In this document: one piece after another, positions 1-64,000 of the stretch
How the letters are laid out: every line of letters begins with the position of its first letter
Position numbering within the stretch: the first letter of the stretch is position 1
Assembly (NCBI GenBank): GCA_963840855.1
Contig: CAWJBB010000003.1
Coordinates: 1 to 64,000, forward strand
Source of the DNA: an uncultured delta proteobacterium
GTDB taxonomy: Bacteria; Desulfobacterota; Binatia; UBA9968
Length of the DNA: 64,000 bases
Reading direction: 5' to 3'
Position numbers and translations under genes: made by a program
Notes under the pieces: generated by a model
What the model was told of the DNA's origin: nothing
Database searches by the model: none
Seen by the model: only the letters and a program-made list of their open reading frames with translations

Positions 1-274
1 ACGACAAAATAGCCTTCGCCCTCGATGGCAAGATGAAATGGGTTGCCCGTGCCCTGAAGATGACCTTGCATAAAATTGGTGCGCTGGTCGCCCACGGCGA
101 CGAATCCGCCCGACCGCGTCTCGGCCGGCAACCGGGCGGTCAGCACTTCGTTAAAGGCGAGCCGCTGGCCTTTGTGCCAGAGGTGTTGACGTTTGCCAGG
201 TCCTGGGACGCAACTTCCAGCTTGCGCATCTGCACGATCGCGCCCGATAGAGCCTTGTACATAGCCGCATCCAT
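1..274 (-). pseudogene. flgF: Flagellar rod protein FlgF, 5' part (runs off window), with an apparent 1-bp deletion near 175-176
   Basis: ATG at 274 gives MDAAMYKALSGAIVQMRKLEVASQDLANVNTSG. Restoring one base (ggc [t]ac aaa) continues YKGQRLAFNEVL...QGHLQGTGNPFHLAIEGEGYFV, typical FlgF/FlgG motifs. Could be a sequencing error. Confidence 0.8.
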
Positions 275-290
275 AATTCAGTTACCTCAA

Positions 291-306
291 AGCAATTAAC
301 ATACCC
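291..306 (-). promoter_or_regulatory. Putative sigma54 promoter for flgF
   Basis: Minus strand GGGTAT-GTTAA-TTGCT, with GG and GC at -24/-12 spacing just upstream of the flgF RBS. Confidence 0.6.
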
Positions 307-376
307 GCGACACTTCCATAGCAGGCGACGGCGACTTGCGTAGCAGCCGACCGGCGAGTAGCCATCGCAGTCTGTT

Positions 377-967
377 CTACACCATTACGCCCTTGGGACG
401 GGCCAGCGTTTCCGCATTTCTGGATTCGCCGGAGCCGGCATTCTTTAAAACATCCACCAGGAGAATCGGCGGCGCGGCAGTTTTATCCCGTGGGGCAGCA
501 ATTTTTGACTGCCGTACAGCCTCCTTCACAGCGCTTTCCTCGGACTTCTTGGCGCGGCCCGCGCGCTTTTCCTTGCCGGTAACCTGTTGCAGCTCCCGAA
601 TTAATTGCACCTGTGCTTCCGGCAGCCCAAGCATCGATGCGACCCGCTCAACGTCATGGCCTTCGGCAAGCAGCAACGCCGCCGCGGTGTACTGCTCGCG
701 TTTCTCGATACCCGGATGGAGCATCAACCCTCGAAGCCTTTGCTCGGCGTTTTCCGCCCGGGCGATCAACCCCTCGAGGTTTTTCTGCACCAGCTCCAGC
801 GAGCGGAAAAATCCGTTATTGGCGACTTCCGCGCTGCGTACCATCTCGGCGAGATGACTCGTGCTGGCGGTGCGCTGCGAGCTGTCCTGTTTGCGTCGCC
901 GGCTCACCATCCACAACGCGGCAATTAATAGCGGCGCGATGATCAATATAATCAATCCTTGGTTCAT
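377..967 (-). CDS. Membrane-anchored flagellar-locus protein (N-terminal TM, coiled coil, DUF2802/DUF6115-like HTH segment)
   Basis: Hydrophobic N-terminus; YTAAALLLAEGHDVERVASMLGLPEAQVQLI resembles the DUF2802-type HTH; position between fliA and flgF. Confidence 0.7.
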   Translation of the reverse strand: MNQGLIILIIAPLLIAALWMVSRRRKQDSSQRTASTSHLAEMVRSAEVANNGFFRSLELVQKNLEGLIARAENAEQRLRGLMLHPGIEKREQYTAAALLLAEGHDVERVASMLGLPEAQVQLIRELQQVTGKEKRAGRAKKSEESAVKEAVRQSKIAAPRDKTAAPPILLVDVLKNAGSGESRNAETLARPKGVMV

Positions 968-987
968 GTTCGTGCTGCTCCTCTGAT

Positions 988-1203
988 TTACACACTGATA
1001 TCGAGATGTTTGCCCTTGTCCTTCTGGCTTTCCTTCGGCGCCGATTCAGCGCCATCCATTGCATCCACCGGGGCCAATTCATCCAACGGTTGGGTACCGT
1101 TGAGGGACTCTTTTGCTTTCCTTTTTTGTCGTTCCCTTCCCTGCCACGAGGCGCGATCCAGGGCCACCGAGGAGGGGACGATGCGATTTACCGCATCCGC
1201 CAT
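988..1203 (-). CDS. Small hypothetical flagellar-locus protein (71 aa)
   Basis: RBS-like GGAG upstream; C-terminal KGKHLDISV resembles the GxxxDxxV tails of small motility-associated proteins; follows fliA. Confidence 0.6.
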   Translation of the reverse strand: MADAVNRIVPSSVALDRASWQGRERQKRKAKESLNGTQPLDELAPVDAMDGAESAPKESQKDKGKHLDISV

Positions 1204-1289
1204 AGGGTCAACTCCAAATCCAATTCACGCCAACTCACGTGCCCGGCCGCCGCGGTAGCGTGCCCAAGCCCTACCCTGTCTCTTCCTGC

Positions 1290-2120
1290 TCACACCGTCA
1301 CCGTCTTCTTGGAATTTTGCGGCAACCGTTTCTCGCCGCGCTTAACCGCGGTCTCCCGCGGCTTCACGCCCAGAGCGAGACGCAGCCGCGCCACCGCCTG
1401 GCCAAAGATCTGGCAGATGCGCCCCTCGCTCAGTTCCAGAATCTCGCCGATTTCCCGTAGCGTCAGTTCTTCATGATAGTAAAGCGTCACGACCATACGT
1501 TCCCGCTCCGGCAGCGCTTCCACTGCGAAGCCGAGCTTCTGGATCATGTCCTTGCTCTCAACAAACGAGAGCGGGTCTACAAAAGCGCTTTGCAATTGCT
1601 TCTCCTGGCTATGCTCCCACTCCGATTCCGAAGACACGGACAAGTCTTCGAGACTGAGGAGCGTGGCGTCGTTCAACTGTTGGTCCACGCGGTAATAAGT
1701 ATCCAGGGGGATTTCCAGCTCCCGCGCCAGTTCTTCAGCACTGGGCTCGCGCACTAACTGGCCCGCCAGGCGGGCCTTTGCCGCTTCAATCTTGCGCCCC
1801 CAGGCGCGTACCGAGCGGCTCACCCAGTCCAGCGAGCGCAGACACTGCATGACTTCGCCCTGGATGCGGTAGCGGGCGAAAACTTCGAAGTCGACGCCGC
1901 GCTTGGGATCGTAGCGCTTGAGCGCCTCCAACAAGCCGCAGACCCCCGATTGAATTAGCGGTTCCAAATCGACCCCCGGCGGCAATCGGCGGTGAACCTT
2001 CTCTGCGACGTAGCGCACCAAAGGCAGATACCGGTTGACCAGCTCTTCACTGGGCGCATCCTTTTCGCGTTGGCGTAGCGCCGGCCGCGAATTTTTGGGT
2101 AGTTTGCTTTGTGCTTTCAT
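1290..2120 (-). CDS. fliA: Flagellar sigma factor FliA (sigma28)
   Basis: YLPLVRYVA, GLLEALKRYDP, region 4 LYYHEELTLREIGEILELSEGRICQI; follows flhF-flhG. Confidence 0.95.
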   Translation of the reverse strand: MKAQSKLPKNSRPALRQREKDAPSEELVNRYLPLVRYVAEKVHRRLPPGVDLEPLIQSGVCGLLEALKRYDPKRGVDFEVFARYRIQGEVMQCLRSLDWVSRSVRAWGRKIEAAKARLAGQLVREPSAEELARELEIPLDTYYRVDQQLNDATLLSLEDLSVSSESEWEHSQEKQLQSAFVDPLSFVESKDMIQKLGFAVEALPERERMVVTLYYHEELTLREIGEILELSEGRICQIFGQAVARLRLALGVKPRETAVKRGEKRLPQNSKKTVTV

Positions 2121-3025
2121 CGCGCTCCTTGTATACCTTCCAATACCCGTCCGAAGAAAAATTGAAGATTGCCTTTCATTCGTCCGCCCACCTCGGCTGA
2201 CTCGATGAGCCGACTGGCAACTGCACCAAATGCCCGCGCCGACGGCGCGTCCTCTACTTCTTCGACCACCAGTCGGGAACGCGCCACCGCGGCCAGAAGT
2301 TGCGGGTCACGCGGAATCCAGCCGAGATAATCCAGCGAGACGTTGAGGAAGCGCACCGCGGCCCGGGACAGGCTGTCGAATAACCGCCGCGCTTGATCTT
2401 CATCTTCAACGCTATTGCAGAGAATCTTGAAAGTCTTTTCGCCGTAGGTCAAAGCCAATACTTTGATGATCGCATAGGCGTCGGTCAGGGACGCCGGTTC
2501 CCGCGTCACCACCACAACGATTTCTTGCGCAGCAGCGGCGAAAAAGGTCGCCGCGTCGGAAATACCGCTGCACGTATCGATGATAACCAGGTCTACCTGC
2601 CGGGCGAGGCTTTCCAGAGCGCTAGCCAACGTCAGTTTTTGCGCGCCACTGAGCGCCGTCAGTTCCTGTACGCCGCTCGCTCCGGGCAAGAACAGTACAC
2701 CCTGCGGCGTCATCGTGACGATCTCGTCTATAGCCGCCTTGCCGGAAAAGAAATCCGCCATCGTATAGTCCGGCTTGACACCGAACAGAAGATCGAGATT
2801 GGCAAGCCCTACGTCTGCGTCAATCGCCAACACCCGCTGCCGCTTGCGCGCCAGCGCCGTCGCGAGATTGGCGGTTACGTTGGTCTTGCCGACACCGCCT
2901 TTGCCGCTGGTAATCGCAAACACCCGCGCCATGCCCAACGGTCCCCGTTGACGGCGCGCGCCCGTCGGATAAGCCGGCATCGAACGGCGCGGTCGAACCG
3001 TATTCATGGATTCGATATCATTCAT
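2117..3025 (-). CDS. flhG: MinD-like flagellar number regulator FlhG/FleN
   Basis: Deviant Walker A SGKGGVGKT, DADVGLANLD, EPASLTDAYA. Start re-called at ATG 3025, overlapping the flhF stop. Confidence 0.92.
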   Translation of the reverse strand: MNDIESMNTVRPRRSMPAYPTGARRQRGPLGMARVFAITSGKGGVGKTNVTANLATALARKRQRVLAIDADVGLANLDLLFGVKPDYTMADFFSGKAAIDEIVTMTPQGVLFLPGASGVQELTALSGAQKLTLASALESLARQVDLVIIDTCSGISDAATFFAAAAQEIVVVVTREPASLTDAYAIIKVLALTYGEKTFKILCNSVEDEDQARRLFDSLSRAAVRFLNVSLDYLGWIPRDPQLLAAVARSRLVVEEVEDAPSARAFGAVASRLIESAEVGGRMKGNLQFFFGRVLEGIQGAR

Positions 3026-4112
3026 CGTTGCCACCCCCTGCGAGTAAAAGACTGGTGAGTACCTCGGCTTTGGCCGCTTCCAGATCGCCGGCCATGTTTT
3101 GTCCGAGCGTGATGTAAGACAGCGGGTAGCCCGCTCCCAGAGCGGTATTGATGAGTGGCCCAAAGTGGCGGCACTCATCAAGCTTGGTAAAGAACAGCGA
3201 ATCGAATCCCAAGCGTTGAAAACCCTTCACCCAGATGGCCATATCCGCGCCGTTGGTGGACGCGCCGAGGAGTAGGGTGCGGCGCAATCCTGGCATAGCC
3301 TGAAACAACCGGTTTAGTTCCTTGATTCCATTTTCATCCCGCGGCGTAAGGCCAGGCGTGTCAACGAGAATCAAATCGCAATCGGCCAGACGCTCCCATG
3401 CTCGTTTCGCTTCCTTGGGGTCGGCGGCGGTTTCGTAGCGCGCTCCGAGAATCGTCGCATAGAGGGCCAGTGGGTCCCCACTGGCTATGCGCCGGTGGTC
3501 GAGGTTGAGCCAGCCGACGCGACGCTGGAGCCGCTGGCTTTCAAATACTGTGAGCTTGATGATGCTCGAGGACTTGCCCACTCCGGTGGGTCCGATTAGC
3601 GCCAATCTATCCACCGCATCCGGGATCTGACCGCCGGTGGGCACTAAGCGCGTCAGTGCATGATAGGTTCTTTCTCGCTCATCGGTGCCTTCGGCTTCAT
3701 GAATCGCTTCGCTGAGCCGCGCCATGATTTCCGGGTTGAGGCCCTGCGCCACCAGCGACTTGAGAATCCGGTTCTTATGATTGAGGCCCGGTGCCAGCCA
3801 CGACAGCATCGATCGGAGCGCTGCCAATTCCTCGCGCATTTCGGCGCCAGGCGGGGGCGTCATTTCTGGCGCAACTGGCGTGCCCGCCATATCGTCCGCT
3901 GCCAATACCTCCGGCCGCATGAGAGATCGCAGCGCGGGCGGATTGTGGTTTTGTGTCTGCGGCGTTTCAGGCAAAGCGACTATCTCGATGCCGCCGCCGT
4001 TTTTGTCTGAACCTGAACGCGTCTCCAAAATAAGCGCATCGGGCCCTAACGTGCCGCGCACGGCGCGCAGCGCCGACGCCAGGTCTTTTCCCCAAAAGCG
4101 GCTAGGATTCAT
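3018..4112 (-). CDS. flhF: SRP-family GTPase FlhF
   Basis: N-terminal LGPDALILETR, G1 GPTGVGKSS, G3 DTPG, G4 TKLDE; lies between flhA and flhG. Confidence 0.92.
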   Translation of the reverse strand: MNPSRFWGKDLASALRAVRGTLGPDALILETRSGSDKNGGGIEIVALPETPQTQNHNPPALRSLMRPEVLAADDMAGTPVAPEMTPPPGAEMREELAALRSMLSWLAPGLNHKNRILKSLVAQGLNPEIMARLSEAIHEAEGTDERERTYHALTRLVPTGGQIPDAVDRLALIGPTGVGKSSSIIKLTVFESQRLQRRVGWLNLDHRRIASGDPLALYATILGARYETAADPKEAKRAWERLADCDLILVDTPGLTPRDENGIKELNRLFQAMPGLRRTLLLGASTNGADMAIWVKGFQRLGFDSLFFTKLDECRHFGPLINTALGAGYPLSYITLGQNMAGDLEAAKAEVLTSLLLAGGGNDE

Positions 4113-6168
4113 CTTTCCACCTGAGCACGCCGAGGGATTGGATCTTCACGCCGCCGGCGATCTCGTTGTGCGACAGTACGGCGATTTGCGGCAGATAATG
4201 GCTGATCAGTTGGCGTAGATGGCGCCTGACGCCGACGGCGGTAAGAAATACGGGCAATAACCCGCGTCTGCCGAAGGTCTCCGCTGCCTGCTGCACCGCC
4301 GTCATAATGCGCTGCGCTACTTGCGGCTCCAGGGTTATGCCTTCCTGGGCGCGCTCACGGATCACCCGTTCGATCTGGGGATCGATGGTCATCACGGGGA
4401 TCAACCCTTCCGGACCTCGGAAAGACGAGGTGATGGTGCGGGCCAGAGACTGGCGCACAGATTCGGTCAGTTCGTCAGTGTCCTTGCAGTGCGGCGCGTG
4501 GTCCGCCAGGCTCTCGATAATGGTCAAAAGATCTCGGACCGGCACTTCCTCACGAAGAAGGTTTTGCAAGACTTTCTGTATGCCGCCCAACGTCATGTGG
4601 TGCGGGATCAGTTCTTCGATGACTTTTGGGTGCTCCTTGGCGAGGCCGTCGAGCAGCCTTTGAACGTCCTGGCGAGTGAGAAGCTCCGGACCATGGCGCT
4701 TCACCAGTTCGGAGACATGGGTGATGAGCACCGTTTCGGGATCGACCACGGTGTATCCCATAATCTCGGCGCGCTCTTTGTCGGAGGCTGAAATCCACAG
4801 TGCCGGCAGTCCAAATGCTGGCTCCGTGGTGGGCTCCCCATTCACGCCGCCTTCGCTTTGTGCCGCGCCCATAGCATTCATCGCCATAAAACGTCCGGGT
4901 TTGAGTTCTCCCCTGCCAGCTTCCACACCTTTGACGAGAATGACGTATTCCTTGCTGCCTAGACGCAGGTTGTCGCGAATGTGAATCTGTGGCACCAAGA
5001 ATCCTTTGTCCGTGAGAAACTGTCGCCTGAGCGCCCTTATTCTTTCCACGACGGCTCCTTTTTCACCGTCTACGAGCGGGATCAGTTCATAGCCAACTTC
5101 AAGTTCGAGCAGATCCACTGGCTGCGGGCGCGTGGATTCTTCGATGGTTTCCGGTCGGGCGGTTTCCGCGGCGGCTTCTTCCTTTTCCATGCTCTTATCA
5201 TTCGCCAAGGTATAGGCGAGGCCGCCGAAAGTTCCTGCCGCGAGGATAAACGGGATGGCCGGAAATCCCGGTACGAAAACGAAGATGGAGAGGATGCCGG
5301 CCACCACGCCGAGGGCCATAGGATTCCAGAACAGCTGCTTGGTGATCTCCACACCAAGCTCGCCACCCGACGCCGTGCGCGTTACCACCATGCCGGCGGC
5401 GGTAGAAACGATAAGCGCGGGGATTTGGTTTACCAGGCCGTCGCCCACGCTGAGCAGGCTGTAAAGCTGGGCCGCGTCGCCGAACTCCATCCCTTTCTGC
5501 ATCACGCCGACGAAAAATCCTCCGAGCAGATTGACCGCTAAAATAATCAGGCCCGCCACGGCGTCGCCACGCACGAACTTGGACGCGCCGTCCATGGCGC
5601 CGTAAAAATCGCCTTCTTTCTGGATGCGCTGGCGGCGCTGGCGCGCCTCCGCCTCGTTGATGCTGCCGGCGTTCAAATCGGCGTCGATGGCCATCTGTTT
5701 GCCTGGCATGGCATCGAGGGTGAAACGCGCCGCCACTTCCGCGATGCGAGTGGCGCCCTTGGTAATGACGATGAAGTTGATAACCACCAGAATTATAAAG
5801 ACGATGAAACCGACGGCGTAATTGCCGGCGACGACGAACTGTCCGAAGGCCGCAATCACATGGCCCGCCGCCGACACGCCTTCTTCGCCGCGCAGCAGAA
5901 TCAAACGGGACGAGGCGACGTTGAGGGCCAGACGAAACAACGTGGCGAACAACAGCACTGAAGGAAACACGGAAAAGTCCAGGGGCTCTTTGACATAGAG
6001 GGAAACGATCAGAATCGTCAGCGACAAGGCGATGCTCATCACCAGCGTGAGATCGAGCAAAAACGGCGGCACCGGCAACACCATCATGACGATGACCCCG
6101 GTGAGGCCCAAGGCGGGCATGAGTTCGGCCCAGCGTAATCTCTTAGATGTTTCCATGTGATGCGCCAT
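4102..6168 (-). CDS. flhA: Flagellar export gate protein FlhA
   Basis: RIAEVAARFTLDAMPGKQMAIDADL, FYGAMDGASKFVRGDA. Confidence 0.97.
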   Translation of the reverse strand: MAHHMETSKRLRWAELMPALGLTGVIVMMVLPVPPFLLDLTLVMSIALSLTILIVSLYVKEPLDFSVFPSVLLFATLFRLALNVASSRLILLRGEEGVSAAGHVIAAFGQFVVAGNYAVGFIVFIILVVINFIVITKGATRIAEVAARFTLDAMPGKQMAIDADLNAGSINEAEARQRRQRIQKEGDFYGAMDGASKFVRGDAVAGLIILAVNLLGGFFVGVMQKGMEFGDAAQLYSLLSVGDGLVNQIPALIVSTAAGMVVTRTASGGELGVEITKQLFWNPMALGVVAGILSIFVFVPGFPAIPFILAAGTFGGLAYTLANDKSMEKEEAAAETARPETIEESTRPQPVDLLELEVGYELIPLVDGEKGAVVERIRALRRQFLTDKGFLVPQIHIRDNLRLGSKEYVILVKGVEAGRGELKPGRFMAMNAMGAAQSEGGVNGEPTTEPAFGLPALWISASDKERAEIMGYTVVDPETVLITHVSELVKRHGPELLTRQDVQRLLDGLAKEHPKVIEELIPHHMTLGGIQKVLQNLLREEVPVRDLLTIIESLADHAPHCKDTDELTESVRQSLARTITSSFRGPEGLIPVMTIDPQIERVIRERAQEGITLEPQVAQRIMTAVQQAAETFGRRGLLPVFLTAVGVRRHLRQLISHYLPQIAVLSHNEIAGGVKIQSLGVLRWKDES

Positions 6169-6288
6169 TGTCAGTGCGTTTCGGGCTCAGTTTTCATGAC
6201 GCGAATTGCCGCGCCATTGTGAATCTTGCAATCCAGTTTCAGCATTCCGCCTTCCGACTTCTTGAATACTATCTTCTTTCTTCATCCT

Positions 6289-7389
6289 TCAGCCTTCACC
6301 TCGGTCAGAGTCGCGAGATTGCCACCGCGCAAGGTACACATAAGCCAGAACCCCCGCCACAGCGCGGTAAAGCGTTTCAGGAACTTCTCGGCCGATTTCC
6401 ACCTGGTGATAGAGCAAGCGCGCCAGCGGTTTGTTCTCGACGATGGGAATCCCCTTTGAGCGCGCCACTTCACGAATCTTTTCGGCGATGAAGCCCGTCC
6501 CTTTGCCGAGCACTCGAGGAGCACCCATCTCTTCGGCGTGGTAGCGCAAGGCGATCGCTAAATGCGTCGGGTTGGTGATCACCACGTCCGCTTTCGCCAC
6601 CTCGCTCATCATGCGCCGCCGCGACATCTTCTGCCGCAGGCTCTTCAAGTGCGACTTGAGCAGTGGATCACCCTCCTGCTCGCGCATCTCTTCCTTGATC
6701 TCCTGGCGGCTCATGCGTAACTGCTTGTCGATGTGCCAGCGCTGGTAGAGAAAATCAAAGCCCGCTAACGCGACCATGACGGCGATGATCCATGCGCTGA
6801 GCAGGGCACCGTCCCGGCTCGCGTAGGCGACGATGTCGCCCGCCGCCAGCGTGGACAGAGACACTAGCGCCGGCAGTTCGCCGTAAAGATACGCGCCGCC
6901 GATGCAGCCCAAGCCGCCTATAAAAAGAACCGACTTGATGCTCTCTGCAAGTGAATCGACGCTGAAAAGCCGGCGGAATCCCGTCACAGGACTGATGCGC
7001 TTCAGATCGAAGCGCAACGGCTCGGACGCCAAGACGAAACCGGTCTGTAAAAAACCGGAGCCCAGGCCGGTGATCATGATGCCGGCGAAAATCGGCAACA
7101 ACACCGGGGCGAACAAGAGCCCGGCTTCAAAGGACAGGGCCATCATGTCTTGGCTGCCTAGCTGCTTCGTGGTCCCGGCCGCGACCAGAAATCCGCTGAC
7201 ACAGCGAGCCAACCGCTCCATCAATTCCGCTCCACCTAACTTGAGCGCGATGGCAATGGCCGCTAGCGTCACTGCGGGAATGAGGTTACGCGACTTGGGA
7301 AACTGCCCCTGCTTGCGCGCGTCTTCGCGGCGCTTTGGAGTAGGTTCTTCTGATTTTTCTAAGTCGTCTTTAAATGCTTCTTCCGCCAT
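6289..7389 (-). CDS. flhB: Flagellar export specificity switch FlhB
   Basis: KSEEPTPKRR, QEGDP, intact NPTH autocleavage motif. Confidence 0.97.
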   Translation of the reverse strand: MAEEAFKDDLEKSEEPTPKRREDARKQGQFPKSRNLIPAVTLAAIAIALKLGGAELMERLARCVSGFLVAAGTTKQLGSQDMMALSFEAGLLFAPVLLPIFAGIMITGLGSGFLQTGFVLASEPLRFDLKRISPVTGFRRLFSVDSLAESIKSVLFIGGLGCIGGAYLYGELPALVSLSTLAAGDIVAYASRDGALLSAWIIAVMVALAGFDFLYQRWHIDKQLRMSRQEIKEEMREQEGDPLLKSHLKSLRQKMSRRRMMSEVAKADVVITNPTHLAIALRYHAEEMGAPRVLGKGTGFIAEKIREVARSKGIPIVENKPLARLLYHQVEIGREVPETLYRAVAGVLAYVYLARWQSRDSDRGEG

Positions 7390-7429
7390 AAAAATCTCTG
7401 TTCTTAGAGCGCCGAGAAAACTCGCCGTT

Positions 7430-8209
7430 TCAACCTACGCCCCCCGGTACGCCGATCATCAACGGCATATGTCGCATGAAAAACCAGACAAAGGCAGGCA
7501 TCGCCAAAAACAAAAGCAGTATCGCCAGTCCAAATTGCAGCGGTTGGGCCACCATGAAAACATTCATCTGCGGAATCGCGCGGCCGATGAGGCCGAGGAT
7601 GATGTCGCTCAGCAGCAGGCCGATCACCACCGGGGCGCTGACCCGCAGCGCGATGGTAAAGATTTCCCCAGCTGAGGAAACCAAACCCTCCAGCAGCCGG
7701 GTGGCGAATTTGTCGCCGGCCAGCGGAAAGACGTTGTAACTCGACCAGAGCGCCTGCACGAGCAGGTGGTGGCCGTTCATGGTGAAGAAAAGCAGGCCGG
7801 CGATCAATTCGAAGAGTGTACTGAAAAGACCGCTTTGGCCGCCTTCGTTGGGGTCAACGAGTTGGATCAAACCGAGGCCCGATTTAAGTTCGATTTCCTG
7901 GCCGGCAAGGCGCATGCCGGAGAACATCAGCTGGGCCAGCCAACCGAGCACCAGTCCCAAGAGAGTTTCCCCGGCGAAGGCAAAAAAAACCGAAAGTATC
8001 GTGATGCCGCCGGTGAGCGCGGCGGCGCGCACCGTCGGGTAGGTGGCGACCGCTAGAAGAATCGCGATCCACACCCGCACCACCACCGGCACGACACGGC
8101 TGCCCCAAAAAGGCGCGCTGATCATCAATCCGCCGGCGCGGCCAAAAACCAACATGAAGGTAACCGCCTCGGGCCAACCGGTGCTGATGAGATGGGTTAA
8201 CGGTACCAT
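7430..8209 (-). CDS. fliR: Flagellar export protein FliR
   Basis: Multi-TM; LIGRAIPQMNVF motif; fliQ-fliR-flhB synteny. Confidence 0.95.
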   Translation of the reverse strand: MVPLTHLISTGWPEAVTFMLVFGRAGGLMISAPFWGSRVVPVVVRVWIAILLAVATYPTVRAAALTGGITILSVFFAFAGETLLGLVLGWLAQLMFSGMRLAGQEIELKSGLGLIQLVDPNEGGQSGLFSTLFELIAGLLFFTMNGHHLLVQALWSSYNVFPLAGDKFATRLLEGLVSSAGEIFTIALRVSAPVVIGLLLSDIILGLIGRAIPQMNVFMVAQPLQFGLAILLLFLAMPAFVWFFMRHMPLMIGVPGGVG

Positions 8210-8222
8210 GGGGATGTTGGTT

Positions 8223-8492
8223 TCAGCCGATAATCGTCGGCAGGTTGATAATAATCTGCCTCGTAAAGTTGACGTAGAACTGAATCATCCATGAACCGAA
8301 CAAGACCAGCGCCAGGACCGTCGCCAATACCTTAGGGACAAACACCAGCGTAAAATCGTTGATCTGCGTGGTCGCCTGAAAAATGCTCACGGCCACTCCG
8401 GCGATCAAGCCGAAGAGGATCGCCGGCGCCGCAACGACGCCGCCCGCTTGCAGAGCGCTGCGCATGATGTCGATGAGACCCTCCGGGGTCAT
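8223..8492 (-). CDS. fliQ: Flagellar export protein FliQ
   Basis: SIFQATTQINDFTLVFVPK. Confidence 0.96.
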   Translation of the reverse strand: MTPEGLIDIMRSALQAGGVVAAPAILFGLIAGVAVSIFQATTQINDFTLVFVPKVLATVLALVLFGSWMIQFYVNFTRQIIINLPTIIG

Positions 8493-9160
8493 GCAAAACT
8501 CCTTACCAGCGAGCCTATGAGAAGGTTCCAGCCGTCCACCAGCACGAACAACACCAGTTTAAAAGGCAGCGATACTAACACCGGCGGCAGAAACATCATG
8601 CCCATCGACATGAGCACCGAGGCCACCACCAGGTCCAAAATCAGAAAAGGAATGTAAATCATGAATGCCATCTGAAAAGCGGTCTTAAGCTCCGAAATCA
8701 CGAAGGCCGGGATTAAACTAGTGGCCGGTATTTGAGTCAGCTCGATTTCGTTGCCGTCGGGATTTTTCACGAACAATGCGAGATCGGCTTTGCGGGTGTG
8801 CTTTAGGAGAAATGCCCGAAGCGGCTCCCACGCGCGTTGCAGCGCCGCCGATGGCGGGATCTGCCGGTTGTAGTAGGGCGTCACCGCCTCGCTTTCGATT
8901 TTTTGCCACACGGGTGCCATCACGTGGAACGAGATAAAGAGCGACAGCGCGATAACGATCTGGTTCGATGGCGATTGTTGCGTGCCCAGGGCTTGGCGCA
9001 AAAAAGACAACACCACGACGATGCGCGTAAACGATGTTACCGTCATCAGCACCATCGGAGCGAAGGAAAGCAGCGTTAAGAGAGTGAAGATCTCGACCAC
9101 GGTGGAGACCTCAGTGCCCTTAAGCGGATTGGTCAATAGATTGAGTGACGATGGATTCAT
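8489..9160 (-). CDS. fliP: Flagellar export protein FliP (short form, no evident signal peptide)
   Basis: TSFTRIVVVLSFLRQALGTQQSP, PAFVISELKTAFQ, SLPFKLVLFVLVDGW. Confidence 0.96.
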   Translation of the reverse strand: MNPSSLNLLTNPLKGTEVSTVVEIFTLLTLLSFAPMVLMTVTSFTRIVVVLSFLRQALGTQQSPSNQIVIALSLFISFHVMAPVWQKIESEAVTPYYNRQIPPSAALQRAWEPLRAFLLKHTRKADLALFVKNPDGNEIELTQIPATSLIPAFVISELKTAFQMAFMIYIPFLILDLVVASVLMSMGMMFLPPVLVSLPFKLVLFVLVDGWNLLIGSLVRSFA

Positions 9161-9169
9161 GGCGCCGGT

Positions 9170-9469
9170 TTAACTCTGCCTCTCGCCAGCAAAAGGCGTG
9201 CTGGTTCTCGCGCCGGCTGGAGCCGCACCCTTGGCAAGCACCGTAATGCTTTGCGGCGTGACGCCGAGGACAAGGTTTTCACTTTCGAAACGCACTAGCG
9301 CCACTGAGGCCTGAGCGGTCAGCGGCACACTCTCCAAGAGCTGCAGCGAATGTGCCGTTGCCCGCCGCCCCGGCAATGAAAGCCAACGCAGAAAAAAGTT
9401 CGCGGCGGCGGCGAAATCGGGCAGCGCGGTTCTTGGCCGCGCCGGCTGATGGTGAAACAAAGCAAACAT
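9170..9469 (-). CDS. fliO: FliO-like protein
   Basis: LQLLESVPL...VALVRF...LVLGVTPQSITVL beta-core; GGAG RBS; immediately upstream of fliP. Confidence 0.75.
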   Translation of the reverse strand: MFALFHHQPARPRTALPDFAAAANFFLRWLSLPGRRATAHSLQLLESVPLTAQASVALVRFESENLVLGVTPQSITVLAKGAAPAGARTSTPFAGERQS

Positions 9470-9477
9470 CGGTTCTC

Positions 9478-9948
9478 CTACTGGATCAAAAATTCCTTGA
9501 AGTAGACTGAGGAAACTATTTTATGGCCGATGGCCTCGTTGATTTGGTCGTGTAGCGCATGGCGCAGCTTTTCTTTGCCTTGAGGATCGAGTAGATCTTC
9601 GACCTTGCGCTCGGTGAGGTACATGATCACGGCGTGGCGGATCGGACCGGTGAACTCCTTGACCCGTTCCTTTTCATGCTCGCTTTTGACGCCCAGGCTT
9701 AAAGTAGTTCTCAGATAGCGCCCTTGCCCCGAGCTCGCCAGATTGACGACGAAGACTTCGAGATCAGCGCCGACTTCGGTTTCATGCTTTTTATCTTTGG
9801 GTTCCGTCTTGGCCGGTTTGGCCGAGGCGACGCCGTTGGACCCAACGGATCCGGGAAACAGGTCGGGTTTTAATAAGTAGACTCCGGCCCCTGCGCTGAG
9901 CACGCCGGCGAGAGCGCCGGCGCCTATGATGACTAATTTCTTGTTCAT
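9478..9948 (-). CDS. fliL: Flagellar basal body-associated protein FliL
   Basis: N-terminal TM, FVVNLA, RYLR, GKEKLR, VYFKEFLIQ end. Start re-called at ATG 9948. Confidence 0.93.
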   Translation of the reverse strand: MNKKLVIIGAGALAGVLSAGAGVYLLKPDLFPGSVGSNGVASAKPAKTEPKDKKHETEVGADLEVFVVNLASSGQGRYLRTTLSLGVKSEHEKERVKEFTGPIRHAVIMYLTERKVEDLLDPQGKEKLRHALHDQINEAIGHKIVSSVYFKEFLIQ

Positions 9949-9961
9949 GGCGTCTGCTTTG

Positions 9962-9977
9962 AGCAACCGATGTGCCA
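9962..9977 (-). promoter_or_regulatory. sigma54 promoter for the fliL-fliA operon
   Basis: Minus strand TGGCAC-ATCGG-TTGCT, perfect consensus. Confidence 0.85.
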
Positions 9978-10061
9978 ACGCTGGCGCCAAGAAACAGGCC
10001 CAGTTTAGAGAGTTTAGATGACTTGCGGGATCGTTTCCCGCGTCAAGTTCGGCGCTCGCTC

Positions 10062-10075
10062 GTCAGCATCTTGAC
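10062..10075. promoter_or_regulatory. Candidate enhancer (FleQ-box-like GTCA-N6-TGAC)
   Basis: gtcagcatcttgac, about 85 bp upstream of the fliL sigma54 site. Confidence 0.4.
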
Positions 10076-10303
10076 GACCGCGGTGCAACCATCGAAGCTC
10101 AGAGCAGAAGGAATTTCGACGCTCGCGGCACTGCGCATGTTGACCTAATCCTGGCGCTTTAGTGCCGCGCCGGCGAACGCAGAACTTATCGCATTAATTG
10201 GATTTTATCGCGCTCAGACGTGAAGGCTTGAGTACTCGAGAGGGTCAGTCATGTTTATAAAGAACCGCGCAAAGGTAGCGCCGCGCCACGCTGCTAGAAT
10301 TCA

Positions 10304-10319
10304 TGGCATGACGCTTGCT
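10304..10319 (+). promoter_or_regulatory. sigma54 promoter for the 10356 ORF
   Basis: TGGCAT-GACGC-TTGCT, followed by GGGAGG RBS and ATG at 10356. Confidence 0.8.
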
Positions 10320-10355
10320 GCTCGTACCAGAGCAAATTATTGGCCGGGAGGATTT

Positions 10356-10781
10356 ATGGCTCAATCGTCAACGACTTCGGATTTGTCTTCCGTGGAGACA
10401 CAGTCACAACATACGAGCGCGGCGTTCGAAATAGGCAGAGGAGCGGTCACCAATGAAAGCAAGACAGCCGCGATGATGGCGCAAGCTAAACGAGACCCGG
10501 CGTTGAAGGTTTCCATGGCCACTCGCTGGAACGAAGCGCTTTGCTGCGAAGCACGCAATTCCCTTCAGGTGATATTGAGCGGCGCGGAGATCATGCTCGA
10601 AGATCATCTGGGAAATCTCTTAGTTGGCCAAAAAGATTTGCTCGCCAAGATGACTGACAACGCTTATCATTTGTGTAGTCTGTTAACGGCACTGTTAGGG
10701 CCAGAAGAATTCAGGCTCGAACAAACTAACGAAGGACGTTTCCGAGCCGTCCGCCGTGTGCCGGCGGAAACTTTGAGGTGA
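10356..10781 (+). CDS. Stand-alone degenerate HisKA/DHp-like protein (phospho-His replaced by Cys, no ATPase domain)
   Basis: ALCCEARNSLQVILSGAEIMLEDHLGNL...QKDLL...NAYHLCSLL aligns by eye with SHELRTPLxxIxGxxELL...GxL...Q...L; has its own promoter and RBS. Confidence 0.65.
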   Translation: MAQSSTTSDLSSVETQSQHTSAAFEIGRGAVTNESKTAAMMAQAKRDPALKVSMATRWNEALCCEARNSLQVILSGAEIMLEDHLGNLLVGQKDLLAKMTDNAYHLCSLLTALLGPEEFRLEQTNEGRFRAVRRVPAETLR

Positions 10782-10910
10782 CTTCGTCAGGTTCGATTCA
10801 TTGAAGTCAGTGAACGGGCCATAGGCGTTGAAGGCTGGCTGGCCGGGCTCCGCGCCGGTATCTTCTACTTTTGAAACGGCTGGAACTTTTTGAACGATTT
10901 GAACTACCGG

Positions 10911-11441
10911 CTAGTCGAGCAGGTATTTTTCGACGTTTTGGATGCGCTCCAGGAGGCGCATGAGGTGGAAGGGTTTGGGCATGTATTCGTCGGCGCCCAG
11001 GTCCAAGACCAAGTTCCGGTCTCCCGTTGACGCTCCCGCCGAAACGACGATGACGTAAGGCGGCTTGCCATCACCGCGCTCCCGGATCCGCCGTAGTACC
11101 GTAAAGCCGTCCATGCGCGGCAGCATCAAATCCAGCAGCACAAGGTCAATCTCTTCGTGGTCCATGATGTCGAGAGCCGATTCGCCGTCGCTGGCGGTGC
11201 GCACATGATAGCCGTAGCGCATGAAGTAGAGGCTCAACATATCGCAAAGCGAGCCGTGATCTTCAACGATCAGGATCGTGAGTTTCTTGTCGAGACTCTT
11301 GTCGCTGTTTTTCGCGAGCGCCCCCGGTCGCTTAGGGAAAGGGATCACACGCGCTTTGCGCTCTGCCACGCTCGGACTACGTGGGCCGGGCTGGGAATTT
11401 TCAATATCGAGTTTTCGTTTACGCATCACACTCACACGCAT
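10911..11441 (-). CDS. Single-domain response regulator with basic N-terminal extension
   Basis: ILIVEDH, LVLLDLMLP, VVSA, YMPKPF; no output domain. Confidence 0.85.
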   Translation of the reverse strand: MRVSVMRKRKLDIENSQPGPRSPSVAERKARVIPFPKRPGALAKNSDKSLDKKLTILIVEDHGSLCDMLSLYFMRYGYHVRTASDGESALDIMDHEEIDLVLLDLMLPRMDGFTVLRRIRERGDGKPPYVIVVSAGASTGDRNLVLDLGADEYMPKPFHLMRLLERIQNVEKYLLD

Positions 11442-11721
11442 TGAAGCAGTCGGCTAGATCTGCTAAGAGCCGAAGGCTTCACGCGATCCTTGAACGTTAA
11501 TTCTAGCCGGACGGTATCCCTCGCGGCAATCGGCGTCAGGCGCCTCCCCAACTTCGTAATGAGCCGGGGAAACAGTCCACCGACCGGTGGCAAGGAATCC
11601 CCGGGGTTTTTCCGCTGGTTCCGCCGGGCCACCCACGCCAGCACCGATGAAGGCAGTAAGGCAAGTGCGGCCAGCGAAGGGCTCCCGCCGAGAACGTCAT
11701 ACTCCAACCATTCAAAAAAAG

Positions 11722-11748
11722 ACTTCGGCAAGAGGCCTGAATTCTTTA
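11722..11748 (-). promoter_or_regulatory. Putative sigma28 promoter toward the 11441 regulator
   Basis: Minus strand TAAA-N15-GCCGAAGT. Confidence 0.6.
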
Positions 11749-11755
11749 GGTTTCC

Positions 11756-11782
11756 TAAAGTCTTCGCCCATTTAGGCGATTC
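11756..11782 (+). promoter_or_regulatory. Putative sigma28 promoter for motAB
   Basis: TAAA-N15-GGCGATTC upstream of motA. Confidence 0.6.
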
Positions 11783-11855
11783 AACCTCTATGAGAGTTGG
11801 CGCGATTTGGTACTTTTTCCCCGAGAACTCGCAGAACTCAAACTAGGTCCACACC

Positions 11856-12713
11856 GTGCTGTCCATTATCGGATACGTAATTGTCTTTGGCGCCGTAATC
11901 GGCGGTTTCGTCATGGAAGGCGGAGCGATTGGTATTCTCAACCAGCCGGTGGAGTTCCTCATCATCGGCGGTGCGGGCATTGGCGCGCTGGCGGTGGGAA
12001 CACCGATCAAGGTTCTTACGGCGATTCTGAAAAACCTGAAGGCCGCCATTGGTGGCAATGGCTATACCAAGGCTGATTACATGGAGCTGTTCGCCATGCT
12101 TTACGAGGTTTTTTCGGTGATGCGCAAGAGCGGCGAAATGGCGCTGGAAAAAGACGTCGATGATCCCGCCAACAGCGAAATTTTCAAAAAGTATCCTAGG
12201 TTCATCGGCAACCATGCCGCCAAAAGCATGTTTCTCGACTCTTTGCGCTTGGTCATCAGCGGCTCGGCCAACGCCGACGAACTGTCTCACCTCATGGACG
12301 AGGAGATCGCCACCCATGAAGAAGAAGGGAGACTCCCGGCTGGCGTGCTAGCCAAGACTGCCGACGCTTTTCCGGGGCTCGGCATCGTCGCCGCCGTTCT
12401 GGGCGTTATCATCGCTATGGGTGCCATGGACCAGGGTCCCGAAATACTTGGACATAAGATCGCCGTGGCTCTGGTAGGAACCTTTGTCGGTATCTTAGTT
12501 TGTTATGGTATTTTGCAACCGTTAGTTCAGAAAATGGAAATCTTGCTAGCGGAAGAAGCAAAATATCTGGAGTGCATCAAAACAGGTATCCTCGCCTATC
12601 TCCACGGCGCCGCGCCGATCATCGCCGTGGAATACGCTCGTCGAGTGGTCTTCAGCACCGAACGGCCCTCCGCTCAGGAGCTTGAAGACGCCTGCCGTGG
12701 GAAGAAGGAATAA
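11856..12713 (+). CDS. motA: Flagellar stator MotA
   Basis: QPVEFLIIGGAGIG, DAFPGLGIVAAVLG, ALVGTFVG, AVEYARR. Confidence 0.96.
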   Translation: MLSIIGYVIVFGAVIGGFVMEGGAIGILNQPVEFLIIGGAGIGALAVGTPIKVLTAILKNLKAAIGGNGYTKADYMELFAMLYEVFSVMRKSGEMALEKDVDDPANSEIFKKYPRFIGNHAAKSMFLDSLRLVISGSANADELSHLMDEEIATHEEEGRLPAGVLAKTADAFPGLGIVAAVLGVIIAMGAMDQGPEILGHKIAVALVGTFVGILVCYGILQPLVQKMEILLAEEAKYLECIKTGILAYLHGAAPIIAVEYARRVVFSTERPSAQELEDACRGKKE

Positions 12714-12719
12714 TCGTTT

Positions 12720-13523
12720 ATGGCTGGAAAAGACAGCAAGCAGTCCCAGTCCCACAGCAAGGACGATAAGCCCAAAGTCATCATCAAAAAGGCCAAGGGC
12801 TACCACGGCGGCCACCCCCGCGGAGCGTGGAAAGTCGCTTACGCCGACTTCGTCACCGCTATGATGGCCCTATTTCTCGTCCTCTGGCTGCTCGGCGCTT
12901 CGAACAGTCAACAAAAGGCCGTCATCGCCCACTACTTTCGCGAACCCGCTGTTTTTAGCGGATCGCGCGGCATCATACCGCACGGCGGCGAGGACAAACT
13001 AGGCTCCGGAATCATTCAAGCGCCGTCAATGGAAGTCTTACAGATGCACATCAAAGAAGGGCTGGCGGGATTGAAGGAATTAGCCGAAATCTCCGAGCAG
13101 GTGCCGATCAAAATCACAGATGAGGGCCTGTTAATCGAGGTCATCGACAAGGACAAGCAAGCCTTTTTCGATCTGAGCAGCGCGGCGGTTAAGCCGCTCT
13201 TGCGCAAGGTCCTGAGCGCTGTCGTCAAGGAAATCAAGGATGCGACAAACAAAGTAGTGATCAGCGGCCACACCGACGCGCGGCCGTTTAAAAGCGAGAA
13301 GTATTATTCGAACTGGGACCTCTCCACCGAGCGTGCTTTAAATACGCGCCGCACCCTTGAAGAGTTGGGCCTGCCGTCGGAACGAGTGGAAAAAGTCGCG
13401 GGCTACGCGGACCGCCAGCTGCGCGTGCCGGACGACCCATTTAGCTCTGAGAACCGCCGCATCAGCATCCTGATCCGCAATTTGGAGAAAAATGAAGGCA
13501 AAAACAAAAAAGTGTTACCGTAG
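12720..13523 (+). CDS. motB: Flagellar stator MotB
   Basis: AWKVAYADFVTAMMALFLVLWL (proton-type-like), OmpA-like GHTD...NWDLSTERA...NRRISI. Confidence 0.96.
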   Translation: MAGKDSKQSQSHSKDDKPKVIIKKAKGYHGGHPRGAWKVAYADFVTAMMALFLVLWLLGASNSQQKAVIAHYFREPAVFSGSRGIIPHGGEDKLGSGIIQAPSMEVLQMHIKEGLAGLKELAEISEQVPIKITDEGLLIEVIDKDKQAFFDLSSAAVKPLLRKVLSAVVKEIKDATNKVVISGHTDARPFKSEKYYSNWDLSTERALNTRRTLEELGLPSERVEKVAGYADRQLRVPDDPFSSENRRISILIRNLEKNEGKNKKVLP

Positions 13524-13829
13524 ATTCTCGATGCGCCGCTCCGGGCTCACGACGTCAACGATACGGATGGCGAACTTCTCCCTGACCACCACGGCCTCTC
13601 CGTGAGCCATGAGCTTATTGTTAACCAGGATAGCCAGCGGTTCGCCGATCACTTGGTTCAATTCAATCACCGAACCCTGATTGAGCCTGAGAAGACTTTC
13701 GATGGTCATGCGCGCGCGCCCCAATTCCACCGTCACCTGCAAAGGGACATCCATCAGGAGCGATAGATCGACCTGATCCCCCCCGCCGCTTTTGTTGTTT
13801 TCCATTTCGAGTTCAGCCATAACATTCAC
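13515..13829 (-). CDS. fliN: Flagellar switch protein FliN
   Basis: LLMDVPLQVTVELGR, GSVIEL, HGEAVVV; 3' end overlaps convergent motB by 9 bp. Confidence 0.95.
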   Translation of the reverse strand: MNVMAELEMENNKSGGGDQVDLSLLMDVPLQVTVELGRARMTIESLLRLNQGSVIELNQVIGEPLAILVNNKLMAHGEAVVVREKFAIRIVDVVSPERRIENLR

Positions 13830-13840
13830 CGTCCTTAGAG

Positions 13841-14875
13841 TTATCGCGACACCGGACGCGGCTCCAATTTTTCCTTCGCCACGAACACCTTATTGCCACC
13901 GCGTTGCGCCGCCTTGCCGAGAAATTTTCGTTTCCCTTCGATCCAGAGTTCCACCTGATCCAAGCCCGGCGAGTTCATTTGAATCACGTCTCCGGGCCGA
14001 AGCCCCATAATATCGCCCAGGGTCATCTCTAACACATCAACCACCGCCTGTACTTCAAGCTCGATTTCGCCGACCTGCTGTTGCACCCGGCGAAAGAGCC
14101 CGATGTTATCCGGATCGTCTCCGATAGCAACCCCTGTCTTGAGCAGGGAGCGGAACTCTTCGATCGCGGCTAGCGGCAAGGCAAACAGCACCGTGCCGTT
14201 GATGGGCGACATGTTAACAGTGTAGGTGGCCAGAATCATGGGATCCCCAGGGCCCGCTGCATTCAGCAGATGGGGATTTAGCTCCGTACGCAGATAACGC
14301 CCCTGAAGCTGGACTACCGACTGCCATGACTCTTCCATGCCGCGCAGCATTCTTTCGACGAATTTGCCAAGAAACTTGTTCTCGATAGGTGTAAAATCAC
14401 GCCCTTCGACCTTCATCACCTTCTGGCCGCTACCGCCGAAAAAAAGCTCGACCATGGCAAAAGCCAAACTCGCCTCGATAACCAGGATGCCGATGCCGCG
14501 CAGCGGTTCCAGCCGGATCGCGTGAATACTAGCCGGTAACGGAAAACTTTGGATCAAGCTTTCGTAGGTAACCACTTCCATGCCCTCGAAGCTCACGTCC
14601 ACCGACTTTCCCAACTCGGTGGCGAACATGCTCTGGAGGCGGCGTGCGAAATCATTGAGGATAACTGCTAGGCCGGGCAAACGGCCGCGGGTTGTTGTCT
14701 CGCTGCGGGTGAAATCGTATGGCTTGGCGTCGTTGGCACCGGCACTGGTCTGAGCCAGGTGTTTATCCGGTGCACTCTCGCCTTTTGTCGGCGTGCTCTC
14801 GGTCGTCGGAAATTGCTGGCTAGCAACGCCATTCAATAACGCGTCTATCTCGTCTTGCCTAAGTACCTGTGCCAT
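13841..14875 (-). CDS. fliM: Flagellar switch protein FliM
   Basis: N-terminal CheY-binding VLRQDEIDALL, YDFT, GRDFTPIE, C-terminal SpoA domain. Start re-called at ATG 14875. Confidence 0.95.
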   Translation of the reverse strand: MAQVLRQDEIDALLNGVASQQFPTTESTPTKGESAPDKHLAQTSAGANDAKPYDFTRSETTTRGRLPGLAVILNDFARRLQSMFATELGKSVDVSFEGMEVVTYESLIQSFPLPASIHAIRLEPLRGIGILVIEASLAFAMVELFFGGSGQKVMKVEGRDFTPIENKFLGKFVERMLRGMEESWQSVVQLQGRYLRTELNPHLLNAAGPGDPMILATYTVNMSPINGTVLFALPLAAIEEFRSLLKTGVAIGDDPDNIGLFRRVQQQVGEIELEVQAVVDVLEMTLGDIMGLRPGDVIQMNSPGLDQVELWIEGKRKFLGKAAQRGGNKVFVAKEKLEPRPVSR

Positions 14876-14992
14876 TTCTCTCCCGCGCCGGGGCGCAACC
14901 GCTTCCACCGTCAATACCTTGGCGCTGCTTCGTCAATTCAAATGCGCCAGGACGTGAAAAATATTGATCAATGCGCTCGCTGCGAGAAGGTG

Positions 14993-15008
14993 AGCAAGGA
15001 TGGTGCCA
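14993..15008 (-). promoter_or_regulatory. sigma54 promoter for fliMN
   Basis: Minus strand TGGCAC-CATCC-TTGCT, perfect consensus. Confidence 0.85.
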
Positions 15009-15153
15009 GGGAATTGGTTTCGAGTTTGGAGTTTCGGGCTCTTGAATCCGATCTTGTGAACTCTGCCGCCTATCTATCCTCTATCTTTCCTTTCGAAGTG
15101 ATCTATGTTCTCCCTGTGGATAATCCTGTCTTGGCTGCGTTCTTTACGCGGGC

Positions 15154-16011
15154 TCAGAACTCAAAAGCAACGTCCAATTTCCCATCGGGCGAGGCCAGAT
15201 GCACGCAAACCACATCCTTGGCATTAAATGGATAGGGTTTGGCCGTTGTCTCATAGACTTCGGGCGGCTCCATGGTAAAGTTAAAACCGTTCTCCGAGAG
15301 CCGGGCGCAGGCATTGCCGTTGGCGATGTTGACAAATTCCTTGCTCGCATCGAGGGCCAGTTCGTCGGGCGCGTTCACCGTTTCGGCCAGCATCGTAGAA
15401 GCCATGTGCAGCAAAAGTTTCGGCGGTACCGAGAGCAAGCAATTAAATTCAACATTCTTGCCTGCGATCTTTTGCGAGAATACCCAGCGAAACAGCCGGA
15501 CCTTCTCTTTCCCGGTCTCGCACTGTTCGATTTTGAGCTCTTGCTTGGCGAAACGGGTGAACATGATCATCATCAAGTCGGTGAAGGTCTTGACCAGTTC
15601 TCGGTTGCGCACCTTGTCGAAGGCAGCCGCAAGTTCGAATGAAAGTTTTTCCTCGTCTTTATCGTATTCCTTGAACTCTTTTTCCAGCGCCGCAAGGGTC
15701 AAATAGCCCTTCGACACCAGCACGTCGCCGAGCAAGACTCGGTGGCTTGTCTCCTGCGCGCCCAGTAATTCGTCCACTTGAGTCTGCGTGAGTAGAGCTG
15801 ACAAAACTGCCTGTTCACCGAAGCGATAGTTGGTTTTCTTTTGCACATCGAGAATCTGCTTGATCTGCTCCGCCGTAAGCCAGCGCTTTTCAAGCGCCAG
15901 GATACCGATGGGCGGCGTCGCGGCCTTCTGGGTGTCGAGCGCCGAGGACAGCTGCTGCGAGGTGATCCGCCCTTTTTCCAGAAGGTATTGACCGAAGAAT
16001 CTTGAGCTCAT
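15154..16011 (-). CDS. Fusion of four MshEN-like repeats with a CheX/CheC-like phosphatase domain
   Basis: 24-aa repeats FFGQYLLEKGRITSQQLSSALDTQ / PIGILALEKRWLTAEQIKQILDVQ / RFGEQAVLSALLTQTQVDELLGAQ / LLGDVLVSKGYLTLAALEKEFKEY; C-terminal DASKEFVNIANGN and EPP (CheX ExxN motif). Confidence 0.75.
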   Translation of the reverse strand: MSSRFFGQYLLEKGRITSQQLSSALDTQKAATPPIGILALEKRWLTAEQIKQILDVQKKTNYRFGEQAVLSALLTQTQVDELLGAQETSHRVLLGDVLVSKGYLTLAALEKEFKEYDKDEEKLSFELAAAFDKVRNRELVKTFTDLMMIMFTRFAKQELKIEQCETGKEKVRLFRWVFSQKIAGKNVEFNCLLSVPPKLLLHMASTMLAETVNAPDELALDASKEFVNIANGNACARLSENGFNFTMEPPEVYETTAKPYPFNAKDVVCVHLASPDGKLDVAFEF

Positions 16012-16400
16012 AGCGCCACCCCGGCTTCTTGGCAGACGATATTTAGAGTTGAAAGCATGTGGTCTTTTTTCAATGGCTTTTGCAGAAAGCTTTTGGCGCC
16101 CTTCTTTAAACAGTCCTGCACCTCTGCTTCCGTGCCCATGGAGCTGACCATCACCACGCAGGCGGCGGTGTCCACGTGAAGGATATGCTCCAGCGTTTCC
16201 ACGCCATTTTCAACCGGCATGACGATGTCCAAGAGAACGACCTGCGGTCGATGCGCCTGATATTTTTCCAGCGCTTCTCGTCCGCTCGACGCCGTCGCCA
16301 CGACCTCGAAGCCAGTGTCTTTGAGATGCGCGGCAATCATTGCAATCATTGTTTTCGAATCGTCAACTACCAGAACTTTCACAGCTTTTGTGTTGCTCAC
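16008..16400 (-). CDS. cheY: CheY-like single-domain response regulator
   Basis: VLVVDDS, VVLLDIVMP, VMVSSMG, FLQKP; overlaps the CheX-fusion start (ATGA). Confidence 0.8.
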   Translation of the reverse strand: MSNTKAVKVLVVDDSKTMIAMIAAHLKDTGFEVVATASSGREALEKYQAHRPQVVLLDIVMPVENGVETLEHILHVDTAACVVMVSSMGTEAEVQDCLKKGAKSFLQKPLKKDHMLSTLNIVCQEAGVAL

Positions 16401-16453
16401 TCAAGGTTCTCCTTCTTCCGACGGCGCCCGCACCCACAGTGACTCATCCAAAT

Positions 16454-16480
16454 ATATCGGCAGCGGCCCAAACGAATTTA
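16454..16480 (-). promoter_or_regulatory. sigma28 promoter for the cheY + CheX-fusion pair
   Basis: Minus strand TAAA-N15-GCCGATAT. Confidence 0.8.
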
Positions 16481-16629
16481 GTCGATCCGCGACGGGAGAA
16501 TTCTCCCAAACGCCATGGGACTCGGTGCGAGCGGGGCATTTGCTCACTTTCGGTACCGCTCTGGTTGAAAATGCTCGTCACTTTGGTCCGACCCCTGGCT
16601 GTCGTGAATTTTCCGCCTCGCCAGCAAAC

Positions 16630-17736
16630 CTACTGCGCGTTACCCGCGACGCTAGAAGCGCAATGATGTGCGCTTAGAATTATCCCTGGAATCTGTTGCA
16701 AGGATGCGATGTTACGGACCGCGCCGTAGTCGATGGCTTCCTTCGACATTCCGAATACGACGCAGGTCTGCTCGTCTTGGGCAATAGTCAACGCTCCCGC
16801 TTGTTTCATCTCCAGCAGGCCCCGTGCGCCATCACTGCCCATACCAGTCAAAATCACACCGACGGCGTTGGGCCCGGCAGTCTGGGCCACTGAGCGAAAC
16901 AGCACATCGACACTGGGCCGGTGGCGCGAAACCAGAGGTCCATCGACCACCTCGGCGTAATAGGTGGTGCCACTGCGGCGCACCAGCATATGCCGATTGC
17001 CAGGGGCGATTAGCGCCCGCCCGTTGACGATCGCATCCCCCTGGGCAGCTTCCGTTACGTGGATCTTGCAGGTTTTGCTGAGGCGTTTAGCGAAAGCGGC
17101 GGTAAAGCCTTCCGGCATATGTTGGACCACCACGAACCCCGGGGCGTTCTCGGGCATGGCTTCGAGCAGCACACGCAACGCCTCCGTTCCTCCTGTTGAT
17201 GCGCCGATGGCGACGATCCTCTCGCTGTTCAGCGTCGGCGCTAAGGCGGCTCTTGCCGGCAGGACCGCATCAGCGCTGAGTGCCGGCGACGCCGTTGCGC
17301 TCGCGGGGCGACGCAGTTTCACGTTGGATTTGGCCGCCGCGCGTACGGCATCGATCAGAAGAACCGCCGACTCATAGAGAAACTCGCGCACTCCCAGGTT
17401 TGGTTTTGCCACCACGTCAATGGCGCCCTCTTCCAGCGCCTGTAACCCGAGAGCGGTCTCCTCGCCAACGTGGGCGGAGCATACAACCACGGGAATGGGG
17501 CTTTCAGTCATGAGCTTTCGAAGAAAAGCCAACCCACCCATTCGTGGCATTTCCAGGTCGAGTAGAATGACATCCGGTCGCTGCCTGGCCATCTTGGTCA
17601 TGGCAATAATGGGGTCGGCGGCCGTGGTGACGATAATTCCCCGCTCTTGTGACAGTACGGCGTTCATGACTTCGCGCACAACGGCCGAGTCATCGACGAC
17701 TAGAACGTGCAAAGGATTGACGGTGTCACTATTCAT
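16630..17736 (-). CDS. cheB: Chemotaxis methylesterase CheB
   Basis: REC domain plus IGASTGG, VQHMP, HRPSVD, LTGMGSDG. Confidence 0.96.
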   Translation of the reverse strand: MNSDTVNPLHVLVVDDSAVVREVMNAVLSQERGIIVTTAADPIIAMTKMARQRPDVILLDLEMPRMGGLAFLRKLMTESPIPVVVCSAHVGEETALGLQALEEGAIDVVAKPNLGVREFLYESAVLLIDAVRAAAKSNVKLRRPASATASPALSADAVLPARAALAPTLNSERIVAIGASTGGTEALRVLLEAMPENAPGFVVVQHMPEGFTAAFAKRLSKTCKIHVTEAAQGDAIVNGRALIAPGNRHMLVRRSGTTYYAEVVDGPLVSRHRPSVDVLFRSVAQTAGPNAVGVILTGMGSDGARGLLEMKQAGALTIAQDEQTCVVFGMSKEAIDYGAVRNIASLQQIPGIILSAHHCASSVAGNAQ

Positions 17737-18623
17737 CGAACGCCACTCGCTTCCTGGCGCGGCACGCCGCCCCTAATGCCCAATTCCCCTCGGCCGACGC
17801 GAACATAGATCGTCGGCGAAATATTCAAAATTTTATGCATCAGGCCGTTCAATTGTTCCGCATGTCCGATAAAAAAAAAGCCGCCGGGGGCAAGATGCTC
17901 CAGCAGCCGATCGGCAACTCGGGCTCTATGGGCATCGTCAAAATAGATCAGCACATTGCGGCACAAAATGATGTCAAAGAGGCTCGTCACCGGATAAACC
18001 TTGTCATTAAGATTGAGCCGTTCAAAGCGGATCACCGAGCGAATTTCCGCTCCCGCCTTCATTTTTCCCGACTGCTCTCCCGTCCCTTTCAACATGAAGC
18101 GTTTGAGGTATACATCGGGAATATTCTTTGCCTTTTCAATGGGCCAAATGGCTTGTCGCGCCCGTTCGAGGGCCCGGTTCGATATATCTGTGGCGAGAAT
18201 CTCGATCTCCCATCCCGCCGACGGCGGAAAATAATTCCAGAGAATCATGGCCAGGGAATAGGGCTCCTCGCCGGTCGAACAGCCGGCGCTCCACACGCGC
18301 ATATGTCGTGGACGCAATCCGGCGTCGGCCTGCGCCGTCCAATCGTGAACAACGAGCCGGGATAAAAAATCAAATTGCCGCGGCTCGCGAAAAAAGTGCG
18401 TTTCATTGGTCGAAACGCGGTCAAGCATTTCAACGATTTCCTCGTCCCAGTTTTCTAGTAGGTAATTGTAATACGCCGTAAACGAGTCCAGACCCAAGTG
18501 AAATATGCGTTTGCCGAGACGCGCTTCCAACAACGGTTTTTTTGCCGGCAAAAGGTATATACCCGCCTGTTGATGAATCAGCTTCTGAAATAGGCTGAAT
18601 TCCTGGTCTGTAATCAGAATCAT
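17733..18623 (-). CDS. cheR: Chemotaxis methyltransferase CheR
   Basis: TNETHFFRE, WSAGCSTGEEPYS, CRNVLIYFD. Confidence 0.96.
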   Translation of the reverse strand: MILITDQEFSLFQKLIHQQAGIYLLPAKKPLLEARLGKRIFHLGLDSFTAYYNYLLENWDEEIVEMLDRVSTNETHFFREPRQFDFLSRLVVHDWTAQADAGLRPRHMRVWSAGCSTGEEPYSLAMILWNYFPPSAGWEIEILATDISNRALERARQAIWPIEKAKNIPDVYLKRFMLKGTGEQSGKMKAGAEIRSVIRFERLNLNDKVYPVTSLFDIILCRNVLIYFDDAHRARVADRLLEHLAPGGFFFIGHAEQLNGLMHKILNISPTIYVRVGRGELGIRGGVPRQEASGVR

Positions 18624-18643
18624 GGGCTAACGCGAAAACCTCG

Positions 18644-19126
18644 CTAGGCCGCGGCGCTCGTCGGGAGCCCGCCGTTCAGCAACACCTTGTCGACATCGAG
18701 CAGCAGAACAAACGTTTCCCCGACCCGACCAACGCCACGCAAAAAATCCTCCCGCACTCGGGTACCGAACGTCGGCGCCGGCAAAATTTCGTCGGGGGAA
18801 AGTTCCAAAACTTTGCTGACCGAGTCGGCGAGAATCCCCGTGAGAACTGGTTTGCCCGTCAAATTCGCCTCCACGATGATTATGCAGGTCCGTCCGGTAA
18901 TAGGGCTCGGGGGCAGGCCGAATCGTAGTGCCAGGTCCAGCACCGCCACGACATTGCCGCGCAAGTTGATCACCCCCAGAATAAACGGTGGTGTTTGCGG
19001 CACTCTGGTTAGGCTACGATATCCGATGATCTCTCTCACCTGCATGAGACTCAGACCATATTCCTGCCCCGACAATTGAAAGGTCATATGCTGACCATGC
19101 CCGCCGATGATTTCCGCCGCCTTCAT
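18644..19126 (-). CDS. cheW: Chemotaxis coupling protein CheW
   Basis: VREII, TRVPQTPPFILGVINLRG, GILADSV. Confidence 0.95.
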   Translation of the reverse strand: MKAAEIIGGHGQHMTFQLSGQEYGLSLMQVREIIGYRSLTRVPQTPPFILGVINLRGNVVAVLDLALRFGLPPSPITGRTCIIIVEANLTGKPVLTGILADSVSKVLELSPDEILPAPTFGTRVREDFLRGVGRVGETFVLLLDVDKVLLNGGLPTSAAA

Positions 19127-19271
19127 CGTTGACTTCTCCTATTCTTCATCGGCTCCGATCGCCCCCCATTCTTTTCGATCTCTCCTTCTGAATTCTGACT
19201 CCCGTCTATTGTGTTCCGCTTTCATCTTTCGCTTTCATCCTTCCCCGTTCTTCACAGATCTACACCTATTT

Positions 19272-20924
19272 CTAAGCCCAAGGCCTGAATTCTTGGTCCC
19301 CTCCGCTAGCACGCCGGTCCGTTCGCATGGTGTTACGGGGCTGGTAGAACTCAAAGGTTGAGTTTCTCCGGCTCACCGGCGCCGCGTTGCCAGTCTGGTG
19401 CCCCTTGGCGGAATCTATTTGGAAGAAACTAATAAAATACTTGAGAGTCTCAGCTTGGGACGCCATTTCTTCTGCGGTACTTGACAATTCCTCCGCGGCC
19501 GACGCGTTTCTCTGGGTTACCTGATCCACGTGGGTCATGGCGCGGTTCACTTGCGCTACTCCAGCGGACTGCTCACGTGATGCCGTGGCTACCTCTTGCA
19601 CCAACTCGGCCGTCTTCCTGATTGCCGGCGCCAGCTCCCGCAGAAGTTCGCCGGAGCGTTCCGCCACTTTGACGCTGGAGGCTGCCAACGCACTAATTTC
19701 TTGCGCCGCGCCCTGACTCCGTTCCGCTAGCTTGCTCACCTCGGCGGCGACCACCGCGAACCCCTTCCCGTGCTCTCCCGCACGGGCCGCTTCGATAGCC
19801 GCGTTCAAGGCCAACAAATTGGTTTGATAAGCGATCTCTTCGATGATCGTAATCTTTTCCGCTATCGTCTTCATCGCCTCCACCGACTCCGCCACCGCTC
19901 TGCCGCTCTGCTCCATGTCCTTAGCGCCCTTAAGAGCCATCTGCTCCATCTGCCGGCTATTTTCAGCGTTCTGCGTGATTGAGGCGTTCATCTGCTGCAA
20001 ACTCGCGGTGGTCTCCTCCACCGACGCCGCTTGTTCACTGGTACCCTGGGACAGCGTCTGGGCCGATGAGGAGACCAACGCCGAAGCGGACGCCAATCCG
20101 TTGGAGGCGTTGCGCACCTCTCCAATAACCTGCGAGAGATTACCCATGAAAGAGTTGAACAGCTGCGCAACCTCCCCGATCTCGTCTTGGGAATTCACGT
20201 CCAAGCGTTTGGTAAGATCCCCATCGCCTTTGGTAATATCATGCAAGCGCTCTACGAGTCCGTTGATCGGCTTGGTGATACTGCGCGACACACCCAAAGT
20301 GATGACGACAATCATGACGGCGGTGGCGCCCAGCAGAGCAAGCATGATTTGGATGGTTTGTGCGACATAACTTGCCAAATGCTGCTCGCTGGCGCTCAGC
20401 TTCTGTTTATAGTCTCGGGCCATGTCCATTGCGATTTTTTCCAGCCGACCCATAATCGCCGTATAACTTTCAATCGCATCATTCGCGTCTTGCGGTTTTT
20501 TGATGGCTCCGGTTCTAACCTGTTCCGCGATTTTGAGAAAACCATCCGCGTACGCCGCAAGTTCCCGGCGCATAGCCGTCGTAGTGTAATTGTCGTAGTC
20601 ACGATGGGTGTAATGATCAATGGCTTCGATACTCTTTTCCATCAGAACGCGCTGCTCGATCCATTTTTTGATACTCTCTTCCACTTTTGCCGGCTGACCG
20701 ATGTTAAGAAAGACGTCTTTTTCAAAGCGACGCAGGCCCAAACTGTGAGCCACGTTCCACGCCGCACGTTCGGCCACTTCAGCGTCGCCTTTGATCACCT
20801 GGACCGAAAAGCTCTCGACCTTGCTCACTGCCCAATACGCCGCCACCGCCATAACTCCCATCATGGCCATGATCAAGGCAAAGCCGAGACCCACACGACT
20901 GGCGATTCTAATACGCTTGAACAT
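19272..20924 (-). CDS. Methyl-accepting chemotaxis protein (2 TM, HAMP, 34H-like signalling domain)
   Basis: [30 protein letters not shown]; C-terminal EFRPWA resembles a CheR-tethering pentapeptide. Confidence 0.95.
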
Positions 20925-20962
20925 GACTTTCTCCTTTGCCTACCAGCAACCTATCTCTTCCG

Positions 20963-22658
20963 CTACCGCTCTTGTTCGATCAGGGGTAGTGCGTTGGCGG
21001 GAATCACTTGACTAGAACTTTGGATCACGTCTCGGAGCACACTTGGAATATCCAGAATCAGCGCCACACGTCCATTGTCGAGGATCGCCGAGCCAGCGAT
21101 ACTCGAGGAGCGGAAAAACTGTTTGTCCAACGGCTTGATCACCGTTTGGCGCGGACCGTAGAGCGTGTCTACCACGATCCCGGCCTTTACGCCCTGGGAT
21201 GCCACGACGACGACAGATTCGCGCCCCGGACGCGACGCCTCGATACCGAAACGGTGGCGTAGGCGAACGTAAGGAAGAGGCTCGCCGCGCAAGTTGATCA
21301 TTCCTCGGCCGTTGGCGCCAGCCTGTTCTTGGCCGACAAATGGCCAGCACTCCCGCACTGCATGTAACGGAATAATATAAGTATCGTCGCCGACGCCGAC
21401 ACCGAAACCTTCGATGATCGCCAGCGTCAGCGGCAAACGGATAGTGAACGTAGTACCCCTGCCCGCTTCGCTTTGAAGCCCCACAGATCCACGCACGGCT
21501 TCGATGTCGCGCCTAACGACCTCCATACCGACGCCGCGTCCCGACAGGTCCGTGATGGTCGCCGCCGTCGAAAACCCCGGTTCGAAAATGAACTGGAAAA
21601 TATCCTGTTCGGATAATCTGTCGCCGTCCGCGACCCAACCCCGCTCTTTGGCGCGGGTAATAATGCGCTCACAATTCAAGCCGGCGCCGTCGTCGATGAG
21701 CTGCACGACGATGTTACCTCCCTCGTGGAAAGCTCTGAGAGTGAGAAGGCCACAGGGGTCTTTTCCCCGCGCGCGGCGCGTCTCGGGCGATTCGATGCCG
21801 TGATCGATGGCGTTACGGACCATGTGCGTGAGCGGATCTTTGAGATGCTCGACCACGCTGAGATCGATCTCCGCCTCTTCGCCTTCCAAGGCGAGGCGCG
21901 CCTCCCGACCCGCCGCCAGCGCGACATCGCGTACGACCCGAGCATACTGGCGAAAAACCGGGCCCACGGGCACCATGCGGACTTTCATGATCTCTTCTTG
22001 TAAATCCAAAGACAGGCGTTCCAATTGCTCGTGGGCTTCAACGGCGTCTTTTCTGGCTTTTTCGCCGCCCAAGGCCTGGTGCAATCGTCCCTGAGCGATG
22101 GCGATTTCCCCAGCGAGATTGAGCATACGGTCGAGCTTTTGAATGTCCACACGGATCGTGCCGTTGCGCGCGCCACCAACGGCTCCATCCTCGCGCCTGC
22201 GGCAACCGGCGGCAGGTTCCTCTATATTTTCCGCCTCGGCTGAGGGCGGATGCTCGATGCCGACGCCGCCCTCGGCAAGCCTAACGAGCAACGCCGCGTA
22301 ATCCGACTTGCGTTGCTCCTCCCCGGCTATCGCCCCAGGCAACATTTCGCGCAGCGCATCAGCAGACTGGAGCAAGAGTGTTACCGTCTTGCGACTTACC
22401 GGAATCAGTCCGGCGCGCAAGCGCTGCAAGAGACTTTCTAACGCGTGGGTGAACTCAGCCACCGCGGCAATTCCCAGACTAGCAGCATTACCCTTTATCG
22501 TATGAGCACCGCGAAAAATCGTATTGAGAAGTTCTCGGTTCTCGGGATGCGACTCCAGGGCTACCATCGCCTCTTCCATTTCAGCGATGCGCTCTTCGCA
22601 TTCCGCAGCGAAGGTGCGTACGGATTGATTCGAGATCTATATCGATGTCTAGAGCCAT
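20963..22658 (-). CDS. cheA: Chemotaxis kinase CheA (no P2 domain); apparent +1 frameshift at about 22622
   Basis: IFRGAHTIKG, HMVRNAIDHGIE, SGRGVGM, P5. Upstream ATG 22658 with RBS gives MALDIDIDLESI, then after one extra C, VRTFAAECEERIAEMEE. Confidence 0.9.
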
Positions 22659-22734
22659 GCTCCGCTTCCTAATAGAGCGCCGACAGACTCTGAATTCGGG
22701 CCGCTCAAAAAAATCTCAGAGGTGACGCGCGCGG

Positions 22735-22812
22735 TATTCGTCGTTCGTGTTCGTGGCTCGTGTTCGTTCGAGCAAGAAACGAGCACGAATGGAGCGACTT
22801 GACCGAGCACAA
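22735..22812. repeat. Intergenic short-repeat palindrome (TCGTGTTCGT / ACGAGCACGA)
   Basis: tcgttcgtgttcgtggctcgtgttcgttcg...aacgagcacgaa between cheD and cheA. Confidence 0.6.
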
Positions 22813-22866
22813 CTTTCATACAGGCTTGTCATGCAACCTACTGGCATATGTTTTTTTGGCGAACTC

Positions 22867-23436
22867 CTAAAGGTACTTGATCCATGACGTACCATCGTCC
22901 GTGTTGAAGACGAGCTTACGGCCCCTACGTCCTGCCAGGTCCCGCTCCACCACTGGGATATTCTGCATGTGCAACATATTTTCAGCCAGCCGAGCGTTGA
23001 CGATCCCAACATGATCTTTCCTTTCCCGAAATGCCTCGATGACACAGGCACCGCCGAAGAGTTTCGCCCGTAACCGATTCTTGCGCGCTCCGAGAGAAAG
23101 GACTTTTTCGATCAAAGTCTCGATCGCTACTGTGCCAAAACGGGGCGATGCTATATCGTCCCCCACCCAGAATGGCAACAAATAATGATTGATGCCGCCG
23201 ATTTTCAGCACCGGGTCCCAAAGACACAGGGATACGCAGGAACCGAGAATGGTAGTAACGGCGCAGGGATAGGCGGCAGTAAAGAGTTGGCCAGGGTGAA
23301 GATACACCTTAGTCCGCGCGCCGCTATCCGGGGCCACTCGCAGTCTCCCGTTGTCCGCAACGGCACACGCCGTCCAACCCCCTACCAAGGTCTGTGCAGC
23401 AGCAGAGTTTGCATTGGTTTTAAATTTCGGCGTCAT
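22867..23436 (-). CDS. cheD: Chemoreceptor glutamine deamidase CheD
   Basis: TTILGSCVSLCL, GGINHYLLP, AKLFGGA, GRRGRKL. Confidence 0.93.
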   Translation of the reverse strand: MTPKFKTNANSAAAQTLVGGWTACAVADNGRLRVAPDSGARTKVYLHPGQLFTAAYPCAVTTILGSCVSLCLWDPVLKIGGINHYLLPFWVGDDIASPRFGTVAIETLIEKVLSLGARKNRLRAKLFGGACVIEAFRERKDHVGIVNARLAENMLHMQNIPVVERDLAGRRGRKLVFNTDDGTSWIKYL

Positions 23437-24194
23437 GCCATGATCTCCCTAGCCGCGGCCCGTTCGGCACTCAATTCGGCGCAGTGAAGCGCAATTCCCG
23501 CCTGAGTTGAAAGGAGGTCAAGCAGTTGATAGTCGAGCGCCACTAGACGGTCCTTTTGTGGCAATAGGCGAAGAATTACCATCACTCCCCACACCACGCC
23601 GTCCACTTTTAATGGAACACAGGCCGTCGGCATGTCCGCATTGCCGGGGTCCTGTTCGGTGCCCTTCAGGTCGTGAAAATAGCAATCGCCGGTCAACGCG
23701 ACTCGTCCAATGGGACCTTCGCCAACAGAGATACTGGAATGATTCGCCCACCCATTACCGTAGTAATCGATCAACGACAACGTCGACGTCCGAGGATGGT
23801 TCTCGAACACCGCCATCGCCTCAACTCCGATCAGGTTTATGACGATTTCACGGATAGCCGCCAATACCTCCTGCTTTCTTAGCGTCGCCTGCAGCCTCCT
23901 GCTCGCAACGAAGAGACTGGCCAGGTCGCCGTGCTGTAGCTCCGTGGCAACGAATTGCTGAGCCAGCAGCCCATCCCCGCCTGATCCCTGGACAACTGCG
24001 TCGCTAAGCTCGGTTTGCAACCTTTCGAGTTCTTTCTCCAGTTCGGCCACGCGGTTACGCAATCGCTGGTTTTCACCTTCAACGACAGCCGCTTGTCTGC
24101 GCGCGGGCACAAGACCGCCTGGCGTAGCGGGGATATCCCGGGCGGCTTTGGGCCGCCCCTTGGTGATCCTCTTCCTTCTTGGCGCCTTTCCCAT
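23433..24194 (-). CDS. Coiled-coil plus GAF domain protein in the che operon
   Basis: Heptad segment ENQRLRNRVAELEKELERLQ; GEGPIGRVALTG, ACVPLKVDGVVWG, LLPQK. Confidence 0.8.
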   Translation of the reverse strand: MGKAPRRKRITKGRPKAARDIPATPGGLVPARRQAAVVEGENQRLRNRVAELEKELERLQTELSDAVVQGSGGDGLLAQQFVATELQHGDLASLFVASRRLQATLRKQEVLAAIREIVINLIGVEAMAVFENHPRTSTLSLIDYYGNGWANHSSISVGEGPIGRVALTGDCYFHDLKGTEQDPGNADMPTACVPLKVDGVVWGVMVILRLLPQKDRLVALDYQLLDLLSTQAGIALHCAELSAERAAAREIMA

Positions 24195-24223
24195 AAGTCA
24201 AACTATCCGCAGGTTTGAATGCC

Positions 24224-24607
24224 TTACATAGCCAGAAAGCTGCGTATCTTGGTGAGCAATTCCAGGCTGTCAATGGGCTTGGTGATGTAGTCGCTGCAAC
24301 CGCTTAGGTAGCCGGTTTCCATGCTTTCTTCTTCCCCCTTCGTAGTTACAATAAGAATGGGAATCGACCGGGTCTCGGGGCGTCGACGCAACTCACGTAT
24401 CGCGTCGAACCCGTTCATCTTCGGCATGATCACGTCCATCAGAATCAAATCTGGTCTCAGCGCCAGCGCCTTGGCAATCGCTTCCTTGCCGTCTTTTGCC
24501 ATCGTCAGTTCGTAACTACCCCCCTTGAGAATCATCCGCTCCAACATGAGAACGGTTTCCGAATCATCCACCAACAGAATTTTCTTGTTGCCCCTATTTT
24601 CGGACAT
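24224..24607 (-). CDS. Single-domain response regulator heading the che operon
   Basis: ILLVDDS, LILMDVIMP, IVTT, YITKP. Start re-called at ATG 24607. Confidence 0.88.
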   Translation of the reverse strand: MSENRGNKKILLVDDSETVLMLERMILKGGSYELTMAKDGKEAIAKALALRPDLILMDVIMPKMNGFDAIRELRRRPETRSIPILIVTTKGEEESMETGYLSGCSDYITKPIDSLELLTKIRSFLAM

Positions 24608-24699
24608 CGCTAGACCGCCTTTCCACGCCCACGGTATGCCACGGACTTCCTGGCGTCGCGCTCTAGGCAGCCTGGCTCGAATCAAATTAAGCGAGCCAA

Positions 24700-24715
24700 C
24701 GCAATAAGCTTGCCA
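24700..24715 (-). promoter_or_regulatory. Putative sigma54 promoter for the che operon
   Basis: Minus strand TGGCAA-GCTTA-TTGCG. Confidence 0.65.
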
Positions 24716-24853
24716 CGGCGATACTAGATTGGATTGCTGGTAAAAGCTCGATCGCGATACTGTCCTCCGCTCCTCGGCGAGCCAAATTTGCACCCGTGCG
24801 CGATGGAAACCCAGGGACACTTTGAGGCGATGAGGAAACTTACGAGCCTGGCT

Positions 24854-24867
24854 GTCATTTCCTTGAC
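24854..24867. promoter_or_regulatory. Candidate enhancer (FleQ-box-like) between divergent sigma54 promoters
   Basis: gtcatttccttgac (GTCA-N6-TGAC). Confidence 0.4.
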
Positions 24868-25048
24868 GCGAGCCACCCCGGCCTCCCGCCTGCGAACCAG
24901 TCAAACACAAGAAAACACGGACGCACGTTGCACCTTGTGACAGTTTTTCGTCTATCGCCGTCCAATTACGGCCGCTAAAGTTGATTCCAACTCCGCCAGA
25001 GCCCTATTGATCCCTAGACTTTCGTCAAACCATCAAAAATCTCACTGC

Positions 25049-25064
25049 TGGCACAAGTTTGGCT
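25049..25064 (+). promoter_or_regulatory. Putative sigma54 promoter for the coiled-coil gene
   Basis: TGGCAC-AAGTT-TGGCT (one mismatch), followed by GAGGAG RBS and GTG at 25138. Confidence 0.6.
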
Positions 25065-25137
25065 TGTCTGTGACCGATAACTACTTGTAGCTGGCGCATG
25101 TATCCCCCAAAATCTTAGAAACCGAGGAGCCAATCAA

Positions 25138-28044
25138 GTGGGATTGTTTGACGAAAAAAGCGAGATTCCGTCCAGCCGCGACGGCGGACGGATGGGTAGT
25201 GATAAAGACACGTTGTTCAATTGGCTCGTACGAAAGGCAGAAGCCGATCTTGGGCTTGCTCAGGCCTTTGCCGCCGGCGAAACGCAACGGGTCGACCAGA
25301 TCAAACATTTGGAAACTACGCTGGTCGGTCAGATCGCCGAACTCCAGCACCAGATACTAGAGAGCCGCGACGCGGAGCTTAACGATCTTAAATCCGAGAT
25401 TTCCGTCTATTCCGACCGCGTGACGCGGATCGAAGGCGCAAAGGCTCCTGGCGACGCCACCAAAGAGTTTGTTCATGACGAGCTCGGCGTTTTACGGGCG
25501 CAACTCAGCGGTCGACAAACGGACCTGGAAACTCGCTACTCGGGATTCGAAAGGCTAGAAGAATCGTTCGGCGCCCAGATCCGAGCGTTAGAAGATAAGA
25601 TACGAGAAGAGCTTGGCGGCGTCCGCGCCGCCCAGGGAGAGTTGCGTCATCTCAAATCTGAGGCACAGTCGCTCACTGAACGGGTCGGTCAAGCTGAGTC
25701 AACTGCCTGGCAAACGCGGACCTTCGCATCGCGCAATGCTCAGCAACTCGAACACACCGCCGAAAACCTCAAGGGAGAAATCGTAGCGTTAAAAGCCGTA
25801 TTCGCCGAACTCAGTGACCAACAGCGCAACGGCCGCCGGCCCGATACCGCGCTCAATGAAATTGCCCAGAGCCTGGGTGACAAGATCGAAGAAATTCTGA
25901 GCCGGCTGGCGCAGGAACATCATGCTCAGCTCGGGCGTGACGCACGGCTCGGACAGCTCGACTCCGGGCTAGCCATGCTCGCCGAGCGCATGACGAAAAC
26001 AGAGTCGCAGTCGCGTGAGATCCAAGCGCTGGTGCCGAGGGAAGTGAGTTCGGCGTCGGACTTTCGCGAGAAAATCGCAACGGAACTGGCGGCGCTATAC
26101 GCCAAGCTTGGCGAGGCTCAGATGCGCCAGCTGGCCATCGAAGACCTCGAAGCGTCGCTGCGCGCCAAGCTCGAGGAATGGCAACACCTGACAGCGCAAA
26201 AATTCATGCTCCTCGCGAGCCACGACACCGAACAAGAAAAAAGCGCAAGGGAACTCGGAGCGAGTCTAAGCGCTAAACTCGCGGAGCAAGAGGAGCGTAA
26301 CGGCGAGAGGCTACGCGCCCTTGCCATCGGCCATGAAGGACTGGCTCGTCTTAGACCGGAAATTCAGGCGCTGGCGCAACGCATTGGCCAGGTGGAGTCT
26401 GTGGCTCAAAGGGCGCAGAGCCAGGCCGACGCCGGCGCCAAGCGCGCCGGGCAATGGGAGGAGGGCTTCAAAAGCGCAATCACGGCGCTCAAAACCGAAC
26501 TCAACGAGCAACAGCGCGCTTTTCGTCTGCCCGAGGCTCAGATGTCCGAGATCGAGCACAAGCTCGGCGTCAAAATTGACGAACTCCAGCGCCAACTGGC
26601 CGTCGAACGGGAAGGGTTAGACCACTGGGGCAAGGGTCTCCGCGAGTCTTTCAGCGCCGAGTTGAGCGCGATGCAAGTGCGTCTCAGCGAACGCCAGAGC
26701 CAGATCGAATACCGTCACTCCCGTCTCGAGCGTTTGGAAGAAACCGTCAAGGCAAGCATTCAGCAACTAGAAGCACAGCTCAAAGAAAAACTTCAGTCCC
26801 AAGATTACGACCGCGAACAATGGGCTCAACTCCGCTCGGAATTTGGCGCGCTCGGCGAGCGGACAAGCCAGTTGGAATCTCAGGACCGCCAGGCAGAGGG
26901 TCGGGCCACCGCAACACACCAACACGTCGAGCAGAGCCTCGCCGTTCTCTGCGGCGAATTCAGTGCCTTCAAAGCATCGTTCGATCAACGCCCGGCCCCG
27001 CTTTCCGAATCGATCATTCGCGGCTTGGAAGAAACCCTTGGCGCGAACTTGAGCCAACTTGAAGAACAGGTAACCCGAAAATTCAGCGTCTATGACAGCC
27101 GCGACAGCGAGCGCGTCCAGCAAACAGAACAAGCCATAAACCGCCTCAAAGCTGAGCTGGGAACTTTCAGAGCGGATTTCGTAGAGCAGCAGAGGGGTCT
27201 TCCGTCCGTCGAAAGTTTGTCGTATAGCATTCAGGAGTCGCTCCGGACCAAGATTCACGAACTCCATCAACAACTGGCGGAGCGATTCACGCTCATCGAC
27301 AGCCGGGATGCCGAGCGCGCACGGCAAGCCGATGAGACCCGAGAGGCCCTGCATAGCGAGATCGCCGTGCTGCGGGGCGAAATTACCGCACTTAAGTCAG
27401 GCCTCAACGAGCGCCCGGCAGTCACCGCGGACACGGCTCTCCGCAGCCTCGAAGAATCGTTCGGCGCGAAGATTCAAGACTCGCAACAACAGGTGGCCGA
27501 GCAACTGGTTATCCTCGAAAAGCGCGACTCCGAGCGTAGCCAAAAAGCCGAACAGATCATCGCCGGATTTGCAACTGAAATGGCTAAGCTCAAAGCGGAC
27601 CTTCTCCAACGGCCCGCTGTGATGACATCTTCCGATCCGGCGCTGCGCTACCTGGAAGAAAACTTGAACGCCAAGATCAATGAGTTGAACCAACAGGTGA
27701 CGCAGAAATTCAGCGTCTTCGAAAGTCGCGATGCCGAACTGAAAGAACTAAAGGATAGATCTCAATCCGTGATCCAACGAGTGGCGCAGTTGAGCGCCGC
27801 CATTCAGGGATCTCAAAACTCGGGACCAGTCGCCGCTCAGTTCGTATCGGCGCCGCCAGAGGCACGTGCCGCACAAGCGCCGGAAGCAAACGCCAAGGGC
27901 GAGAACTCGGCAGAAACTCAGGCTCCGAGCGAAAAGGAACAACTCGGCGAACTCCAGGAAAGGATGTCGACGGAAATCGAGCGCGTGCGGGCAGAGCTTA
28001 AGGAGCGAAGCGGGCGGTGGAAAGTGCGCAGAAGCGCATCCTGA
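25138..28044 (+). CDS. 968-aa repeat-rich all-coiled-coil protein of unknown function
   Basis: E/Q/L/A/R-rich, no TM or catalytic motif; recurring LEE(S/T/N)(L/F)xA(K/N)IxxLxxQ...F...(D/E)SRD(A/S)E units; strong RBS. Confidence 0.85.
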   Translation: MGLFDEKSEIPSSRDGGRMGSDKDTLFNWLVRKAEADLGLAQAFAAGETQRVDQIKHLETTLVGQIAELQHQILESRDAELNDLKSEISVYSDRVTRIEGAKAPGDATKEFVHDELGVLRAQLSGRQTDLETRYSGFERLEESFGAQIRALEDKIREELGGVRAAQGELRHLKSEAQSLTERVGQAESTAWQTRTFASRNAQQLEHTAENLKGEIVALKAVFAELSDQQRNGRRPDTALNEIAQSLGDKIEEILSRLAQEHHAQLGRDARLGQLDSGLAMLAERMTKTESQSREIQALVPREVSSASDFREKIATELAALYAKLGEAQMRQLAIEDLEASLRAKLEEWQHLTAQKFMLLASHDTEQEKSARELGASLSAKLAEQEERNGERLRALAIGHEGLARLRPEIQALAQRIGQVESVAQRAQSQADAGAKRAGQWEEGFKSAITALKTELNEQQRAFRLPEAQMSEIEHKLGVKIDELQRQLAVEREGLDHWGKGLRESFSAELSAMQVRLSERQSQIEYRHSRLERLEETVKASIQQLEAQLKEKLQSQDYDREQWAQLRSEFGALGERTSQLESQDRQAEGRATATHQHVEQSLAVLCGEFSAFKASFDQRPAPLSESIIRGLEETLGANLSQLEEQVTRKFSVYDSRDSERVQQTEQAINRLKAELGTFRADFVEQQRGLPSVESLSYSIQESLRTKIHELHQQLAERFTLIDSRDAERARQADETREALHSEIAVLRGEITALKSGLNERPAVTADTALRSLEESFGAKIQDSQQQVAEQLVILEKRDSERSQKAEQIIAGFATEMAKLKADLLQRPAVMTSSDPALRYLEENLNAKINELNQQVTQKFSVFESRDAELKELKDRSQSVIQRVAQLSAAIQGSQNSGPVAAQFVSAPPEARAAQAPEANAKGENSAETQAPSEKEQLGELQERMSTEIERVRAELKERSGRWKVRRSAS

Positions 28045-28306
28045 GGCGCCCTAACCCCATCCCTCTCCTAGTAGCGAGAGAAGGTAACAGGCGCAGAGAC
28101 GCAACCAAAGATGAAAGCGCAAACTTTACCACGAAGGACGCGAAGGGAACGAAGCTCAAGAGCAAAAATAACCAACGCCTCATGGCTTTCCTGCGCTTCT
28201 TAGTGAGAAACTGTTCCATTGAGTGCCGCAGCGGCGATAAATGGCGGTCAGAAATCTTGCTCAAACTGGCAAACCATACAGATCCAGTAATACGGAACTT
28301 TTGCAC

Positions 28307-29023
28307 ATGAACGAAAAACGCGTATCCACCGGCATTCACGAACTGGATGCCCTGCTCGACGGCGGTTTCAGACGGGGCAAGACCTATTTAACGCTTGGCG
28401 AGCCCGGCACCGGCAAGACCATTTTCGCGCTGCAATTTCTCCATCAGGCTTTGAAAGATGGCGAAAAAGCGCTCTACGTCACCATCGACGAAAAACCCGC
28501 CGACCTGGTGGACCAGGCGATGTCGCTGGGCTGGGATTTGACCCCACATATCGAGCTGAAGAATTTGCTGATCCTGGACGCCTCCGCTCTGATCACTGCG
28601 AGGGTGAGCGATATTAGTTCGAAAAACGATCTCCAAAAAATCATTGTCGAGCTCAACAACCATATCGCCAAGAGTGGTGCGACGCGGGTGGTGATCGATC
28701 CCGTTGGGCCATTGATTCACGCCGCCGATTCCCCGTCGAAAGCTCAAGACCAGGCGCGACTGCTCATCGCTTCACTGCAAAAGAACCCCCAAATCACCAC
28801 CCTTGTCACTTCCCAATCCCTGGGCCGAGGCACCCGCGGCATCGAAGAGTATCTCGTCGCCGGCACCATCGTCTTGGAGTTGGAATTGGCCAACAGCCGC
28901 TTCGTGCGCACCATGACCATCGAAAAAATGCGCAGCACAGCCCTCGATCCCGCGCAGTATTTGTTCCGCATCGCTCCCGAAAAAGGCATCACCATGCAGC
29001 CGAGCGAAGAGATCGTGCCGTAA
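28307..29023 (+). CDS. Single-domain KaiC-like (RecA-superfamily, COG0467-like) ATPase
   Basis: RVSTGIHELD, GEPGTGKT, YVTIDE, RVVIDP, GIEEYL, IEKMRST. Start re-called at ATG 28307. Confidence 0.88.
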   Translation: MNEKRVSTGIHELDALLDGGFRRGKTYLTLGEPGTGKTIFALQFLHQALKDGEKALYVTIDEKPADLVDQAMSLGWDLTPHIELKNLLILDASALITARVSDISSKNDLQKIIVELNNHIAKSGATRVVIDPVGPLIHAADSPSKAQDQARLLIASLQKNPQITTLVTSQSLGRGTRGIEEYLVAGTIVLELELANSRFVRTMTIEKMRSTALDPAQYLFRIAPEKGITMQPSEEIVP

Positions 29024-29091
29024 CCGAATGTCCCCGCTCGGTGTCTTCTCGTGACGCAGTGACCCCTGAATGCATCTGTGTCACTACAAGT

Positions 29092-30396
29092 TCAATTCCA
29101 AAAGCGAGTTCTCGTTTCTTCCCGCGCCCAATTTTCGAAAGCGGCAATTACCTCTGCAATCTCGGTATTCGAGTGTGCCAGGGAAACGAAAGCTGCCTCG
29201 AACTGGGCGGGAGGTAAGTAGACGCCACGTCGAAGCATCCCGTGAAAATACCTGGCGAATTGCTCGCGGTCGCATTTCCAAACGTCCTCTACATCGCAAA
29301 CCTTCTCGACACCGAGAAATAGCGTTAACATAGAACCGGCGCGGTTAAGCGCGGCCTTTATGCCATATTTCTTCGTGACTTCAGTGAAACCATCCGCGAG
29401 CTTTTGTCCAAGGGCTTCCAATGCACCGTAAGTGGGGTGACGGGTTAAAAGCTTGAGCGTAGCTAAACCCGCGCTGACGGCGAGCGGATTTCCGGACAAG
29501 GTCCCAGCTTGGTATACCGGTCCTTCGGGCGCGAGTAGATTCATAATTCGTTGCTTTCCGCCGAAAGCCGCGAGTGGTAGTCCGCCGCCAAGAATCTTAC
29601 CTAAGCACGTGAGATCCGGTCTGATTCGGTATAGCGATTGCGCGCCGCCGAGAGCGACGCGGAATCCCGTGATGATCTCATCAAAGATGAGTAGCGCGCC
29701 GTGATTCTTCGTAAGCTTTCTCAAAGAATTTAAGAATCCAGGGGCTGGCGGTATTACTCCCATGTTACCACAAATCGGTTCGACAATAACCGCCGCGATC
29801 ACTTCCCGATGCTGAGCAAATAACCTCTCCACCGAACTGATATCGTTGAACTTTGCGACCAGCGTTTCCTTGGCGAAAGCCGCGGGAACCCCTGCACTGT
29901 CCGGAAGTCCCAAGGTGGCGACACCCGAACCTGCTCTTACGAGCAGGCCATCCGAATGACCGTGATAACAGCCGTCAAACTTAACAATTTTTGTGCGCCC
30001 TGTGTAAGCGCGTGCAAGTCTTAACGCACTCATCGTCGCTTCGGTTCCGGAGTTTACCAACCGTAGTTTCTCGATCGACGGCATGAGTTGCGACACCAAC
30101 TCGGCCAACTCGACTTCCGCTTCAGTCGGCGCACCAAAGGTTGTACCTTTTGCAGCCCGAAGTCTTAGCGCCTGAAGAATTTTCGGATGCGCGTGTCCAC
30201 AGACTAACGGTCCCCATGATCCCACGAGATCAATGTAGCGATTACCGTCGGCATCGAAAATGTAACCTCCATGACCCCGCGCAATAATCAATGGCGCGCC
30301 GCCGACCGACTTCCAGGCCCGCACGGGACTATTGACACCGCCGGGAATATTTTTCTTTGCGCGGGCGAAAATTTGTTGCGAGCGTTTCGTTGACAT
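29092..30396 (-). CDS. hemL: Glutamate-1-semialdehyde 2,1-aminomutase
   Basis: PGGVNSPVRA, NSGTEATMSA, GCYHGHSD, LGKILGGGLP, YQAGTLSGNP. Start re-called at ATG 30396. Confidence 0.96.
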   Translation of the reverse strand: MSTKRSQQIFARAKKNIPGGVNSPVRAWKSVGGAPLIIARGHGGYIFDADGNRYIDLVGSWGPLVCGHAHPKILQALRLRAAKGTTFGAPTEAEVELAELVSQLMPSIEKLRLVNSGTEATMSALRLARAYTGRTKIVKFDGCYHGHSDGLLVRAGSGVATLGLPDSAGVPAAFAKETLVAKFNDISSVERLFAQHREVIAAVIVEPICGNMGVIPPAPGFLNSLRKLTKNHGALLIFDEIITGFRVALGGAQSLYRIRPDLTCLGKILGGGLPLAAFGGKQRIMNLLAPEGPVYQAGTLSGNPLAVSAGLATLKLLTRHPTYGALEALGQKLADGFTEVTKKYGIKAALNRAGSMLTLFLGVEKVCDVEDVWKCDREQFARYFHGMLRRGVYLPPAQFEAAFVSLAHSNTEIAEVIAAFENWAREETRTRFWN

Positions 30397-30621
30397 GAGT
30401 GAAAATTCGTAGCATTGGTGCCAGGAGGTGTCAAGAAAACCGAAAGACCAGTCCAAAGGCGACTCGGGAAAAAAGTTTTTCCTTGTTTTTTCGCACCGGC
30501 AAGCGGCGTAGTAGAGGGTGGATTCCTCACCAGCGCGGGTTGTTGAAAATCGGCAAGAAAAGAGAAAATCCTTCGCTGCTCGAAAAACCCCGGTCAACCG
30601 AGTCTCATCGCCGCCTACGAT

Positions 30622-33600
30622 TCATCGGAGTTGATTAAGGTGCCACTGCGCCGGCTCGTTCGGGCCGCCACCTGCTCGTGAAATTTGAAATCCGATCGCG
30701 GCTTGCGTCAGTGCTTTCGCCAGTTCCTCTATTTGGATTGGTTTGCTGAGATAGTCATCCATGCCGACTCCCAGATATTTTTCTTTGTCGCCCTGCAGCG
30801 CGTTGGCCGTCAGCGCGATGATCCACGGCCGATTCGCTCCCTGCTGCTCCTTGATTCTCGTCGTGGCCTCCACTCCGTCCATCTCTGGCATTTGCACATC
30901 CATTAACACCACATCGTATGGCTGGCGCTTTACTGCCTCCACCGCCTCCTTCCCGTTCGATGCCACGTCGGCCCGATACCCCATCCGCTCTAAAATCTTC
31001 AACGCCACCTTCTGGTTCACCACGTTGTCCTCAGCCAATAAGATACGTAGCGGATGGCGCTTGCCCATCTCTGAAGCTATAACCGCGCTGGGCACGAACT
31101 TCTTGACTTCGACATGGCCTCCTAAGATCCCAGCCAATATCCTCTGAAGTTGCGAGGACTTTACCGGCTTGGCCAAACACGCAGCAAATTCATTGCCCGT
31201 GACGTTTTGCCGCCCTAATGAGGTCAACATCACTAACGGCAATTGTGCGGAGCCGTTGCGCCTGTGGATCTCTTTGGCTAATTGAATGCCGTCCATCTCC
31301 GGCATCTGCATATCCAGCACCGCCAGATCGAAAACTTCGCCCCGATCTAAGATGCCCAGCGCCTCGGACCCCGACCCGGCCGCTTGCACCACAGCGCCCC
31401 ACGCATCCAACTGCCCGCCCAGGATGCGACGGTTAACTTCCAGATCGTCGACGATGAGAATTCTTTTCCCGGCCAACTCAGCGACCCCATCAGTTCCGGG
31501 CGACTCCACAGCGCGCCCAACGATGGTAAAATGAAATGTTGATCCCGCACCCAACGCGCTCTCCACCCAGATCGTGCCGCCCATCATTTCTACCAGCTGC
31601 TTGCTAATGGCCAGCCCAAGGCCGGTACCCCCGTACAATCGCGTGGTGGATGCATCCACCTGGCTGAAGGACTTAAACAGCCGGTCCATCCGTTCCGCGG
31701 GTATCCCTATTCCCGTGTCCGTTATGGAAAACTGCACCTCACCTGCGATATTAGATCTTCGATTTTCGTTTTTGGATTCTGAATTCTCCGCGCCATCTTC
31801 GATGCTCGACTCTCGGTTTTCGATTTCCCCTTCGCCTCCAACCCTGCCTCCTGACGCTTTCTTGACCTCCACCAGCACATGACCCCCCTCGGTAAACTTC
31901 ACCGCGTTGCTCAAAAGATTAACCAAGATCTGGCGCACTCGGCTGATATCGCCCACGATTTCCGACGGTAACGCAGGATCCACCATTGACGCTAACTCCA
32001 GACCCTTCTGCGTCGCCTTGGAGGCCACCAAATCCACCGCTTCTTCCACGCAGGCCTGCAACCCAAAGGGCTCGCTTTCCAACTCCAGCCGGCGCGACTC
32101 GATCTTGGAAAAATCCAAGATGTCGTTGATCAGCGTCAAGAGCGTGTCGCCGCCTGCCCGGATCGTTTCCGCATAGTCGCGCTGGTCGGTGTTTAGATCA
32201 GAGTCCAACAAGAGCCCCGTCATGCCGATCACCGCGTTCAGTGGAGTTCTAATCTCGTGGCTCATGTTGGCCAAAAATTCGCTCTTCGCCCGGGTCGCCG
32301 CCTCAGCCACCTCCTTGGCGCGCTCCAGCATCACCGCCTGCTCCCGGCTCTTCTCGTAAAGCCGCGCATTATGGATCGCCATGGCCGCCTGGCCGGCAAG
32401 AGTTAACAGATAAGAAGTCTCCTCTTCGGTAAAGTCGCGTTCATCGCGGGTGAGAAATACCAGGACTCCGACCGCCTCGCTTTTAATCAAAAGCGGCACT
32501 CCGAGATATGAAAAAATGCCATGTTTGCGGTAGAAATCAGCATCGGCAGTGCGCGGATCGCTTTGAACATTCTTGACGAAGACCGGCGTTTTTTCATAAA
32601 CCGCCTGTCGAACCAGGATCGGCACGCCGCCTATATCTCTACCCTTCCATTCATCTTCGTCCAGGTTCCAGCAGCCCGCCCGCTCAATCTCGCCGGTTTC
32701 AGGATTGGTTAGCCAAACCACGAGCGCGGCGTAGGCCAAGAAGCTCTGGATCTTTTCCATCAGAACCCTTAACACCGACTGAAGCTCCAGCGTCGAGGTG
32801 GCGGATGAATTGATTTCATAGAGCGCGGCGATACGCTCCATGTTGCGCTTGAGTTCTTCACCCAGCATCATCTTCTGGATGGCGACGCCAATCTGGTGGC
32901 TCATGGCCTCGACCAGCCTTATTTCTTCGGAAGCAATCTTCCTGGGCTTTCGGCTCGCCAACTGCAAAAATCCCAGTGGGCGACTGCCGCTCCGGATGGG
33001 AACGATGAGCGCCGTCTGCGCCTTCTCGCGCTTTAAAGTCCTGAGCCCATCGGCTTGTTGAACATTCTCCACAACTGAACAACTCTCAAAGCGCGTCGCC
33101 GCAATCCTGTGCCTTTTGCCCGATCTCCTCTGTATATTGTCCTTGTCTAGGTAACCGTAGGCGGCCAGCACCTCGATAAGCTCACCGTCCCTCGCCGTAT
33201 GAAGGATGGTTCCCAGGTCAAAGCCGGCAGCGGCCAGACATTTGTCGAGCACTTTCTCTAAACCCGTGCGTGGGTTCTCTTCGGCGAGAATCGTTTGGCT
33301 GACCTCTTGGAGCGCATTAAGCTCATCAAGGCTGGCCCTCAACTCTTCCTCGGCATTCTTGCGCTTGCTGATGTCGAACATCACGCCACGCAGTCGCGCC
33401 GGCTTCCCCGCTTCGTCCTTGATGATCCGCACGATGTCGCGCAGCCAGACCTCGCGGCCATTCGCCGCTACGGCCCGATACTCAAACTCGCGATTCTCCC
33501 GGCCCGCAGTTGCAGTAAGGCATGCCTCCACCGCCGCCGCGCGGTCGTCGGGATGGATGAGACTTACCCAGAACGATGGCTCGTTTACCCAGCGCTCGAC

Positions 33601-34515
33601 GGGGTACCCTAGAATGTTTTCAGCCGCCTGGCTGACAAAGGTAAATTGTCCCGTCGCTGCGTCTGCCTCCCATACGATGGCCTGCACGGTTTCGATCAGC
33701 TCGCGCTGCTTCTCTTCAGCTTGACGCAGCGCCTGGTTGGCCGACTCCAGTTGAGCGGTCCGCTCGCCGACGCGCTGTTCCAGTTCTCGGTTGAACGCTT
33801 CGATTTCTCCGCGGCCCTGCAGCAGAGCCTCCGCCATCTGATTGATGGCGGCACCCAATGTACCCAATTCATCGCTTCTGTTCACATCGACTCTTGCGCT
33901 TAAATCGCCGGCGCCGATCTTTTTCGCGGCGGCCACCATGGCCAGAATGGGGCGGCTAGAATTCCGTGCCAGAACAAAGGCCAAAACGGCGCCGATGGCA
34001 AGGCAAATGAGGGTCAGGTATAGATTCGCTCGGGTGCTTTCTTCCACGACTCGGTCGATATTCCCGAGGGTGAACCCGATTGCGACGGCTCCCAGCCATT
34101 GCTGATTCGCCAAACGGACGGGGCCGCCAATTTTTAGAATTTTGCCTTCAGTCCGAGAAACCCAGGCGCTATCCGCCGGGAGCACGACGCTCTTGAGAAA
34201 CGCCTCAGCGTCGCGTTGGGCTGCGGCCGTACCGACACCGCTGAGGATCGCTCCGGACCCGTCGGTCACATAAATGTAGGAAATATCCGGATTGGCTTGA
34301 GCGAGCGTTAATTTACTGTGCAGTTCACGGACCTTCAAGAAATAGAGGTCATCAACGAGGCCCTCAGCGATAATCTGGCCTATGTCGGAAGCTTTTTTTT
34401 CGAAAGTCGTAAGCAGATATTTTTCGCCCTGGTGAATGGAATAGAGCGAGATACTGCCGCCGACCAAGAGAACCAGGCAAAAGGAAAAGGCGATGAGTTT
34501 TCTCTGGATGCTCAA
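30622..34515 (-). CDS. Hybrid sensor kinase (2 TM, HAMP, PAS, 2 GAF, HisKA, HATPase, 2 REC)
   Basis: [30 protein letters not shown], two receiver domains. Confidence 0.93.
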
Positions 34516-34517
34516 TT

Positions 34518-35447
34518 TTATTTTGCCACGTCCGCTTCGATGAGTTTCCAGCTCTGCCGCAAGGGAGCCATCAAGGGCGCGGGAATTTCGTCGAATTTCG
34601 TCGTCTTCTCAAATTCATGGAGCGTTTTGTTGCCTTCCGCCGACTGATTCATCCTGATCAGAATGTCTTTGATTCTCGAGGCAAATCGCGGTGGCAGATT
34701 GGCTCGGTGACTTACAATATGGCGCGGAATCGAAAAAGTTCTATGAATGATATGCAGTTGGTCAAGATTTTCCCTGGCCAAATTTGGATAGGCTTGATCA
34801 TCGAGAACTCCCGCGCCGACTTTTCCCCGCAGCACCCATAACATGGTATTTTCGTCGTCGCCGGTGAAGGTGTAGCCGACTTTGCCGTGCGCCACTGCGC
34901 TGGAAGGATCGTCTATATGCATCAGCTTAAATCCCTTTTGCATCAGAACCACCTTGGGCAGAAAAAAAGCAGAAGAAGAATAGGGCGCTTCAAAACCTAG
35001 AACCTTTTGATAGAGATTCTCCAACCGGTCAATGCCGCTGTCTTTTCGCGTGAAGATGACGGAATGGTATTCGCCCACGCCTTTCTTCCAGCGGCGCACC
35101 AGCAACTTGCTTCCGCTGAGATGGCTCACGGCCAGGGAAGGAAAGGGACTATCAATATAAAGGTCGATCTTTGCATTCCTTAAAAGCATTGCCGATTCGC
35201 TCAGGCTGCGACCGACAACGACCTGTCCCTGGGTGATCCCTTCGGCGTGAAGCTCCTTTCCCAGATAGGTTGCCAAAGGCAAAAGAGTTTTGATTTCCTG
35301 GGCCGGCGTATCACTCGTCGAACCGATGTTCAGGGTCCCGGCTATGAGCGCGTGCGGCAACAGCAAAATGGCGAGGAAAATAAGAATCCTTTGCCCTGCG
35401 GATAATCGTCTCGCGATTGCCAATCTCATCTGTAAACAAATCCTCAC
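34518..35447 (-). CDS. PhnD-like periplasmic phosphate/phosphonate-type binding protein
   Basis: Signal-like N-terminus; [30 protein letters not shown]; no ABC permease nearby. Start uncertain. Confidence 0.8.
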
Positions 35448-35467
35448 TTGCGGCCACTGAATGACTT

Positions 35468-38400
35468 TTATCGCGTCATAGTGAGAAATACCGCCGCGGC
35501 GGCGGACGGCTTACATCGACTAAGGGCCCCGCTTAGCTCTTCGAGCTTGATCGGTTTACTGACATAGTCATCCATACCTACACCTAGATATTTCTCTTTG
35601 TCGCCCTGCAGCGCATTGGCCGTCAGCGCGATGATCCATGGCCGTTTCTCTCCCTGCCGCTCCCTGATTCTTGTCGTGGCCTCCACGCCGTCCATCTCCG
35701 GCATCTGCACATCCATCAACACGACATCGTAGGTCTGGCGTTCCACTGCCTCCACCGCCTCCGAGCCATTGGACGCCACGTCGGCCCGATACCCCATCCG
35801 ATCTAAAATCTTCAACGCCACCTTCTGGTTCACCACGTTGTCCTCCGCCAATAAAATCCTCAGCGGATGACGCTTCGCCATGTCTTTTTCGATACCTTTC
35901 CGGGCAACTGTTGTTTGCGCAACCCTTTTGCCCAGCACTTTCGACAAGACGTCGAACAGTTGCCACGCTTTGACCGGCTTTGTGAGGAGTCCTGCGAAAA
36001 GATCGCTGCGGATTTTATGGCTCCCCATGGAGGTCAACATAACCAACGGTGTCGCTTTACAATTCGTCAATTCACGAATCTTCGCCGCCAACTCCACCCC
36101 GTCCATTTCCGGCATCTGCATATCCAAAACGATGACGTCAAAACGCTCCCTGTCCCGGAGATATGCCAGCGCCTCTTTTCCCGATGCCGCGCTCTCGACC
36201 TGCATGCCTTGCGATTGCAGCTGGCGCGCCACAATCGTTCGGTTTACTTCCTGGTCATCCACCGAAAGCACTCGCTTGCCGTCAAGCTCGGCGCGCCTTT
36301 CCGTCTCCGTTCGCGCTTCGACTTGTTTACCGACAATGGTGAAATAGAACGTCGAGCCTTTGCCCAAATCGCTCTCCGCCCAAATTTTTCCTCCCATTAA
36401 CTCCACGAGCTGCTTGCATATCGCCAAACCCAACCCCGTCCCGCCATATAGGCGGGTGGTCGAACTATCGACTTGGCTGAACGACTTGAACAAACGATCC
36501 ATGCCGCCGGCCGGAATACCGATGCCCGAGTCCTTTATCGAGAACAATAATTCGACTTCGCCGTCGCTTCGTTGGGCCCCGCTCTTGACCTCCACCAGAA
36601 CCGTGCCCTGGGCTGTAAACTTGACGGCGTTAGTCGTTAGATTAACAATGACCTGGCGCACCCGCGCCAGATCGCCAATCACTCCCCAGGGTACGTCGGC
36701 ATTTACCGAGTAGATCAGCTCCAGCCCTTTCTCGGCCGCCCGCGGAGCCACCAAGTCCATCGCTTCTTCGACGCAATGCGTGATTTCGAATGGCACCTGT
36801 TCGACATCCAGGTGTCCCGACTCGATCTTGGAAAAATCCAGAATGTCGTTGATCAGCTCCAGCAGAGCGTCTCCGCTTTTGCGGATCGTCTCTGCGCATT
36901 CGCGCTGTTCCGCCCGCAGCTCCGAATCCAACAACAATCCCGTCATCCCTATCACCGCGTTCATCGGGGTACGGATCTCGTGACTCATATTCGCCAAGAA
37001 TTCACTTTTTGCACGCGTCGCCGCTTCCGCCACTTCCTTCGATCGGGCAAGTTCTTCTGCTTGCTTGAGACTTTGCTCGTACAGCCGCGCGTTGTGAATC
37101 GCCATAGCCGCCTGACTGCCCAATGTAGCGAAGAAATCTATCTCGGCGTTGCTGAATACGCGCTCTTGTTTGGTAAAAAATCCGATGGTGCCGAGCAGCT
37201 CATTGCCAACGCGAAGGGGCACGCCGACATAGGAAACCAATTGATTGTGATGGATGAACTCAGGATAGCGTATCCTCGGGTCATTGCGGCAGTCTGCAAT
37301 GACGATCGGGCGAATCCCCAGCGCCACGGCCAGCTCATTGCCATCGCCGATCTTTGGATCGATTTCTCTCCAAGCCCTCGCATCGATGTTCCGGCACGCG
37401 ACCGGGGCTAGTAGCCCTGTTTCTCGATCACGGACCCGGAGGGTCGTCGTCAAATCAGGAAACAACTTCTCGACGTTATCCAGAAAGTTATTTACGACTG
37501 AGTCAAAATCGAGGGTTGAGGCTATCGCCGTATTCAACTCATGCAACGCCTCCAATCGTCGCAGGTTTCCCTTGATTTCCTGCGTCAGTCTGGCTTTTTG
37601 CATGGCGATGCCGAATTGATGCGCAACGCTCTCTGCCAGGTGTATCTCAGAGGGAAGAATTTGCCGCGGTTCGCGCACTCCAAGCTGCAAGATCCCCATG
37701 ACTTGATCGGCGCTGCGAATTGGAACAATGAGGAGCGTATTCACGCCCTCTTCTTTCAACGTTTGAAAACCGTCCTTATTCTGCAAGTTCTCGACGACCG
37801 CAGGGCCGTCAAAATGCACACCGCGTCGATTCCGCCGCCCGGTTGATTTTCTTCGCACGCGGTTGGGGTCGCGGTAACCGCAGGCAGCCAGGGCGTCAAT
37901 GACCGCGCCGTCCGGCTCGGTAAAAAGAATAGTTCCAATGTCGAAGCCCGCCTCGGGAACATACCGGTGAAGAATTTTCTCCAACCCTGTCTTGGCATCC
38001 TCCTCCGCCAGGATGGTCCGGCTGAACCTCTGCAGCATTTCCAGGTTCCTGACGCTGTTTCGAAGCGCCTCTTCAGCGTGCATGCGCTCGCTGATTTCCA
38101 CCATCACGCCGAGCAGGCGCCGCGGAATGCCATTTTCGTCTTTAATGACCCGCACGAGATCGCGCAGGCCGACCATTCGGCCGTCTGCCGCCAAGGCCCG
38201 GTATTCAAACTCATGATCCTTTCCTTCCGCCGTCGATGCTTGGCAGTACGCGATGGTGTGTTCCCGGTCATCCGGATGAATGAGGTTTACCCAGAAGTCG
38301 GGTTTCTCCAGCCAATCCTCAATCGGGTAACCTAGTATCTCTTCCGCCGCCTGGCTGACGAAGGAAAATCGCCGGGTTTGCGCATCTGCCTCCCAAACGA

Positions 38401-39640
38401 TGGCTTTGACGGTTTCCATCAGCTGGCGTTGCTTTTGTTCAGCCTCAACCAGCGCTTCCTCGTTAGATTTGCGCTCGGTTATGTCGCGCAGGAACGCCGT
38501 AAAGAAGGGCTCATGATCGGTTTCAACCGCCGTGATTGATAGTTCGACGGGAAACTCCGTGCCGTCGGCGCGCATGGCGTTGAGCTCGATTCGCTTGCCA
38601 AGGACGGTCGCCTCGCGTGTCGCGAGGTATTTGGCAAAACCGCCTTTGTGAAAGTCACGCAAACCCGGTGGGATAATCAAATCCGCCATCACCTTACCCA
38701 AGGCTTCGGACCTGGCATAACCGAAGGTCTCCTCGGCGCTCCGGTTGAATTCAATGATCTTACCCTCGTGATCGAGGGTGACGACACAATCCAAGGCCGT
38801 GTCGACGACCGCCTGTTTGCGCGCCTCGCTCAACTGAAGCGACCGATTGGCGCTTTCGAATTGGGCTGTTCGTTCCGCTACTCGCTGTTCAAGTTCGTTG
38901 TTGAGGGTGTCGACTTCTGCGCGGCTATTGCAAATCGCCGCCGCCATAGAATTGATCGCCTCGCCAAGCCTGCCGAATTCATCGCGCCGGCCACCCGGCG
39001 CCCGCGCCGCGAGGTTACCCGCCTCTATTTGTCGCGCCGTCGCCATGACGGCGACGATGGGATGGGTGAAATTTCGCGCGGTCAAATAGGCGCCCAAACA
39101 ACCAATGACCAGGAGGCAGAACGCCACCAAAGCGCTTTCTTGGGCGAATTCCGCCACCACCCCGTCCAGCGTGTGGCTTGAAAACCCGATGCTGAGGTAA
39201 CCGACAACGGTTAAATTTTTAAGCAGAACCGGACCATCGACGCGCAGAAGAGTTCCCTCGAAAGTAGATTTCCAACCACCCGTTACTGCCTCCCTCGGCA
39301 GATGGATCGCCGCACCGGTACCGTTGGTTTTGTTTGCTTTGTCGACGGCGTGCACGGGTTGCCCCGCACTATCATAAAGCCGCAGGTACCTGACGCTCGG
39401 TTGGGCGAGGGTGACTTTGATGCGATCATCCAGCGCACTGATGTTTCTAAAATAGAGATCCTGGACTAAACCGTCGGCCAAGATTTGCGCCATCCCCCGG
39501 CTTTGCTCTTCGAAAGTTTCCATGACCTTCTCGCGGCCCTCGTACACCGAAAAAAGCGCGATGGCGACGACAACCATAACGACCAGGCAAATCGTCAAAG
39601 TCATCAGTTTTTGGCGAATGTTGAGATGTATGCGGCTCAT
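35468..39640 (-). CDS. Hybrid sensor kinase (2 TM, HAMP, 2 PAS, 2 GAF, HisKA, HATPase, 2 REC), paralog of 30622..34515
   Basis: [26 protein letters not shown], two receivers. Start re-called at ATG 39640. Confidence 0.93.
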
Positions 39641-39722
39641 TTTGCGACGCCTACCCCCGCCGTGATCCAAGCCCATTGCGCGATTTGGTTCGAGTTTGTC
39701 GGCTCGCTGGTTTTCAACCCTG

Positions 39723-40676
39723 TTACTCCGAAGCTGCGCGCGCGGCGGTCAGGGATGTTATTTTGCCGTCGCATTCGACGCGATTTCTCCCCAACTCTTT
39801 GGCGCGATAAAGCGCCCGGTCGGCGGCGTCTATCAGCGCGCCGGCCTCTCGCATGTTTTCAACCGTCGCCTCGCTGACGCCGGCGCTGGCGGTGATGAGC
39901 AACTGACCCGCCGGGGTAACCACTGGAGTGGCGCTCAGCGCCTTGCGGACTCGTTCCGCTATCTCCGCAGCCGACCGCAAGTCACAGCTAGGCGCCACAG
40001 TGAGAAACTCCTCGCCACCGTAGCGGCCGACCACATCGTACGGCCGTAGGACCGCGTTTATCCGGTGAGCTGACTCTCGCAACACCCGATCACCCACGCT
40101 GTGGCCGTAAGTATCGTTGACCTGTTTAAAGTGATCTAGATCGAAAAGAATTACCCCCACGGGGGTCTTTTCACGCGTGGCGCGGTCGAGTTCGCCGACC
40201 AGTCGTTCGATTATCGCCCCGTGATTCCAAAGTCCGGTCAAACCGTCATGGGTTGCGCGAATCTCGAGCTCGGTCTGCGCAGCCAATAATTCATGCTGCA
40301 AGTCGAGGATGCGCCGCCCCGCGCGCAGGCGCGCTTTTAGTTCCTGCGAGTTAAACGGTTTGGTAATATAGTCATCGGCGCCGGCCTCTATGCCCTGGAC
40401 CAGATCGTTCAACTTGTCCATCGCTGTAAGCAAAATCACATAGACATAAGGCCCGTTCTTGCGCCCGCGCAGTTTGCGACAGATGTCCGGGCCGGTCACC
40501 CCCGGCATTAGCCAATCGAGAATCGCCAGATTGGCAGCCCCGGGCGCCTGCAAGGCAGACCACGCCTGGCCGCCGTCGCAAGCGATCTCGACTTGATAGC
40601 CGAGCTTCTCGAGAGTCGTACGCAACAACATCCGGGTCGTTGCGTCATCGTCTGCGATGAGTATTTTCGTATTCAT
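39723..40676 (-). CDS. REC-GGDEF diguanylate cyclase response regulator
   Basis: REC (LDWLMP, YITKP); [15 protein letters not shown]-site RPYD, active-type GGEEF. Start re-called at ATG 40676. Confidence 0.92.
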
Positions 40677-40792
40677 CTTTGGTCTTCGGGTTCGGGACGG
40701 AAGGTGAGCAGAGCAGCCGATCGTGACTCCTGCTGCCACTCATCGGCGGTATAAAGTCTCAAATAATTTCTCCGTCCCTCGATGCGCCACGG

Positions 40793-41191
40793 CTAGCGTT
40801 CTTGACTGACAAATTCCGCGGGGGAGCTTTTTAACGCTTCCAGCGCAGCCTTCACCTGGATAAACTCGTCCTCGAATCGCTGCACGTCGTCGGCCATTCC
40901 CGCGAAATCACCGCTCCGCCAGTCGAATTCCATTTGCTTGGCCAGAGCCGACAGCTGCATCGCGCCGACATTCGCGCTGCTCGACTTTAAGGTATGGGCC
41001 TCGCGAATCAGGGTATCGGTCTCACCGCCGCCAGCGGCCCCGCGCATTTGCGCTATGCGGTTGGGCGTATCCTCTAGATACACGTCAATCAAGTCGACGA
41101 GAAAATCCTCGCCGTATTCCTCGATCCATTCCCTGGCCTTGTCGCTGATTTCTTTTTCCACGGCGCTTTGTTCCACGACCCCTTCCTCCAT
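40793..41191 (-). CDS. Stand-alone Hpt phosphotransfer protein
   Basis: EAHTLKSSSANVGA. Confidence 0.92.
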   Translation of the reverse strand: MEEGVVEQSAVEKEISDKAREWIEEYGEDFLVDLIDVYLEDTPNRIAQMRGAAGGGETDTLIREAHTLKSSSANVGAMQLSALAKQMEFDWRSGDFAGMADDVQRFEDEFIQVKAALEALKSSPAEFVSQER

Positions 41192-41234
41192 GTTTTTTTC
41201 TCATAATCAAACGAAACGCTTGGCGTCTGATCGA

Positions 41235-43109
41235 CTAAGACCGCTGTACGGGATCCTCGACGGGAAGAATAACCGAAAAACGGCTTCCTCTACCGACAAC
41301 GCTGTCGACTTCAACGCGGCCGCCATGTGCGGCGACCAATTTTTTAACGATATAGAGACCCAAGCCCACCCCTTCTTGGCGCTCGCCGATTTCCATGCGC
41401 TGAAATTTTTGAAACAGGTGAGGGAGTTTTTCGGGTTCGATTCCCGGTCCGCTATCGCGCACGGAGATCACCGTGTCGGCATTTCGCCGCTCAACGGTCA
41501 GAGCGATGCGCCCGCCATCGGGGGTAAACTTGAAAGCGTTTTGCAGTAGATTCAAGAAAACCCGCTCCAACGCCAGCTCGTCCCCGTCGAGCATTTCGCC
41601 GGTTGCCTGGTCGGCTTCAAGACGAATCGTGCGCATCTGTGCTTCGCCATCGAACCGCTCAACCAGGCGCTGCAACAACTCGCGCAGCTCGAACCGTCGC
41701 TTGTTAAGCATTAGTTGACCGGCCTCGATGATGGACGCGTCAAGGTAGTTGTTCACCAACGCCTGCAACAGCCGAGCGTCGCTCAGAATCCGCCGGTGAC
41801 ATTTTTTCGCCAGTTCGGGTTCCGTGGTCTCGCTCTGTAGAAGCTCGCTGCAGGAGAGTATGAGACCCACCGGGTTTCGGATGTCATGGGCCAGCATGGC
41901 GGAGAACTCAGCTCTTTGCTGTTGTAATTTTTTTTTCGCCGTGAGATCGCGATACATCGCCATGATGACGGCGGGTTGGTCGTCACGGCCGCGCAGGAAA
42001 CGATACTGCGCCTCCACCGGCACTATTCTACCGTTCGGCCGCATCAACTCGATTTCATGCGACCAGGACCGCATCCTCTGGATGCGCGCGCGGCGTTGCT
42101 CTTCGTCGGCCTTGGAGTACGAAGCCGGGGTCAGGAACTGGCTACAGGATTTGCCAACGACGTCGTCTTGCGAGCGTTCCGACAAATCCTCCAGGGCGCC
42201 GTTCATCGCGACGACCGTGCCGTTCAACGCATAGGTCACGATGCCGACGGCGGCGCTTTCAAATAGGTTGCGATATCGCTCCTCGCTGTCTCTCAGCTTG
42301 CGCGTGCGCAGTTCTAACAACTCTTCCACGCGCAGCAGCGCGCGCTGGCGCGCCGCGGTCTCGCACAGATGCAGCAAATACTCCGGCAGGATTGGTTTCG
42401 GCAGATAGCTGTCCGCGCCTTTACGGATGAGTTCCAGGACGTCGTTGGCGGAGGCGTGGCCGGTCGCGACGATCGCCACTACCGCCGAGCCCGGCTTTTT
42501 AATCGTCTCGAGCAGCCGCGCTCCGCTCATATCGGGTAGCTCATACTCCAAAATGACAATTTGCGGACGCTTGCTGCGAAAACACGCAAGCGCTTCCGCG
42601 CCCGAAGCGGCATGGGTTGCCGCATAACCGTTGACTTTAAATATTTCGAGCAGCGCTTCGGCGTCTTTCAGGTTCGGTTCCACCACCAGCACTTGAGTCA
42701 TGGACTTAGGCTTCACGTTGCCGATCAGATCGCGGGCTATTTGCCGCAAGACGGAAGGTCCGTAGGGAGCCGATAAAAAAGCATCGGCGCCCAATTGCGC
42801 GGTAATCTCCTCAGCATCGGCGCCGGAAAACGTCGCCGACACTACCAGTATCGGAATTTTGTTGAATTCACGGTAAGCGTCGGAGCGCAGCAAGCGGCAA
42901 AAGCGCCACCCGTCGATGCCGGGCATATAGAGGTCCGTCACAACCAGGTCAACGGCGGCATGTTCCGCTAGAAGGGCAAGCGCCGGTTCCGCGCCGACGC
43001 AGGGGATCACATTATATCCGTCCCGCGCGAGAATGCTGGAAGCCAGATGAAGTTGGGCAGGATCGTCATTCACCACTAGAGCTGTCGGCTTTGGGTTCGG
43101 TTGATCCAT
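41235..43109 (-). CDS. Cytoplasmic REC-REC-PAS histidine kinase
   Basis: MLAHDIRNP, NLLQNAFKFT, GVGLGL; both receivers atypical. Confidence 0.9.
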   Translation of the reverse strand: MDQPNPKPTALVVNDDPAQLHLASSILARDGYNVIPCVGAEPALALLAEHAAVDLVVTDLYMPGIDGWRFCRLLRSDAYREFNKIPILVVSATFSGADAEEITAQLGADAFLSAPYGPSVLRQIARDLIGNVKPKSMTQVLVVEPNLKDAEALLEIFKVNGYAATHAASGAEALACFRSKRPQIVILEYELPDMSGARLLETIKKPGSAVVAIVATGHASANDVLELIRKGADSYLPKPILPEYLLHLCETAARQRALLRVEELLELRTRKLRDSEERYRNLFESAAVGIVTYALNGTVVAMNGALEDLSERSQDDVVGKSCSQFLTPASYSKADEEQRRARIQRMRSWSHEIELMRPNGRIVPVEAQYRFLRGRDDQPAVIMAMYRDLTAKKKLQQQRAEFSAMLAHDIRNPVGLILSCSELLQSETTEPELAKKCHRRILSDARLLQALVNNYLDASIIEAGQLMLNKRRFELRELLQRLVERFDGEAQMRTIRLEADQATGEMLDGDELALERVFLNLLQNAFKFTPDGGRIALTVERRNADTVISVRDSGPGIEPEKLPHLFQKFQRMEIGERQEGVGLGLYIVKKLVAAHGGRVEVDSVVGRGSRFSVILPVEDPVQRS

Positions 43110-43975
43110 AGATTAATGGCTCGCAAACTGCTGTGCCTCGGTCTTTCCGTCTTGAAGCTCGCCCGCAGACGAGGTCGTTCCCAGCGGCGGCGTAGTTCCC
43201 TACGGTTAGATCGGGCGTGGGTGGAAAAGCTTGAGCAATTCGCGCAAATAGAGCGCATGCGCGAATGTACGTGATTAGGAAACTGGGGCTAGTTTGCGAA
43301 AAATTGCTCTAACGCGCCAAACAGGTCGCGCTTTCACATTGCAGCGGCCAAATGTCCGCTATTTTGCGTTGACTCGGTCCTCTTTTTGCCGATGGCAGCA
43401 CAGCGACACTTGCAAACGTGGACGATGCGCCCGCATGTCAGCGGTGAATTGTCTACGTTCGGCTTCGGCAAACTTCATGGATAGGTCCTATGCCCCGTCC
43501 GGCTGGTAACAGGATCCCTTGTCCAGCGTGACCCTTTTGAAAGCGTCGTCGATCCCCGCCTCCTTGAGATCAGTTTTAGCAACCTTTAGACTGGGACATG
43601 GAGACGCAGACATGGCAATGCAAAAACACAATCCTCCTTCCCCGATGAAGTGGGTTACTGAAGCCTCGGGAGATGAGATATCGATTCCCTGGCGTGACAT
43701 GACTTCCATGATTCACCCGAGAGGCTGAGAAGCAAGTCCAATCGATTGCGTTTCAGGCCGTTGGTCCTAGACCCAGGAATCCAGGAATTGTGCCACGCAA
43801 TTTTCCTGATGATTTCGGTTCCCAACCGAGGCATTCGGCATTGGGTTGCCGATAGTGCCAAGATATTGACGGTGATATAGCAGGGTCAATAAACTCGCAG
43901 AGTTCCCTGGGGCTGCTTATACCCGCGAACAGATATTACAATCTTTAAAATAGTGAGACGTCTGCTGTCACCGAA

Positions 43976-45205
43976 TCACTGGAGCGCCGACGCCAATGGC
44001 GCGACTTCAAGAACCAACATGGCTTGGTCGTCTCGTTGTGGTGCATCGTTTATGAACTGATCGATTTCACGAAATGCGTTTTCCACTAGTGTTGCGATCG
44101 GCACGTTGGAGAAGTCGGCGCAGATACCGGCCAAACGGTCCTCGCCCAAAAGCTCTTCTTGGTCGTTCATCGCCTCAGTGATGCCGTCGGTGTAGCAAAC
44201 GATCCTCTGGCCGGCGCTAAGCTGGATAGACGATGCCGGGAACTCGCCGTCAGCCATCACTCCCACAATACCCGGGCTCACACAGAGACGTTCCACCCTT
44301 CGGCTATCGTGGGTGAGCAGCATAGCCGGTGGGTGGCCGGCGCCAGCATAGGAAAATTTCTGAGACTTCGCGTTCCACAAACCGAGAAAGACCGTGAGAA
44401 ATTCGCCGGTAGCAAGATACGACGAGATCTGCCGGTTCAGCCAGCGCAGCAGGAACCCCGGCTCGGCGCAGCGCTCTGCGCCAGTGCGAAATAAAACCTT
44501 GGCGACACTGGTCAAGAGCGCCGCGGGCAGCCCATGGCCCGAAACGTCGGCCATCATGATAGCGATCTCATCATTACCCACCGCGACTACGTCGAACATA
44601 TCGCCACCCACCATCTGACTGGGACGATAGCGGTGGGCAAACTTGAGTCCGCGACCATATGGAAAGAGGTTAGTGACAAACCGTTGCTGTACTGCACGCG
44701 CTTGCTCGAGCTCGAACTCCCGTGCCGCTTCGCGGCGGCGTTCCTCTTCCAACCGCCGCGACTGCTCTTCAACGACGTTGCGCAGCTCGCTCAGCGGACG
44801 GTAGGAGCGGATGCGGGCATGGATGCGCGCCACCAGTTCCGATGCGTTCACCGGCCAACTGATGAAGTCTTCGCCGCCCAGCTCCAAACCTTCAACTACA
44901 TGCTGATCGGGGTCGAGGACAGAGACGAAAAGCACCGGAATCTCTGCGGTGCGCGAATTGGCTTTCATCCTGCGGCAAACTTCGAAGCCATCGAGCTCCG
45001 GCATCAAGACGTCCAAGAGCACGACGTCCGGCAGCTCCTCATCGATGGCGGCAAGGGCGCTGGCGCCGTCGCCAGCTTCGAGAACTATAAAGTTTTTGTC
45101 GAGAATGCTGCGCAGCAGAAAACGCTTATCGTCGTTGTCATCCACCACCAGCACCCGAGGGGCGCGGGTGGTGTTGACGTTAGGGGACAAAACTGCGGAT
45201 CGCAC
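43976..45205 (-). CDS. REC-PP2C (SpoIIE/RsbU-like) serine phosphatase
   Basis: GGDMFD, ADVSGHG, YTDGITE, DDQAML; N-terminal REC. Confidence 0.92.
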   Translation of the reverse strand: MRSAVLSPNVNTTRAPRVLVVDDNDDKRFLLRSILDKNFIVLEAGDGASALAAIDEELPDVVLLDVLMPELDGFEVCRRMKANSRTAEIPVLFVSVLDPDQHVVEGLELGGEDFISWPVNASELVARIHARIRSYRPLSELRNVVEEQSRRLEEERRREAAREFELEQARAVQQRFVTNLFPYGRGLKFAHRYRPSQMVGGDMFDVVAVGNDEIAIMMADVSGHGLPAALLTSVAKVLFRTGAERCAEPGFLLRWLNRQISSYLATGEFLTVFLGLWNAKSQKFSYAGAGHPPAMLLTHDSRRVERLCVSPGIVGVMADGEFPASSIQLSAGQRIVCYTDGITEAMNDQEELLGEDRLAGICADFSNVPIATLVENAFREIDQFINDAPQRDDQAMLVLEVAPLASALQ

Positions 45206-45232
45206 GCAATGTCTCGCTGCGCCGAAGGCGGT

Positions 45233-45538
45233 CTAGTGGGTCACCTGGAAAAGCTGGTCGAAGTGGCAAAGCCGCAGAACCTTCTCGACGTACTCCTGGG
45301 GCCGGTCGAGCACCACGGCACCGCCGGCTTTTTCGCAATTTTCGCGGGCCAGGAGGAGCATCCCTAGAGCCGAGCTATCGATAAAGCTCACCTCTGACAA
45401 ATCCAGGGTCAGCTCGGAATGGCCTGCGCGCAGCAGGCCCTCCACAGTTCTGCGAAATTCCATGTGCGCCTGAAAATCGAACCGCCCCTTGAGGGAGACA
45501 GTCGTATTACTGGATCCTTCCCTGACGCTGATGTTCAT
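45233..45538 (-). CDS. STAS anti-anti-sigma factor, HsbA-like
   Basis: GRFDFQAHMEFR, FIDSSALGMLLLAR, FDQLF. Confidence 0.9.
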   Translation of the reverse strand: MNISVREGSSNTTVSLKGRFDFQAHMEFRRTVEGLLRAGHSELTLDLSEVSFIDSSALGMLLLARENCEKAGGAVVLDRPQEYVEKVLRLCHFDQLFQVTH

Positions 45539-45542
45539 AACT

Positions 45543-45992
45543 TCACTCCTTGTTTAGAGACATGACGATGCGTTTACCGTCGCCCTGGATTGCGACTGAA
45601 TTCATGAATTGACTGATCAGATACAATCCCCGGCCATGGGGGTCGCCCTTCAGCCGAGAACTCGAGGCAGGGTGTGCGTCATAGCCTTTGCCCTCATCTT
45701 CGACATCCATTTCCACTCTACCCGGCGCAAGCGAGCAGCCGACGCGAATCTCGCGTTTAGAGTCGGCCTCGTTACCGTGAAAGTGGGCGTTGAGCAGCGC
45801 CTCGTGCAAACACAGCTCGGCGCGGAAAACCCAGTCTTGTTCAAACGCCATCCACTCCATCGTGACACGAACAAACCGCACCGCCGCGCTCAACGCCGCC
45901 GTTGTGGACGGTATCGCGAAGCGCAGCACCGCCGAGGCCCTCAGCGGAGATCCCGCATCATTGCCTTCCTTAATGGCGACCGTCCCGCTCAC
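45543..45992 (-). CDS. RsbW/SpoIIAB-like anti-sigma serine kinase
   Basis: LHEALLNAHFHGN, DEGKG, HGRGLYLI. Confidence 0.88.
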   Translation of the reverse strand: MSGTVAIKEGNDAGSPLRASAVLRFAIPSTTAALSAAVRFVRVTMEWMAFEQDWVFRAELCLHEALLNAHFHGNEADSKREIRVGCSLAPGRVEMDVEDEGKGYDAHPASSSRLKGDPHGRGLYLISQFMNSVAIQGDGKRIVMSLNKE

Positions 45993-46147
45993 CTAAGCCC
46001 TCTCCGTCGGCGGACAACTTGGATAGATATCCAGGGGCGCGACTGCTGCCGGCGACGCGGCGGCCCTAACAGGAGGGCTAAGGTTAGCGAAACGGTTATG
46101 ACGGTGATACAGATCAAGGGTAGGCGCTCCGCGGTTAAGGAAAATTT

Positions 46148-46363
46148 TTATTCTATATAAATCCCGCCTCTTGAGGCGGGAACGACATTGTGGGGTTTCC
46201 AAAGGGGGTGAGCATCCCCTTTGGTCAAGGGCGGGGCCAAAACCCCGCCCGCGAAGTGGCTTCGTTTATTGAGTTTTTCGTGCAGCGTCTGAGCGTTGAA
46301 CGGTGTGTGGCGCATCGCCCCTGCATCGTCGACAACCAGAACTTCCATCTCTGGATCGAACAT
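46148..46363 (-). pseudogene. cheY: cheY remnant with a large internal in-frame deletion
   Basis: MFDPEMEVLVVDDAGAMR (CheY N-terminus) joined directly to PFNAQTLHEKLNK (CheY C-terminal helix); AAGGAG RBS and sigma28 promoter retained. Confidence 0.75.
46162..46250. other. Cluster of three GC-rich hairpins
   Basis: tcccgcctc-tt-gaggcggga; ccaaagggg...cccctttgg; gggcgggg-ccaaaa-ccccgccc. Confidence 0.6.
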
Positions 46364-46453
46364 CCGTAATCTCCTTACTGCTTCAATTCACCCCGAAAGG
46401 TACCAGTGCGTCATCTACTTGGCGGGGCGGAAAGATCGCGGTTACAACTTAAG

Positions 46454-46480
46454 TTATCGGAAACACGCAGCTAGCCTTTA
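46454..46480 (-). promoter_or_regulatory. sigma28 promoter for the cheY remnant and partner-switch genes
   Basis: Minus strand TAAA-N15-TCCGATAA. Confidence 0.8.
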
Positions 46481-46572
46481 GAGACCAACTGAACGCTTTG
46501 AACAAGGCGACGCGGAATCAGGAAAGGAGTTGGTAATTTGGAACCATCGGAAGGACTTCTATCAATCCGTGG

Positions 46573-46615
46573 ATCATAGCGGGCAGGAATTGGCAATGTT
46601 CCCGCCCGCTATGAT
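46573..46615 (-). terminator. Hairpin after the distal flgE, probable terminator
   Basis: atcatagcgggc...gcccgctatgat 12-bp inverted repeat; U-tract is weak. Confidence 0.55.
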
Positions 46616-46644
46616 TTCAAGGCTATGAAAAAACCAGGTTACAA

Positions 46645-47917
46645 TTAACGCTTCAGATTCGACACTTCTTCCAACAAAGTGTCAGTAACCGTGATCGTAC
46701 GCGAGGATGCCTGAAACGCCCTCTGGGTAGTGACCATCTTCACGAACTCCGTGGCGAGGTCCACCGTCGAGAGTTCGAGCGAGCCGGACAACACCGTGCC
46801 AAAGCTGCCGTCATCCGGCGCGCCGATTAACACCGGCCCGGACTGTTGCGATTCGAGAAACAGCGAGTTGCCCAAATGGGTCAAGCCTTCGGGACTGGCG
46901 AAGTCAGCCAGAGCGACTCTGAAAAGCGGCTGGGTTCCACCAGTGGTAAATTGACCGGTTATGGTACCGTCCGTGCCGATGTTGATGCCGCGCAGAACAC
47001 CCGATGTCGAGCCATCCTGGTTCAATACGCTGACCGAAGATGCCTGGGCGTACTGGGTGGTGCCGAGAAAGATCTGATTGGCGGCGGTGATGGTCTGAGC
47101 GCTGGCGCCGTTGGCCCAGGCTGCGGTTATGTTAGCAGGGGTGCCCGTATTCAGCGATCCGTTAGCATTAAACACCAGGGTGCCATTACCGACCTGTTGC
47201 AAGTTGCCAGCCGTGCCGCCGACCTCTGCAGCATTAGCGGTCACACGGTAGTCCCATGTGTTCGCTGCGGTCTTGCGAAAGAGATAGGTCAGATCATGTC
47301 CCTGACCAAGAGAGTCGAAGACCGTTAGCACGGTGGAAAAGTTGGCGCCGGCAAACCAGGCGGCAGGCAAGCCCGACGGAGGCACGCCCACGGGAAACGT
47401 CGGGATGGGGGTCGTCGAAGTTGCATCCAAATTGACCGTCGACGTGATAATGCTGGTGGGCGTCGGCGCGACCACCGACTGGTTGATGACAATGTCGTTA
47501 AGGCCGGTGTTGATATTCCCGGCGCTGTCGAGACCAAAGCCCTGAACGCGCAGTCCCGCGGGATTGACGAGATTGCCCTGGTCGTCAAGCACAAATTGTC
47601 CCGCGCGGCTATAGAAACTCGCCCCCGCGGTATCTCTTAGAACGAAAAGCCCACGGCCTTGGATCGCCATGTCCGTAGGACTGTTGGTGGTTTCGACGCC
47701 GCCCTGAACGAACGGACGCTGCGCATCGGCCAGGCGCGTTCCAAGACCGACCTTGGTGCCGCCGATGTCCGCGCTCAAGAGATCGAAAAACACCGCCCGG
47801 CTCGACTTGAAGCCGATGGTGTTGCACGTTGGCGATATTATCGCCGATGATGTTCATCGCGTTACCGTTAGCGTTGATGCCGCTAACGCCCGCGAAAAGT
47901 GCTCCTGTAAGTGCCAT
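46645..47917 (-). CDS. flgE: Flagellar hook protein FlgE, copy 2; apparent +1 frameshift at about 47824
   Basis: MALTGALFAGVSG...GDNIANV [extra base] NTIGFKSSRAVF; C-terminal LELSTVDLATEFVKMVTTQRAFQASSRTI...LKR. Confidence 0.88.
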
Positions 47918-47935
47918 TGAGTCCTCCCTGTTACT

Positions 47936-48025
47936 ATTTTGGAATTTAGATTTTTGGATTTTAGATTGTCGGAAAATAGAATCGCCATCGCGCTCCGTCC
48001 CAATCCAAAATCGGAAATCTAAAAT
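47936..48025. repeat. Heptamer-repeat palindrome between the flgE copies
   Basis: attttggaatttagatttttggattttagattg ... caatccaaaatcggaaatctaaaat. Confidence 0.75.
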
Positions 48026-48038
48026 GTTTAGCGCTTTC

Positions 48039-49310
48039 CTAAGCCTTCAACTCCGTCGCCACGCTGTACATCTCGTCGGCCGTGGTAATCACTCGCGAGT
48101 TCATCTGGAACGCGCGCTGCGACGCGAGCATGGTGACAAACTCCGTCGCGAGATCCACCGTCGAAAGCTCCAGCGTGCCGGAAACGATGTCACCGCGGCC
48201 GCCCGAACCCGCCAGCCCCACCTGCGCCGCGCCGGAGTCCAGCGTCGGTAGGAAAAGCGTATCGCCGAACGGGTCTAGATCATCGACGTTGGCGAAGTGC
48301 GCCAGCTGGATCGTATCGATGAGCTGTGAGTTGCCATTGGAATACAAGCCGCGCACATTGCCCTGGGCATCGATGTCGATGGCTCTCAAGGCGCCCTGCG
48401 GCGAGCCATTCTGCGTCAGGCTGACGAGCGTCGACGCGTTGGCATATTGCGTCGAAGCGGTCGGGGGTGTCGTGGGTGTCGCCGGCGCGAAAAGTATGCT
48501 TGCCGCTGAAATAGTCTGACTCGCCGCGCCGTTTACCCAGGTCATGCCGGTAATATCCGTGCTGGTGCTGGAATTGAAACTGCCGTCCGTATTGAACACC
48601 ACCGTGCCGGCGCCCAATTCGCGTAGGTCAGTGGAGTTTGGCGCCGTTGCGTCTAGTTCGCTGCGCGCGCCCACCACGCGGTAATCCCAATTATTGGGCG
48701 TGGTCTTGCGGAACAAGAACGTCAGATCATGCGCAGCACCTTGCGAGTCGTAGATCGCGGTAACCATGGAAGCGTTGCCGGAGCTAAACCATGCGCTGGG
48801 GATCGCATCCCCCGCCGGAAAGCCGACCGTGGGAGTCGTCGCCGCTGCGTCGAGATTAAATCTCATATCGAGGGTCGTCGTTGCCTGCGCCGGCAGGGTT
48901 TGTCCTCCGGCCAGGGAAATATTCCCGGCTGCGCCTTGGAGAAAATAGCCGTCGGGATTGACCAGGTTAAAGTTTTCGTCGAGGTGAAACTGCCCAGCGC
49001 GAGTGTAATAGCTCGCGCCGGCACCGTCGCGCACAATGAAAAACCCATTGCCGCCGACGGCGAGATCTGTGACGTTGGAAGTCGATTCAAAAGCGCCTTG
49101 AGTAAATTGGCGATCGGCACTGACCACGAACACGCCATGACCGGCTTCGATCTCGCCAGCGACCGTCGGCAAGACGTCGGCGTAGTTAACCCGCGAAGCC
49201 TTGAACCCGGTGGTGTTGAGATTGGCGATATTGTGGCCTACCACTGCCATCGAAGTGCCGAAGGCGCCCAGCGCCGTGCTTGCCGTATACATGGACCCGG
49301 TAATCGACAT
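48039..49310 (-). CDS. flgE: Flagellar hook protein FlgE, copy 1
   Basis: GHNIANLNTTGFKASR, YTRAGQF, LELSTVDLATEF. Start re-called at ATG 49310. Confidence 0.92.
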   Translation of the reverse strand: MSITGSMYTASTALGAFGTSMAVVGHNIANLNTTGFKASRVNYADVLPTVAGEIEAGHGVFVVSADRQFTQGAFESTSNVTDLAVGGNGFFIVRDGAGASYYTRAGQFHLDENFNLVNPDGYFLQGAAGNISLAGGQTLPAQATTTLDMRFNLDAAATTPTVGFPAGDAIPSAWFSSGNASMVTAIYDSQGAAHDLTFLFRKTTPNNWDYRVVGARSELDATAPNSTDLRELGAGTVVFNTDGSFNSSTSTDITGMTWVNGAASQTISAASILFAPATPTTPPTASTQYANASTLVSLTQNGSPQGALRAIDIDAQGNVRGLYSNGNSQLIDTIQLAHFANVDDLDPFGDTLFLPTLDSGAAQVGLAGSGGRGDIVSGTLELSTVDLATEFVTMLASQRAFQMNSRVITTADEMYSVATELKA

Positions 49311-49325
49311 GAATAATCTCCCCAA

Positions 49326-49979
49326 TCAGTGTATCGCCGTAACCGCGCTCAAAGAAATCCTCAGTTGGCCTATTTCCAAAATCGGTTCCGGTCCTTCAAG
49401 ATTGATTCCGGTGACCACGCCGCGCACCTGTTTTATGACGGGCAGTGATTTGCCGGCACTGTCCAGGGCACTCACTTCAAAGCTATAGACTCCCGCCGGC
49501 AGGCTCTGGCCGAGACTATTCTTGCCATCCCATATCGCGCTCTTCGCTCCCGCGTTTTGACTCCCGACGTCGATCTGGCGCACCACCGCGCCACTTCCGT
49601 TCAGCACTTTGACGGTGACCTTGGCCGCGTTGCCCGCGAGCTCGTAGTGCAAGCTGGCGTTGCCGCTCTGGCCGAGATTGAATTCATTGCCTCTGCCGGC
49701 CACCTGTTTGCCGAGGAGCGCGGCGCTGTTGAACTGACTTGCCAGTCCCTGTTGGCTCGTCAGGCTGTCGAGCTTTTCGTTTAGACCGATGAGCTGCTCC
49801 AAACTATTGAATTGCGCCAACTGCACGGCGAATTCCTGATTGTCCATCGGGCTCAGTGGATCCTGGTTTTGCAACTGCGCGATCAATAGCTTCATGAAAT
49901 CGTCGCGGCTGACTTGCCCACCGGCCTTCACCGGCGCGGATTGCGCCGCCGCGGCGCCGTTAATACTTTGAATCGCCAT
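49326..49979 (-). CDS. flgD: Hook capping protein FlgD
   Basis: DFMKLLIAQLQNQDPLSPM, QLAQFNSLEQL, WDGKN. Confidence 0.96.
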   Translation of the reverse strand: MAIQSINGAAAAQSAPVKAGGQVSRDDFMKLLIAQLQNQDPLSPMDNQEFAVQLAQFNSLEQLIGLNEKLDSLTSQQGLASQFNSAALLGKQVAGRGNEFNLGQSGNASLHYELAGNAAKVTVKVLNGSGAVVRQIDVGSQNAGAKSAIWDGKNSLGQSLPAGVYSFEVSALDSAGKSLPVIKQVRGVVTGINLEGPEPILEIGQLRISLSAVTAIH

Positions 49980-50078
49980 GAGTTTTTCTACCTTTGTGTT
50001 CTTTGCAGTTAAATCTCTTTTTTGCGTTTTTTCTGTTCTTTGCGGTTAAATTTTTTGCTTCTCTCATCTGGCTCCAAT

Positions 50079-51358
50079 TTACGCCCACATACTCACGCGT
50101 CCCGGTTCTCGAGCGGCCGGTTGGCGCTGAATCGGCTCACGCTCGTCGTTGCCGCCGCGCGCTGTAGAGCCGAAATCATCTGCAGATTGACGTCCGCCGT
50201 CGGCTTGCTGCCGCGGTCCCTGATGGCCATCGCCGCGCCCGCCGCCCCAGCTGCCGCTCTCAATGCGCACGTCCACATGTTCCAACCGGTTTTCGCCGAG
50301 AGCTTGGCGCAGTTCGGGCAAATGCGTTTCGATGAGGCTTCGAGACTCTTGCGTTTCTGCGAAGATGCGCGCTTCAAGTCTATCGCCCTCCAGATGGAGA
50401 TCGATTTTCAACTTGCCTAGTTCCGGCGGATCGAGCTGAATGATTGCGTCTGTCTTGCCGATGTGGACACGGCCGTTGATCTCTCCGGCCACCTGTTCAA
50501 TCACAGGGCGCCATTGGGCCGGCTCCGCTCCGCTCGCCGCCGAGGGCGGATGGTCCGTCAAGCGCATAACGTGAAACACCGTACTGCCATGTTGTGCGGT
50601 TTCAAACGGAACTTGCATTCCTTCATGGGATGGCCCATGGTCGCCATGCTGAAAAAACATACCCTGCTCTCCCTGATTCGAATCCGCTGAACGAGTTTCG
50701 CCGCTGCTAAGAATAGTCTCCGACAGCGCGTGATCATGGGGCGCGCTTGCAGATTTCGTTTGGACCAAATTATCCTTCGCGTAGGCCGGAAAGCCGCGCA
50801 ATAGCGCATGCGCATCACGGAGTTCAATATTATTATGATTCCCCTGCCTCACCTCGGCGCCCGTCGACATGTCTAATTTCGTGAGGCTGGTGCCGGAATG
50901 ATCTACCCCGGTTTCAAGCGCACTTATTTCTAGGCCATTTTTGTAATTCGTGGCAAGATCCTGATCGCGATGGGTCTCGCTTTTCGCCGTGATATCCGCC
51001 ACGGCCTGCGTGTTTGCACTGCCGACAGGTGCGCTGTTGTTTCCCAACGCAGCATCAACCGATCCCGGATCCACCGATTTAATGAGCAAATTGACAACAT
51101 GGTAACTTGCGTCGTAGAGATCCGCGCTTTCAGTAGAAGCGGAATTCGCGCTAGAACCGCCGTCGGAAGAAACCGCGGTGAGGGAACCCTCTGGCGTCGT
51201 CCTTAACCTGTGGATCTTGGGCCGCGGGGGTAGCAAGGATTAGAAACAGCAAAGCGGAGAAATCACCGCGTTGGGCGCCGTCTTCGTTGATAACCCCCCC
51301 CATTCATGGCTTCTTGGACCGGATTATCGTTGATTGAAAAAGAGCCGTTGATGATCAT
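50079..51358 (-). CDS. fliK: Hook-length control protein FliK; 5' region apparently frameshifted (net +2, includes a G8 tract at 51294-51301)
   Basis: C-terminal IQLDPPELGKLKI...LPELRQAL. The ATG at 51358 just after the sigma54 site is out of frame with the 50079..51236 ORF. Confidence 0.8.
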
Positions 51359-51373
51359 GTCGCCCACGAATGG

Positions 51374-51389
51374 AGCAAGGCGGATGCCA
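51374..51389 (-). promoter_or_regulatory. sigma54 promoter for fliK-flgD-flgE
   Basis: Minus strand TGGCAT-CCGCC-TTGCT. Confidence 0.85.
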
Positions 51390-51556
51390 GGCCCAAAACG
51401 GCTAATTCTTTGATTGACGAAGGGTTGTGAAATCTTTAGCCTGCCGCGGACGAATCGAAAGCCAGTGGCACTCTTCGGAACTTGTGCGTCGGATGGCGCT
51501 GCCGGCTTCGGTTCGAAAAACGGAAACTAAAATCGGAAAGAGGGAAGGAGTTGCTG

Positions 51557-52015
51557 CTAACTGGGACCTTTTTTCCGGCTTTCCGACTGCGCAAAATTCC
51601 GTTGGGCGATCTCATCGCTGAATCTCTGTTCTGCGGCATGTTGGGCGCGCCAATAGCGCTCTTCGTGGCGTTGCCGCAGTTGCTCCAACGACTTCACCGC
51701 GCGCATCGCTTCCACGACCTCTTCGCGTTTGTCGGCGATCATGTCGTTGAACTGCGCCAGCGCAATTCCCTTTGCATTGATTCGTTTAAGTAACGACTGG
51801 CCATGCTCGGCGCGCAGCTGCAGTTCAATTGCGGTGAAGATTTGGCCCTCTGCGGCGAAGGTGCTAGCCTCAGCCAGTTCGCTTTCAAGGGTGTCAAGTT
51901 CAGCCACCATTTGCCGTCGGGTTTCGTGCAGGGCGCTGAGCTCCCAGTGCTTCTGGTCTCGGATACGCTCGCGCAAGCGCAGTACCGCGGCGAAGCGAAA
52001 TTTGAACACGGCCAT
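51557..52015 (-). CDS. fliJ: Flagellar export protein FliJ
   Basis: FKFRFAAVLRLR, KSLEQLR, EQRFSDE; follows fliI. Confidence 0.9.
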   Translation of the reverse strand: MAVFKFRFAAVLRLRERIRDQKHWELSALHETRRQMVAELDTLESELAEASTFAAEGQIFTAIELQLRAEHGQSLLKRINAKGIALAQFNDMIADKREEVVEAMRAVKSLEQLRQRHEERYWRAQHAAEQRFSDEIAQRNFAQSESRKKGPS

Positions 52016-52027
52016 GAGTGATTACAC

Positions 52028-53341
52028 TTACGCGAGCAGCTCGGCGAGAGCCTGCATGCTCTGCTCCAGCGTCGCATCATCATGTTGGTCTTGGCGCAGA
52101 AACTCGCGCAGCCGGGGCAGCAGCGCGATGGCCCGGTCCACGTCCGCATTGATGCCTTTAGTGTAGGCGCCGATCTGAATCAGATCTTCGGCGTCGCGGT
52201 AGGCGGCCATGAGGCGCGTGACTTCGCCAACCATGGCTCGATGTTCTTTTCCGGTCACGCGGGAGCGCACCCGGCTCACCGACGCGAGCACGTCGACGGC
52301 GGGAAAATGTCCCTGTTCTGCGAGCCGGCGCGACAGTTGAATATGTCCGTCGGTGAGCGACCGCACGGCGTCGGCGATGGGCTCATGGGGGTCATCTCCT
52401 TCCATGAGCACGGTGTAGAGTCCCGTTATGCTCCCCATCCCCTTCCAACTCCCCGCCCGCTCGAGCAGGCGCGGCATCAACGCGAACACCGACGGCGTAT
52501 AGCCCTTGGTGGAGGGCGGCTCCCCCACCGCCAGCCCCGCTTCCCGCTGCGCCATGGCAAAACGGCTCAGAGAATCCATCAATAGCAGAACGTCCTGGCC
52601 GCAATCGCGAAAATATTCGGCGATGGTGGTGGCGATAAACGCGCCGCGCACGCGCACCAGCGCCGGCGCTTCGGAAGTCGCTGCCACGACGATCATGCGT
52701 TCCCGCTCCTCGGACGGTAAGGTCCGGGCAACGAATTCTTCCACTTCCCGGCCGCGTTCACCGATGAGCGCGATGATCTTTACGTCGGCGCGGGTATTGC
52801 GCGCGATCATGGCCAAGAGTGTGCTCTTGCCCACGCCGGCGCCGGCCAAGATGGCGACCCGCTGTCCTTTGCCACAGGTAATCATGCCGTTAATAGCGCG
52901 AATCCCGATATCTAATGGTTGGTGAATCTCTTCGCGATCGAGGGGATTGGAAGCGGCTCGATAAACTGGATAAGAATGGGCGGCAATCACGCCTTTGCCG
53001 TCGATGGGGCGGCCTAAGCCGTCGATGACGCGCCCCAAAAGTTCGGGCCCCACCGGGTAATGGGCTTCCTTCGCCAGCGCCACGACTTGGCTTCCCAGGC
53101 CAACGCCGCGCAGGTCCGCCAGGGGCATTAAGAGAGTTTGATCGCCGCGAAAGCCGACCACCTCCGCCAGCACGGGCTCCCCGCCGCCGATGGGTTCGAG
53201 ATCGCAGACGCCGCCGACGGGCAGCCGGGGCCCGCGGCTTGCGACCAGCAGTCCTGTTACTTCACTGACCGTTCCGGAGACGCGATACGGTGAGACGGTT
53301 TTGAGCCGTTCGCGGTACGGGGCAAACAGTGCGTCGTTCAT
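52028..53341 (-). CDS. fliI: Flagellar export ATPase FliI
   Basis: AGAGVGKSTLL, LIGERGREV, DSLSRFAMAQRE, DGHIQLSR. Confidence 0.97.
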   Translation of the reverse strand: MNDALFAPYRERLKTVSPYRVSGTVSEVTGLLVASRGPRLPVGGVCDLEPIGGGEPVLAEVVGFRGDQTLLMPLADLRGVGLGSQVVALAKEAHYPVGPELLGRVIDGLGRPIDGKGVIAAHSYPVYRAASNPLDREEIHQPLDIGIRAINGMITCGKGQRVAILAGAGVGKSTLLAMIARNTRADVKIIALIGERGREVEEFVARTLPSEERERMIVVAATSEAPALVRVRGAFIATTIAEYFRDCGQDVLLLMDSLSRFAMAQREAGLAVGEPPSTKGYTPSVFALMPRLLERAGSWKGMGSITGLYTVLMEGDDPHEPIADAVRSLTDGHIQLSRRLAEQGHFPAVDVLASVSRVRSRVTGKEHRAMVGEVTRLMAAYRDAEDLIQIGAYTKGINADVDRAIALLPRLREFLRQDQHDDATLEQSMQALAELLA

Positions 53342-53364
53342 AGGTCGTGGTTCGTATTACTGGC

Positions 53365-53445
53365 TCGTTCAAAGTTCAACGATTTAAGACTCGGACGAGA
53401 AATCTCAGGTTCAATTTCGAAACGTTGAACATTGACATTGAACCC
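53365..53445. repeat. GTTCAA/TTGAAC repeat palindrome
   Basis: gttcaaagttcaa...gttcaa...ttgaacattgacattgaac between fliH and fliI. Confidence 0.6.
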
Positions 53446-54237
53446 TACAATTCGCGGCTCACCGTTGCGCTAGCTCTTTCCGAATACACCGGAGCTCGTC
53501 CGGGTTTCGCAGTCTCCTCATCTAAAAGCTGGCGTCGAATCTCGGCGATTTGCGTTGGCACCGTGGCATCGACGACACCAATCTCAGTTTCTAGACGGCA
53601 GCCGCCCCGGCTGAGTTCAGAATCGGTCACGATCTCAATCACGCGTCCGTCATCGTGTCCCTGCGCCAGCAAGTCGGAGCGCATCTCGGCGAGCAGACCG
53701 TGATCCGCAGGGATTGAGACAGATACGAATGCGGCGCGCGTCGACGACCTCCTGACGCGCTCGCTCCAACACCGAGGCGACGATCTCGGGATCGGCAGCT
53801 ACCGTCCGGTGCACGATTTTCTCGGCGATCTCCACTGCCAAGCGCACGAGCTCCGGCGCGTAGCGCGCGATCATCTGTTCTTCGAAGACGATCAATGCTT
53901 GGCCGGCGTTGGCGAAAGCAACGGCTGAAGGTAGCGCTTCCCGTTTTCCTTCTTCGCGCCCTTCTGCGGCACCTTGTGATCGGGCCTGCTCGCGCAGCAT
54001 TTCAGCCTCTGCCCGAGCGTCATCAATGAGATCCTCCGCCCTTGCGCGCGCCTCTAACAGGAGCAGGTAAGGCACTAGTTTGAGCAGATCGAGAGACTCG
54101 AGATCGATATCGCGGCAGCCTCCGTAGGCGGCGCCCTCTTCCTCCCGAACCGGCACCGGCTCTTGGCCTTCCTGCCGATAGGGAAGCACATCGGCGGGCT
54201 GCAAGCGGTCGCGCGCCAGCAGTTTAGACAAGGACAT
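53445..54237 (-). CDS. fliH: Flagellar export protein FliH; apparent +1 frameshift at GGG 53710-53712
   Basis: GxxxG repeats (QGAAEGREEG), IRICLNP [extra C] ADHGLL...DSELSRGGCRLETEIGVVDA. Confidence 0.88.
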
Positions 54238-55255
54238 CCTCCTTGCTCTTACCGCCGCTCAGCACGACCTTGCCTTCGGATTCGAGTCGTCGGGCCAGAT
54301 CGATGACTTCTCGCTGGGCCGCTTCGACATCGCGCAAGCGCACGGGTCCCATTGACTCGATTTCTTCCTTGAGCAGCGCCCCGGCGCGTTCGGACATGTT
54401 GCCGAAAATCTTCTTTTTTAGATTTGGGCTGGCCGTGCGCATGCTCATCACCCACTTGTCCTTTTCAACTTCGCGGATAAGCACCTGCATGCTCTGGTCG
54501 TCGATCTTGCCCAGGTCTTCGAAAGTAAACATGAGTTGGCGAATGCGCTCCGATAGTTCCGGCTCCAACTCGGTCAGGCCGTCCATGACACGCGCTTCGG
54601 TGGCGTTGTCAACGAAGTTTAAAATTTCGGCGATGGGACGAACCCCTCCCACTTGTTTGCCTTGCACCTGGCGGATCTCGTTGCGCAGCACCTTGCTCAC
54701 TTCTTCGATGGCGCCGGGCGACGTACTGCCGAGACGGGTGATGCGAAAAGCCACTTCCGCCTGTTTGTCTTCGGGCATTAGCCCGAAGACTTCGCCGGCG
54801 TGGGCGGGATAGAGATGGGCGAGGATGAAAGCCACAGTTTGCGGATGCTCTTCTTGAAGTAGCTGCGCCATGGTTTTCGCATCCATTTCATGCAACACGT
54901 CGACGCCATAGGTATCGTCACCGCTGTCTTCCTGAAAAATGCGGCTGAGCACTGCGGACGCTTTTTCTGGGCCCATGGCCTTGCCTAAAACCCGCTGCAG
55001 GTAATCGCTGCTGCCTTCGGCGAAGATGTTGGCCTTTTTCAAGTGCCGGCAGGTGTCTTCGAAGACCTCGTCGATGTCCTCAGGCGTGATCTGCGACATG
55101 CGGTGCACGCCCTGGCGCAGCATGATCAACTCTTTCTCTTGCAGTTCGCCGCAAAGCGATGTCGCCAGCTCCTCGCCCACCAAGGCGATGAAAATCGCCG
55201 CCTTTTCCGGACCGCTTAATGTCAACACCGTCCGTTTTCTTGTTTCTTCGGCCAT
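54224..55255 (-). CDS. fliG: Flagellar switch protein FliG
   Basis: EHPQTVA, MFTFEDL, NMSERAG, GPVRLRDVEAAQ. Confidence 0.97.
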   Translation of the reverse strand: MAEETRKRTVLTLSGPEKAAIFIALVGEELATSLCGELQEKELIMLRQGVHRMSQITPEDIDEVFEDTCRHLKKANIFAEGSSDYLQRVLGKAMGPEKASAVLSRIFQEDSGDDTYGVDVLHEMDAKTMAQLLQEEHPQTVAFILAHLYPAHAGEVFGLMPEDKQAEVAFRITRLGSTSPGAIEEVSKVLRNEIRQVQGKQVGGVRPIAEILNFVDNATEARVMDGLTELEPELSERIRQLMFTFEDLGKIDDQSMQVLIREVEKDKWVMSMRTASPNLKKKIFGNMSERAGALLKEEIESMGPVRLRDVEAAQREVIDLARRLESEGKVVLSGGKSKEDVLV

Positions 55256-55324
55256 CGGTAGTCCTCCAATGGATGCACTTGGCGCTGCGTACTTACGTTA
55301 ACGTCGCCTTCGGGTGAACTGAGA

Positions 55325-55405
55325 TCGTTCAGGTTCAACGTTGAAGGTTTGCAAATTCGCATTTGCATCCCAAAAATTGGACATTGAACCTTAAACTTTG
55401 AAACC
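55325..55405. repeat. GTTCAA/TTGAAC repeat palindrome
   Basis: gttcaggttcaacgttg...cattgaaccttaaactttgaaac between fliF and fliG. Confidence 0.6.
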
Positions 55406-55415
55406 GGCGTAGCCC

Positions 55416-57035
55416 CTATCGCTCGTTCGCCGCGGCTTGCGCCCGCGCCTTGTTCACATCTTCCTGCAGCCACATGCGGACGATCCGCGCGGTGGCGTCG
55501 TGATAGTCGCGGGCAATCTGGGTGAGTTGCTCCTTGCGCGGGTCTTCCGAAACCACGACTTTTTGCGCCACCATCGCGACTTCTTCCTGTACCTGTGCGG
55601 TGGTGGCCGTCGTGATGACGGGCCCCGGCGCCGGCTCTTTTTCAGCCACACGCCTCTTTGACCCGCCTCTCATTAGCAGAAAAATCAGCGTGCCCAGAAT
55701 CAGCGCCGCGCCGACGGCCACGCCGATGCCAATCGGGGTCAGGACCATATCCTTTAGATTAGGCGCGACGACGGGCTGCGACGACGGCGCCGCGGGTTGA
55801 ATCTTGAACGGCACGTTGGCCACCTCGATTTCGTCGCCGCGGTCGGCGTCAAATCCTACGGCCCGTTTGACCATGCCTTTGATGACTTCAATCTCTTCCT
55901 TGCTGCGCGGAATGTATTTGTCTTTTTGATAGGTGCCATCGACCAGCACCGCCACGGAAAGCTTTTGCACCTGCCCGCGCGGCTCCATAGTGCGGCTGGT
56001 GGTACGGCCCACTTCGTACGTCACCATTTCGCTGCTCCGCTTTTGGCCCCCTTCCGCCGCGGTTTTGCCAGCCTCGCCGCCGGGGATGTTCGACTGCACA
56101 CCCGGCACACCGCCACCCTTTAGCCCTGTGTCATCCACCGCCTGGCGCTGGCTGCGCACGACCCGGTTCTGCGGGTCAAACTGTTCCTTGGTCATTTGAG
56201 TTTCTTGCGGATTGATCTGCACGTTGGCGCGCACCACGACTTTTCCTGCCCCCAACACCGGGTCGAGCATGGATTCAACGCGCCGTTCCATTTCCTGCTC
56301 GTGCTTGAGTTTGAGCTGATTGAGCTTTTCCGCTTCGCTGCTGGCCGCTACCGAGACGATCTCCTTGAGGGGGCGTCCAGAACTGTCGATAACCGTGACT
56401 TTGTCGGCGCTCAATTTGGGCACGGAGCTGGCAACTAGATTGACGATTCCTTGAACCTGGTCGGGACTCAGATGGTAACCGGGCCTGAGTTCCACGACCA
56501 CCGACGCCGACGGCTTCTCCTCCTGGCCGAAGAAATTCGACCGCGCCGGCAGCGCCAAATGAATACGGCTCGACTGCACCGCCGATAATGAATTGATCGT
56601 TCGCGACAGTTCTCCTTGCAGCGCGCGCAGATAGTTGACCTGTTGGGTGAATTCGCTAACGCCGAAGGCGGTCTTTTCAAAGATCTCGAAACCTACCCCA
56701 CCGCCGGCGGGTACGCCCTTGCCGGCAAGCTTCAAGCGGGTCGAATAGAGAACCCCGCGTGGCACTTCGATTGCCGTACCGCCGCCGGAAACAACGTAAG
56801 GGATCTTCGCCGCCTCCAGTTCCTTGACGATAGCCGCCCCGTCCTGAGGCGATAGATTGGCATAAAGAGGTCCGTAATTGATCCGATCGTAGGTGTGGTA
56901 GGCGGCGTAGGCGATGCTCAATATGAGCGGCAGGCCGATGAACAGGAGCCGCTTTTGCCGGGGTGAAAGAAAGTCAAAGAGACGCGCGAGCATCTCCTTG
57001 AGGTCGTTTAAAAAATTGCTTAGTTGTTCAGGCAC
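55416..57035 (-). CDS. fliF: MS-ring protein FliF
   Basis: GFEIFE, YLRALQGELSRTI, PSASVV, LSVAVLVDG, RGDEIEV. Confidence 0.97.
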   Translation of the reverse strand: MPEQLSNFLNDLKEMLARLFDFLSPRQKRLLFIGLPLILSIAYAAYHTYDRINYGPLYANLSPQDGAAIVKELEAAKIPYVVSGGGTAIEVPRGVLYSTRLKLAGKGVPAGGGVGFEIFEKTAFGVSEFTQQVNYLRALQGELSRTINSLSAVQSSRIHLALPARSNFFGQEEKPSASVVVELRPGYHLSPDQVQGIVNLVASSVPKLSADKVTVIDSSGRPLKEIVSVAASSEAEKLNQLKLKHEQEMERRVESMLDPVLGAGKVVVRANVQINPQETQMTKEQFDPQNRVVRSQRQAVDDTGLKGGGVPGVQSNIPGGEAGKTAAEGGQKRSSEMVTYEVGRTTSRTMEPRGQVQKLSVAVLVDGTYQKDKYIPRSKEEIEVIKGMVKRAVGFDADRGDEIEVANVPFKIQPAAPSSQPVVAPNLKDMVLTPIGIGVAVGAALILGTLIFLLMRGGSKRRVAEKEPAPGPVITTATTAQVQEEVAMVAQKVVVSEDPRKEQLTQIARDYHDATARIVRMWLQEDVNKARAQAAANER

Positions 57036-57099
57036 GGTTCAATTTTCAATGAGCAAGAGTTGGGGTTGCTAAACAGGTAAAAACGCGTTTTCGCCGGCA

Positions 57100-57399
57100 C
57101 TATACCTGCATTCGCATGATCTCCTGATACGCTTCCAATACTTTGTTGCGAATCTGCATCATCAGACGAAACGAGACATCGGCCTTTTCCAGCGCCACCA
57201 TTGTTTCTTGCAGATCGCCCTTCCCTTCGCCCACCAACTGTTGAATTGCTTGATCGGCTTTTTGCTGCAGCTCATTGACTTCCCCGAGGGCCTTATTCAG
57301 ATGGGCGCCAAAATCTCCCTTGGCGTTATCCTGCGTCGGCTTGGCCTCCGTCAGCGGGTTTTTCGTGGAGAGCAGATCGACCCCTTTAATCGTATTCAT
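57100..57399 (-). CDS. fliE: Hook-basal body protein FliE
   Basis: QIRNKVLEAYQEIMRMQV. Confidence 0.97.
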   Translation of the reverse strand: MNTIKGVDLLSTKNPLTEAKPTQDNAKGDFGAHLNKALGEVNELQQKADQAIQQLVGEGKGDLQETMVALEKADVSFRLMMQIRNKVLEAYQEIMRMQV

Positions 57400-57432
57400 G
57401 CTATGCAGTTCTCCCTCACCGTAAAACTTGAG

Positions 57433-57885
57433 TTACGGATTGCGGCCAATTTCCAGCAGTCTTCTGACCAGCCCCTTGGTGGTGTTGTAGGCGGTTAAAT
57501 TGGCTTCATAGCTGCGCACTGCCGACATCAGATCGACCATTTCCTCAATGACGTTGATATCCGGCAAAGAGACGTAGCCCTCGGTGTTGGCGTCCGGATG
57601 TTTGGGATCGAAAATCTGCCGCGGCGGGCGGCTCGACTGGCGAATGCCCGCTACTTGCACCGATAAGAGCCCCTCGGGATTGTCGAAAAAATTCTCGGAT
57701 AAAAGATCGGCGAACTCACCGTTGGCCGGCACCGCCTGAAAAATAATATCGCGGCGGCGGTAAGGCCCGCCCTCCGGCGTGCGCGTGGTTTCGGTGTTGG
57801 CCAGGTTGCCCGTGATCACGCTCATGCGGTCTCGCTGCGCCGCCATGCCGGCGCCGCTTATGGCAAACATCTTGAATAGGTTCAT
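57433..57885 (-). CDS. flgC: Rod protein FlgC
   Basis: NLANTETTRT, GPYRRR, DPKHPDA, EMVDLMSAVRSYEAN. Confidence 0.97.
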   Translation of the reverse strand: MNLFKMFAISGAGMAAQRDRMSVITGNLANTETTRTPEGGPYRRRDIIFQAVPANGEFADLLSENFFDNPEGLLSVQVAGIRQSSRPPRQIFDPKHPDANTEGYVSLPDINVIEEMVDLMSAVRSYEANLTAYNTTKGLVRRLLEIGRNP

Positions 57886-57890
57886 TCCGT

Positions 57891-58316
57891 TTAACTCCTT
57901 CCGTCACTGATGACATAGCGCAGCTTCGCCAGCGTGCGCGAAAACAACGTCAAGTTTGCTTCGTAAGACAGCGCGTTCTCGTTGAGCAGCGCAATCTGGC
58001 GGTCCAGGCTCACCCGGTTGCCGTCCAAACGCTCTTCGCCGTGGCGTTGGCCGCCGCTCGACGGCTCATAGACCGCCGCCTCAAACCCCAGCGTGCCCGA
58101 AAGCATTTCATCCATTTGCCGCTCCCGTGAGACCGGACGATCATCGAGCTCCATAGCAGTCTGAATAACCGATTCAAAATCGAGGTCCTTCGGGCGAAAA
58201 CCGGGGGTGTCCGCGTTGGCGATATTGGCGCTCAACACTTCATGGCGCGCTCCGCGCACGCGCATCGACAGCTCGAGCAACTGGTGAGTGAAATCAAAAA
58301 GCCTTAAGGTAGCCAT
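57891..58316 (-). CDS. flgB: Rod protein FlgB
   Basis: ANIANADTPGFRPKDLDF, DGNRVSLD. Confidence 0.95.
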   Translation of the reverse strand: MATLRLFDFTHQLLELSMRVRGARHEVLSANIANADTPGFRPKDLDFESVIQTAMELDDRPVSRERQMDEMLSGTLGFEAAVYEPSSGGQRHGEERLDGNRVSLDRQIALLNENALSYEANLTLFSRTLAKLRYVISDGRS

Positions 58317-59684
58317 CTAGAGTTCCCTCGGATATTCTTTCTCGCGGTATTGCTTGAGCTTGTTGCGCAGCGTGCGCACGCTGATCCCTAGCATCTTGGC
58401 CGCCCGCGTGCGGTTGTCGTGTACCTGGTTGAGGGTCTTGAAAATCAGCTGCTCTTCCATTTCACGCACCGACACGGTGGCGTCTGGCGCCGCCATGCGG
58501 GGCGCATCACTCTGGGCTTGCGCAGCGACGGCCACCGGCACGGGACATAGATCCTCTTCCATTCCCATCATTTCTTCGAGCCACAAGTGGGCCGGCTCAA
58601 TCACACCCCCATCGGCGACGATGGCGGCACGCTCTAGGACATTGAACAGCTCGCGCACGTTGCCGCGCCAGGAATTATTCTTGAGATGGCTGACCGCCTC
58701 CGCCGTGAGCTGCGCCCGATGATAACCCTGTCTGACGAAGAACGAGCGCGCCAGCGTCGTGATATCATCGATGCGCTCGCGCAACGGAAAGAGCCTCACC
58801 GGCACAACATTTAAGCGGTAAAACAAATCCTCGCGGAACGTCCCGGCGCGGATCATGTCGCGCAGGTCGCAGTTGGTGGTCGAAAGAACCCGGATGTCGA
58901 TGGGCAGTGGTTTCTTTCCGCCGAGCCGGTCCACTTCCCGTTCCTGCAAGACGCGCAAGAGCTTGGCCTGAAGCGCCAATGGCATCTCGCTGATTTCGTC
59001 GAGCAGTATAGTACCGGTGTGGGCCAGCTCGAACTTGCCGGGTTTGTTGCCGATGGCGCCGGTGAAGGCGCCGCGTTCATGGCCGAATAATTCTGATTCC
59101 AAAAGACCTTCGGGCAAGGCGGCGCAGTTTACCGCCACAAATGGGCCAGCGCCGCGCCGGCTGTTTGCATGAATGTAGCGCGCCAGAAGCTCTTTGCCCG
59201 TGCCGCTCTCGCCCTGAATCAAGATCGAGGCGTGGGACTTGGCGACCTGCCGGACGAATTCCAGCAGAGCAAGCATGCGCGGGTGGGCGGTGATGATATC
59301 GCCATTTTGCTCCCCCGCCGCTACCTCCCGGCTTGCCCGTGACAGCCCCCCCTCCACCAGAGGAATCAGCTCGCGATAAGAAAACGGCTTGACGACGAAA
59401 TCGTAGGCGCCGATCTTCATCGCCTCCACGGCCTCGGGCACGGTGGCGAAACCGCTGATCATGATGAAAGGAATATTGGGAAAGCGTTTTAACAGCTCCA
59501 GGCCGCCGAGCACCGGCATGCGCACGTCGCTGATCACCAGATCGGCGCCCGACTGGCGCAGATGGCGTTCCGCTTCTTCGCCGTTGGCAAAGAGCGCCGC
59601 GTCAAATCCAGCGCTGCGCATCGCTTCGCCGAGGGCCGAGCGCATCGTCGGATCGTCATCAGCGATAACAATTCGGTTGTGCAT
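58317..59684 (-). CDS. sigma54-dependent response regulator, FlrC/FleR-like
   Basis: [40 protein letters not shown]. Start re-called at ATG 59684. Confidence 0.92.
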   Translation of the reverse strand: MHNRIVIADDDPTMRSALGEAMRSAGFDAALFANGEEAERHLRQSGADLVISDVRMPVLGGLELLKRFPNIPFIMISGFATVPEAVEAMKIGAYDFVVKPFSYRELIPLVEGGLSRASREVAAGEQNGDIITAHPRMLALLEFVRQVAKSHASILIQGESGTGKELLARYIHANSRRGAGPFVAVNCAALPEGLLESELFGHERGAFTGAIGNKPGKFELAHTGTILLDEISEMPLALQAKLLRVLQEREVDRLGGKKPLPIDIRVLSTTNCDLRDMIRAGTFREDLFYRLNVVPVRLFPLRERIDDITTLARSFFVRQGYHRAQLTAEAVSHLKNNSWRGNVRELFNVLERAAIVADGGVIEPAHLWLEEMMGMEEDLCPVPVAVAAQAQSDAPRMAAPDATVSVREMEEQLIFKTLNQVHDNRTRAAKMLGISVRTLRNKLKQYREKEYPREL

Positions 59685-59688
59685 GGAC

Positions 59689-60918
59689 TTAGATCTCCTC
59701 CGCCGCCGGCAAGAACACGGAGAACTGCGTTCCCCGGCCAGGGCTAGACGTGATTTTAATGGAGCCGCGATGGGCGCTGATGATTTTGTGCGTGAAGGCC
59801 AGGCCGAGGCCCGTGCCTTGCGTTTTAGTAGTAAAAAACGGGTCGAAGATGCGCTCGCGGTTTTCCGGCGAAATGCCGGCGCCCTCGTCGCTAACTGTGA
59901 TTTCAATGGCCTTATGAATATGGCCGTTCATTGCCGAGAACGGCGACAGTTGCGCGCGAACATCGACCGCGCCGCCCTCGGGCATGGCTTCCTTGGCGTT
60001 GACGATCAGATTGAGCAGCGCCTGCGCCAGCAGGCCGCGGTCGCCCCAGAGCGGCGCGAGTACGGTTTCGCAGTCAAAGGCAACCGACCAACGCGAGTCG
60101 TTAAAATAGGGCCGGCAATCCTCTTGCAAATCGTTCAACAGAGACTCGACCTGTAATACATCGCCGCTCATGGTTGGTTCGGCAGCGAAGGACAAGAGAT
60201 GGGAAAGGGTGGTGTATAAGCGCTGCACCGCGCTGAGGATTTCCCCCGCTAAACGCTGGGGATCGCCAGCAGATTTTTCTTTGAGCAGTGAGGCGTATAA
60301 CTCGATGCCGCCGAGGGGGCTGCGCACCTGGTGTGCGATCTCGGATGCCATGATGCCGAGGGAAGCCAAACGACGCGTGCGCGCCGCTTCCGCCTCCAGC
60401 CGTTTGAGCGTCGTGATATCCTGAAACACCAGCACATATTCGCTGGACCGTCGTCCGGTGGCGACTTCCGAAAGCACGAAGTGCACCGGCGTCATCATGC
60501 CGCCGGGCCCTTGCGCCACTTTCTCACATTCCAAAGGCAAAAAACTCTTGTCACCACGCTGCAAACTGGAGGCGAGTTTTTCGCCCAGCAATTGCCGCGC
60601 CCGATCGCCGTCGACATGGCCGAGCAATTCGCTGACGCGACGGTTGAGGAAGGTCGGTTGGAGATGGCGATCAAGGACCAAGACACCGGCTTTGAGACTC
60701 TCCAGCACCGATAGCAGATAGGCGCGCGCTTCCTCGCGTTCGCGCAGGCTCGACTTCAACTCTCGATGCTTGGCCTCGAGCTGACCTTTCAGGTAAGCTG
60801 CGCGCTCGTCGAGACGGCGGTATTCCTCGATCAGCTCGACGCTGCTCTGATTGAACCAGCCGATGAGACTCGTTAGGGCTTGGACATTCTCTTGCGGCTG
60901 GCTGAGCGGAACCAACAT
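59689..60918 (-). CDS. Cytoplasmic PAS histidine kinase, FlrB/FleS-like
   Basis: IAHQVRSPLGG (HQ box as in FlrB/FleS), FDPFFTTK, GTGLGL; no TM. Confidence 0.9.
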   Translation of the reverse strand: MLVPLSQPQENVQALTSLIGWFNQSSVELIEEYRRLDERAAYLKGQLEAKHRELKSSLREREEARAYLLSVLESLKAGVLVLDRHLQPTFLNRRVSELLGHVDGDRARQLLGEKLASSLQRGDKSFLPLECEKVAQGPGGMMTPVHFVLSEVATGRRSSEYVLVFQDITTLKRLEAEAARTRRLASLGIMASEIAHQVRSPLGGIELYASLLKEKSAGDPQRLAGEILSAVQRLYTTLSHLLSFAAEPTMSGDVLQVESLLNDLQEDCRPYFNDSRWSVAFDCETVLAPLWGDRGLLAQALLNLIVNAKEAMPEGGAVDVRAQLSPFSAMNGHIHKAIEITVSDEGAGISPENRERIFDPFFTTKTQGTGLGLAFTHKIISAHRGSIKITSSPGRGTQFSVFLPAAEEI

Positions 60919-60962
60919 TTCTTGCCTCCTCGTTCTCCTAGAAAAAATCTATCAGAATGAGG

Positions 60963-60978
60963 AGCAATGGCCGTGCCA
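60963..60978 (-). promoter_or_regulatory. sigma54 promoter for the flrB-flrC-flgBC-fliE-J operon
   Basis: Minus strand TGGCAC-GGCCA-TTGCT. Confidence 0.85.
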
Positions 60979-60995
60979 GCCGTCGGCGAGCCCGG

Positions 60996-62147
60996 CTAGA
61001 CCGTCACGGTCTCGAATTTGCCGGCGCGCGGGAGTGAAAATGGGTTCGAACTCCAATAACCGGTCTCGGCTTCCGTTCCCGGATGGCGGCCTTCCGTCAC
61101 ATTGACGACGCCACCGTTCGGGTTTTGGCGGGCGGAAGTCAGCAAACCTTTTTTGCGCAGACGTTCGATGAACGTGGTGCGGTTAAGATTGAGCATGTTC
61201 GCGGCGAGTGTCTTGTTGCCGCGCGCCCGTTCCAGCGCCTGGCAGATGAAACCGTTCTCGATCTTCTCGAGATAGTGGTCCAGGTCCATGCCGCTGACGG
61301 GCAGCGCCGCGCCGGCGGATTGATTCGATGAACCGTTTTGAATGACGTAGTCGGGAAGCTCATTGACGCGAATGACGCCGTCTTCGTTGAGCACGATCAG
61401 GCGTTCCACGAGATTCTCCACTTCACGGACGTTGCCGGGCCAGCGGTACTTTTCGAGCACCATCATCGCTTCAGGCTCCACCTGCGCCACTCGTTTACCT
61501 TTGCGTAGGCCGTGCAGAGCCAAGAAGTGTTTAACAAGCAGCGTGATATCCCCCTCGCGTTCGCGCAGCGCAGACAGATGCACGGGTAAGACATTCAAGC
61601 GATAGAAGAGATCTTCGCGAAACTTGCCTTCACGCACCGCGACATGCAAATCGCGGTTGGTGGCGGCCACCACGCGCACATCCACCTGCACCCCGCGGTC
61701 ACTGCCCACCGGTTCAAACTGGCGCTCTTGCAAAACACGCAGCAGCTTGACTTGCAGCTTCGGGCTCATCTCGCCGATCTCATCGAGAAACAAGGTGCCG
61801 CCGTTGGCGAGTTGAAAGCGCCCCTGACGCGAGTTCACCGCGCCCGTGAAAGCGCCGCGTACATGGCCGAAAAGCTCGCTCTCCAACAATTCCTCCGGAA
61901 TCGCGCCGCAATTGACCGGCACGAAGGGCTGATCGCGGCGCGGACTCAACTCGTGAATCGCGCGCGCTGCTAACTCTTTGCCCGTGCCGCTCTCGCCGGT
62001 AATGAGGATCGTCGAATTGCTGTCGGCCACCTTGTTAATCAGTGAGTGGATTTGGCGCATCTTGGGGCTGTTTCCCACAAGTGGGTTCATCGCCGATGAT
62101 GCTTCGGCGGACTCTTCCGTGAGGCGTGGTGAGGCTTGCAACTCCAT
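60996..62147 (-). CDS. sigma54 enhancer-binding activator, FlrA/FleQ-like, lacking an N-terminal regulatory domain
   Basis: AAA+ ([19 protein letters not shown]) plus [17 protein letters not shown]; AAAGGAG RBS before ATG 62147. Confidence 0.88.
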
Positions 62148-62200
62148 AGGGTCTCCTTTGTTGATTGGGCATTCCAAATAACTGACCGTTTGCCCTTTTT

Positions 62201-62216
62201 AGCACACTCCATGCCA
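62201..62216 (-). promoter_or_regulatory. Putative sigma54 promoter upstream of the flrA-like gene
   Basis: Minus strand TGGCAT-GGAGT-GTGCT. Confidence 0.55.
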
Positions 62217-62439
62217 CTATTTTCCAAGTCCGTTAAATCGCCCTTAACCTACCGGCAAATAAAGTATTTCTTGGCACGAAGGTCGCGGGTGGAAATTCTT
62301 TCCCAGTGGCAAACAATTAACGCCGGTGACCTCGACGTTAAAAGATTGCCGCTGGCGGAAGCTCGGGAGTGATCGAGCGTTGGGAAATGGAGTCGCGGAG
62401 TGATGAAGGGATATCGCGGCTAACTGACCTTCTTTAACG

Positions 62440-62525
62440 ACTCGTTCAAGTTCAAATCGTTCAAGCCGTTCAAAACGTTTCCGGATCCGTTGGACGACTT
62501 GAACGATTGGAACGGTTTGAACTAG
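62440..62525. repeat. GTTCAA/TTGAAC repeat palindrome after the peptidase gene
   Basis: cgttcaagttcaaatcgttcaagccgttcaaaacg...ttgaacgattggaacggtttgaac. Confidence 0.7.
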
Positions 62526-62533
62526 CCGGAGGT

Positions 62534-63853
62534 TTATTCGCCGATCTTATTTTGATTGCCAACGACGACGGTGATGAATTTTTCCGGCTGGAGATATCGT
62601 TTGGCGACTCTTAACACATCTTCGCGCGTCACTTTGCCGATGAAATCGCCGTAGCGGTCCGGATAGTCCAAGCCGAGCTGAAAAAATTCCACCTGCGCGA
62701 GAAAATTGGCGACCTTGCGGTTGGTGTCCAGACGCAGCGGAAAGCTCCCGGTGAGGTAGTCTTTGGCGTCGTTCAACTCTTGCTCGCTCACCAGCTCGCG
62801 CCGGATGCGTTCGATTTCTTCACGAGCGATGCGCATCGCTTCGCGCGCGCTATCGTTCTTTGTCTGCATCACGAACTGGAAAGTCCCATGGCTCTTGTCA
62901 GCATTGAAATACGTATACACGGAATACGCCAGGCCGCGTTCATTGCGGATCGAATCCACGACCCGCGACGAAAATCCGCCGCCGCCCAGAATATTATTCA
63001 TGACCTGAATGGCGTAGTAATCTGGGTTGCCGCGGGTTACGCCCTCATGTCCCATGATGATGTTGGCCTGGGTAAGTTCCTTGCTGACGCGAATCGACGT
63101 CGGCGCACCGGTAGCCGAGGGCACCAGCGGCTTGCCACCAGGCTCGCCTTTTTTCCACGAACTGAACGCTTGGTTAAGCGCCTCGGCGATTTCCTCGGCG
63201 GTGACGTCGCCGACCACCGCCATGATGGTCCGGTTGGGCCGATAATAACGCTCATAAAACTCTCTGAGGCTCTTTTGTGAAATGGCTCTGACCGAGGACT
63301 CCATGCCTTCGACGGGACGGCCATAGGGACTGTTAGGAAATAGCGCCGCTGCAAATCTGCGCTCGGCTATATCACCCGGTTCTTCTTCGCGCGCCTTGAG
63401 GGACGCCACGATCGACTGCTTTTGGCGCTCGATCTCCTCTTGCGGGAACGTGGACTGCGTCAGCACTTCCGCCAGCAGCGCCAAGCCAGTGGGTAGATCT
63501 TTCTTGAGTATCGTCATGCTGACGCTCGCGAGATTTTCGCTGCAGCCGGTTGACAGGCTGGCGCCGATGAAATCAAGAGCGTCGCTGATCTGCAACGCCG
63601 AGCGCCGTTTGGTGCCATAGGTCAGGAGCCGCGCCACAAGATTGGCGAGACCCTCCTGTCCGCCGCCGTCATAGCGCGCGCCCGCGTCGATCAAGAGCTC
63701 GATGGAAATCATCGGCAACGCCCGCTGTTCCGAAGTCAGCAGGACGACACCGTTATCAAGCTCCGTCCGTTTCGGCGTAAGCTCCGCCGACGCAGGCACC
63801 GCCGCCATCAGTATGGCGAGAGCAAATAACAAGCCCGGAAGAGTCTTTTTCAT
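62534..63853 (-). CDS. M16B peptidase family, non-catalytic subunit
   Basis: Signal peptide; GLANLVARLL replaces HXXEH; ILGGGGFSSR, RNERGLAYS. Confidence 0.9.
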   Translation of the reverse strand: MKKTLPGLLFALAILMAAVPASAELTPKRTELDNGVVLLTSEQRALPMISIELLIDAGARYDGGGQEGLANLVARLLTYGTKRRSALQISDALDFIGASLSTGCSENLASVSMTILKKDLPTGLALLAEVLTQSTFPQEEIERQKQSIVASLKAREEEPGDIAERRFAAALFPNSPYGRPVEGMESSVRAISQKSLREFYERYYRPNRTIMAVVGDVTAEEIAEALNQAFSSWKKGEPGGKPLVPSATGAPTSIRVSKELTQANIIMGHEGVTRGNPDYYAIQVMNNILGGGGFSSRVVDSIRNERGLAYSVYTYFNADKSHGTFQFVMQTKNDSAREAMRIAREEIERIRRELVSEQELNDAKDYLTGSFPLRLDTNRKVANFLAQVEFFQLGLDYPDRYGDFIGKVTREDVLRVAKRYLQPEKFITVVVGNQNKIGE

Positions 63854-64000
63854 AGCGCCTTTTCTTTACTCGGAATCAGAGTCCCCACAGTTCGGCGGTC
63901 GCGGTCCAGGTATTGCCTCGCCACGCGGCGGATATCTTCGCGGGTAACACTGCGAATGCCATCGAGATAACTGTTCATGCGCTCCCAGCCGCCGGTGGCT
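63850..64000 (-). CDS. 3' end of upstream M16 peptidase subunit (partial)
   Basis: YLDGIRSVTREDIRRVARQYL...RTVGTLIP; ATGA overlap with the next gene. Confidence 0.8.
   Translation of the reverse strand, partial: ATGGWERMNSYLDGIRSVTREDIRRVARQYLDRDRRTVGTLIPSKEKAL

What the first reader, a model, noticed from the sequence alone, without database searches (positions are those of the whole stretch)
15154..16480. sigma28-driven CheY plus MshEN-repeat/CheX fusion: candidate c-di-GMP-gated CheY phosphatase
Seen: a two-gene unit with its own near-consensus sigma28 promoter, directly upstream of fliMN. The second gene has four tandem 24-aa repeats with 5-6 aa linkers, fused to a CheX-type ExxN domain. 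Established: MshEN is a c-di-GMP receptor built from tandem 24-aa RLGxxLxxxGxIxxxxLxxxLxxQ motifs with a 5-aa linker, and CheX dephosphorylates CheY-P. Inference: c-di-GMP, possibly from the REC-GGDEF at 39723, could tune CheY-P lifetime directly, a motor brake distinct from PilZ/YcgR. Only repeat 3 keeps the canonical Arg (RFG), so binding is uncertain.
Basis: partly seen in the sequence, partly recalled or inferred. Interest (0 to 1): 0.8.

Follow-up and report, generated by a model that had tools for sequence, protein, structure and literature searches.

The report
CheX phosphatase with c-di-GMP-type sensor
[quoted passage not shown] The design was listed in a 2016 survey but apparently never tested, so it is a good experimental lead and not a new kind of system.

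Summary
On the minus strand a 130-aa CheY (16008-16400) overlaps by ATGA a 285-aa protein (15154-16011). That protein has four 24-aa MshEN-type motifs (NCBIfam NF053729, 64 bits, cut-off 38) and a CheX domain with the catalytic E225/N228.

An exact TAAA-N15-GCCGATA sigma-28-type site lies 54 nt upstream of cheY. fliA is in the same window. fliMN follow behind an exact sigma-54 consensus.

AlphaFold models (pLDDT 95 and 94) give a CheX fold (Z 21) and an MshE-like c-di-GMP-binding bundle (Z 11.8). The bundle is built from motifs 2+3, not from tandem pairs 1+2 and 3+4.

The CheY/CheX pairing is conserved in 69 of 80 related loci across many phyla, and REC-fused forms exist. This is the only CheC/CheX/CheZ-type phosphatase found in the 94%-complete genome.

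The architecture "(MshEN_N)2-CheX" was already catalogued by Wang et al. 2016 (Suppl. Table 4). I found no experimental study. This scan has reported the same family before on other genomes. c-di-GMP binding and gating remain untested.

Verdict: new member of a known, uncharacterised kind.

The parts
16455..16480 (-). sigma-28-type promoter-like site TAAA-N15-GCCGATA(T), 54 nt upstream of cheY
   Evidence: Exact pattern match, the only one in the window. Both boxes are kept while the spacer diverges in orthologous loci L008, L009 and L010. fliA is at 1290-2120 (230.7 bits, cut-off 189.6). Function is untested.
16008..16400 (-). cheY, 130-aa single-domain receiver, the likely substrate
   Evidence: Pfam Response_reg E 1.9e-26. 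Its best NCBIfam hit is a CheY model. D13, D14, D58, S86/S87 and K108 are invariant in 58 partner receivers.
15154..16011 (-). 285-aa MshEN-motif/CheX fusion protein; its ATG overlaps the cheY stop (ATGA)
   Evidence: AlphaFold2 model has pLDDT 95.4 and pTM 0.84.
15928..15999 (-). motif 1 (residues 5-28, FFGQYLLEKGRITSQQLSSALDTQ)
   Evidence: Position 1 is aromatic across the family (R/K/P/N in 2 of 188).
15841..15912 (-). motif 2 (residues 34-57), equivalent to MshE motif I in the model
   Evidence: Model residues 32-89 superpose on MshE residues 7-64 (Z 11.7, rmsd 1.3 A, 58 aa; Z 11.8).
15754..15825 (-). motif 3 (residues 63-86, RFG...Q), equivalent to MshE motif II; the only motif that fully meets Wang's relaxed pattern
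15664..15735 (-). motif 4 (residues 93-116); its second helix runs on to residue 132 as the connector to CheX
15157..15615 (-). CheX domain (residues 133-285)
   Evidence: VIA-align: T. maritima CheX 1squ_A Z 21.0, rmsd 2.0 A, 149 aa; B. burgdorferi CheX of the CheX-CheY3 complex 3hzh_B Z 18.5. Foldseek 6vpw_A E 6e-11.
15328..15351 (-). predicted catalytic segment D221-x3-E225-x2-N228
   Evidence: In 188 family sequences: E 186, N 180, D 165. Aligned to the E..N of solved CheX chains.
14994..15008 (-). exact sigma-54 consensus TGGCAC-N5-TTGC upstream of fliM
   Evidence: 11 matches at up to 1 mismatch against 5.0 expected; none of 100 shuffles reached 11. Sequence seen.
13515..14914 (-). fliM and fliN (switch complex); FliM carries an N-terminal LRQDEIDALL peptide
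   Evidence: Pfam FliM E 3.6e-43 and FliMN_C. Sequence. That this peptide is the CheY-binding motif is recalled knowledge.
16630..22579 (-). upstream che genes cheA-mcp-cheW-cheR-cheB
39723..40739 (-). REC-GGDEF diguanylate-cyclase-type gene (GGEEF, RxxD), a possible c-di-GMP source
   Evidence: It is one of 4 GGDEF matches in the genome. The link to the phosphatase is inference only.
1290..2120 (-). fliA (sigma-28)

Best explanation
The 285-aa protein is a CheX-type CheY-P phosphatase. Its N-terminal eight-helix module, made of four MshEN-type 24-residue motifs, is a sensor for c-di-GMP. It is made together with its substrate, the CheY encoded immediately upstream, by translational coupling and probably from a late, sigma-28-type promoter. 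It shortens the life of CheY-P, the signal that acts on FliM at the flagellar switch.

Ligand binding at the site formed by motifs 2+3 would be passed through the long helix (residues 106-132) to the CheX domain. That would change how fast CheY-P is removed, so c-di-GMP level would set switching bias and signal lifetime directly.

Shown: domain identity, predicted folds, conserved catalytic and ligand-contact positions, the conserved CheY partnership, and the gene context.

Inferred: c-di-GMP binding, phosphatase activity on this CheY, coupling between the two, and its direction (activation or inhibition), which I cannot tell.
For: Sensor. NF053729 scores 64.2 bits against a cut-off of 38, in 4 stretches. 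The same model hits this gene three times in the genome scan.

In an unbiased search of 48,161 chains with the N-terminal model (pLDDT 93.6), the five best hits are all MshE/PilF/PilB/XpsE N-domains. MshE with c-di-GMP (5htl_B) gives Z 11.8 over 59 aa at 27% identity; unrelated rows score about 4-5.

The ligand-contact positions named in passages of Wang et al. (hydrophobic 2, Gly 3, hydrophobic 17/21, Gln 24) are present in motifs 2 and 3 of the query: I35, G36, I50, L54, Q57 and F64, G65, V79, L83, Q86. They are widely kept in the family: G36 in 164, G65 in 162, position 57 within Wang's accepted set [QNKRYWST] in 179 and position 86 in 183 of 188; Gln itself is 89% and 91% of 128 sequences.

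Phosphatase. CheX fold with Z 21.0. E225 is kept in 186 of 188 and N228 in 180 of 188.

Partner. A receiver gene is adjacent in 69 of 80 related loci, and in 55 of 59 loci with at least 800 nt on both sides. One more locus, L049, overlaps and was missed by the script.

Of 15 odd-length relatives checked, 6 are REC-sensor-CheX fusions and 4 are sensor-CheX-REC fusions. The partner receivers keep the phospho-acceptor residues.

Context. The pair sits between cheA-mcp-cheW-cheR-cheB and fliMN.

It is the only CheX/CheC match and there is no CheZ match in the genome, which is 94% complete.

The genome has GGDEF genes, one of them in this cluster.

The sigma-28-type site is conserved in 3 orthologous loci, and fliA is present.
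Against: No binding or activity was measured.

In the query only motif 3 has the canonical Arg. R43 and A72 replace the turn Gly of motifs 2 and 3.

The family departs systematically from Wang's relaxed motif:
- position 1 is R/K/P/N in 2 of 188 sequences for motif 1 and 16 of 188 for motif 4;
- motif 2 position 21 is hydrophobic in only 47 of 188;
- the full relaxed motif is met in 1, 27, 70 and 4 of 188 for motifs 1 to 4.

Homologous N-domains can lose c-di-GMP binding; XpsE is named in a passage of Wang et al..

21 of 188 relatives lack Gly3 in both motifs 2 and 3, and 20 of those 21 keep E225/N228. So the phosphatase does not need an intact site.

The MshEN_C subdomain is absent.

Outside the closest relatives the pair is mostly not next to flagellar genes. 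The family's general target may therefore be a non-motor receiver.

A low-depth contig from an RNA library (16309-16474) runs through the -10 box. If it is RNA, it started upstream of the predicted sigma-28 start. The library may also hold DNA.
Confidence: 0.55

Rival explanations
1. The N-terminal module is a degenerate MshEN relative that no longer binds c-di-GMP. It serves as a dimerisation, localisation or protein-binding domain of an otherwise ordinary, constitutive CheX.
For: The canonical Arg is missing in 3 of 4 motifs and the turn Gly is replaced in motifs 2 and 3. There are systematic family deviations from the relaxed motif. The same fold occurs in N-domains that bind a protein or have lost the ligand: X. 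citri PilB N-domain with PilZ, 7lkm_A Z 8.1, and XpsE, 2d28_C Z 7.5; the XpsE loss is stated in a passage of Wang et al.. 21 of 188 relatives have lost both central Gly yet keep the active site.
Against: The curated motif model is passed well above its cut-off. The best structural matches are the c-di-GMP-bound forms at 25-28% identity, well above PilB and XpsE at 9-13%. Gly3 and position 24 (Gln in 89-91% of 128 sequences) of motifs 2 and 3 are kept in about 86-97% of 188 sequences from many phyla, including the query.
Confidence: 0.25
2. The pair is a phosphate sink and does not switch off the motor-binding CheY. The neighbouring receiver drains phosphate from CheA (or another kinase), and the fused sensor sets how fast the sink empties. 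The motor would then be tuned only indirectly.
For: The receiver-plus-phosphatase pair travels as an autonomous module. In other phyla it lies beside HisKA-type kinases, REC-HD-GYP, GAF-GGDEF or housekeeping genes. It is sometimes one polypeptide. The window holds two further receiver genes, at 10911-11441 beside motAB and at 24224-24910.
Against: In this window the partner lies inside the che operon next to fliM. Its best NCBIfam match is a CheY model, whereas the two other receivers match OmpR/PhoB/PleD-type receivers best. FliM keeps its N-terminal peptide.
Confidence: 0.15
3. The module binds a different nucleotide, such as 3'3'-cGAMP, or c-di-GMP in an unusual stoichiometry. The reason would be that motifs 1 and 4 carry aromatic residues where MshE has Arg/Gln.
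For: A figure legend of Wang et al. reports weaker cGAMP binding by MshEN. Position 1 of motifs 1 and 4 and position 24 of motif 4 are conserved aromatic or hydrophobic residues.
Against: The backbone-amide Gly3 contacts that select guanine are kept in all four motifs of the query. Nothing here points to another ligand.
Confidence: 0.05

Closest known systems
'(MshEN_N)2 - CheX' architecture, example Geobacter lovleyi Glov_2742 (ACD96455), in Wang et al. 2016, Nat Commun 7:12481, Supplementary Table 4 (seen: main-text passages and supplement passages)
   Same: Four MshEN_N-type motifs without the MshEN_C subdomain, fused to CheX. The survey lists it for Deltaproteobacteria and Firmicutes and reads it as c-di-GMP input into chemotaxis.
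   Different: That entry is a catalogue line without experiments. I could not fetch Glov_2742 to align it; a Desulfuromonadales relative, L081, is 29% identical. The models here pair motifs 2+3, not two tandem domains. The conserved CheY partner and the REC fusions are not in the passages I saw.
Vibrio cholerae MshE N-terminal domain with c-di-GMP (PDB 5HTL) and Thermus thermophilus PilF GSPII-B with c-di-GMP (8PDK and mutants)
   Same: Two 24-residue motifs joined by a 5-residue linker form a four-helix unit. Model residues 32-90 superpose at Z 10.6-11.8 and 25-28% identity.
   Different: Those are regulatory domains of T2SS/T4P ATPases and carry the MshEN_C subdomain. Here two further motifs flank the unit, Arg is partly replaced, and the output is a phosphatase.
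CheX of Thermotoga maritima (1SQU/1XKO) and Borrelia burgdorferi (3HZH, complex with CheY3-BeF3)
   Same: Same fold (Z 18.5-21.0) and the same single E..N active-site segment.
   Different: Classical CheX is about 150 aa with no sensor domain. Dimerisation of this protein was not tested.
Vibrio cholerae PlzC-CheX (PNAS 2026, PMC12799141; seen: abstract and passages)
   Same: A c-di-GMP receptor protein controls a CheX phosphatase and so controls CheY-P and motility.
   Different: There the receptor is a separate PilZ protein that inhibits CheX independently of c-di-GMP binding. Here the putative receptor is fused to CheX and is of the MshEN type.
PilZ-type controls of motility (YcgR; MapZ-CheR1; Cle proteins; as listed in passages of PMC12799141)
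   Same: They link c-di-GMP to flagellar behaviour after transcription.
   Different: They act on the motor, on CheR or as CheY-like proteins. None acts through a c-di-GMP-binding CheY-P phosphatase.

Membership tests
MshEN_N-type c-di-GMP receptor module | Tandem 24-residue motifs RLGxx(L/V/I)(L/V/I)xxG(L/V/I)(L/V/I)xxxxLxxxLxxQ joined by about 5 residues | tested here: met
   NF053729 E 7e-18, 64.2 bits against a cut-off of 38, 4 stretches. Motifs lie at residues 5-28, 34-57, 63-86 and 93-116 with linkers of 5, 5 and 6. Against Wang's relaxed pattern, motif 3 fits fully, motifs 2 and 4 miss one position each, and motif 1 misses two.
MshEN_N-type c-di-GMP receptor module | Four-helix unit superposable on the ligand-bound MshE domain | tested here: met
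   Predicted models only. 5htl_B gives Z 11.7-11.8, rmsd 1.3-2.1 A, 58-59 aa, with model residues 32-90 on MshE 7-65. It is the top hit among 48,161 chains. This holds for motifs 2+3; no hit aligned to motifs 1+2 or 3+4.
MshEN_N-type c-di-GMP receptor module | Ligand-contact residues: Arg 1, hydrophobic 2, Gly 3, hydrophobic 17 and 21, Gln 24 | tested here: inconclusive
   Positions 2, 3, 17, 21 and 24 are kept in motifs 1-3 of the query; motif 4 has Tyr at position 24. Arg 1 is present only in motif 3 (F, P and L elsewhere). Passages of Wang et al. rate Arg as less critical than Gly and Leu.
MshEN_N-type c-di-GMP receptor module | Specific binding of c-di-GMP | not testable with these tools
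   Needs ITC, DRaCALA or a co-crystal structure.
Full MshEN domain (MshEN_N + MshEN_C/T2SSE_N1) | Presence of the C-terminal T2SSE_N1 subdomain (Pfam PF05157) | tested here: not met
   PF05157 does not hit this protein. It does hit a 281-aa four-motif protein elsewhere in the same genome. This is therefore the 'MshEN_N only' class.
CheX (CheC/CheX/FliY phosphatase superfamily) | CheX alpha/beta fold | tested here: met
   1squ_A Z 21.0, rmsd 2.0 A, 149 of 152 residues; 6vpw_A Z 20.7. Pfam CheX E 2.5e-10, over its cut-off.
CheX (CheC/CheX/FliY phosphatase superfamily) | Single active-site segment D/S-x3-E-x2-N followed by Pro about 22 residues later (consensus recalled) | tested here: met
   D221, E225 and N228 are present, with P249/P250 at N+21/22. 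In the family: E 186, N 180, D 165 of 188. Aligned to the E..N of solved CheX chains.
CheX (CheC/CheX/FliY phosphatase superfamily) | Acceleration of CheY-P dephosphorylation | not testable with these tools
   Supported only by context: an adjacent receiver in 69 of 80 loci and REC fusions.
Sigma-28 (FliA) dependent promoter | TAAA-N15-GCCGATAA-like boxes at a suitable distance, with a FliA present | tested here: inconclusive
   Exact TAAA-N15-GCCGATA 54 nt before the start. The boxes are kept in 3 orthologous loci while the spacers diverge. fliA is present. The other 9 exact matches in the genome are not before recognisable flagellar genes. No transcript start could be mapped.

The most novel reading that the evidence does not exclude
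The four motifs are not two tandem MshEN_N domains. They form one nested eight-helix sensor. Motifs 2+3 make the canonical c-di-GMP site. Motifs 1+4 clasp it, with conserved aromatic residues where MshE has Arg/Gln. They either form a second, different pocket or couple ligand binding to the long output helix.

This protein is the only recognisable CheY-P phosphatase of the organism. c-di-GMP would therefore directly set the lifetime of the chemotaxis signal, a route from c-di-GMP to the motor that has not been shown experimentally in any bacterium.
Probability: 0.3. Interest if true: 0.6.

Novelty: new member of a known kind. Interest (0 to 1): 0.4.

Why it matters
c-di-GMP is known to slow or stop flagella through PilZ brakes, transcription factors and CheR or receptor adaptors. 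A CheY-P phosphatase that itself senses c-di-GMP would be a further, very direct route, acting on signal lifetime and not on torque.

The family is large: 682 representative clusters at E <= 1e-10. It is spread over many phyla and always comes with its own receiver, so one biochemical test would explain many genes.

Here it appears to be the sole CheY-P phosphatase in the genome, which makes the predicted effect on behaviour strong. The 2+3 pairing suggests which residues to mutate first.

Tried and rejected
(1) Complex prediction with the full protein, the CheY and two c-di-GMP gave 'no answer' (score 0.17, mark 0.32). It counts neither for nor against binding.

(2) Mean-field coupling analysis on the whole protein was dominated by gap-rich columns, so I discarded it. 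Restricted to residues 1-122 (Meff 189, weak, column 87 noisy), it gave inter-motif couplings 2-3 (5), 1-4 (3), 2-4 (2) and 1-3 (1) among the top 60, and none for 1-2 or 3-4. This is suggestive only and is not independent of AlphaFold.

(3) Co-loss of Gly3 in motifs 2 and 3 looks very strong in raw counts (159/5/3/21, Fisher 3.5e-20). On a CheX-domain tree there are only 2 supported independent contrasts (7 on all branches). They are concordant but cannot reach significance, so I do not use the p-value.

(4) I could not derive the organism's sigma-28 consensus from flagellin. The only Flagellin_N match in the assembly is FlgL behind FlgK.

(5) Transcript evidence. Short contigs of one soil RNA library lie on parts of both genes at 99% or better, but such libraries may hold DNA and contigs show no ends. 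Uncovered parts mean nothing.

(6) Sequence search of the PDB found MshE only at E 0.11, and Foldseek E-values for the small N-domain were weak at 0.17. The match became clear only by structural Z-scores.

(7) Weak Pfam hits to FumaraseC_C and DUF4388 reflect the same helical hairpin (fumarase 7c18_A Z 7.3) and not a function.

(8) Literature searches 'MshEN'+'CheX' (2 papers), 'MshEN'+'chemotaxis'+'phosphatase' (17 papers, 15 listed), 'Glov_2742' (0) and 'CheX'+'c-di-GMP receptor' (4) turned up no experimental study of the fusion. Subscription journals are not covered.

(9) No solved structure matched the whole eight-helix module; the best Z spanning residues 1-135 was about 5.
Full report
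WHAT IS THERE

The window is a large flagellar and chemotaxis cluster. It holds fliA, flhF, flhA, flhB, fliR, fliP, fliO and fliL, then motAB, fliN and fliM, then the two genes in question, then cheB, cheR, cheW, an mcp, cheA and cheD. Further along are several hybrid kinases, a REC-GGDEF, flgE-type genes, fliK/J/I/H/G/F/E, flgC/B and two sigma-54 activators.

On the minus strand, cheB ends at 16630. A 229-nt spacer follows. Then comes a 130-aa receiver (16008-16400) and a 285-aa ORF (15154-16011) whose ATG overlaps the receiver's stop as ATGA. After a 239-nt gap come fliM and fliN.

The 285-aa protein passes NCBIfam NF053729 ('cyclic di-GMP-binding domain, MshE-related'): E 7e-18, 64.2 bits against a cut-off of 38, four stretches. 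It also passes Pfam CheX (E 2.5e-10) and CheC (8.2e-5) in residues 188-258.

The four motifs occupy residues 5-28, 34-57, 63-86 and 93-116, with linkers of 5, 5 and 6 residues. The extra linker residue T88 is absent from 99% of 128 aligned sequences, the query plus 127 relatives.

The promoter-like site TAAATTCGTTTGGGCCGCTGCCGATA (16455-16480) is the only exact TAAA-N15-GCCGATA in the window. It lies 54 nt before the GTG start, behind which an AGGAG precedes the start.

Both boxes are retained while the spacer has diverged in the three closest orthologous loci that also have fliM downstream, L008, L009 and L010, where CheY identity is 70-98%. A fliA gene scoring 230.7 bits (cut-off 189.6) lies at 1290-2120.

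The pattern is only mildly enriched genome-wide: 10 matches against 3 for the reversed control. The other nine do not precede recognisable flagellar genes. The promoter call therefore rests on position and local conservation, not on a regulon.

The gap before fliM holds an exact sigma-54 consensus, TGGCACCATCCTTGC, at 14994-15008. This agrees with cheY plus the fusion gene being a unit separate from fliMN. No terminator-like site was found in the gap.

FOLDS

With an alignment of 127 sequences (query plus 126 relatives at 24-62% identity to it), AlphaFold2 gives pLDDT 95.4 and pTM 0.84.

Residues 133-285 are a CheX fold. T. maritima CheX 1squ_A gives Z 21.0 at rmsd 2.0 A over 149 residues. The B. 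burgdorferi CheX of the CheX-CheY3 complex, 3hzh_B, gives Z 18.5. Foldseek gives 6vpw_A at E 6e-11.

The N-terminal 135 residues folded alone reach pLDDT 93.6. In a search of 48,161 representative chains that does not rely on Foldseek, the five best matches are all N-domains of MshE/PilF/PilB/XpsE-type ATPases. They are led by MshE with c-di-GMP (5htl_B: Z 11.8, 59 residues, 27% identity) and PilF GSPII-B with c-di-GMP (Z 10.6). Unrelated rows score about 4-5.

Z values near 12 can arise for helical bundles by chance. Here, though, the hits are the expected family, they stand clear of the rest, and they cover the whole 53-residue ligand-binding unit.

AN UNEXPECTED DETAIL: MOTIFS 2+3 FORM THE MSHE-LIKE UNIT

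Every MshE-type hit, in both models, aligns to model residues 31-91. That is motifs 2+3, with P34 on MshE R9, Q57 on Q32, R63 on R38 and Q86 on Q61. No hit aligns to motifs 1+2 or 3+4.

By sequence, all three adjacent pairs match the 53-position profile, at 38, 33 and 25 bits. The pairing is therefore a structural prediction.

Three observations fit it.

First, family conservation is mirror-like. Motifs 2 and 3 start with K/P/R or R/K. Motifs 1 and 4 start with aromatic or hydrophobic residues, and motif 4 ends in F/Y instead of Q.

Second, a weak coupling analysis (Meff 189) finds inter-motif couplings 2-3 (G36-G65, I35-L82, Q57-G65, Q57-F64, A39-A68), 1-4 (I16-L98, S23-Y103, A24-L98), two for 2-4 and one for 1-3 among the top 60 pairs. 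It finds none for 1-2 or 3-4.

Third, Gly3 of motifs 2 and 3 is kept or lost together: 159 sequences keep both, 21 keep neither, 8 are discordant. Other motif pairs show no such link.

There are caveats. The coupling signal is what AlphaFold also uses. On a tree built from the CheX domain, the co-loss reduces to 2 supported independent contrasts, which is too few for significance. No solved structure matches the whole eight-helix module.

DOES THE SENSOR LOOK FUNCTIONAL?

Passages of Wang et al. 2016 state the following. Each motif binds half of c-di-GMP, mainly through hydrophobic contacts. Gly3 and the next residue give the guanine-specific backbone hydrogen bonds. Gln24 binds ribose and phosphate. 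Changing Arg9 altered affinity no more than fivefold, whereas Leu or Gly changes cost more than tenfold.

In the query all four motifs keep hydrophobic 2, Gly3 and hydrophobic 17/21, and motifs 1-3 keep Gln24.

Across 188 family sequences filtered at 80% identity, G36 is kept in 164 and G65 in 162. Position 57 lies within Wang's accepted set [QNKRYWST] in 179 and position 86 in 183 of 188; Gln itself is 89% and 91% of 128 sequences.

Against this:
- The family seldom meets Wang's relaxed pattern in full: 1, 27, 70 and 4 of 188 for motifs 1 to 4.
- Motif 2 position 21 is usually Asn or His.
- The query has R43 and A72 at the turn positions.
- 21 of 188 relatives have lost the central Gly pair, and 20 of those 21 keep the CheX active site.
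- Wang et al. note that the homologous XpsE lost binding.

I put c-di-GMP binding at about 60%.

THE PHOSPHATASE AND ITS PARTNER

D221, E225, N228 and G232 are kept in 165, 186, 180 and 181 of 188 sequences. E225 and N228 align to the E..N of solved CheX chains.

A receiver gene lies directly beside the gene in 69 of 80 related loci from Binatia, Nitrospirota, Planctomycetota, Elusimicrobiota, Sericytochromatia, Clostridia, Spirochaetia, Oceanospirillales and others. The breakdown is 53 upstream and 16 downstream. Among loci with at least 800 nt on both sides the count is 55 of 59. L049, with a 3-nt overlap, was missed by the script.

Of 15 odd-length relatives checked, 6 are REC-sensor-CheX, 4 are sensor-CheX-REC and 1 adds PAS-HisKA-HATPase.

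The 58 aligned partner receivers keep D13, D14, D58, S86/S87 and K108.

In this window the partner's best NCBIfam match is a CheY model. The two other receivers of the window match OmpR/PhoB/PleD-type receivers best.

The genome is 7.1 Mb in 93 contigs and 94% complete. It has no other CheX/CheC match and no CheZ match, although cheD is present. It has four GGDEF matches. One is the REC-GGDEF at 39723-40739, with GGEEF and RxxD.

CONTEXT OUTSIDE THE CLOSE RELATIVES

Only L008-L011 have fliM downstream. Related Binatia-type loci keep cheR-cheB-cheY-fusion. More distant loci place the pair beside HisKA kinases, a REC-HD-GYP (L040), a GAF-GGDEF (L069), DUF4388 proteins (L060), a CheA (L072), an MCP (L039) or plain housekeeping genes.

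The conserved unit is therefore 'receiver + sensor-phosphatase'. Its attachment to the flagellar switch is a feature of this lineage.

MECHANISM I COMMIT TO (confidence 0.55)

A CheX-type phosphatase acts on the co-translated CheY. Its activity is modulated by c-di-GMP bound at the motif 2+3 site and relayed through the long helix 106-132. The direction of the effect is open.

Rivals are a degenerate, ligand-free N-domain (0.25), a phosphate-sink role for the pair (0.15) and another nucleotide ligand (0.05).

WHAT IS KNOWN

Wang et al. [quoted passage not shown] Their main text names CheX among the domains joined to MshEN (I read passages, not the whole paper).

Four full-text searches found no experimental work on the fusion. 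Subscription journals are not covered.

A 2026 paper shows a PilZ protein, PlzC, inhibiting V. cholerae CheX independently of c-di-GMP (abstract and passages). So the c-di-GMP/CheX connection is of current interest but is different in kind.

Public annotation calls these proteins simply 'CheX'. Pfam's 'MshEN' model covers only the C-terminal subdomain that is absent here.

Earlier reports of this scan, on at least 19 other genomes, reached the same reading. I saw them after my own. None of the notes I could search mentions the 2+3 pairing.

VERDICT

This is a new member of a known, uncharacterised kind.

The points added here are the 2+3 (and probably 1+4) topology, the sigma-28 / sigma-54 promoter arrangement, and the apparent status of this protein as the only CheY-P phosphatase of the genome.

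Noticed in passing
window 14994-15008 (-); also 9963-9977 (-), 60964-60978 (-), 56760-56774 (+): Exact sigma-54 consensus TGGCAC-N5-TTGC sites. The first is upstream of fliM. At up to 1 mismatch there are 11 sites against 5.0 expected, and none of 100 shuffles reached 11. Two sigma-54 activators lie at 58317-59906 and 60996-62177.
   Followed up: partly
L001:1297-2142 (+) (own genome, contig C66): A 281-aa stand-alone protein with four canonical MshEN motifs (NF053729 at 54 and 45 bits, for pairs 1+2 and 3+4 only) plus the Pfam 'MshEN' C-terminal subdomain and no ATPase. Its motif 2-3 linker is shorter, unlike the even spacing in the CheX fusion.
   Followed up: partly
window 43976-45992 (-) and 46148-46480 (-): A partner-switching set lies inside the flagellar cluster: REC-SpoIIE phosphatase, STAS protein and an HATPase_c_2 anti-sigma-type kinase. 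Upstream is a sigma-28-like site with one mismatch (46455-46480) before a 71-aa ORF that starts like a receiver but has no Pfam hit. It may be a broken gene or an assembly error.
   Followed up: partly
window 22867-23436 (-): cheD is present, but its usual partner CheC is not found anywhere in the genome. The only CheC-like match is the fusion protein itself.
   Followed up: partly
window 25138-28044 (+): A 968-aa ORF has no convincing Pfam family (best E 9e-5, below cut-off). It lies beside a KaiC-type ATPase gene (28241-29023) in the middle of the che/flagellar cluster.
   Followed up: no
family alignment (proteins P0001-P0270 and loci L008-L087): 21 of 188 relatives have lost Gly3 in both motifs 2 and 3, and 20 of them keep the CheX catalytic E and N. 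This is a sub-group with an apparently dead sensor. The losses need at least 7-10 changes on the tree, but few sit on supported branches.
   Followed up: partly
window 16481-16655: A contig of a related strain in run X1 (probably DNA) joins 16481 to 16655. It lacks the 173 nt between cheB and the -35 box but keeps the promoter-like site and leader, with 5 other letters in 65. This is a single contig laid at 90% likeness, so it is a weak observation.
   Followed up: no
own genome, contig C9 24560-24955 (-): The only Flagellin_N match in the assembly is FlgL, directly behind FlgK. No flagellin gene was found in the 94%-complete assembly.
   Followed up: partly
L040:4927-7901 and L069:2101-3777: In distant relatives the receiver/sensor-CheX pair lies next to c-di-GMP turnover genes: PAS-histidine kinase, REC and REC-HD-GYP in an Elusimicrobiota locus, and GAF-GGDEF in another.
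   Followed up: no
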